32,000 nt of DNA from Planctomycetales bacterium (GTDB taxonomy: Bacteria; 4484-113; JAFGCY01). Positions 1 through 32,000 of the stretch are shown here, piece after piece; within the stretch, counting starts at the first letter, position 1, and each line of letters begins with the position of its first letter. A model generated the notes under the pieces. It was not told the origin of the DNA. It searched no databases and saw only the letters and a list, made by a program, of their open reading frames with translations. Location of the stretch: NCBI GenBank assembly GCA_022646745.1, contig CP060262.1, positions 3,480,001-3,512,000 of the forward strand. Reading direction: 5' to 3'. The translations under genes and the position numbers were made by a program.

Positions 1-1
1 C

Positions 2-316
2 AGCTACTACCAGTCACATAACAGCAACGACAGCTGCACCGTCTGTCACAGCAGCTTCGACCTGTATGACGACCGGGTGTCCAACTTCATCACACTCAAC
101 ACGGAGAACTACCACCGCCTGCACGTGGAGGGACAGCGCATCGGCTGCGTGGAATGCCATGACCCGCATGGTTCCAGCCAGCAGGCGTTGATCAGGCGCA
201 CGCTGATCACCGGGGAGCTGATGACCTACTTGCCGACGGGCCGCGGAGCCAGCTGCAGTGTGACCTGCCATGGGGCCACGCATGACTCGCTGGAGTATGT
301 CAACCGCCTGCCCTGA
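2..316 (+). CDS. multihaem c-type cytochrome, C-terminal fragment (5' end outside window)
   Basis: The frame is open from the window edge. It contains CTVCH and CVECH (CxxCH) plus CSVTCH (Cx3CH) haem-attachment motifs. Stop TGA 314-316 directly abuts the stop of the convergent gene. Confidence 0.6.
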   Translation, partial: SYYQSHNSNDSCTVCHSSFDLYDDRVSNFITLNTENYHRLHVEGQRIGCVECHDPHGSSQQALIRRTLITGELMTYLPTGRGASCSVTCHGATHDSLEYVNRLP

Positions 317-1696
317 TCAGGGCGTGACCGGGAAGCGGGCGCGGCGCAGGGCGATCGCGATGTCGTTGTCACTGATCGGCCGGCGCTGCAGCTCATAGCG
401 CAGGCCATTGGCCTGGCTGACAGCTGCCTCCGGGTTGTCAATGTAGCTCATTGAGACCAGGCTCAGTCCCTGGATGTCCAGCGACTGCACGGTACCCAGC
501 CCGACCTTGAAGCTCATGCGCTTCACACCGCTGTCATTGAGGTTCGCCATCTTGTTCTCGTAGATCACGCGATGGTCCCCCGGGGGCAGCAGCATGCACA
601 TCACCTGCTTGGCCATGATGCGCTCCTCGGTCTCCTTGACGCGGTAGACCCGCTTCTTGAAGAGGGAGTCGGCATCGAAGTGCACGTAGACCGTGTCCGA
701 GTCGTGCATGTCCCAGTCGTTGTCATCGGCGTCCCACAGGAACAGGCGCGATGCGCTGTACTGGCGCAGCTCGACACCGTCCACCGTGATCTCCGCATTG
801 TGGAAGCGGTTGCCATTTATCTTGTCGTAGATCTCGCCGGTGAACACCTCGTCGCCGTAGACCGGGGCGTAGATCGGGGCGAACCACATCAGGAAGCCAC
901 CGCTGACCGCGGTCTGGATGTCCATTGGCTGCGGGGCCGGGCCGAACACGTAGTCGAAGCTGTCGGCATCGCTGGTGGCCTTGGTGAAGATGTCCTCCCA
1001 CTTGAAGATGCCGCTGCTGATCTGCAGGCTGAGCATGTCCTCGGCGCGCAGGGCGTAGCCGCCGCCCTTGCCGTCACTGCCGATGATCAGGCCCATCACC
1101 TGGAAGTCCTCCGAGACGAGGATGCCGCCGGCGCTGCCAGGGTCGACGTAGCCACTGAAGTGGATGTAGCTGAACTCCTGGCGGATCTCGGCGGTGAACC
1201 AGTTGCCATCGAACATGCGCGGGAAGTTGATGTCCAGCACCTCCCCCTCGCTGACCGCCTGCTCCAGGTAGGAGGCATGGGCATAGATCTGCACCGGGGT
1301 GCCGGGGGTGACGGTCTTCGTATCCATGTAAGTCATGTTGTCCGACTCGGAGGCGTACAGCGGCTCGGAGTAAAGCACGGCCGTATTGCGGTCCTTAGCC
1401 AGGGTCTCGAAGCGGGTGATGTCCATGATGCCGAAATCGGCGTGCAGCAGGCGGATCCGCTCAGCATCGGCGATGGCATGGAAGGGCACCATCACGTAGC
1501 CGCGGTTGAAGCGGAAACCGGTCACGCGGCGGGTGGTGCCAAAGCGGGTATCCACGATCACCTGCACGATGGAGGACAGGGCCTTCTTCGCTCCAACGCG
1601 CGGGTTGATGGCATGGGCCGGGCTACTCGGCACGAACGCCAGCAGGCAGGCAGCCAGCATGCCGCCGAGCATGATACGCAGTACTGTCATCACCAT
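317..1696 (-). CDS. secreted protein with a trypsin/chymotrypsin-fold-like N-terminal half and an unknown C-terminal half
   Basis: 459-aa ORF with an N-terminal signal peptide (LLAFVPSSPAHA). Candidate triad order is H73 (VPFHAI), D102 (KDRNTAVLY), then DPGSAGGILV resembling GDSGGP/GNSGGPL. High GC3. Confidence 0.6.
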   Translation of the reverse strand: MVMTVLRIMLGGMLAACLLAFVPSSPAHAINPRVGAKKALSSIVQVIVDTRFGTTRRVTGFRFNRGYVMVPFHAIADAERIRLLHADFGIMDITRFETLAKDRNTAVLYSEPLYASESDNMTYMDTKTVTPGTPVQIYAHASYLEQAVSEGEVLDINFPRMFDGNWFTAEIRQEFSYIHFSGYVDPGSAGGILVSEDFQVMGLIIGSDGKGGGYALRAEDMLSLQISSGIFKWEDIFTKATSDADSFDYVFGPAPQPMDIQTAVSGGFLMWFAPIYAPVYGDEVFTGEIYDKINGNRFHNAEITVDGVELRQYSASRLFLWDADDNDWDMHDSDTVYVHFDADSLFKKRVYRVKETEERIMAKQVMCMLLPPGDHRVIYENKMANLNDSGVKRMSFKVGLGTVQSLDIQGLSLVSMSYIDNPEAAVSQANGLRYELQRRPISDNDIAIALRRARFPVTP

Positions 1697-1962
1697 CTCC
1701 CACCCAGATCCGGCTGGATGTAATCCCCCCGCCGAAGTTCGGTTGATTTATCGAGACGGAAACGCGGGGTCCAATCCGCGAAACCTGCAGTCACGATAGC
1801 ACAGTCCGGGCAAACGGGAGTGGCTGAAAACCGCCGCGGCTTGGCAGGCCGGTTGATGAAATTGTGCTGGATGTTTGGCGATTTGCCGTTTATCAAATAA
1901 TCATGCAATTCCACAGGTAGTACCGCTCAGCCCTTTGCACATGCGGCCGCGCTTGTCCATTC

Positions 1963-1992
1963 TTGACAGAAAACGGTCAAATGTGATATAAT
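1963..1992 (+). promoter_or_regulatory. sigma70-type promoter for the DUF885 gene
   Basis: TTGACA (1963-1968), 18-bp spacer, TATAAT (1987-1992) preceded by TGa (extended -10), about 40 bp upstream of the ORF start. Confidence 0.55.
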
Positions 1993-2031
1993 AAGTGTTC
2001 GGTTAACGACGATTAATTATCGAGGTGTTCC

Positions 2032-4482
2032 TTGTCCACTCCAAGCGCGGGTAGCGGGTCCGCAAAATCCAGCAAAGGCCAGCAGGATTTTGATAAGCTG
2101 GCCCAGAAGTACTTCGACTGGCTGATGCGCCAGTATCCGGGTTTTGCCACCTACATGGGAATCCATGAATTCGACAGCAAGCTAACCAATTATGCACCAC
2201 GCGCGCTGGAGATGCGCCGTGAGAAGGTCAAGGAATTCCACGACGCCTTCAAGGCGATACCGGCGCGTGAACTGAACACCGACAGCCGCATCGAGCGCCA
2301 GCTGATGGTCGACACGCTATGGATCCAGATGGCGAAGGAGAAGAACTGGGCCCGTGAGGAGCGCGACCCCGGTTTCTACCTCGATGACGCCGTCTACTCC
2401 TGCTATTCAATCACCGTGCGCGACTGCGGCGATGCCGAGGAAGCCGCGCAGAAGATGACCGAGCGCCTGCTGGGCATCCCGAAGCTGCTCGGCCAGGCCA
2501 AGAAGCTCGTCACCCGCCCGACCCGCATCAACTGCGAGACGGCGATCATGGCCGGCACTGGTGCGATCAACTTCTTCAAGGACACCGTTGCCAAGTTCGC
2601 CAAGCGCGTGAAGGAAGCCTCCACCCGCCAGTCTATGCGCGTCGCCACCCAGGTGGCCGAGGACGCCGTGACTGACTACATGAAGTGGATCGAGGAGGAG
2701 ATGCTCCCGATCAGCAACATGGACTTCGCGATCGGCGAGGAGCTGTTCAACCAGATCCTCAAGCGCGAGCACCAGCTGGACATGGATTCCGAGGAGCTGC
2801 TGGACCTCGGGCGCCGCGAGTACCGCCGCACCATCAAGGAGCTGGAGGACACCGCGCGCCGCGTCAGCAGTGAGTTGAGCTGGGAGGAGCTGATCGACCG
2901 GCTCAAGCTGCAGCACCCGACCAACAGCGAACTCGTGCAGTACTACGCTGATGAGATGAAGCGCGCCAAGCGCTTCGTGATCGAGAACCGCCTGGTTGAC
3001 ATCCCCGAGGGCGAGAAGATCGACGTGGTGCCCACGCCGGAGTTCGCCCGCCCGGTGATCCCATACGCCGCCTATGTTCCGCCCGCTCCCTACGACGGTG
3101 AGCAGCGCGGCATCTTCTGGGTGACCCCGGTTGACAAGGACAAGAGCATCGAGGAGATGGAGGAGCAGCTGCGCGGGCATGCCACGCATGGCATCGTCGT
3201 CACCGCGCTGCATGAGGCCTATCCGGGCCACCACCTGCAGATGACGCTGGCTAACCAGCTGCGCCATCGCCCGCTGCGCGTGCTGCTGTCAACGAGCGTG
3301 TTCGTGGAGGGCTGGGCGCTGTACTGCGAGGAGATGATGTGGCAGCAGGGCTTCTACGATGACCTGCGCAGCCGCTTGCTGCAGCTGAAGGACCAGCTGT
3401 GGCGCGCCTGCCGGGTGATCCTCGACGTGCACCTGCACCGCAATGAATGGAGCATCGAGAAGGGCATCCGCTTCCTCGTGCACAAGGCCCGCCTGGAGCG
3501 GCCGAATGCCGAGGCCGAGGTGCGCCGTTACTGCCAGTCACCGACGCAGCCGATGAGCTACATCGTCGGCAAGATGCAGGTGCTGGACATCCTGGACGAC
3601 TACAGGAAGCTGCGTGGCAACGCCTTCAACATCCGCCAGTTCCACAACGAGCTGATCCGCCACGGCAGCCTGCCGCTGAAGCAGATCCGCCTGCTGATGA
3701 ACCTCGATGGCAAGCTGGATGCCGAGGAAGCTGCCGCTGCGGCCGTACCGGCGAAGAAGGCGCGTGCCAGCAAGGCCGCTGCCAAGCCTGATGCGGCACC
3801 TGCCGCTGCCGCTGCCAAGAAGACCCCGGCCAGGAAGAGCACGACAGCCAAGCCGGCCGCAAGCAAGGCTGCGACGACGCCGGCGGAGAAGAAGCCGGCT
3901 GCCACAAAGTCAACATCCAGCAAGTCCACTGCGGCGAAGAAGCCTGCGGCCAGCAAGGCGAGCACCAGCAAGACGACTGCCAGCAAGACCGCCGCTGCCA
4001 AGAAGCCCGCTGCCAGCAAGGCAACAGCCCCGGCTGCGAAGAAGCCGGCCGCTGCCAAGTCAACGGCGAGCAAGCCTGCTGCGGCAAAGAAGCCGGCTGC
4101 CGCCAAGACGACGGCCAGCAAGACCACTGCAGCGAAGAAGCCTGCGGCTGCGAAGTCCACGGCAAGCAAGACCACTGCGACTGCCGCCAGGAAGCCTGCT
4201 GCCGCCAAGCCGACGGCTGCCAAGAGCACTGCGGCGAAGAAGCCTGCGGCCGCCAAGCCTGCTGCCAAGAGTACGACGGCCAGCAAGTCCACGACCCGCA
4301 GCACTGCAGGCACTGCCAAGACGACTGCAGCCAAGAAGCCCACGACGACCCGCAAGGCTGCCAGCACGACCGGTGGAGCCAAGACAGGCAGCACCGCGCG
4401 CAAAAGCACTACGACTGCGAGCAAGGCCAAGCCTGCCGCAGCGAAGAGCACAAGCCGCAAGCCGGCAGCGAAGAAGAAGTAA
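2032..4482 (+). CDS. DUF885-family protein (metallopeptidase-like) with a long C-terminal Ala/Lys/Pro/Thr-rich tail
   Basis: 816-aa ORF with a TTG start; the true start is uncertain. The HEAYPGHHLQ motif and overall length of the N-terminal ~545 aa fit DUF885. No signal peptide seen. Confidence 0.75.
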   Translation: MSTPSAGSGSAKSSKGQQDFDKLAQKYFDWLMRQYPGFATYMGIHEFDSKLTNYAPRALEMRREKVKEFHDAFKAIPARELNTDSRIERQLMVDTLWIQMAKEKNWAREERDPGFYLDDAVYSCYSITVRDCGDAEEAAQKMTERLLGIPKLLGQAKKLVTRPTRINCETAIMAGTGAINFFKDTVAKFAKRVKEASTRQSMRVATQVAEDAVTDYMKWIEEEMLPISNMDFAIGEELFNQILKREHQLDMDSEELLDLGRREYRRTIKELEDTARRVSSELSWEELIDRLKLQHPTNSELVQYYADEMKRAKRFVIENRLVDIPEGEKIDVVPTPEFARPVIPYAAYVPPAPYDGEQRGIFWVTPVDKDKSIEEMEEQLRGHATHGIVVTALHEAYPGHHLQMTLANQLRHRPLRVLLSTSVFVEGWALYCEEMMWQQGFYDDLRSRLLQLKDQLWRACRVILDVHLHRNEWSIEKGIRFLVHKARLERPNAEAEVRRYCQSPTQPMSYIVGKMQVLDILDDYRKLRGNAFNIRQFHNELIRHGSLPLKQIRLLMNLDGKLDAEEAAAAAVPAKKARASKAAAKPDAAPAAAAAKKTPARKSTTAKPAASKAATTPAEKKPAATKSTSSKSTAAKKPAASKASTSKTTASKTAAAKKPAASKATAPAAKKPAAAKSTASKPAAAKKPAAAKTTASKTTAAKKPAAAKSTASKTTATAARKPAAAKPTAAKSTAAKKPAAAKPAAKSTTASKSTTRSTAGTAKTTAAKKPTTTRKAASTTGGAKTGSTARKSTTTASKAKPAAAKSTSRKPAAKKK
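3715..4479 (+). repeat. coding low-complexity repeat (AAKKPAAAK / TASKTT units), histone-H1/AlgP-like
   Basis: About 255 aa composed almost only of A, K, P, T and S. Recurring DNA units such as gcgaagaagcctgcggc occur at ~3933, ~4133 and ~4233. Confidence 0.85.
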
Positions 4483-4487
4483 CAACT

Positions 4488-4517
4488 CAGGTTGCAGGGA
4501 GCAGGGAGCAGGAGCGG
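4488..4517. repeat. short G-rich heptamer array (CAGGTTG CAGGGAG CAGGGAG CAGGAGC)
   Basis: Tandem 7-nt periodicity immediately after the DUF885 stop. It shares GGTTGCAGGGA with the array at 14163-14199. Confidence 0.5.
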
Positions 4518-4565
4518 ATACAAGTGCTTCCTTGCCTGTGCGCGCAGGCGGATCAGGCTGCGTTG

Positions 4566-4602
4566 TGGGAGAGATACTCGCGCACGGGAGGATTCGAACC
4601 CC
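4566..4602 (-). repeat. partial copy of the tRNA-Arg 3' end (att-like direct repeat)
   Basis: 37/37 nt identical to 5065-5101 (tgggagagatactcgcgcacgggaggattcgaacccc). It covers the T-loop, the 3' acceptor strand and 13 nt of trailer. Confidence 0.9.
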
Positions 4603-4609
4603 GTCGCAC

Positions 4610-5050
4610 TTATTCTGTTCCAGAGCTGTCAGTAATCAGACTAAGCTTTTGCCCATCGTATCGAAAGACTTCCGAGAATATCACTCTGTAGTCTTGGCCT
4701 CCCGACAAGCCATAAACACCGACAATTCTGTAACTCTCTCCAGATGTCAGCAATGACCGATCAAGCGAGTATCGGCGGACCTCGTTTCGCAATTCCTTAC
4801 CCAGTGCCAACTCCGTGAAGGAACCGGATTGCTGCGTTAAGGCTACTTTGCTGACATAGTCATGCAACCATATGCTGGAAGGATCAGTGTCCGGGATCAG
4901 GAACAATCTTTCTGCAACTCCATCAGAACCAGATGTGATGTCGATCTGGATTTCGCTTGGTTCATATCTGAAACTGACATTACTGACTTCTTGAACGCAG
5001 CCGCAAGAGTATATGGAAGCGATAAGTAATGCAGCAATTGCTGTTTTCAT
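4610..5050 (-). CDS. hypothetical lipoprotein (low-GC insert gene)
   Basis: 146-aa ORF with signal and lipobox-like LIASIYSC. It is visibly AT-richer than its neighbours and fills almost the whole interval between the two tRNA-Arg repeat copies. Confidence 0.6.
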   Translation of the reverse strand: MKTAIAALLIASIYSCGCVQEVSNVSFRYEPSEIQIDITSGSDGVAERLFLIPDTDPSSIWLHDYVSKVALTQQSGSFTELALGKELRNEVRRYSLDRSLLTSGESYRIVGVYGLSGGQDYRVIFSEVFRYDGQKLSLITDSSGTE

Positions 5051-5077
5051 TTCGCCGACCTGGCTGGGAGAGATACT

Positions 5078-5151
5078 CGCGCACGGGAGGATTCGAACCC
5101 CCGACCTTCTGATCCGTAGTCAGATGCTCTAATCCTCTGAGCTACGTGCGC
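5078..5151 (-). tRNA. tRNA-Arg (anticodon ACG)
   Basis: Cloverleaf read by hand: acceptor GCGCACG/CGTGCGC, anticodon stem TCTGA/TCAGA, loop CTACGGA, T-loop TTCGAAT. 74 nt, no encoded CCA. Confidence 0.9.
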
Positions 5152-5163
5152 AAGGGGAGAGTA

Positions 5164-5191
5164 AGTGTACCACCAAAACATCCGATGTCAA
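5164..5191 (-). promoter_or_regulatory. putative sigma70 promoter of tRNA-Arg
   Basis: On the minus strand: TTGACA, 16 bp, TACACT, ending ~12 nt before the tRNA 5' end. Confidence 0.45.
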
Positions 5192-5375
5192 GCGGCTGCC
5201 GGGAATCTCCACCGGCGCTGGATTCCGGCCCGCTGCGGGCCGCAAGCCAGGCTGAAACAAGCTCCCGGCCAATGGTGTCTAAAAGGTTAAGCCCGGGTTC
5301 CGAACAGCTTTTTGATGTGCACAGTCTGTGAAAACATAAGCAGTTTTCCAGACTCGTCGGGTATGCTTAACCGTG

Positions 5376-5480
5376 ATGGACATTACCGGCGTAATCGGAC
5401 TACTGGGCCTGTCAGGCCTGCTGTTCTGGGTCTTCAAATCCATGGCCAGCAGCCCCGGCGGCGGTGGATGCGGCCATTGA
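5376..5480 (+). CDS. micro-ORF 1, 34-aa single-TM peptide (MDITGVIGLLGLSGLLFWVFKSMASSPGGGGCGH)
   Basis: ATG to TGA, hydrophobic helix followed by a Gly-rich C-terminus ending C-x-x. GC3 is about 74% by hand count, like the flanking genes. No clear SD. Confidence 0.35.
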   Translation: MDITGVIGLLGLSGLLFWVFKSMASSPGGGGCGH

Positions 5481-5488
5481 GGCTGAGC

Positions 5489-5511
5489 TTCATGGCCGGT
5501 CGGCCGATGAA
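5489..5511 (+). other. stem-loop after micro-ORF 1 (core CCGGTCGG)
   Basis: TTCATGGCCG-GT-CGGCCGATGAA, about 10 bp with one bulge. Confidence 0.6.
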
Positions 5512-5543
5512 CTATATAAGCAAGTGATTGACGGACAGGACAG

Positions 5544-5630
5544 ATGATCGGTACTGAGGGAGCATTCCTCCTGATTGTGTTCGGCGTCGTGGCCTGGCTG
5601 GCATTCAAGAAGGGCAGCTGCGGCCTTTGA
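5544..5630 (+). CDS. micro-ORF 2, 28-aa single-TM peptide (MIGTEGAFLLIVFGVVAWLAFKKGSCGL)
   Basis: AGGA 4-6 nt upstream of the ATG. Hydrophobic helix then KKGSCGL. GC3 about 75%. The stop context tgaggctga matches micro-ORF 1. Confidence 0.4.
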   Translation: MIGTEGAFLLIVFGVVAWLAFKKGSCGL

Positions 5631-5642
5631 GGCTGAACCGAC

Positions 5643-5658
5643 GGGACCGGTCGGTCCC
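5643..5658 (+). other. stem-loop after micro-ORF 2 (core CCGGTCGG)
   Basis: GGGACCG-GT-CGGTCCC. Confidence 0.6.
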
Positions 5659-5684
5659 CTGCCCCGGCGATGGTGGAGGAACCA

Positions 5685-5780
5685 ATGCAGCTAAACATCT
5701 GGACACTGATGGCGATAGCCGTGGCGATTGGCACCGCGGCCTACATGGTGCTCGGAAATGGTGGAGCCTGCACCACCTGA
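5685..5780 (+). CDS. micro-ORF 3, 31-aa single-TM peptide (MQLNIWTLMAIAVAIGTAAYMVLGNGGACTT)
   Basis: Strong SD GGAGGA 4 nt upstream of the ATG. Hydrophobic helix then GNGGACTT. GC3 about 74%. Confidence 0.5.
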   Translation: MQLNIWTLMAIAVAIGTAAYMVLGNGGACTT

Positions 5781-5792
5781 CACTGATATAAG

Positions 5793-5806
5793 GTGCCGGT
5801 CGGCAC
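5793..5806 (+). other. stem-loop after micro-ORF 3 (core CCGGTCGG)
   Basis: GTGCCG-GT-CGGCAC, 12 nt before the rseP ORF start. Confidence 0.6.
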
Positions 5807-5818
5807 TGATAACTAAGG

Positions 5819-7399
5819 ATGGAGCCGGGCCTTCCCGGAATGTGTATGGATTTCCTGTTGAATGCATTAGCAGTGGTCTTGGTCTTTGGTCTGATTGTGT
5901 TCATCCACGAATGGGGCCACATGATGGCGGCCAAGCGAGCCGGAATCGCTGTACCGACATTCGCGATCGGTATGGGGCCGAGCCTGTTCAGCTTCTGGTT
6001 CGGTGAGACTGAATACCACCTCTGTGCCTTCCCGATCGGCGGTTTCGTCAAGATCTCCGGCATGGTGGACGACGGACACATGCCCGACAAGGCGGACAAC
6101 GCACAGCATGTGGATGAAGTCCCGGCCGAACCCCGGCTCAAGCCCCTACCCTCCGGCAAGGAGCGCATGCTTACAAAGGACTGGAGCGACGCGACGGGCT
6201 GGGAGAAGGCCTCGATCCTCGTGGCCGGCCCACTGATGAACATCCTGGCCGCGATGCTGACCATCTTCGTGATGGGCCAGATCGGCTTCCAGGTCAACGA
6301 CGTGATGATCAATGGCGTCGAGGACGGCATGCCGGCCCAGCAGGCCGGACTGCAGGCCGGTGACATCGTGCACAGCATCAACGGCAGCGTGGTGGAGAAC
6401 TCACAGCAGTTCATCCATGCAGTGCAGGCCAGCGGCGGCGAGACCGTCAGCATCGGCATCAAGCGCCATGGCGAGGATGTCGAGATCTCGGCCACCCCGC
6501 GTTCCCGCGAGGGCTTTAATGAGGGCAAGCTCAGCCTCGGCGTCGTACTGACCGAAGTGATGAAGAGCAGCAACATCGTGTCGCTGGTACCCGCCCGCAG
6601 CAGCGGCTACAGTGCCGGCCTGCGTGTCGGCGACCAGGTGGTCGAACTCAATGGCGAGCCCGTCAGCAATGGCCTTGACGTGCTGTTGGCAATGGCGCCA
6701 TTCAACGATGCAAGCTATGAGGCACAGGACTACTACGGCCATCCGCTGGACAAGGAAGGCCATCCGCTCGGCGAGGACGGCGAACGCCTGGCGGTGTCGG
6801 AGGCCGGCTTCCTGCTGGATGCCTCCGGCAAGCCGCTCGTGAGCGAGGTCACGGGTGAGCCGATGCAGGCCACCGTGTTCGGCCCGATGGCGCTTACGGT
6901 TGAGCGTGATGGTGAGCGGATTCCGATCACCCTGCCGGCGGCTACCACGATGGTCAGTGGCGGCGTCAGCTTCCGTCCGGACCTGATGCGCCTGCCCTTC
7001 GACCGCGCGCTGCTGCGCAGCCTGGACGAGGCGAAGTACAGCCTGCTGGGCATCATTGACGGCATGCGCGCGATCTTCACCAAGGAAGGCTCGAAGAGCG
7101 TGGGCGGCCCGATCATGATCTTCAACCTGATCGGCCAGAGTGCATCGAGCGACATCTACACCTTCCTGATGATGTTCATGGTGATCAACATCAACCTCGG
7201 CGTGCTGAACCTGCTGCCCTTCCCGCTGCTGGACGGCGGGCGCCTGGTGTTCGTGGCGCTCAAGGGCATCGGCCTGCGCATCTCCGAGAACAGCGAGGCC
7301 ACGGTGCATTTCGTCGGTTCGTTGATCCTGATCGGCTTCATCCTGTACGTCAGCTTCTTCGACGTGCTTGCGCTGATCCCGCGCGGCGGGGGCGGCTAG
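5819..7399 (+). CDS. rseP: RIP metalloprotease RseP (M50 site-2 protease) with PDZ region
   Basis: HEWGH (HExxH) in TM1, and the NLLPFPLLDGGR motif near the C-terminus. PDZ-like segment GMPAQQAGLQAGDIV...ING. By homology the start may be the internal ATG at 5846 (MDFLLN...). Confidence 0.9.
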   Translation: MEPGLPGMCMDFLLNALAVVLVFGLIVFIHEWGHMMAAKRAGIAVPTFAIGMGPSLFSFWFGETEYHLCAFPIGGFVKISGMVDDGHMPDKADNAQHVDEVPAEPRLKPLPSGKERMLTKDWSDATGWEKASILVAGPLMNILAAMLTIFVMGQIGFQVNDVMINGVEDGMPAQQAGLQAGDIVHSINGSVVENSQQFIHAVQASGGETVSIGIKRHGEDVEISATPRSREGFNEGKLSLGVVLTEVMKSSNIVSLVPARSSGYSAGLRVGDQVVELNGEPVSNGLDVLLAMAPFNDASYEAQDYYGHPLDKEGHPLGEDGERLAVSEAGFLLDASGKPLVSEVTGEPMQATVFGPMALTVERDGERIPITLPAATTMVSGGVSFRPDLMRLPFDRALLRSLDEAKYSLLGIIDGMRAIFTKEGSKSVGGPIMIFNLIGQSASSDIYTFLMMFMVININLGVLNLLPFPLLDGGRLVFVALKGIGLRISENSEATVHFVGSLILIGFILYVSFFDVLALIPRGGGG

Positions 7400-7500
7400 G
7401 CCGGGCCAATACCGGAGCAGAAGCCCGCACGGAGCAATGCTGCACTGGACTGGCCGTAAATGATAAACTGGCATCATCATCCTTGGTTCAGAGAATTGCG

Positions 7501-9651
7501 ATGCCAGTTGCCGTTCGTCCCTTCCCTCTGTTGCTTGCAGCCCTGCTCACACTGCTGAATGCGTGTGCAGATGGTGGGCAGGCCATCACTGATCTGCAGC
7601 CAGTGGCAACGGTCAGCGGGCCGCAGTCATCGTCGAACCAGCTTCAGAACAGTATGCTGCCGGCCCTGCCCCAGGGACGCAGTTCGGCAGGCTTGACGGA
7701 GACGAGTGTCAATGGTGACAACACCTTCTCGCGCAGCAGCAGCGCCACACCCGTGAGTCCGGTTCTGCAGCTGGCCTCCGCTCCCGGGGAACTGAGCTGG
7801 GGCATCTGGGAACTTCCGGCGGTGGATGAGCTGCGTTTCCTGGACATCGAGATGTTCGTACCGGAACAGTCCGGCAGCGTCTATATCGCACTTGCGGACT
7901 ACAGTAAGGGCACATGGGACATCCAGGGGCCGGTCTTCGCGGGGCGGGTCGTCGAGCTGGACCCGGCGAGACATACTTCGCCTGGAAGCGCGATGTATGC
8001 AGCCGTTCTTGCCCATGACGGCGCGGACGCCACCGTGCAGAAACTCTCGCTGGTGGCCCACCACGCCAATGCCGCCCCGAGCGCCGCACTGGTTGCTGAT
8101 GTAACGAGTGGAACCGCGCCGCTGACAGTGGAGTTCGATGCCAGCGGCAGCAGCGACCCCGATGGCAACATCGTGCGCTATCTGTGGGACTGGGACGGTA
8201 ACGGCGGCTTCGATGAGCAGAGTATCAGTCCTGTTGTTACACATATCTACACCTCCGGCGGCAGCTTCAGTGCCAGTGTCGTGGTGGAGGACAGTGACGG
8301 CGAACGCAGCAGCAGTACGCCTGTGGAAATCTCGGTGAACAACCCGCCGCTGGCGAAGCTGACCATCACGACGGATGAGGTCCAGAAAGGCGCGGACGTT
8401 CATCTGAACGGCTCATTGAGCAGCGACGGTGACGGCAGCATCGTGAAGTATGAGTGGGACACCGACGGCAACGGCAGTTTCGAGACCGACAGCGGCGCGT
8501 TCAGCCAGATTACTTTCGCTGCATTGACGGCGGGGCCTTTCGTAATCCAGCTACGGGTGACGGACAACAGTGGCGCGACAGCTATTGGCAGCGCCGTGCT
8601 GAACGTCCGCGGCTGGAACACGACTACGCCTGAAGCGGGTCCTAACTTCACCGGCGTCTTCAACTCGCTGGCCGTTGTCAACGGCAAGCCGGCGATCTGC
8701 TACCATGACCAGGGCAACCGCGACCTGCGTTATGTACAGGCCCTGGATTCCGAGGGCAGCGTCTGGGGCACGCCGCTGACGGTGGACGGCGAGGGCATCA
8801 CCGGTCTGCACACCTCGCTGGCCGTGGTCAACGGCAAGCCGGCGATCGGCTACCGCGACTCCGACAACGACGAGCTGCGCTATGTGCGGGCCACGGATAC
8901 AGACGGCAGCGCCTGGGGAACACCGATCACAGTGGACAGCAACGCGGACAACATCTCCACGCCTCTCTCACTGGCAGTGGTCAACGGCAACCCGGCGATC
9001 AGCTACCAGGACCCTACTGACCTGGACCTGCGTTTCGTGCGGGCGACCAACGCGAATGGCAGTGCCTGGAACGCTCCATTGACACTGGACAGCGTGGGCG
9101 ATACTGGTAAGGATTGCTCGCTGGCCGTCGTCAACGGCAACCCGGCGGTCAGCTACTTTGACACAACGAACACGGCATTACGCTATGTACGCGCCACTGA
9201 CGCATCCGGTACGGCCTGGGGCATGCCGGTGACTCTGGACAGCACGGGCATCACTGGCACGGATACCTCGCTGGCTGTGGTCAACGGTAACCCGGCAATC
9301 AGCTACCGCGACGGCAGCAATGGCTTCCTGCGCTTCATACGGGCCGAAGATCCCGACGGCAGCGCATGGAACACGCCGCTGACCCTGGATGATGCTGGCG
9401 GCACCGGTCTTTACACCTCACTGGCCATCATAAACGGTAAGCCGGCGGTCTCCTACCAGGACCTCAACAACGCCGACCTACGATATATACAGGCTGCTGA
9501 CGCTGACGGCACGATCTGGGAAGCACCATTGACCATTGATTTCCTGAATAATGTCGGCAGTTTCACTTCGCTGGCGGAGGTCAACGGCAGGCCGGCAATC
9601 AGCTATCACAAGAACACGGACGGCGACCTGCGCTACGCCTGGGGCTTCTAG
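7501..9651 (+). CDS. lipoprotein: conserved N-domain + 2 PKD domains + 7 propeller-like repeats (paralog 1)
   Basis: Lipobox LLNAC. PKD signatures YLWDWDGNG and YEWDTDGNG. Seven ~45-aa repeats SLAVVNGxPAISYxD...LRYVRA.D..G..W..P. The ORF is also open from TTG 7483. Confidence 0.8.
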   Translation: MPVAVRPFPLLLAALLTLLNACADGGQAITDLQPVATVSGPQSSSNQLQNSMLPALPQGRSSAGLTETSVNGDNTFSRSSSATPVSPVLQLASAPGELSWGIWELPAVDELRFLDIEMFVPEQSGSVYIALADYSKGTWDIQGPVFAGRVVELDPARHTSPGSAMYAAVLAHDGADATVQKLSLVAHHANAAPSAALVADVTSGTAPLTVEFDASGSSDPDGNIVRYLWDWDGNGGFDEQSISPVVTHIYTSGGSFSASVVVEDSDGERSSSTPVEISVNNPPLAKLTITTDEVQKGADVHLNGSLSSDGDGSIVKYEWDTDGNGSFETDSGAFSQITFAALTAGPFVIQLRVTDNSGATAIGSAVLNVRGWNTTTPEAGPNFTGVFNSLAVVNGKPAICYHDQGNRDLRYVQALDSEGSVWGTPLTVDGEGITGLHTSLAVVNGKPAIGYRDSDNDELRYVRATDTDGSAWGTPITVDSNADNISTPLSLAVVNGNPAISYQDPTDLDLRFVRATNANGSAWNAPLTLDSVGDTGKDCSLAVVNGNPAVSYFDTTNTALRYVRATDASGTAWGMPVTLDSTGITGTDTSLAVVNGNPAISYRDGSNGFLRFIRAEDPDGSAWNTPLTLDDAGGTGLYTSLAIINGKPAVSYQDLNNADLRYIQAADADGTIWEAPLTIDFLNNVGSFTSLAEVNGRPAISYHKNTDGDLRYAWGF

Positions 9652-9786
9652 GGCAGCCAGCAGGCAGGTCTTCCATATCTCGCAAACTTCACCTGCGGGA
9701 TCAAACAGCACCGAAGCGGATATCCTGCATGTCCGCATTTAACCAGTGTTAAACTCTGGGCATCGCTCCTGATCTGAGGTGACTCG

Positions 9787-11937
9787 ATGCTCACGAAGGA
9801 TCGCCTTCTTTCCTGGCTGATCGCCGCATTGCTTACGTTACTGGGTGCCTGTGCTGATGGTGGACGCACCACAGGGGAACTGCGACCTGCTCCCGGCCTT
9901 GCCAATCAGCTCCCTTCACTCCATACGGACAACCTTAGCTCATTGCCTGCCCTGCCCCTGATGCGCGGTGCATCCGACCTCACTGAAAGCAGCGTGGATG
10001 GCGACAGTACTTACGCACGCAGTGGCAATGCCATGCCTGCCAGCCCGGCACTGCAGCTGGCTGCCGAGGCAACTGAACTGAGCTGGGGCATCTGGGAACT
10101 GCCGGCCTCCGGTGAACTGCGCTACCTCGACATCGACATGACTGTGCCTGAGCAAGCCGGCAGTGTCTACATCGCACTCGCTGACTATCAATCTGGAAGT
10201 TGGCAACTAGACGGACCGGTGTTTTCCGGCAGGGTGCTCGAGCTTGACCCGGATAAGCATGCCTCGCCGGACAACGCACTGTATGCCGCAGTGATTGCAT
10301 ATGACAAGGCAGAGGCAACGGTGCAGAAGCTCAGCCTGCTGGCCGGCCATTCGAACACGGCACCAAGTGCTGTGCTAGAAGCGGAAGTCGTTTCTGGCAA
10401 TGCACCGCTGGCGGTGGAACTTGACGCCAGTGGCAGCACAGACCCTGATGGCAACATCGCGCGCTACCTGTGGGACTGGGACGGAGATGGCCTTGTTGAT
10501 GGCACGAGCTACAGCGCAGTGCTTCAGCATACCTACGAAGCAGGAGGCGAATTCGCTGCCACAGTCACGGTTGAGGATGCCGATGGTGCAAGCGGCACCA
10601 GCACCGCTGTCAACATCAATGTCAACGGACAGCCCACTGCCGTGCTGAGCCTTGCTGACAGCGAAGTGCAGAAGGGCGATATCGTGGTGCTTAATGGCAG
10701 CCTGAGCAGCGACAGTGATGGCAGCATCGTGCTGTACGAATGGGATACGGACGGCGACGGCAGCTTCGATGCGGACAGTGGCGACAGCAGCACACTCAAC
10801 ATCGGCGCCGGGACCGCCGGTCCATTGCTGCTGCAGCTGCGGGTGACTGACGACGACGGAGCGACGGCGGTCGACACTGCGCTTCTGAATGTGCGGGGCT
10901 GGAACACTGTCAACGTGAACCTGTTCGGCGGCCCTGACCACGGGAAGCACTGCTCACTGGCGCTTGTGAACGGCTTTCCGGCGATCAGCTACTACCGGGA
11001 AAGCACCGCAGACCTGATGTATGTCCGGGCGACTGATGCCGAAGGCAGCAGCTGGGGCAACCCGATAGCAGTTGCGACTCCCAGCGACCAGGGCCAATTC
11101 AGCTCACTGCTGGTTGTCAACGGCAACCCGGCAATCGGGTTCTGGGAAGCCACGAACAGCAACCTGCGCTACGTGCGGTCCGCTGACCCTGATGGCACGG
11201 TCTGGGCACCGTCGATAACCGTCGACGCACCGGGCCTGACCGGTTCATACCTCTCGATGGCGCTGGTGCACGACAATCCGGCAATGAGCTACCACGACTC
11301 TGCACTCGGCCTGCGCTTCGTGAGGGCGAATGATGCCAATGGATCAGACTGGGGCACGCCGCTGAGCCTGGACAGCGTCGGTATCACCGGGGGTTACACA
11401 TCACTTGCCCTGCTGTCCACCGGCTACCCGGCGATCAGCTACTACGATGCCAGCAATGGAGACCTGCGCTTCATCCGGGCAACGGACCAGGACGGCACCG
11501 CCTGGGTCGCGCCGGTTACGCTGGACAGCCTTGGTGACACCGGCGTGAACACATCGCTGGCATTGGTCAACGGCAATCCGGCGATCAGCTACTACGACCA
11601 GGGAGCCGACAACCTGCGCTACATCCGGGCCGAAACCTTCTTTGGCAGTATCTGGGGTCCGCCCCAGACCCTGGACAGCATCGGTGACACAGGTGATTAT
11701 CCATCACTGGAAGTCATCAACGGCTTCCCGGCAATCAGCTACCACGATGCCACCAGTGGCAAGCTGCGCTACATCCGCGCCACGGATGCCAACGGCCAGG
11801 TCTGGAACCCCTCGCTGACACTGGATAACGCGACATCAACTGGTGAATACACTTCTATGTGCATGATTGGCGGCGGCCGCCACGCCATCTGCTACTACGA
11901 CAGCAACTCCGGGCTGCGTTACGCCTGGGAGTTCTAG
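9787..11937 (+). CDS. lipoprotein: conserved N-domain + 2 PKD domains + 7 propeller-like repeats (paralog 2)
   Basis: SD GAGGTG 6 nt upstream. Lipobox LLGAC. The N-terminal half is closely similar to paralog 1 (ELSWGIWELPA, SVYIALADY, ATVQKLSL, LNVRGWNT). Seven repeats. Confidence 0.85.
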   Translation: MLTKDRLLSWLIAALLTLLGACADGGRTTGELRPAPGLANQLPSLHTDNLSSLPALPLMRGASDLTESSVDGDSTYARSGNAMPASPALQLAAEATELSWGIWELPASGELRYLDIDMTVPEQAGSVYIALADYQSGSWQLDGPVFSGRVLELDPDKHASPDNALYAAVIAYDKAEATVQKLSLLAGHSNTAPSAVLEAEVVSGNAPLAVELDASGSTDPDGNIARYLWDWDGDGLVDGTSYSAVLQHTYEAGGEFAATVTVEDADGASGTSTAVNINVNGQPTAVLSLADSEVQKGDIVVLNGSLSSDSDGSIVLYEWDTDGDGSFDADSGDSSTLNIGAGTAGPLLLQLRVTDDDGATAVDTALLNVRGWNTVNVNLFGGPDHGKHCSLALVNGFPAISYYRESTADLMYVRATDAEGSSWGNPIAVATPSDQGQFSSLLVVNGNPAIGFWEATNSNLRYVRSADPDGTVWAPSITVDAPGLTGSYLSMALVHDNPAMSYHDSALGLRFVRANDANGSDWGTPLSLDSVGITGGYTSLALLSTGYPAISYYDASNGDLRFIRATDQDGTAWVAPVTLDSLGDTGVNTSLALVNGNPAISYYDQGADNLRYIRAETFFGSIWGPPQTLDSIGDTGDYPSLEVINGFPAISYHDATSGKLRYIRATDANGQVWNPSLTLDNATSTGEYTSMCMIGGGRHAICYYDSNSGLRYAWEF

Positions 11938-12013
11938 GGCAACCTGAAGTCGGCACTCATCCGGGGCCAGCCAACCAGTTCGACAATGCGGAAGCTGAAG
12001 CAGTCCCGGGGAA

Positions 12014-13975
12014 TCAGTAGACCCTGAGGAACATCAGGTCGCCCGGCACCACGTTGTGGAAGCTGATCCCCGCGCGCCCGGCCACCGCGGCCAGAGAGAG
12101 ATAGTCATAGTCCACGTTGCCGGCCCCCATGCGCAGCTCCTCGGCCCACTCTGATCCCTGGGCATCGAGGGCCTCGATGTAGCGCAGCTGGGCATGCCCG
12201 GAGCAGTAGTAGGCCACGGCCGGCACACCGTTGACAATCGCCATCGAGCAGAAGCCGCGGGTGATCCACTGGTCGTCCAGCACCTGGACCGCGCCCCAGT
12301 TGCCGCCGACGGCATCAGACGAGCGGATGTACTTCAGGCAGAAGTCCCCTTCGTAGGCGATCGCCGGCAGGCCGTCCACCACAAGCAAGGTGTTGTAGGG
12401 ATCGATGTTGACATCATCATCTATCACCGTGGCGGCGGGCCAGGCTGAGCCGGCGGCATCGAGGGCACGCACATAGTGCAACTCCTTGCCTGAGGCCCGG
12501 TTGAAGCTGATCGCAGGGAGGCCCTGGACCTCGCAAAGTGAGGGATAGCGCCCGACCCAGCCGTCGTCGGCAACAGTGACGGGCAGGCCCCAGGCCAGGC
12601 CGAGGGCATCCGCGCTGCTGATGAAGCGCAGGTCTGCGTTGCTGGCATCATAGTAGGCTACGGCGGGCTTGCCGGCGATTACGGCCAGCGAGCAGTACTG
12701 CCCGACGTCGTTGATGGCTTCCAGCACCTGCGGCTGGCCCCACTGGCTGCCGTCAGGCTGCGTGGCGCGGATGAACATCAGGTTGCCGTTGCCAGCATCG
12801 TAGTAGCTGATCGCGGGGTTGCCGGCGACGATCTTCATGCAGGCATACTGCCCCACATCGCCATTGTCATCCAGCACGACCGGCTCAGCCCATTGCCCGC
12901 CCTGCCCATCGAGGGCACGGCGGAACTTCAGGCAGGCATTGTCCTCATCGTAGTATGCGATCGCCGGGCGGCCGTCCACCACTGCCAGCGAGGTGTGCTT
13001 GCCTGTCACACCTTCGCCCTCCAGCAGCTGGGCATCACCCAGGCCGTGCACCTTGACGACAAGGCTGTCCGTGTCCTGCGCGCCGTCGTCATCGGTGACA
13101 CGCAGGGTGACGGTGTACTCCCCGCCGGTGGAATAGCTGAACTCCACTGTCGCGGGATCATTGTCATCGTCAAACACCGCATCCTGGAAGTCCAGGTCAC
13201 CGTCAATGTCATATTCGTAAGTGACGATCTCGCCGTCGGGGTCAGTACTAAAGAGTGCACTCACCACGGTAACCGCCCCCAGGTCAATCTCAAGGAATTC
13301 GATATCCAGTACAGCCGTGGGGGGCTGGTTGTCCCCTCCCCCGCCGTCGCCACCATTGCCACCGCCTCCGCCGTCGCCACCGTTGCCTCCTCCGCCATTG
13401 CCGCCATTGTCCGGGTCATCATCGGTGGAGAACAGCAGCCCGTTGACGGTCACGTCATTGCCGGCCGGGGCCAGCACAGTGACGAACACGGTGTCCGCCG
13501 GGGAGATGTAACGGGCATCATCATTGGCAAGTTCGCAGTCATCGCTGTAGGGGCCGTGGATCTCCCAGCGGCCGCTGTCGTAATCTGCCAGCGCAATGTA
13601 GGCACCGCTGCCCTCGCCGTTGCTCATGTCGATGCTGACACTGAGCGGGGCCTGGCCCTGCAGGTCGAATCCGTACTGTGACCACTGCAGGCCGGCCTGC
13701 TGGCCGAGGGCATTGAGCCACAGTGCCGGGGGCATTTCGAGGATGTTGTCCGAGGCGGCGATGTAGGAACTCCCACTGACGGCCTGCTCCACCAGCTGGG
13801 AGGCTGCACGTCCATCAGGCAGCTCCGGCAGGCCCGCCAGCTCCACGGCATTGGCTGCCGGGGGCTGCTGCAGCCCACTGCTGCCCTGCGGGGAGATACC
13901 GCCGCAGGAGGCTGCAAACAGGGATGCAGAGAGGATCAGCAGGGCCAGGCCCGCCGTGTGGAGTCGATTGCTCAT
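12014..13975 (-). CDS. lipoprotein: conserved N-domain + Gly/Asn/Asp linker + 1 PKD domain + 7 propeller-like repeats (paralog 3)
   Basis: ATG 13975 has GAGG upstream; the ORF is also open to TTG 13996. Lipobox FAASC. AYIALADYDSGRWEIHGP, PKD-like TYEYDIDGD, seven repeats. Confidence 0.8.
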   Translation of the reverse strand: MSNRLHTAGLALLILSASLFAASCGGISPQGSSGLQQPPAANAVELAGLPELPDGRAASQLVEQAVSGSSYIAASDNILEMPPALWLNALGQQAGLQWSQYGFDLQGQAPLSVSIDMSNGEGSGAYIALADYDSGRWEIHGPYSDDCELANDDARYISPADTVFVTVLAPAGNDVTVNGLLFSTDDDPDNGGNGGGGNGGDGGGGGNGGDGGGGDNQPPTAVLDIEFLEIDLGAVTVVSALFSTDPDGEIVTYEYDIDGDLDFQDAVFDDDNDPATVEFSYSTGGEYTVTLRVTDDDGAQDTDSLVVKVHGLGDAQLLEGEGVTGKHTSLAVVDGRPAIAYYDEDNACLKFRRALDGQGGQWAEPVVLDDNGDVGQYACMKIVAGNPAISYYDAGNGNLMFIRATQPDGSQWGQPQVLEAINDVGQYCSLAVIAGKPAVAYYDASNADLRFISSADALGLAWGLPVTVADDGWVGRYPSLCEVQGLPAISFNRASGKELHYVRALDAAGSAWPAATVIDDDVNIDPYNTLLVVDGLPAIAYEGDFCLKYIRSSDAVGGNWGAVQVLDDQWITRGFCSMAIVNGVPAVAYYCSGHAQLRYIEALDAQGSEWAEELRMGAGNVDYDYLSLAAVAGRAGISFHNVVPGDLMFLRVY

Positions 13976-14062
13976 ATTGTGCCTCGCAGTTCTCAAACCG
14001 GGCGTTTTACCCGCTGTCAGGAACGGCTAAACCACGGCACAGGAGCGGGAGCGCTGCTCATC

Positions 14063-14070
14063 TGTATAAT
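14063..14070 (+). promoter_or_regulatory. possible -10 element (TGTATAAT) for tRNA-Pro
   Basis: TATAAT at 14065-14070, 11 nt before the tRNA 5' end. No good -35. Confidence 0.3.
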
Positions 14071-14081
14071 ATGCAGTTCTT

Positions 14082-14156
14082 CGGGCAGTAGCGCAGTCCG
14101 GTTAGCGTACCTGCTTTGGGAGCAGGGGGTCGTGAGTTCGAATCTCACCTGCCCGA
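14082..14156 (+). tRNA. tRNA-Pro (anticodon UGG)
   Basis: Acceptor CGGGCAG/CTGCCCG, anticodon stem CCTGC/GCAGG, loop TTTGGGA, T-arm GTGAG-TTCGAAT-CTCAC. 75 nt. Confidence 0.9.
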
Positions 14157-14162
14157 TACTTC

Positions 14163-14199
14163 GAGGTTACAGGTTGCTGGTTGCAGGGATCAGGGTTGG
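14163..14199. repeat. G-rich heptamer array (GGTTACA GGTTGCT GGTTGCA GGGATCA GGGTTGG), left arm of an inverted pair
   Basis: 7-nt periodicity. It is imperfectly complementary to 14277-14327. Confidence 0.65.
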
Positions 14200-14200
14200 T

Positions 14201-14219
14201 CTGACATCTTCGATGTCAG
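14201..14219 (+). terminator. perfect 8-bp stem-loop (CTGACATC-TTC-GATGTCAG)
   Basis: Lies just inside the left arm, downstream of tRNA-Pro. No U-tract, so terminator function is uncertain. Confidence 0.35.
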
Positions 14220-14276
14220 CAGAATTGTTCTGGTGACGCTAAGCCTCACACCGACCCAGAACTCAGATACCAGACA

Positions 14277-14327
14277 CCTGATTCTTCTGCAACCAGCACC
14301 CTGCAACCAGTAACCTGATTCTTCTCC
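14277..14327. repeat. C-rich array, right arm (reverse complement reads GGTTACT GGTTGCA GGGTGCT GGTTGCA)
   Basis: Reverse complement aligns in register with 14163-14199. CCTGATTCTTCT occurs twice. Confidence 0.6.
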
Positions 14328-14408
14328 ACACTCTCTCCATACCAGCGCGGCACTTAGGCGACACACGCTGGTTAGCATTCCTGCATCACAGTTGTGAGGA
14401 GTAATGGA

Positions 14409-15011
14409 ATGAAGATCAAGGCAGTAAGCATGACCATCTGGGCACTGGTGCTCAGCATCCTGGTTGCCGCCAGCGCGAGCGCTGGACACCATGAGGGCGA
14501 CAAGGGCAAGGACAGCAAGGAAGCCAAGGCGATGGACATCGTCGATACCGCCGCCTCTGCCGGCACCTTCAACACCCTGCTGGCTGCCGCCAAGGCCGCC
14601 GGCCTGGTTGATGCACTGAAGGGCGATGGCCCGCTGACCGTGTTTGCCCCGACCGACGAGGCCTTTGCCGCACTGCCGGAGGGCACCGTCGAGAGACTGC
14701 TGCTTCCCGAGAACAAGGACAAGCTGGCGGAGATCCTGCTCTACCACGTGGTGAGCGGCAAGGTCGTCGCCGAGCAGGCCGTCAAGCTTGAGAGCGCACC
14801 GACACTGGCCGGCCAGGAGCTGAGCCTGATGGTCAAGGACGGCACACTGATGATTGACAATGCCAGTGTCGTCGCCGCCGACGTGATGGCCAGCAACGGC
14901 GTGATCCATGTGATCAACGCGGTGCTGATCCCGTCTGCGGATGCCCCGAAGACCGCCACCAAGGCTGCCCACGGCAGCAGTGATGCCGGTTGCCACTGCG
15001 GAAGCCACTAA
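14409..15011 (+). CDS. fasciclin (FAS1) domain protein, secreted
   Basis: SD GAGGAG 7 nt upstream. Signal peptide. TVFAPTDEAFAALPEGTVE...LLYHVVSGKV and VIHVINAVLIP motifs. Confidence 0.8.
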   Translation: MKIKAVSMTIWALVLSILVAASASAGHHEGDKGKDSKEAKAMDIVDTAASAGTFNTLLAAAKAAGLVDALKGDGPLTVFAPTDEAFAALPEGTVERLLLPENKDKLAEILLYHVVSGKVVAEQAVKLESAPTLAGQELSLMVKDGTLMIDNASVVAADVMASNGVIHVINAVLIPSADAPKTATKAAHGSSDAGCHCGSH

Positions 15012-15102
15012 CCATCCCGCATTGCGGAGGACAGGCCCGGCCGACCCATCTCCGGCCCGGGCCGCCTCCGCTCCATAAACTGAAACATCCGCAGGCACTA
15101 TC

Positions 15103-15846
15103 ATGGAAAGCATACTGTTGAAGAAAACCGGTGGAGACTACGCGTTGAATTCCAGCCGAGAGATCCTCGTGATTGAGGACGAAGCAGACATCAAGCGTGT
15201 GATCGAGCTGAACCTGGCAGCCGAGGGCTACCGCGTGAAGGTCGCCGCCGACGGCCTGCAGGGCCTGCAGATGATCCGCAGCCTGAAGCCCGACCTGGTG
15301 CTGCTGGACCTGATGCTGCCCGGCAAGGACGGGCTGGACATCTGCCGCGAGGTGAAGGCCGACAAGGACCTCAGGCATATCCCGATCATCATGGTCAGCG
15401 CGCGCGGCGAGGAGCAGGATGTGATCATCGGGCTCGGGCTGGGAGCGGACGACTACATCTGCAAGCCATTCCGTGTCGGTGAGCTGATGGCACGTGTGCG
15501 GGCCGCCTTCCGCCGTGTCGACAGCGCGCCGAGCGGACGGCGCAACCAGAAGCTGGAATATGGCGACGTGACCCTCGACCTCGACGCGCGCAAGCTGCTG
15601 GTTGATGGCGAGGAAGTGCATACCACCGCGACGGAGTTCCGCCTGCTGCGCGCCCTGCTGGAGAACCCCGGCAAGGCCTTCTCGCGCCAGCTGCTGACTG
15701 ATATCGCCATCGGGGACGAGGTATATGTCAACGAGCGCACGATCGACAGCCATGTGAGTGCGGTGCGCAGCAAGCTCGGTGAGGCCCGCGGCTGGATCCG
15801 CACAGTATGGGGCGTGGGCTACCGCTTCGAACCGGACACGGACTGA
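15103..15846 (+). CDS. OmpR/PhoB-family response regulator
   Basis: Receiver domain (ILVIEDE, LVLLDLMLPGKDG, KPF) plus winged-helix output (TATEFRLLRALL, VWGVGYRF). Confidence 0.9.
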   Translation: MESILLKKTGGDYALNSSREILVIEDEADIKRVIELNLAAEGYRVKVAADGLQGLQMIRSLKPDLVLLDLMLPGKDGLDICREVKADKDLRHIPIIMVSARGEEQDVIIGLGLGADDYICKPFRVGELMARVRAAFRRVDSAPSGRRNQKLEYGDVTLDLDARKLLVDGEEVHTTATEFRLLRALLENPGKAFSRQLLTDIAIGDEVYVNERTIDSHVSAVRSKLGEARGWIRTVWGVGYRFEPDTD

Positions 15847-15872
15847 GGCAGCTCGGCTACAATCGAACCGGC

Positions 15873-16943
15873 ATGCCACTCAGCAGATTCAACCTGACAT
15901 TCGAGCGCCTGATGGAGGAGATCAGCGAGGGAATCTCCATCAGCGACCCGAGCCAGCCTGACAACCCGCTGGTGTTCGTCAACTCCGCCTTCTGCCGCCT
16001 GAGCGGCTACTCGGACGAGGAAGTGCTCGGCAAGAACTGCCGCTTCCTGCAGGGGCCGGGCACGGACCAGGCCCAGATGGACATCCTGCGCAAGGCGCTC
16101 AGGGAAGCCAAGCCCTGCGTGGTGGAGATCCTCAACTACCGCAAGGATGGCAGTGAGTTCTGGAACAGCCTCAGCATCAGCCCGGTGACGGATGCCGATG
16201 GCTCGCTGCGCTTCTTCATCGGGGTGCAGACGGACATCACGCGCCGCCGCCAGCTGGAGGAACGCCAGCGGCAGTTCGTCGGCGACATGGCGCATGAACT
16301 GAAGACACCGCTGGCGGCGATCCTCGGCCTGACGGAGACGCTGAAGCGCCAGCCCGCGATGGAGGACGGCCTGCGCGAGGAGATCTACACCTCGCTGCTG
16401 TCCCAGTCCGAGCGCCTGCACCTGACGGTGAACGACATCCTCGACATCTCTCGGCTGAACTCGATGGCGTCCATCACATCGATGCAGCTGATCAGCCTCG
16501 AGCACCTGCTGGGTGAAGTGCTGGAGGGCTTCCTGCCGCAGGCGAAGCTGGCCGGGATCAGCCTTGACTGCAGCATCGAGAAAGGCAGCTTTGTGGTGAT
16601 GGGCGACCCCTGGTCACTGGGCACGCTGATTGGCAACCTGCTCAGCAATGCACTGAAGTATTCCCCCAGCGGCTCGCAGGTGGCGGTGGAGCTGAAGCAT
16701 GACGAGGGGCAGATGCTGAGCCTGAGTGTGACTGACAACGGGCCGGGGATCGCTGAGGAGCACTGCAAGCACATCTTCGAGCGCTTCTACCGGGTGGAGG
16801 CCAGCCGCAGCCGGGACAAGGGCGGCACGGGGCTCGGGCTCGCGATCGTGCAGGAAGTGGCAACGCGGCACGGCGGACATGTGCTGCTGGAGAGTGAACT
16901 GGGCAGGGGGAGCCGGTTCACGGTGAAGCTGCCTGTGAGGTAG
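15873..16943 (+). CDS. soluble LOV-domain sensor histidine kinase
   Basis: LOV signature GKNCRFLQG with the adduct-forming Cys. H-box MAHELKTPL, N-box LLSNALKYS, G1 DNGPGI, G2 GGTGLGLAIV. No TM segments. Confidence 0.85.
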   Translation: MPLSRFNLTFERLMEEISEGISISDPSQPDNPLVFVNSAFCRLSGYSDEEVLGKNCRFLQGPGTDQAQMDILRKALREAKPCVVEILNYRKDGSEFWNSLSISPVTDADGSLRFFIGVQTDITRRRQLEERQRQFVGDMAHELKTPLAAILGLTETLKRQPAMEDGLREEIYTSLLSQSERLHLTVNDILDISRLNSMASITSMQLISLEHLLGEVLEGFLPQAKLAGISLDCSIEKGSFVVMGDPWSLGTLIGNLLSNALKYSPSGSQVAVELKHDEGQMLSLSVTDNGPGIAEEHCKHIFERFYRVEASRSRDKGGTGLGLAIVQEVATRHGGHVLLESELGRGSRFTVKLPVR

Positions 16944-17050
16944 GGATGAGGGATGCGGGATGGGGGATGGGCAGATGAGGGATGGGGGATGTGGGATGGG
17001 GGATGTGGGATGGGCAGATGAGGGATGGGGGATGTGGGATGGGGGATGAG
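16943..17050. repeat. G-rich heptamer array (~15 x GGGATGN, two GGGCAGATGA variants), left arm of cassette 1
   Basis: Read directly. It starts on the last base of the kinase stop codon. The outer 30 nt match the reverse complement of 17701-17730 at 29/30, and the inner 23 nt match the reverse complement of 17601-17623 exactly. Confidence 0.9.
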
Positions 17051-17140
17051 CGGAAGGAATTAGGAAATGATGAACGGTGTGACCTTAAACGCTGCTGAAA
17101 CGCTCAACTGTTCAAATGACTTTTGTATCCACATGTATTG

Positions 17141-17506
17141 TCAACTTCCGACTTCAAGACTCTGACGCAGTCGATTCAGCATCCTGCAGGTTTCTTCGAG
17201 TATCTGGATACTCTCACGAGCTGATTCTGCCTTTGTCAAACCGACGCGGATCGACAACTGCAACAGACTGTCAACCTCCCTGGCTGAACCCAGTGCTATG
17301 GAAACAAATCGTGAGTAGTCAGCCCTGGAACCGCGTCCATTACCCTCAGCAATGTTTGCCGATATCGATACACTGGCACGACGCAGCTGTGATACGAGGC
17401 CGTACTGTTCTGACCTAGGAAAGGCAATTGTCAATCTGTAGATTGACTCCGCAAGATCCATAGCCCGATTCCATACCCTTAGATCTCTGAAGGAAACCGC
17501 ACTCAT
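17141..17506 (-). CDS. four-helix-bundle protein (23S rRNA IVS protein / Avd-like family)
   Basis: 121 aa. FRDLRVWNRAMDL...YGLVSQLRRASVSISANIAEGNGR...GSAREVDSLL is typical of this family. GGAG SD 7 nt upstream of ATG 17506. AT-richer than its surroundings. Confidence 0.85.
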   Translation of the reverse strand: MSAVSFRDLRVWNRAMDLAESIYRLTIAFPRSEQYGLVSQLRRASVSISANIAEGNGRGSRADYSRFVSIALGSAREVDSLLQLSIRVGLTKAESARESIQILEETCRMLNRLRQSLEVGS

Positions 17507-17531
17507 CTTATTGCTCCACACATACGTATGT

Positions 17532-17560
17532 ATAGTACCCGATGGAGCACTTAAAGTCAA
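17532..17560 (-). promoter_or_regulatory. sigma70-type promoter internal to cassette 1
   Basis: Minus strand: TTGACT, 17 bp, TACTAT, about 25 nt upstream of the SD. Confidence 0.5.
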
Positions 17561-17600
17561 CTCACTACAATGATTTGTAAATTCTCGCTGCTTATCTTCC

Positions 17601-17730
17601 GCTCATCCCCCATCCCACATCCCTCGTCCCAGTATTCGCATCCCTCATCCCCCATCCCTCATCCCCGACTTGCTCATCCCCCATCCCTCATCCCCGATTT
17701 GCCCATCCCCCATCCCGCATACCTCATCCC
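17601..17730. repeat. C-rich heptamer array (CATCCCN), right arm of cassette 1
   Basis: Reverse complement of the GGGATGN array. Its outermost heptamer supplies the last Gly codon and the stop (GGA TGA) of the ABC ATPase gene. Confidence 0.9.
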
Positions 17731-18989
17731 GCCTTGTGTCTTCCCTCATAGATCGCGCGCACGATATCGCTCAGTTCCGGTTCGTGCAGCTGAAGGTCGT
17801 CAACCTCGAACTGTTCCATCAGGCGGCCGAGCACGTCCTTGGCGCGGTGCTCGGTGCGGTCGAAGCTGATCTGGTACTGCGAGAGGTTCAGGCGGCGCAC
17901 GCGCAGGCGGCTGCCGTCATCCATCAGCTTTGACAGGGCCGCCATGAACTGCAGCGCGCCTGGTTCGGCCAGCACGCTGTCAACGGGGGGAGCAGCGTTT
18001 GCCAAGCTTACAGCCTGGCCTCCATCCTCTGCCAAGCCAACGGCTTGGCCTCCGTCAAGGGTCTGGCCTCCATCGTCGTTGGTTTCGCCGCCGCCCTTCA
18101 CCTCCGCGATGCTGGTGGCGGCCTTCAGCCCGATGCTGCCGAAGCTCAGCGGCAGGTCGGAGGCTGGCAGCGGATTGCCCGCATACTCCGGCAGGTAGTC
18201 CCGGCCGAAGCTGGCAACCACCCGGCGGCGGCGGCCGAAGCGGTCCTTGATCTCATCCTGCGCGCCGTCGAACAGGATCTTCCCTTCATCGATGATGATC
18301 AGGCGCGGGCAGAGCTCCTCGATGTCCACCATGTCATGCGTGGTGAGGATGATCGTGCTCTCCTCCTCGGTGTTGATGTACTGGATGAAGCGGCGGATGC
18401 GCTCCTTGATGGCAACGTCGAGGCCGATCGTCGGCTCGTCGAGGAACAGGATCGGTGGGTTGTGCAGCAGGCTCGCGCAGAGGTCGCACTTCATGCGCTG
18501 GCCGAGGCTGAGCTTGCGCACGGGCTGGTGCAGCTGGCCTGAGATGTCGAGCACGTCCACGAACTGGTCCAGGCGGCGGCGGTATTCGTCCTGCGGGATG
18601 CGGTAGATCTTCTGCAGCAGGTGGAAGGCCTCGATCACGGCGAGGTCCCACCACAGCTGGGTGCGCTGGCCGAACACCACGCCGATCTGGCGCGCATGCT
18701 GGTAGCGCTTCTGCTGCGGGACCAGGCCGTTGACCTGCATCGTGCCGCTGGTGGGCGTGAGGATGCCGGTCAGCATCTTGATCGTGGTGGACTTGCCGGC
18801 ACCGTTGGAGCCGATGTAGCCGACCACCTCGCCGGGCTGGATGTCAAAGGAGATGGCGTCCACCGCACGGATGTGGCGGTAGCGGCGCTTGAAGATGTCC
18901 TTGATGGCGCCGCCGATGCCCTCACGGCGGTCGAAGTTCACATAGACCTTGGAGAGCTCCTTGACGTGGATGATCGGGGCAGAGGACAT
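17724..18989 (-). CDS. ABC transporter ATP-binding protein with C-terminal extension
   Basis: Walker A GSNGAGKST, signature LSLGQRMK, Walker B ILFLDEPT. The ~170-aa C-terminal region contains a DGGQAV(S/G)LA repeat. No permease gene adjacent. Confidence 0.85.
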   Translation of the reverse strand: MSSAPIIHVKELSKVYVNFDRREGIGGAIKDIFKRRYRHIRAVDAISFDIQPGEVVGYIGSNGAGKSTTIKMLTGILTPTSGTMQVNGLVPQQKRYQHARQIGVVFGQRTQLWWDLAVIEAFHLLQKIYRIPQDEYRRRLDQFVDVLDISGQLHQPVRKLSLGQRMKCDLCASLLHNPPILFLDEPTIGLDVAIKERIRRFIQYINTEEESTIILTTHDMVDIEELCPRLIIIDEGKILFDGAQDEIKDRFGRRRRVVASFGRDYLPEYAGNPLPASDLPLSFGSIGLKAATSIAEVKGGGETNDDGGQTLDGGQAVGLAEDGGQAVSLANAAPPVDSVLAEPGALQFMAALSKLMDDGSRLRVRRLNLSQYQISFDRTEHRAKDVLGRLMEQFEVDDLQLHEPELSDIVRAIYEGRHKAG

Positions 18990-19040
18990 GGGGGATTGAT
19001 GTTAGCAGGGGGAAAAAGCCTCTACCATCCATCAATATTG

Positions 19041-19655
19041 CTAGTTCGCAGTGGAGTCATCCGCATCCCTGCCCACTCCAACCGTGAGAATCTTGTCACC
19101 CTTGGAATGCCCGGATCCTCCCTTTGGTTCCACTGCCGTGAAGCGCATTGTCATCCCGTTCTTAGGGAAAGCATATAGCACAGTGTCCGTTGTCGCATCT
19201 TCCTGTGCGACCGCACGCTTGCCTTGATTGCTATTGCACTGGTCATACAGATAATCCGTGAAATCCTGTGGATCACAATTGAATAACTCTGAAAAGGAAA
19301 ACGGATCTCCCTGACAGTTGATGGAGCCATCCTGGAGAATCACCAGAATGTTCTGTTCACCGAACTTGCGTTCATAAACCGTTGCCTGAGTTTCGAAACT
19401 TGTGTTCACGTCCATAGTAAAGCTGTAGCGCTCCACAAAGTCCTTCTCGACTTCCTCTCCAAGCAAGCCGGTGAATTCCATCACCTTTTTATCAATTTCG
19501 TCGATGCTGATTTTGTCACTTGAGCCATTGGATGTTGTTTGAGCAGAAGTGGATGTTGCCTGACTCTGAGGTGGGTTGCTCTCAGTTTTCTCATTGCATG
19601 CGTTAACGATGCATACCAGGAAGCAGAAGACTGCAATCGCCTTGAAATAGTACAT
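19041..19655 (-). CDS. hypothetical lipoprotein (low-GC)
   Basis: 204-aa ORF. Signal and lipobox IVNAC. Ser/Thr-rich linker. Clearly AT-richer than the flanks. Confidence 0.6.
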   Translation of the reverse strand: MYYFKAIAVFCFLVCIVNACNEKTESNPPQSQATSTSAQTTSNGSSDKISIDEIDKKVMEFTGLLGEEVEKDFVERYSFTMDVNTSFETQATVYERKFGEQNILVILQDGSINCQGDPFSFSELFNCDPQDFTDYLYDQCNSNQGKRAVAQEDATTDTVLYAFPKNGMTMRFTAVEPKGGSGHSKGDKILTVGVGRDADDSTAN

Positions 19656-19816
19656 TTTCTTCCCCCGAAGTATGTTGCTGATTCACTCGAATCCAGTGAG
19701 CACTGTGTTTGATTGAATCCGTTAAAGCTTTATGGAATTCACATCCATTTTGCCAATACCAAGTTTCCAGTTTAACACAAAGCGGCTGGCACAGTAGAAG
19801 CTGCTAATATCAGACC

Positions 19817-19999
19817 ATGGATGAAAGCAACATCGATGGCAAGGAAGTCATCCCCAGCGTGCAGTGCTGCCGCTGCCACCGGCAGATCGCGCTGGGATCA
19901 CGAGGTGTCGGTGACACGATCACCTGCCCGTTCTGCGACACCGTCAGCGTGATCCGCGAGCGCGTGTTCCTGGTGTCGGAGCCCCTCGAGCGCGCCTGA
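19817..19999 (+). CDS. small zinc-ribbon protein
   Basis: 60 aa with CCRCH...CPFC (two CxxC pairs). Its stop overlaps the yraN start (TGATG). Confidence 0.5.
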   Translation: MDESNIDGKEVIPSVQCCRCHRQIALGSRGVGDTITCPFCDTVSVIRERVFLVSEPLERA

Positions 20000-20364
20000 T
20001 GGGATCGAAGGACTTCGGCGGGCTGGGCGAGGAGCTCGCCGCGCGCCTGATGGAGTCCCAGGGGATGGAGATCCTCGAGCGCAACCTGCACATCGGCAAG
20101 CTGGGGGAGCTGGACATCGTGGCGCTGGACGGCGAGACGCTGGTGTTCTGTGAGGTGAAGTGCAAGCACAGCAACCAGGAGCTGGGGGGCTTCCATGCGA
20201 TCAACTTCGGCAAGCAGCAGCAGGTCAAGCGCCTGGCGGGGGCCTTCCTGGTGGGCTTCGAGGGGGAATTCAGGTACTGCCGCTTCGACGCGGTGGAGGT
20301 GGTGGTTGACATCGAGGGCAAGGCGGAACCGGTTGTCAACCAGCTGAAGGATGCATGGCGGTAG
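19999..20364 (+). CDS. yraN: YraN-family (UPF0102) predicted endonuclease
   Basis: 121 aa. GEELAARLMESQGMEILERN...GELDIVALDGETLVFCEVKCK...RFDAVEV matches the UPF0102 pattern. Confidence 0.8.
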   Translation: MGSKDFGGLGEELAARLMESQGMEILERNLHIGKLGELDIVALDGETLVFCEVKCKHSNQELGGFHAINFGKQQQVKRLAGAFLVGFEGEFRYCRFDAVEVVVDIEGKAEPVVNQLKDAWR

Positions 20365-20453
20365 GAAGAGAACAGGGAACAGGGAACAGGGAACAGGGAA
20401 CGGGGAACGGGGAACAGCAGGAAAGATATCAGGGAACAGGGAACGTGGAAAGA
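20365..20453. repeat. G-rich heptamer array (GGGAACA x4, GGGGAAC x2, spacer, GGGAACA x2), left arm of cassette 2
   Basis: Read directly. It starts immediately after the yraN stop. Confidence 0.9.
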
Positions 20454-20505
20454 GAATTCAGAAAGGAAAACATTGGGTACCTACTCCAGCTCAATTTGTC
20501 ATTAC

Positions 20506-20535
20506 TTGCCTATCTGTGTCTCATTATGTTATAAT
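20506..20535 (+). promoter_or_regulatory. sigma70-type promoter internal to cassette 2
   Basis: TTGCCT (20506-20511), 18 bp, TATAAT (20530-20535), then SD GGAGGA at 20545-20550. Confidence 0.5.
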
Positions 20536-20554
20536 CCGTAACGTGGAGGAGAAC

Positions 20555-20917
20555 ATGGGTTCTGCATATCATCGCGATTTACGGGTTTGGCAACGGTCAA
20601 TGGACCTGGTTGAAAGGATATATGAGTTGTCAAACAGTTTTCCCAAGCAGGAAACATACGGCATTACATCCCAGCTTCGTCGCGCTGCCGTGTCTATTCC
20701 AACAAACATAGCGGAAGGTAACGGCCGGTCAACTCGACGTGACTATGCGCACTTCCTCAGCATTGCCTTTGGATCTGCCCGTGAAGTTGATACCCTTTTG
20801 GATCTTGCGACGAGATTGCGCGTTGCAGAAGCAGGAAAGGTCCATGAGTGCTTAGTATTACTCGATGAAGTATGCGGAATGCTATACGCAATGAGGTCAA
20901 AGTTGGTTGCCAACTAA
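20555..20917 (+). CDS. four-helix-bundle protein (23S rRNA IVS protein / Avd-like family)
   Basis: 120 aa. HRDLRVWQRSMDL...YGITSQLRRAAVSIPTNIAEGNGR...GSAREVDTLL. Roughly half the positions are identical to the 17141-17506 product by hand alignment. AT-richer than its surroundings. Confidence 0.85.
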   Translation: MGSAYHRDLRVWQRSMDLVERIYELSNSFPKQETYGITSQLRRAAVSIPTNIAEGNGRSTRRDYAHFLSIAFGSAREVDTLLDLATRLRVAEAGKVHECLVLLDEVCGMLYAMRSKLVAN

Positions 20918-20919
20918 AG

Positions 20920-20987
20920 TTTCCCCTCTGTTCGCTGTTCCCGTGTTCGCCGTTCCCTGTTCCCCGTTCCCTGTTCCCTGTTCCCTG
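20920..20987. repeat. C-rich heptamer array (GTTCCCN), right arm of cassette 2, proximal part
   Basis: Reverse complement of GGGAAC heptamers. Interrupted by the IS at ~20992. Confidence 0.9.
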
Positions 20988-20992
20988 GTACA

Positions 20993-22327
20993 GGTTCAAT
21001 ACATAGGTAATGGTTTAGGTTCAGAACATAGGTAACGGTTTCCGTGAGAATCACCCTTCGAGAGGAGGGTGCCATGCCGTGGAAGGAGGCCGATGTAATG
21101 GACCTGAGAATGCAGTTCGTCACGCGTGCGCTGCGTGAGGAGATGTCCTTTGCCGCGCTTTGCCGGGAGTTCGGCATCAGCGCAAAGACAGGGTACAAGT
21201 GGAAGCAGCGCTTCCTGGATGATGGCTACGGCGGGCTGGTCGACCTGTCGCGCCGTCCCGCTGCACATGCCCGCCAGCTGGATGAGGACACGATCTTCGA
21301 GATCGTCAGGCTCAAGCAGCAGCACATGCGCTGGGGGCCGGCCAAGATCCGCGAGCTGTTTCGCAGGACACATCCCGGCCGGGACTGCCCGTCGCTGAGC
21401 ACCGTCAAGCGCATGCTTGGCAAATGCGGCCTGGTCGAACGCCGCAGGCGTCGCCAGCAGAAGCAGACGGGCCGGATCAGCCAGCGCCGGACGGCCACCG
21501 CTGCCAACCAGGTCTGGACGGTGGACTTCAAGGGCTGGTGGTTCAGCTCCGAGCGGGAACGCGTGCAGCCGCTGACGGTCTGTGACGCATACAGCCGCTG
21601 TGTGCTGCTGGCCCAGGCCCTGCCGGACAGCCGCAGCGACACGGTGCGTGAGTGCTTCAGCAGGCTGTTCGAACAGTACGGCCTGCCTGAGTGCATCCGT
21701 TCTGACAACGGCACGCCCTTTGCCGCCAGCAATGCCCTGCTGGGGCTGAGCAGGCTGTCCGCATGGTGGCTGGCACTGGGCATCAGCCTGGACCGCATAG
21801 ATCCCGGCAGGCCCGACCAGAACGGCAGCCATGAGCGGATGCATCGTGAGATCGCCTGCGAGGTGGAAAGCCGGGTGGATGGCGATCTGGCAACACAGCA
21901 GGCCGCACTGGACATCTGGCGCGAGGAGTACAACACCCAGCGCCCGCATGAGGCACTGGGCATGCGCTGCCCGGCCGAACTGTATGTGAAGTCACTGCGG
22001 AAGTACAGGCCGGAGGGATTCGAGCTGCACTACCCGGCGGGATTCCTGCGCCGCAAGGTGCAGCGCAACGGATACATCAAGCTGGACAGGCGCATGATCA
22101 ACCTGACAACGGCACTGCGGGGCTGGCATGTGGGACTGCAGTCGCAGGGATCACAGGAGTACAGGGTATGGTTCGCGCAGCTCTGCCTCGGCAGGCTCAA
22201 CCTGAGGGATGAAGTGATGCACCCGCCGGGATGAGTACAGCACAGGAGCAATACCCGATGATATACAATAGTTCAATTAAAACGTTACCTATGTATTGAG
22301 CCTCAACCGTTACCTATGTTCTGAACC
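20993..22327 (+). mobile_element. IS481-like insertion sequence (~1.3 kb)
   Basis: Single DDE (rve) transposase ORF. The ~47-bp terminal inverted repeats are each a tandem pair of a ~23-bp motif, GGTTCA(AT/GA)ACATAGGTAA(T/C)GGTT. 21018-21040 is the exact reverse complement of 22305-22327. GTAC occurs next to both ends. Confidence 0.8.
21074..22234 (+). CDS. IS481-family DDE transposase (HTH + rve integrase core)
   Basis: GGAGG SD 5 nt upstream. N-terminal HTH (FAALCREFGISAKTGYKWKQRF). Catalytic-core motifs WTVDFKGWW, IRSDNGTPF, NGSHERMHREI, RPHEALG. Confidence 0.85.
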   Translation: MPWKEADVMDLRMQFVTRALREEMSFAALCREFGISAKTGYKWKQRFLDDGYGGLVDLSRRPAAHARQLDEDTIFEIVRLKQQHMRWGPAKIRELFRRTHPGRDCPSLSTVKRMLGKCGLVERRRRRQQKQTGRISQRRTATAANQVWTVDFKGWWFSSERERVQPLTVCDAYSRCVLLAQALPDSRSDTVRECFSRLFEQYGLPECIRSDNGTPFAASNALLGLSRLSAWWLALGISLDRIDPGRPDQNGSHERMHREIACEVESRVDGDLATQQAALDIWREEYNTQRPHEALGMRCPAELYVKSLRKYRPEGFELHYPAGFLRRKVQRNGYIKLDRRMINLTTALRGWHVGLQSQGSQEYRVWFAQLCLGRLNLRDEVMHPPG

Positions 22328-22331
22328 GTAC

Positions 22332-22397
22332 GCCCTGTTCCCCGTTCCCTGTTCCCCGTTCCCTGTTCCCCGTTCCCTGTTCCCCGTTCCCTGATAT
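22332..22397. repeat. C-rich heptamer array (GTTCCCC/GTTCCCT x ~8), right arm of cassette 2, distal part
   Basis: Continues the 20920-20987 array across the IS. The terminal GTTCCCTGATAT (22386-22397) is the exact reverse complement of ATATCAGGGAAC at 20426-20437. Confidence 0.9.
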
Positions 22398-22467
22398 TAG
22401 AATAAGAGTGCCGTACACATCCCAGCGCGGGGCACGGGCGGGCGCGCAGGCGGCGAGGAGGAAAGGC

Positions 22468-23787
22468 ATGCTGGAACTTCACGGACCGACAATCGAGCAG
22501 GACAATTTCCACCTGTATGAGGCCATCGACCGCTCGGTCGACCCGCCGATCTACTCCTGCGTATACCTCTACACCGGCACCATGGAAAGCGGCTGGCCGG
22601 CGCTGGGCGGCACCCGCTGGGTGCGCCGCAGGTTCAGCGAGTTCGAGCAGAGCATGGAGCATGTGCGGGGTACGGCACGCGAGCTCGCCATTTCCATGAC
22701 GATCAAGAATGCGATCCTGCGCGGCGCGGACACGCAGGAAGGCGCACGCGGCCTGTTCTCGTGGAACGGCGGCAAGGGTGTGATCTGGAGTCCGGAGGAA
22801 GTGCTGACGCCCTACCGGCTGATGTGCCACGGCCGGCTGATCGAGTACATCGGCGGGCATTACATCGGTTCGAAGGACCAGGGCGTGGGCACGAGCCAGC
22901 TGCGCTGGATCGAGAAGGCGACGAAGTTCACCATCGGGCTGGGCTGCGGCAAGGACACCGGTGAGGGCACAGCGGCCGGCACGGTGGCCGGCATCTGGCG
23001 CGCGGCGATTGAGGAAGGGATGATCAAGGACAGCGGCCTGAGCCCGGCGGAGCTCTTGGTGAATGCCGAGGGCGGGCTGAACGTGCTGCGCAACAACCTG
23101 CTGAGCGGCTTGTCGATCCTCGTGATCGGCGCGGGCAAGGTCGGCCTGCCGCTGCTGAAGTACCTGAGCGACCTCGGGGCGGAGCTGTACGTGTTCGACC
23201 CGCAGCTCAACAAGCTCGGCGTGTATGAGTTCTACACCTGGCTGAGGCGGCTGGGGGCGGCGATTGACCGCAGCCACCGTGACCTGCTGGAAGCGCTTGG
23301 CAACGGCGGGCGCCTGTTCGCCACGGAGGAAGAGGCGCTGATGAGCCAGGCCTACAACGTGCTGTCGCCGAACGGCGGCCCGACGGAATGGCTCTCGCTA
23401 TCGCTCAGGGACAGCACCGACCAACGCTGCCGCGCGGAGATGCTGGCGGAGACGCGGCGCAAGGATGGCAAGCTGAGACTGATCGCGGGTGCTGGCAACG
23501 ACCAGCTGCCGGCCACGGCGGGCAAGCAGGACCGGCGCGACATCGCGCTCGGCGCTCTGGATGAGGCGGGCATCACCTTCGTACCGGACCCGATCGTCAG
23601 CCCCGGCGGCGTGATCGCGGTCAGCCACGAACTGGCGGAAAGCTGGGATGCGGATGAGGTGATCCGCGACGCGACGCGGCTCGTGAACCGCAGTGTGAAG
23701 GACTGCTACGGCATCGCGCGCAAGAGCGGCAAGCTCAACTCAAGCTCGATGTACGCAGCCTTCAAGCAGCTCAGTGGTGTAGAATAA
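22468..23787 (+). CDS. Glu/Leu/Phe/Val dehydrogenase-family protein (leucine-dehydrogenase-like, divergent)
   Basis: GAGGAGGA SD 5 nt upstream. PALGGTRW, IKNA and NGGKGVIW (catalytic Lys region). Rossmann segment ILVIGAGKVGLPL. AGAGNDQL and SPGGVI as in LeuDH. 439 aa, longer than typical. Confidence 0.7.
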   Translation: MLELHGPTIEQDNFHLYEAIDRSVDPPIYSCVYLYTGTMESGWPALGGTRWVRRRFSEFEQSMEHVRGTARELAISMTIKNAILRGADTQEGARGLFSWNGGKGVIWSPEEVLTPYRLMCHGRLIEYIGGHYIGSKDQGVGTSQLRWIEKATKFTIGLGCGKDTGEGTAAGTVAGIWRAAIEEGMIKDSGLSPAELLVNAEGGLNVLRNNLLSGLSILVIGAGKVGLPLLKYLSDLGAELYVFDPQLNKLGVYEFYTWLRRLGAAIDRSHRDLLEALGNGGRLFATEEEALMSQAYNVLSPNGGPTEWLSLSLRDSTDQRCRAEMLAETRRKDGKLRLIAGAGNDQLPATAGKQDRRDIALGALDEAGITFVPDPIVSPGGVIAVSHELAESWDADEVIRDATRLVNRSVKDCYGIARKSGKLNSSSMYAAFKQLSGVE

Positions 23788-23876
23788 CGCTCCCGATCTG
23801 CATGTTCCCGGATCAGGGGTAAGATGTAGATCCACGCGGGTCGCAAGGGGCCCGGATTGACAGGCCACAACTGGAC

Positions 23877-23961
23877 GGAGGAGTGGCAGAGTGGTTGAAT
23901 GCGGCAGTCTCGAAAACTGTTTCACGGCAACGTGACGGGGGTTCGAATCCCTCCTCCTCCG
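23877..23961 (+). tRNA. tRNA-Ser (anticodon CGA)
   Basis: Acceptor GGAGGAG/CTCCTCC, anticodon loop CTCGAAA, long variable arm, T-loop TTCGAAT. 85 nt. Confidence 0.85.
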
Positions 23962-23976
23962 GATTGATCCAGTTGG

Positions 23977-24027
23977 CAGAATCAGAAACAGAATCAGCAG
24001 ACAAGTGGGCAGTGGGTAGTAGGTAAC
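23977..24027. repeat. purine-rich short-repeat arrays (CAGAATCAGAAACAGAATCAGCAG; AGTGGGC AGTGGGT AGTAGGT)
   Basis: Tandem 6-7-nt periodicity after tRNA-Ser. TGGGCAGTGG (24006-24015) has an exact inverted partner CCACTGCCCA at 24132-24141. Confidence 0.5.
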
Positions 24028-24154
24028 AAACAGTAATGAGAGCCAGATTTTGCGACGGATTCTCATTTCCGTGAGCGCTCCTTTAATCCACATTTAACAC
24101 TCCAAAAGGTGCTATACAGATTCTCCTCGGGCCACTGCCCATTGGAGAACGGCT

Positions 24155-25732
24155 ATGCCACATTTGAGACGCGGCCTGGTGCTGGGCCTGATCAGCATCC
24201 TGCTGTTCAGCTGTTCGCGCCAGGCCGGCCTTGAAACCGGGGCTACCCCCACCCCTGCCAACGGCATCCCGCTCACGGGTCTGCCGGACATCTCAACCCT
24301 GCGTGAGCCTTCCATCCTCGTGGGCTACCTGCAGACCGGCTCCGAAGCCGTCTTCCGCTCCACCAACTCCGACGTCGTCGGCGATTCCCTCCTGATGGCC
24401 TCCCCGGCCCAGGGCACCAGCTGGGGCGTCTGGGGCTTTGCCAACACCATCGGCGCCACGGGCTGCCTGGTTGACTACAACGGGGTTGACGACGCGGCGA
24501 GCTACTTCGCGATCGCGGACTTCGACAAGGGCCGCTGGGAAGTGGCCGGCCCGGTGCCGGGACCGCAGCAGGAACTGACGATCGACAAGCCAGGCTATAC
24601 CAGCCCCGGCGGAAACATCTACATCGCGATGATCGCCTGGGACGGGGCATCGATCACCGCGGACCAGCTGACCCTGTTCGCGGACATCGCACCCTTCAAG
24701 AGTGACATTGACAACTCCGGCGGCTACACCTCGCTGGCGCTCGTGAACGGCCGCCCGGCGATCAGCTATTACGACGACACGGACCACGACCTGAAGTTCG
24801 TGCGAGCGCTGGATGCCTTCGGCCAGAGCTGGGGCACGCCGCTCACACTGGACAGTGCGGGGGACACCGGGCAGTACACCTCGCTGGAGGTGATCGGCGG
24901 GATCCCGATGATCGCCTACTATGACTTCACGAACCAGGACCTGCGCTTCATCCGCGCCAGTGACGAGGATGGCAGCGCATGGGAGAGCCCGCTGACGCTG
25001 GATGGCAGCGGCACCCAGAGCGGTGAGTTCCCCTGGCTGACCGAGGTGAACGGCAGGCCTTCGATCGCCTACTACGATGTCAACGGTCCCGCCCTGCGAT
25101 TCATCCGTGCCAGCGATGCAATGGGTGACAGCTGGGGCTCGCCGGTTGACGTGGACACCGATGGTAACACGGGGCAGGAGCCCTGCCTGGCGGTGATTGA
25201 CGGGCTGCCGATGATCTCCTACCGCAAGGGCTCCGCCGGTGAACTGCGCATCGTGCGTGCGCTGGATGCCGACGGCGCGACATGGGACACCCCGCTCGTG
25301 CTGCTGGCTGGCAACAACACCGGCTTCGGCTCGGTGCTGATGACCGTGGCCGGCAACCCGGCGGTGGCCTGGTACGACCTGACGGACAGTGACCTGCGCT
25401 TCCAGCGGGCCCAGACCAGCACGGGCAGCTTCTGGTTCGGCTCGGTGACACTTGACGGCCAGGAGGATGACGCCGGTACCTACGCCACAATGGGCATCTT
25501 CGAGGGCACGCCGATGATCGTGTACCACAAGGGCATCATGGGTGACCTGAGGATGGTCTGGGCGAATGACGCTGAGGGTACGAGCTGGACCAACCCGGTG
25601 CTGCTTGACGAGAGCAGCGTGATCGTCGGCAAGTACAACTCACTGGCGGACATCAATGGCGAACCGGCGGTGAGCTACTGGGACCAGACCAACGGCAGGC
25701 TGCTGTACATGTGGGGGCTGAGCGAGAGGTAG
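24155..25732 (+). CDS. lipoprotein: conserved N-domain + 7 propeller-like repeats, no PKD (paralog 4)
   Basis: SD GGAGA 6 nt upstream. Lipobox LLFSC. SYFAIADFDKGRWEVAGP, seven SLALVNGRPAISYYD-type repeats. Confidence 0.8.
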   Translation: MPHLRRGLVLGLISILLFSCSRQAGLETGATPTPANGIPLTGLPDISTLREPSILVGYLQTGSEAVFRSTNSDVVGDSLLMASPAQGTSWGVWGFANTIGATGCLVDYNGVDDAASYFAIADFDKGRWEVAGPVPGPQQELTIDKPGYTSPGGNIYIAMIAWDGASITADQLTLFADIAPFKSDIDNSGGYTSLALVNGRPAISYYDDTDHDLKFVRALDAFGQSWGTPLTLDSAGDTGQYTSLEVIGGIPMIAYYDFTNQDLRFIRASDEDGSAWESPLTLDGSGTQSGEFPWLTEVNGRPSIAYYDVNGPALRFIRASDAMGDSWGSPVDVDTDGNTGQEPCLAVIDGLPMISYRKGSAGELRIVRALDADGATWDTPLVLLAGNNTGFGSVLMTVAGNPAVAWYDLTDSDLRFQRAQTSTGSFWFGSVTLDGQEDDAGTYATMGIFEGTPMIVYHKGIMGDLRMVWANDAEGTSWTNPVLLDESSVIVGKYNSLADINGEPAVSYWDQTNGRLLYMWGLSER

Positions 25733-25742
25733 TGCTGAGTGG

Positions 25743-25802
25743 GCAGCAGGCAGGAACAGAATCAGAATGAGAAACAGATTGAGAAGCAGAATGAGAATCA
25801 GG
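25743..25802. repeat. purine-rich array (CAGAATGAGAAN 12-mers), left arm of an inverted pair
   Basis: CAGGAA CAGAAT CAGAATGAGAAA CAGATTGAGAAG CAGAATGAGAAT CAGG. Confidence 0.7.
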
Positions 25803-25852
25803 TAAAGGAGTATGCAGAAATCAGGCTCACTTCAACTGGTTGACAATGCTCA

Positions 25853-25903
25853 GTTTGCTTCTGCTGCTACTCATTCTGCTTCTGTTTCTCAGTCTGAGTT
25901 CTG
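25853..25903. repeat. pyrimidine-rich array, right arm (complementary to 25743-25802)
   Basis: CTCATTCTGCTTCT and TTTCTCAgTCTGAgTTCTG pair with the left arm. Lies between convergent genes. Confidence 0.7.
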
Positions 25904-25915
25904 AACACTGACAAC

Positions 25916-26941
25916 TTACGGGTCGTACTCATCGGAAGCGCCCATCGCCTCCAGCAGGTAGTAGAACTTGGTCAGCAGTTTCTCGAGCGCTTCGAGGAAA
26001 TCGCCGTCGGCCTTGCCTTCGCGGCGGGCGGCGTTGATCAGCATGCGGAATTCGAACAGCAGCGGGTCGCCGTCCAGCAGCAGTTCAGAGGAAGAGGCGG
26101 AGGGACTGTTGCCAGTGGAACTTCCGGATTCGTGCGTTTTTTCATTGTTGTCAGACTCTCGTCTGACCTCCGCATCCTCGCCGGGGCGCAGCATGCGGGA
26201 ACCGTCATTGGCACTGGTGCTGGCGGGCGCTGCCTCGGTCTGGCCGCCGGCATTCTGCCCGGCATTTCCAGCACTGCTGCCCTGCCCTCCGCTGCGATCT
26301 ATGGCAGAGGATGAGCCGGTGTTGCCAGAGTTTCCGCTCTCCCCATTGCCAGAGTTTCCTCTGACCTCCCCGGTCAGTTCCGCCTCGAGGCGGCGCAGGG
26401 CCTCGTCCTGGGCTTCGCGGCGCAGGTCGGCTTCCGAGGCACTGCCAAAGCGGGCGGACTTGCCGCCGCCGGCCTCCAGCTGTCCACTGAAGCTGGCAAT
26501 GAGGATCAGCTCGCGCCTGTCGGCCATGCTCCACATCAGGCCATGGGCCTCGCTGCTCTGGAAGCTCGGTTCGGGGTCGGCGTTGATGAATTCAAGGTTG
26601 GCGGGATAGCGTACCGACAGGTCGAAGTCCAGCCAGTTGCCAAGGTAGTCGAGCTGGGCTATCACCAGGCGCAGGCGGTCGCCATCGCGGCGCAGCAGTT
26701 CATAGGAGGCGTAGTCCAGCTCGCTGTGGCCCTCGAACACCACGGCATCGAGCACACCAAGCTCGTCGGTACCGGTGTCGTACTGCAGGCGGTCCAGTGC
26801 CACGATGCCGTCCCACTTCTGCTTGATGCTGACGAAGCCGTCCGGCGCGATCTCGATGGAGACATGCGCGCGGGCATCCGCTGCGATTGCCGGAGTGGCA
26901 AGCAGGATAAGAGCAAGGCATGTCAGCAGGCTGCGCAGCAT
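25916..26941 (-). CDS. hypothetical secreted protein with a Ser/Gly/Asn-rich central low-complexity region
   Basis: 341 aa from ATG 26941. Signal peptide LILLATPAIAADA. No motif recognised. Confidence 0.6.
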   Translation of the reverse strand: MLRSLLTCLALILLATPAIAADARAHVSIEIAPDGFVSIKQKWDGIVALDRLQYDTGTDELGVLDAVVFEGHSELDYASYELLRRDGDRLRLVIAQLDYLGNWLDFDLSVRYPANLEFINADPEPSFQSSEAHGLMWSMADRRELILIASFSGQLEAGGGKSARFGSASEADLRREAQDEALRRLEAELTGEVRGNSGNGESGNSGNTGSSSAIDRSGGQGSSAGNAGQNAGGQTEAAPASTSANDGSRMLRPGEDAEVRRESDNNEKTHESGSSTGNSPSASSSELLLDGDPLLFEFRMLINAARREGKADGDFLEALEKLLTKFYYLLEAMGASDEYDP

Positions 26942-27013
26942 ACAGAGGTTATATCGAAAAGGGATGGTAAATGAGTAAGGAGGCAAATCAATTAGAGGTG
27001 CTAGAGTTGCGCA

Positions 27014-27304
27014 ATGCTGATAGTCACATACAAGCTGCTTGCGGAATCTGCTGATGACTCTGCCCTGTGCAAGGAGCTGCAGGGTGCAAGCGCAATCCAG
27101 GTAGCTGAATGCTGCTGGATCCTCCCGGGAACGAAGTCGGCGACAGACTGGACGAACAAGCTGGCCGACCTGATTGACGAGGACCGCGACCGCCTGATGG
27201 TGGCGGTTGTCGATTCATTCGCAGAAATCGGTTGGGTCAATGCGATCTGTGGAGACCCTGCACTGGGCAATGCCATCAGGAATGAGCGGGAAAATACGGA
27301 TTAG
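27014..27304 (+). CDS. hypothetical protein (96 aa)
   Basis: ORF with reasonable GC3. No motif recognised. Confidence 0.4.
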   Translation: MLIVTYKLLAESADDSALCKELQGASAIQVAECCWILPGTKSATDWTNKLADLIDEDRDRLMVAVVDSFAEIGWVNAICGDPALGNAIRNERENTD

Positions 27305-27362
27305 CCGATCATTCCTAGAATTCCGATGTGGGGCGGATGAAGAAGTGGCCAGTGCTTAGTAG

Positions 27363-27406
27363 TGTAGCTTTTAGAGCTACAAGGCCTTGTGGCTCTTAGA
27401 GCCACA
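27363..27406. terminator. twin stem-loops between convergent genes
   Basis: TGTAGCT-TTTAG-AGCTACA (27363-27381) and TGTGGCTC-TTA-GAGCCACA (27388-27406). No U-tracts. Confidence 0.4.
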
Positions 27407-27424
27407 CTCCGAGCTTGGCCACCG

Positions 27425-28414
27425 TCACTCTTCGAAGCAGCGTCCGCCCTGGGAACAGGGCACGAAGGACTGGCCCGGTTCGATGGTATTGCCGGCCAGC
27501 CAGCTGGCGGTCGGCATGCGCTTCTTGTTGTCCGGCTGCAGTTCCTCGATCGCGACCACACCATCACCCGTCATCACCCAGATCACGCGGCGGCCGAAGG
27601 ACAGCACCTGCCCCGGCTGGGCGTCCGCCGGGATCTGCGGCAGGATGTCCTCCGGCGGGGATTCGATGCTGACGCGCCAGATCTTCAGGCGGCGGTTGTC
27701 GTCCAGCAGGGTGTACGCCCCCATGTCCGGGTCCCAGGCGCGTACGAATGACTCGATCTTCTTCGCACTGGTCGACCAGTCGATCTCCGTGTCTCGCCGG
27801 TCAAAGGTGCGGCAGTAGGTGGCGTCATCGTCATCCTGCGGGCTGAGGCTGACCGTGCCGGCAGCGATGCTGTCCAGCGCATCGACGGCCAGCCGGCCGC
27901 CGATCAGGCCGAGTTCCAGTTCCAGCTTGCCGTAGCTGATGTCGCGGCTGATCTCATATGGCTCGCGCAGCATGATGTCGCCGTCATCCAGGCGCGGGGT
28001 CATCTTCATGATGCAGACGGCAGTGCTTTCGAGGCCGAGGAGCAGCGCCGTGCGCACAGGCGAGGCTCCGCGCAGACGCGGCAGGTCAGACGGATGGACA
28101 TTGATCGGCCAGTCGGTCAGCTTCAAGAGGCTCTTCGGGATGATCTTGCCGTAGGACACTACGAGCAGGGCGTCCGGCTCGAGCGCGGCCAGCTCACTGC
28201 GCAGTTCGCGGTTGTTGGCCAGCTTCTCCGGCTTGAACACCGGGATGCCGAGTGGTGTGACGTCCATGCAGACCGGGGTCGGCTTGTACTCCATGCGGCG
28301 GCCGGAGGGGGTATCGGGCTGCGTGACCACAGCCACCAGTTCGTGGCTGCTGCCAAGCAGGTGCCCGAGTACGGCACAGCTGATGGAGGAACTGCCGAAG
28401 AAGACCACTCTCAC
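27425..28414 (-). CDS. fmt: methionyl-tRNA formyltransferase
   Basis: MRVVFFGSS..., VVTQPD, HPSDLPRLRGASPV (HxSLLPxxRG motif), C-terminal OB-like domain. 329 aa. Confidence 0.9.
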   Translation of the reverse strand: MRVVFFGSSSISCAVLGHLLGSSHELVAVVTQPDTPSGRRMEYKPTPVCMDVTPLGIPVFKPEKLANNRELRSELAALEPDALLVVSYGKIIPKSLLKLTDWPINVHPSDLPRLRGASPVRTALLLGLESTAVCIMKMTPRLDDGDIMLREPYEISRDISYGKLELELGLIGGRLAVDALDSIAAGTVSLSPQDDDDATYCRTFDRRDTEIDWSTSAKKIESFVRAWDPDMGAYTLLDDNRRLKIWRVSIESPPEDILPQIPADAQPGQVLSFGRRVIWVMTGDGVVAIEELQPDNKKRMPTASWLAGNTIEPGQSFVPCSQGGRCFEE

Positions 28415-28453
28415 GAGCGGGTATTATCGCCCCTGCCCCGGGATTATCGCTGC

Positions 28454-29077
28454 TCAGCCCTCGGGATCGAATGCGCTGTAGCGGGAATAGCGCGGCTTTT
28501 CCTGCGCTTCCTCGGGTTCGGCGCTGCGCTTCTCACCGGTATCGCCGGTGGATGTATCGGGACGTGGCGGTGGCGGGCCTGATGTCGCCTGGTAGGCGGC
28601 CTGGCTGGCCTGCTGGGCGAAGCCCTCCATCGCCTGCTTGGCGCCGAGACCATACCGGCGGGCCATGCGGTACAGCTCGCGGGCATCCTCGATGGTCTGC
28701 GGCACGTCCACGAAGACCTGGCTGCGGTCAATGCCGTAGCGTTCACACTTCTCGTCGATCACCCTGTCCGGGGCAAACTCGATGAAGGCCTGCATGATGA
28801 TCAGCGAGACGATGATGTCGTCCAGCAGGCCGATGCCGGTGATGGCATCCGGCTCGACATCCAGCGGGGAGAACTTGTAGACCACGCCTGAGGTCGCCGC
28901 CACCTTGAGCCACAGAGAGACACGCGGGTCGAGGTAGAGCGCCATGAACAGGCGCGCGGTGTGGTTGAGCTTCAGGAGCCCGGAGAGAGAGTCGAGGTTT
29001 GCCCGGCCACGGTACTGAGTCATCCACACCATTGTAACTGTTTGAACCGGCGCAGTGTTTATCACGGCAGCCGTCAT
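28454..29077 (-). CDS. DUF1232 (YkvA-like) membrane protein
   Basis: FSPLDVEPDAITGIGLLDDIIV matches the DUF1232 motif. The true start is probably internal (ATG 29023 or 29032), because 29077 lies 6 bp from the divergent gene. Confidence 0.65.
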   Translation of the reverse strand: MTAAVINTAPVQTVTMVWMTQYRGRANLDSLSGLLKLNHTARLFMALYLDPRVSLWLKVAATSGVVYKFSPLDVEPDAITGIGLLDDIIVSLIIMQAFIEFAPDRVIDEKCERYGIDRSQVFVDVPQTIEDARELYRMARRYGLGAKQAMEGFAQQASQAAYQATSGPPPPRPDTSTGDTGEKRSAEPEEAQEKPRYSRYSAFDPEG

Positions 29078-29083
29078 ACCGAT

Positions 29084-30244
29084 ATGCCTGCTGCAGGCAA
29101 TAAAATTATGGACAGCCAGATGCCGAGCAAAACAGGACAGTACTTCCGCAACGGTGCGGCCGCCGCCGCGGGCGTCGTGCTCGTGCTGGTGGGCGTGTAT
29201 GTGCTGTACCTGCTGCGAAATGTGGCGATGATCGTGCTGATCGCGGGGCTATTGGCCTATGTGGTGAACTGGCTGGTGGGCAAGCTCAGCAGCCGGATGC
29301 CGCGGATCGCCGCCGTCTGGGCCAGCATGGCGGTGTTCATGGTGCTGATGCTCGGAGTGTTCGGCACCACCCTGCCGGTGATCTCCGGGCAGGTGAGCGA
29401 GTTCTCGTCCAGCCTTGGCTACATGATTGAACGCCTCGACGTGCAGATCAGCGGCTGGAGCATCCCCTTCGTCAGCCTCGGTGACAACACGATCAGCAAC
29501 TACCTGGACACGATCGGCAGTGAATGGCAGAAAAGCACGCCGCAGATCATCAGCGCCACGCAGAACCTGCTGTCCAGCACGGCCAGCCTGCTGGCGACGA
29601 TCCTGATCATCCCGCTGATCACGCTCTACCTGCTGCTGGACGGCGAGCGGCTGCGCAACAGCTTCATCGTGTCCTTCCCGGAGCGCAACCGGCAGACGAT
29701 TGACCGTGTGATGAGCGCGATCAGCCGCGCACTTGGCAACTACATCTACAGCCGGCTGGTGCTCGGGCTGTTCGTCGGCGTGATGACAACGATCATCCTC
29801 GGACTGTTCGGCATCAAGTTCGCGCTGCTGCTCGGGCTGCTGGCATTCTTCGGTGAGTTCATCCCGGTGATCGGCCCCTGGCTGGCCTACCTGCCGACGG
29901 CACTGATCGTGATGACCGGCGAGCCGACCACTGCCTTCATCACACTGCTGGTGGTCTCGCTGTTCTACCTCGTGGTGCAGATGATCGAGAATTACATCAT
30001 CGTGCCGAAGCTGATGGCGGATACGATGGACATGCACCCGCTGACGGTGATCCTCGCGATCATGATCGGCGGCACGCTGGGCGGGATCCCCGGCCTGTTC
30101 GTGAGCATCCCGGTGGCGGCGATGATCAAGGTGCTGCTGAAGATCTTCTACTTCCGCATGGCGGAGCCGGGCATCGAGGTGCCCGAGGAACTGGGGATGG
30201 AGCGCGAACTGTCCGCCGCTGCCGACACCACGGAAGCGCTCTAG
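29084..30244 (+). CDS. AI-2E family transporter (PerM/UPF0118)
   Basis: Multi-TM protein. FGEFIPVIGPWLAYLP and IENYIIVPKLM motifs are typical of the family. Alternative start at 29108. Confidence 0.8.
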   Translation: MPAAGNKIMDSQMPSKTGQYFRNGAAAAAGVVLVLVGVYVLYLLRNVAMIVLIAGLLAYVVNWLVGKLSSRMPRIAAVWASMAVFMVLMLGVFGTTLPVISGQVSEFSSSLGYMIERLDVQISGWSIPFVSLGDNTISNYLDTIGSEWQKSTPQIISATQNLLSSTASLLATILIIPLITLYLLLDGERLRNSFIVSFPERNRQTIDRVMSAISRALGNYIYSRLVLGLFVGVMTTIILGLFGIKFALLLGLLAFFGEFIPVIGPWLAYLPTALIVMTGEPTTAFITLLVVSLFYLVVQMIENYIIVPKLMADTMDMHPLTVILAIMIGGTLGGIPGLFVSIPVAAMIKVLLKIFYFRMAEPGIEVPEELGMERELSAAADTTEAL

Positions 30245-31041
30245 CTGCCGACCACCCCGTCCATTGGTGAGCTCGCACTGGCATAGCGCCGGCGGGCGAT
30301 ACGCCCGGCGAGCCAGGCATTGCGGCCGGCCTCGATCCCCTGTGCCATCGCCGTTGCCATCATGGCCGGGTCCTTGGCCATCGCGATCGCCGTGTTGATC
30401 AGGCAGGCATCGGCACCGAGCTCCATTGCCAGCGCTGCATCTGAAGGGGCACCGATGCCGGCGTCGACGATGATCGGCACCTTGCCACCGAGTTCCTCGA
30501 TGATGAACTGCAGGCCACTGAAGTCGGGCAGGCCCTGCCCGCTGCCGATCGGCGAGGCGAGCGGCATCACGGTGTCGGCCCCGGCCTCGAACAGACGGCG
30601 GGCCACGATCGGGTCCTGGCTGGTGTAGGGCAGTACGATGAAGCCCTCATCCTTGAGGATCTTCGTGCCTTCTACAGTGGCGCTGACATCCGGCAGGAGC
30701 GTCTTCTCGTCGCCGAGCACTTCAAGCTTGATCCAGTTCGTGCCGGTGGCGGCGCGGGCCAGCCGGGCTGTGCGCAGCGCGCTGTCCAGGTCGAAGCAGC
30801 CGGCGGTGTTTGGCAGCAGCTGGATGCGCGAGAGGTCCATGTAGTCGATGAAGTTCTTCTCACTGCGCTTCTCGTCAAGGTCGATGCGGCGCACGGCGAC
30901 GGTCACGCACTCAGTGCCGCCGGCCGCGAATGCCGACACCATCGTGTCCGGGTCCGGGAACTTGCCGGTCCCCATGAACAGGCGGCTCGTGAAGGTACGG
31001 CCGCCGATGACGAGCTGATTGTCAACACCTGTCTGGGTCAT
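30241..31041 (-). CDS. thiG: thiazole synthase ThiG
   Basis: GGAGGA SD 6 nt upstream of ATG 31041. FMGTGKF, VLPYTSQDP, VMPLASPIGSGQG, IIVDAGIGAPSDAA. 266 aa. Confidence 0.9.
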   Translation of the reverse strand: MTQTGVDNQLVIGGRTFTSRLFMGTGKFPDPDTMVSAFAAGGTECVTVAVRRIDLDEKRSEKNFIDYMDLSRIQLLPNTAGCFDLDSALRTARLARAATGTNWIKLEVLGDEKTLLPDVSATVEGTKILKDEGFIVLPYTSQDPIVARRLFEAGADTVMPLASPIGSGQGLPDFSGLQFIIEELGGKVPIIVDAGIGAPSDAALAMELGADACLINTAIAMAKDPAMMATAMAQGIEAGRNAWLAGRIARRRYASASSPMDGVVGS

Positions 31042-31190
31042 CTGGAATCCTCCGGCTGATTGCCACCGGAAGATTAACACAGGTATCCCGCGCCGACGGT
31101 GACAACGGACCCGCAATTGCATATACTGGACGCAGCAAGCTGAGACCGGGCTGCACGGACAGGACAGAATTCCACGCCCGGGGGACGGAC

Positions 31191-31877
31191 ATGATGACTG
31201 GTACGAGCGGTGGGCAGAACATGAGCTGCCCGGAATGCGGGGGGATGATGGAGCTGCGCCTCGGGCGCTGGGACTGTTCCCGCTGCGGACATGTGATTGA
31301 ACCTGATAAGCCCGTTGGAATCGATGTCGGCTCGCCGGCTGACAGCGTCAACCGGGCGAAGCTGATCAGGCGAGCGGATGACCCGGTGCCCATGAGCGGG
31401 GACTCCAGCAAGCTGGAGTCAAGGCTGCACCTGATGAAGCAGGCCCAGCCCTACTCACTCGCTGTCCGGCTGTCCTGCCTCGGCGGGCAGCTGCTGGTGG
31501 TGGCGGTGAGCCACATGTACATACTGATGCGCGGCGAGGTCGGCAGCTGGCTGGAAAGCGGGCAGATCGGTCTGAGGCTGGCGCTCCAGGCGGTGTATGT
31601 GCTGCTTATCTGCGTCGGCCTGTTCTGGCGCGAACTGCCAACCAAGTACTTCGCGCTTGCGCTGAACATCCTGGTGTTCATCGGGCTGTTCGCGATGGTG
31701 CTGATGCAGTATGGCCTGCTGCCTCGACCGGACAGCTTCTACAACTCGATCTTCCCATCAATGCCGGAATGGTACTGGGTCGTGCTGCTGTTCCTGCATA
31801 CCAGCCTGATGTTCGTGATCTTCACCGTGATCAGGCAGGACCTTGAATCCCGGGTTTCCCCGGGGGATGGCAGATGA
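31191..31877 (+). CDS. zinc-ribbon membrane protein
   Basis: N-terminal CPECGGMMELRLGRWDCSRCGH, followed by about four hydrophobic helices. Confidence 0.6.
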   Translation: MMTGTSGGQNMSCPECGGMMELRLGRWDCSRCGHVIEPDKPVGIDVGSPADSVNRAKLIRRADDPVPMSGDSSKLESRLHLMKQAQPYSLAVRLSCLGGQLLVVAVSHMYILMRGEVGSWLESGQIGLRLALQAVYVLLICVGLFWRELPTKYFALALNILVFIGLFAMVLMQYGLLPRPDSFYNSIFPSMPEWYWVVLLFLHTSLMFVIFTVIRQDLESRVSPGDGR

Positions 31878-31915
31878 GCGATCCTATGGCTGAAATGGAT
31901 AAGAGGAACTGACAA

Positions 31916-32000
31916 TGGCTGAGACACGCAACTGCCCGCAGTGCGACATGATGATGGACTACCGCCTCGGTGAGTACGAATGCCCGTCCTGTGGACACCG
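31916..32000 (+). CDS. zinc-ribbon protein, N-terminal fragment (paralog of the preceding gene; 3' end outside window)
   Basis: AAGAGGA SD. MAETRNCPQCDMMMDYRLGEYECPSCGH has the same CPxC-MM-x2-RLG-x3-C-x2-CGH pattern as 31221-31290. Confidence 0.5.

Follow-up and report, generated by a model that had tools for sequence, protein, structure and literature searches.

In the 32-kb stretch of DNA analysed here (hereafter the window), three tandem small open reading frames (sORFs) beside the site-2 protease gene rseP each contain a TGA codon that probably encodes selenocysteine (Sec), directed by a hairpin located downstream of it. Taken together, sequence comparisons make it likely that the three are paralogues in tandem, each with a SECIS element in its 3'-UTR and each encoding a selenopeptide that spans the membrane once and carries a C-terminal CxxU motif. 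The initial annotation of this locus had the peptides ending at Cys-x-x and considered the hairpins as stems of antisense or regulatory RNAs. The peptides most likely do not end there: because the supposed stop is a conserved UGA followed by a SECIS-type hairpin at the canonical distance, their ends are probably CGHUG, CGLUG and CTTUH, and if the peptides run past the UGA, the hairpins are therefore to be read as recoding signals instead. No such family of putative selenoproteins is listed in the catalogues examined.

Small ORFs with in-frame TGA codons upstream of rseP

The three sORFs are co-oriented on the forward strand, and their frames up to the first TGA encode 34 aa (positions 5376-5480), 28 aa (5544-5630) and 31 aa (5685-5780); all features that the initial annotation had listed for them at these coordinates are present. 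All three follow the common plan, in which a hydrophobic helix is followed by a Gly-rich tail and the third codon before the TGA specifies Cys, with the sequences before the first TGA ending in ...GGGGCGH (sORF-A), ...KKGSCGL (sORF-B) and ...NGGACTT (sORF-C). Each frame runs on as Cys-x-x-TGA-x-TGA (CGH-TGA-G-TGA, CGL-TGA-G-TGA and CTT-TGA-H-TGA, respectively). This continuation by one codon to a second TGA had been overlooked. On the basis of translation and orthologues, sORF-A (5376-5486, + strand) would encode a 36-residue peptide, MDITGVIGLLGLSGLLFWVFKSMASSPGGGGCGH-U-G, with the putative Sec codon TGA at 5478-5480 and the stop TGA at 5484-5486; sORF-B (5544-5636, +) a 30-residue peptide, MIGTEGAFLLIVFGVVAWLAFKKGSCGL-U-G, with the two codons at 5628-5630 and 5634-5636; and sORF-C (5685-5786, +) a 33-residue peptide, MQLNIWTLMAIAVAIGTAAYMVLGNGGACTT-U-H, with the two codons at 5778-5780 and 5784-5786.

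The Shine-Dalgarno sites proposed earlier were borne out, namely GGAGGA at 5673-5678, 6 nt 5' of the ATG at 5685 (sORF-C, for which another possible ATG lies upstream at 5670), and AGGA upstream of the ATG at 5544 (sORF-B). The same is true of third-position GC content, which had been put at about 74-75% and was recomputed as 0.74, 0.75 and 0.74 for the three sORFs, against 0.71-0.88 for most genes nearby. The best 17-residue Kyte-Doolittle window scores 2.06-2.18 across the three peptides (2.07 for sORF-A), and charge bias suggests an N-out/C-in orientation for types A and B, such predictions being unreliable for small membrane proteins. TGA also terminates seven of the 16 confident genes in the window; since it thus serves as a normal stop here, genome-wide reassignment of TGA (an alternative code) was ruled out.

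SECIS-type hairpins downstream of the TGA codons

A shared hairpin core had been noticed before, and exactly three copies of it (CCGGTCGG) occur in the window, at 5496, 5647 and 5796 (spaced 151 and 149 nt); they share the + strand, and one lies 3' of each sORF. The stop context TGAGGCTGA is likewise common to modules 1 and 2, and multiplication of a peptide-plus-hairpin unit is supported. Hairpin A (5490-5510, +), with the stem UCAUGGCC/GGCC(G)AUGA, folds at -10.3 kcal/mol, is backed by covariation and presents its GGUC loop at 5498-5501, that is, at +21 to +24 counted from the U of the UGA. Hairpin B (5643-5658, +; GGGACC-GGUC-GGUCCC, -11.5 kcal/mol) has its loop at 5649-5652 (+22 to +25), positions identical to those in E. 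coli fdhF, and hairpin C (5792-5807, +; GGUGCC-GGUC-GGCACU, -9.0 kcal/mol) at 5798-5801 (+21 to +24). According to the bacterial SECIS consensus (PMC13188914), the loop has 3-9 nt and the stem 4-16 bp, the loop opens with two G residues and then a G or U, the distance from UGA to loop is 16-37 nt and the minimum free energy is at most -7.5 kcal/mol. In each window hairpin, a stem of 6-8 bp carries a 4-nt loop led by GG; the UGA-to-loop distance is 17, 18 and 17 nt for A, B and C, respectively, and the fold energies lie below the energy bound. The distance is 16-18 nt in the related loci L004, L005, L007 and L085 and 14-15 nt, slightly below the consensus, in L008, L188 and L189.

The loop is GGUC in 14 of the 17 modules detected in this study, GGUCC in type B of L085 and AGUU in L188 and L189. 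Across 14 hairpins and six stem positions, pairing is kept in 90.5% of cells and both sides have changed in 15 cells, values matched by none of 500 shuffles; the GGUC loop and its two closing pairs are unchanging in this set, while the other stem pairs vary. For example, compensatory changes turn the stem of hairpin C into GCGCC/GGCGC in L005, L007 and L085 and into GCACC/GGUGC in L004. The distant lineages L188 and L189 keep the C-x-T-TGA end, yet the hairpin found at the corresponding place is a different one, with an AGUU loop and a GC-rich stem; comparison with these two lineages indicates that hairpin position and structure, rather than the repeat sequence, are conserved.

By chance, each shuffled window contains about one TGA with a GGTC-loop hairpin (4 bp or more) downstream. 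When an in-frame Cys three codons upstream is added, 300 dinucleotide shuffles give a mean of 0.04 and a maximum of 1, versus three observed. Elsewhere in about 110 kb (the window and related loci), only one weak chance match to the TGA plus GGTC-hairpin combination was found. Rfam assigned neither SECIS nor any other family to the hairpins at gathering or permissive thresholds. Intrinsic terminators were rejected as an explanation because the hairpins have no U-tract and the terminator scan called none of them.

The closest known counterpart is the SECIS element of E. coli fdhF, whose GGUC loop lies at +22 to +25 and which is annotated as part of a Sec-containing gene, with 100% identity in 5,419 E. 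coli genomes. Both systems have an in-frame UGA followed by a GGUC apical loop within +21 to +25, with the stem free to vary and the loop fixed. In fdhF, positions U17, G23 and U24 are conserved and SelB contacts U17 and G23 (PMC8659212), whereas the sORF hairpins have no bulged U equivalent to U17. Moreover, unlike in fdhF, the Sec predicted for the sORFs is penultimate, the SECIS lies essentially in the 3'-UTR, and the product would be a membrane peptide of 30-36 residues, not an enzyme.

Conservation of the sORFs across lineages

A total of 17 modules were found in nine lineages (the window, L085, L004, L005, L007, L008, L188, L189 and the contig encoding P0122, the last known from its type A peptide alone and not from DNA), each directly 5' of rseP, and a strong transmembrane segment is present in all 17 module peptides. 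RseP identity is as low as 43% among module-bearing lineages, and even at 43-45% identity, with other neighbours changed, an sORF adjoins rseP. The link to the site-2 protease drawn in the initial annotation therefore holds as conserved gene order. DNA was retrieved for ten distinct RseP lineages, and in eight of them the sORF is directly 5' of rseP; the association is not universal, since L009 and L190 have an RseP and no sORF.

The first stop is TGA in all 17 modules, the second is TGA in 13 and TAG in four, and one to three codons separate the two. The Cys codon is TGC or TGT and lies three codons upstream of the TGA in every module except type C of L004 (CxxxU), and the Cys, Gly and x codons vary synonymously among modules. 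Type A orthologues in L085, L004, L005 and L007 share an identical CGH-TGA-GGC-TGA end (dN/dS 0.07-0.54). Type B orthologues in L085, L005 and L007 end in CGLUG or CGFUT, with the Cys codon switching between TGC and TGT (dN/dS 0.32-0.71 for most pairs), and those of type C end in CLTUH, CNTUI, CGTUI or CATGUG with TGA or TAG as the second stop (dN/dS 0.12 for L005 versus L007). These ratios, mostly below 0.5, indicate purifying selection on the predicted peptides. Conservation of the reading frames in relatives, proposed earlier as a check, was thus observed, with frames kept and changes synonymous, and the idea of conserved, coding small membrane peptides is sustained by orthologues in nine lineages with dN/dS mostly 0.07-0.54. 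As is typically demanded of selenoproteins, orthologues retain the in-frame UGA, and the codons around it show the substitution pattern of coding sequence.

Searches for homologs and Sec machinery

Most accepted selenoprotein families have Cys homologues. None of the 17 modules carries TGC or TGT at the TGA position, and a profile search of 5.8 billion proteins retrieved only P0121 and P0122, both truncated members of the family, and no Cys form. The same two proteins were the only ones returned when 1.84 billion representatives were searched in full with HMMER; for peptides as short as 30-36 aa, both searches have low sensitivity. Neither NCBIfam nor Pfam contains a family that matches the peptides above threshold, no NCBIfam selenoprotein model hits one of the 17 peptides when U is replaced by C in them, and nothing similar appears in the 2026 list of 119 prokaryotic selenoprotein families (PMC13188914). 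The only family matched repeatedly is PF12669 (FeoB-associated proteins), with three of 17 members at E ≤ 1 and a best match of E = 4.4e-4 (20.9 bits); no match among the 17 peptides reaches the gathering cut-off of 27 bits. PF12669 proteins, about 40-50 aa long, resemble the sORF products in that a transmembrane helix at the N terminus precedes a tail rich in Gly and Cys, and this sub-threshold match could represent Cys forms of the sORF family; however, their genes accompany feoB, not rseP, and the 2026 list contains no Sec forms of them.

A scan of the genome collection with the pattern CCGACCGGN{6,10}YYANNNTCANNNNCCRCA returned at least 120 rows, and among the matches listed L085 is the sole true member, the remaining ones being chance occurrences in high-GC genomes. 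A tighter pattern yielded 58 matches in the metagenome collection, none of them genuine; the recurrent 'xxCGW-stop-G-stop' matches there proved to be the antisense of the aldose-1-epimerase motif TDRPTVVNLTNHSYFNLAG. Within the window and the fetched loci (up to 22 kb each), selA, selB, selC (tRNA-Sec) and selD were not found, and a search of the same regions for other selenoprotein genes (split ORFs with an in-frame TGA) gave off-frame artefacts only. In public records the sORF products are annotated as hypothetical proteins that end at the TGA.

Alternative explanations

The most serious alternative, which we regard as unlikely, is that these are ordinary small membrane proteins ending at the first TGA, with hairpins that act as 3' stabilisers, RNase sites or sites for other proteins and separate the cistrons of an sORF-rseP transcript. 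It would accommodate conserved coding peptides, hairpins that have no U-tracts and are placed between cistrons, the public annotation and the lack of sel genes in the window and fetched loci. It leaves unexplained, however, why the first stop is always TGA while the next one varies, why a second in-frame stop always follows within one to three codons, why the Cys always sits three codons upstream (four in one case), why the distance from TGA to hairpin is kept even where the sequence has been replaced (the AGUU clade), and why loop and spacing are the same as in the fdhF SECIS.

These TGA and hairpin constraints would also remain unexplained if the sORFs encoded precursors of ribosomally made, post-translationally modified peptides, or Cys peptides that carry a lipid or metal, with the TGA as a plain stop and the Cys as the modification site. 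A conserved near-C-terminal Cys behind a Gly-rich linker and the weak, sub-threshold likeness to FeoB-associated Cys-rich membrane proteins fit such precursors, but no conserved maturase, radical-SAM, cyclase or transporter gene lies nearby and only rseP is constant, so that we give this explanation little credence.

Even less probable is the option raised in the initial annotation of tandem type I toxin-like hydrophobic peptides, whose translation would be repressed by cis-antisense or regulatory RNAs containing the hairpins. The peptides are indeed small, hydrophobic and in tandem, and HokB, a small toxin, is among the proteins that RseP degrades in E. coli (PMC10470546). No support for this option was obtained: a consensus scan of 5300-5850, a method that can miss promoters, found no minus-strand promoter in the modules (the only call serves the tRNA), purifying selection extends beyond the helix to the Gly-rich Cys tail, synteny with rseP is vertical and stable in deep lineages, the hairpin lies 3' of the ORF and does not cover the start or the Shine-Dalgarno site, and the conserved Cys, TGA, short extension and hairpin distance are not toxin features. 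Finally, a repeated structured non-coding RNA or REP-like palindrome with fortuitous ORFs, suggested by three identical 8-mer cores with a period of about 150 nt, is similarly improbable and strongly disfavoured, as the sORFs keep their frames, lengths and amino-acid sequences while changing synonymously, the core is found as an element nowhere else in the window or loci, and the matches listed among the at least 120 genome rows plus the 58 metagenome hits include one close relative only.

Comparison with known proteins and proposed mechanism

If the TGA codons do encode Sec, several known proteins offer points of comparison. SELENOK and SELENOS reside in the ER, are 94-189 aa long and have a SECIS of eukaryotic type in the 3'-UTR. 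In both, a single N-terminal transmembrane helix is followed by a Gly-rich disordered cytosolic tail, and Sec is placed one to three residues before the C-terminal end; SELENOS makes a Cys-Sec selenenylsulfide. The sORF peptides have the same plan and no sequence homology to them, making this a functional analogy only. In thioredoxin reductase, a C-terminal Gly-Cys-Sec-Gly redox arm with adjacent Cys and Sec is part of a flavoenzyme. Its GCUG and the predicted GCGHUG are both flexible C-terminal Cys/Sec pairs with a final Gly, and the latter would presumably pass through a selenenylsulfide as it cycles; in the sORF peptides, in contrast, a separate membrane anchor would carry the pair as CxxU. 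The C-terminal-Sec families of NCBI curators that appear in the 2026 list comprise UXX-star 1 and 2, KCU-star, Cys-Cys-COOH SaoC and the CC/Se motif family (PMC13188914). Like the sORF products, these have Sec a few residues from the C terminus, often beside a Cys, and their genes are routinely annotated as cut at the UGA; however, their models match none of the 17 peptides, and their names indicate neither a membrane anchor nor a link to rseP. KdpF, CydX and AcrZ are also tiny, single-pass and encoded beside the gene for a large membrane protein, but these three and HokB have no Sec, unlike the predicted sORF peptides.

In the proposed mechanism, each mRNA would specify a start, a transmembrane helix of about 18 residues, a basic residue, a Gly-rich linker and Cys-x-x-UGA-x-stop. 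The hairpin, which starts 12-15 nt past the UGA and has a GGUC tetraloop with two C-G closing pairs, would serve as the bacterial SECIS: SelB carrying Sec-tRNA(Sec) would bind the GGUC loop and the UGA would be decoded as Sec, hence the mature ends predicted above. Because Sec would be the penultimate residue, nearly all of the SECIS would fall in the 3'-UTR. An N-out/C-in helix, as the charge bias suggests, would place the flexible CxxU tail on the cytoplasmic face of the membrane, where it may switch from selenol/thiol to selenenylsulfide and back, or bind a soft metal, and so serve as a redox arm tethered to the membrane, comparable with the GCUG arm of thioredoxin reductase or the SELENOK and SELENOS tails.

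Since rseP is the sole constant neighbour, we propose that the peptides may be accessory or regulatory subunits of RseP, or else its substrates; a redox function as RseP partners is a tentative suggestion. E. coli RseP cleaves small membrane proteins such as HokB, and the usual site-2 protease substrates are single-pass proteins of type II (N-in/C-out) with a small extracytoplasmic part, opposite to the orientation predicted for the sORF peptides; dual topology is known among small membrane proteins (PMC10470546). We consider it rather unlikely that the peptides serve RseP specifically as redox sensors, the cytoplasmic CxxSec tail ligating or gating the membrane-embedded zinc site of RseP as a Sec version of the metalloprotease cysteine switch, to be released by selenenylsulfide oxidation or soft-metal capture. 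Were this the case, redox state or selenium status would switch intramembrane proteolysis in this lineage. No convincing correlation was found between sORF presence and the cysteines or other residues of RseP. The adjacency to rseP in deep lineages provides a testable lead linking selenium or redox chemistry with intramembrane proteolysis, and the tandem triplication supplies natural variants (CGHUG, CGLUG and CTTUH) to compare.

If confirmed, these peptides (30-36 residues) would be among the smallest selenoproteins described and would constitute a bacterial membrane-anchored family with penultimate Sec, a counterpart in design of eukaryotic SELENOK and SELENOS. They would also point to a systematic annotation gap, in which such genes either go uncalled or are entered as hypothetical proteins of truncated length; the usual searches for selenoproteins depend on Cys homologues and longer ORFs and would therefore miss these genes.

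Organization of the locus

The rseP gene (5846-7399, +) was identified by the Peptidase_M50 and PDZ domains assigned by Pfam to P0001, which is 99% identical to the window RseP across 517 aa; no database record matches an RseP starting at 5819. A consensus scan found no terminator-like site between hairpin C and rseP, and rseP is probably co-transcribed with the sORFs. Start-anchored comparison of eight lineages revealed a conserved -10-like box, GGGTATGCT (5359-5367, +), that ends 8 nt 5' of the sORF-A start codon. The consensus promoter scan gave no call at this box; from its conservation and position we infer that it is the promoter of sORF-A, and the sORF-A mRNA may be leaderless. The upstream edge of the sORF locus is formed by a divergent tRNA-Arg(ACG) gene (5077-5152, -; detected by ARAGORN and Rfam), which is also present upstream of the sORF in L001, L004, L005, L007 and L188.

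Three small ORFs upstream of rseP

The gap of about 690 nt between tRNA-Arg(ACG) (5077-5152, minus strand) and the site-2 protease gene rseP (5846-7399) contains three small ORFs in the same orientation, sORF-A, sORF-B and sORF-C, which extend to their first TGA at 5376-5480, 5544-5630 and 5685-5780, respectively. All three carry a strongly hydrophobic stretch some 17 residues long (Kyte-Doolittle 2.06-2.18) and a Gly-rich tail with a Cys three codons ahead of the TGA, and their GC3 (0.74-0.75) is similar to that of adjacent genes. Within the 32 kb there are exactly three occurrences of the string CCGGTCGG, always on the plus strand (5496, 5647 and 5796), and each makes up the apical part of a hairpin. 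Thus, recomputed coordinates and counts of CCGGTCGG bear out in full what the initial annotation had observed (three sORFs, helix, Gly-rich tail, Cys, GC3 and hairpin core). Past the first TGA, each sORF continues for exactly one further codon before a second stop (CGH-TGA-GGC-TGA in A, CGL-TGA-GGC-TGA in B and CTT-TGA-CAC-TGA in C), which explains the shared "stop context" TGAGGCTGA.

With the first TGA read as selenocysteine (Sec, U), these are most likely three paralogous genes for single-pass membrane selenoproteins of 30-36 residues. The predicted products, MDITGVIGLLGLSGLLFWVFKSMASSPGGGGCGHUG (A), MIGTEGAFLLIVFGVVAWLAFKKGSCGLUG (B) and MQLNIWTLMAIAVAIGTAAYMVLGNGGACTTUH (C), would most probably end in CxxU-x, and the hairpins are predicted to be SECIS elements, placed in the 3' UTR by the penultimate position of Sec. 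UGA recoding would then proceed via the established SelB/SECIS mechanism. Of the earlier interpretation, real small membrane peptides linked to rseP are retained; the hairpins, in one of its two options part of regulatory or antisense RNAs, are now read as SECIS elements, and the peptide ends as CxxU-x instead of Cys-x-x.

A conserved -10-like box, GGGTAT(T/G)CT (5359-5367), ends 8-9 nt upstream of the sORF-A start codon, and no Shine-Dalgarno site was found in the start region of this sORF, which together suggest a leaderless or near-leaderless mRNA. The box is also present in the related loci L085 (421-434), L004, L005, L007 and L188, and takes the form TGGTATAAAT in L008. Roughly 45 nt upstream there is another conserved block, cagtc(t)TGAAA, whose spacing does not suit a sigma-70 -35 element. 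A good match to a sigma-70-like promoter for tRNA-Arg was found at 5191-5164 on the minus strand.

Comparison with bacterial SECIS elements

The window hairpins have a GGUC tetraloop and two C-G closing pairs. Relative to the U of the first TGA, the loop occupies +21 to +24 in A and C and +22 to +25 in B; in the prototype SECIS element of E. coli fdhF, the GGUC loop lies at +22 to +25. Of 5,426 complete E. coli genomes, 5,419 carry the 46-nt fdhF string with 100% identity, and the gene is annotated as selenocysteine-containing formate dehydrogenase H. The upper stem-loop of this element begins 11 nt past the UGA, and its conserved positions are U17, G23 and U24, with SelB contacting U17 and G23 (PMC8659212). 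The bacterial consensus comprises a loop of 3-9 nt with G at its first two positions, a stem of 4-16 bp, a UGA-loop distance of 16-37 nt and an MFE of -7.5 kcal/mol or lower (PMC13188914). All three window hairpins fall within it (loop of 4 nt beginning with GG, 6-8 bp, spacing of 17-18 nt, and MFEs of -10.3, -11.5 and -9.0 kcal/mol for A, B and C, respectively), and the spacing of 14-15 nt in the distant loci L008, L188 and L189 is slightly under the consensus range. Cys-x-x-Sec is a frequent redox motif among tabulated selenoproteins (PMC13188914). The hairpins match no Rfam family. The B hairpin of L085 (692-720) has one additional C, giving either a GGUCC loop or, in the MFE fold, a GUC loop with one more stem pair, which implies that loop size is somewhat tolerant.

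In dinucleotide-shuffled windows, a GGTC-loop hairpin downstream of a TGA turns up about once per window. When an in-frame Cys codon at -3 is added, three cases are observed versus a shuffled mean of 0.04 and a maximum of 1 (300 shuffles). Across about 110 kb (the window and related loci, both strands), the TGA-hairpin pattern recovered the modules (each an sORF with its 3' hairpin) and one weak site only. In DNA searches with TGYGGNTGGTGA...CCGGTCGG, the antisense of the aldose-1-epimerase motif TDRPTVVNLTNHSYFNLAG was a systematic false positive; the wide scans hit it repeatedly in high-GC genomes (L017, L027, L031, L044 and numerous further loci of actinobacteria).

Distribution and conservation of the modules

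Contigs of relatives were reached via RseP homologues, and scanning GTDB genomes for the DNA pattern added L085 (GenBank JAWLAZ01). The modules immediately precede rseP in the window species (L001-L003, three independent samples with identical copies), in L085, L005/L006 and L007 (three each), in L004 (two), and in L008, L188 and L189 (one each), where RseP identity is just 43-45%. A ninth lineage is represented only by protein P0122, a truncated type-A peptide of 50 aa, and contributes none of the 17 modules. The RseP recorded as P0002 is 78% identical. No module was found in the RseP lineages L009 and L190. The presence of one module in each deep lineage suggests that a single ancestral gene underwent triplication in the window's clade. 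The order tRNA-Arg(ACG)-sORF-rseP is common to this clade and L188 (tRNA at 3571-3646, minus strand; RseP 45% identical). The lineage is uncultured.

The initial annotation had proposed a search for conserved sORFs upstream of rseP in relatives, and the modules show such conservation. Type A peptides have dN/dS of 0.07-0.54 and type C of 0.12, and most type B pairs lie at 0.32-0.71 (with 1.16 for one ungapped pair that is probably misaligned); both TGC and TGT serve as the Cys codon, and Gly codons wobble. The first stop is TGA in all 17 modules, the second is TGA in 13 and TAG in 4, and the extension spans 1-3 codons (U-G, U-H, U-I, U-T, U-AG or U-GPF). CxxU is present in 16 modules and CxxxU in the remaining one. 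Since TGA ends 7 of 16 confident genes and is one of three ordinary stops in the genome, the genetic code is standard, and drift would be expected if the first TGA were a plain stop.

In the 14 GGUC hairpins, the loop and two closing C-G pairs are invariant, and the next stem pairs vary among G-C, C-G, A-U, U-A and G-U. Pairing holds in 90.5% of all cells, and 15 cells have two-sided changes; these values were matched by none of 500 column shuffles, and every slid register collapses. In L188 and L189, C-G/N-T-TGA is kept, but the hairpin found at this position is GC-rich, has an AGUU loop and is unrelated to the others. This replacement in place indicates conservation of an invariant TGA with a hairpin at a set distance, not of a repeat sequence, exactly as predicted for a recoding signal. 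Neither a plain stop at the first TGA nor a REP-like element makes this prediction.

Relation to known families

None of the 17 peptides matched NCBIfam models, curated selenoprotein families included. The only recurring Pfam match, in 3 of 17 members, was PF12669 (FeoB-associated Cys-rich membrane protein), whose proteins have a similar plan of transmembrane helix and Gly/Cys tail (best score 20.9 bits versus a threshold of 27). Among the 119 prokaryotic selenoprotein families inventoried in 2026, there is neither a small membrane CxxU family nor a family name tied to site-2 protease, the closest entries being the C-terminal-Sec families UXX-star, KCU-star, SaoC and CC/Se motif (PMC13188914). 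Full-text literature pairing selenoprotein or selenocysteine with RseP or small membrane proteins yielded nothing relevant. For these peptides, public databases hold only truncated "hypothetical protein" entries of 50 aa each (MCB1218448.1 and MEZ5338998.1), and one IMG copy is mis-named NapE. The peptides most likely form a selenoprotein family without previous annotation. Its small size, its membrane anchor, the tandem gene triplication and the conserved association with an intramembrane protease are unusual.

Predicted topology and function

The N termini are acidic or neutral and Lys or Arg immediately follows the helix, so an N-out/C-in topology is predicted, in which case the CxxU tail would lie on the cytoplasmic side of the membrane. 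The flexible G-C-x-x-U tail may act as a membrane-tethered arm for selenol/thiol redox chemistry or soft-metal binding, with the GCUG end of thioredoxin reductase as well as SELENOK and SELENOS as proposed analogues. Because rseP is the sole constant neighbour of the modules and no terminator was found between the sORFs and rseP, we infer co-expression and functional partnership with the site-2 protease, toward which the peptides might serve as an accessory or regulatory subunit, or as a substrate. Small membrane proteins are degraded by E. coli RseP, whose usual substrates are N-in/C-out, whereas the sORF peptides are predicted to be N-out/C-in; topology predictions are unreliable for small proteins (PMC10470546). 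RseP cysteines do not track sORF presence, and no Cys-for-Sec homologue was found in searches with 30-36-aa queries, which are insensitive. In one clade, a 423-aa membrane protein (L005 8104-9375; L006 261-1457) with a borderline MauE/DoxX domain, a family linked to disulfide and redox chemistry, lies between tRNA-Arg and the putative selenopeptide genes.

Other features of the window

A DUF885 protein (2032-4482, plus strand), conserved upstream of the locus in relatives, has a Lys-, Ala-, Thr- and Ser-rich C-terminal tail about 260 residues long, which is histone-H1-like (weak PF07382 HC2 match). Downstream of rseP are three large paralogous PKD-domain proteins (7483-9651 and 9787-11937, plus strand; 12014-13996, minus strand) with many repeats of the unit LAVVNGxPAI(S/G)Y...D..LRY, present in some relatives and absent from others. 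Two paralogous "23S rRNA intervening sequence protein" genes (PF05635) and an adjoining IS481-type transposase gene occupy 17141-17560 (minus strand), 20351-20917 (plus strand) and 21044-22234 (plus strand); GC3 of the PF05635 genes is 0.44-0.47 versus about 0.8 in neighbours, and the region looks like a foreign or mobile patch.
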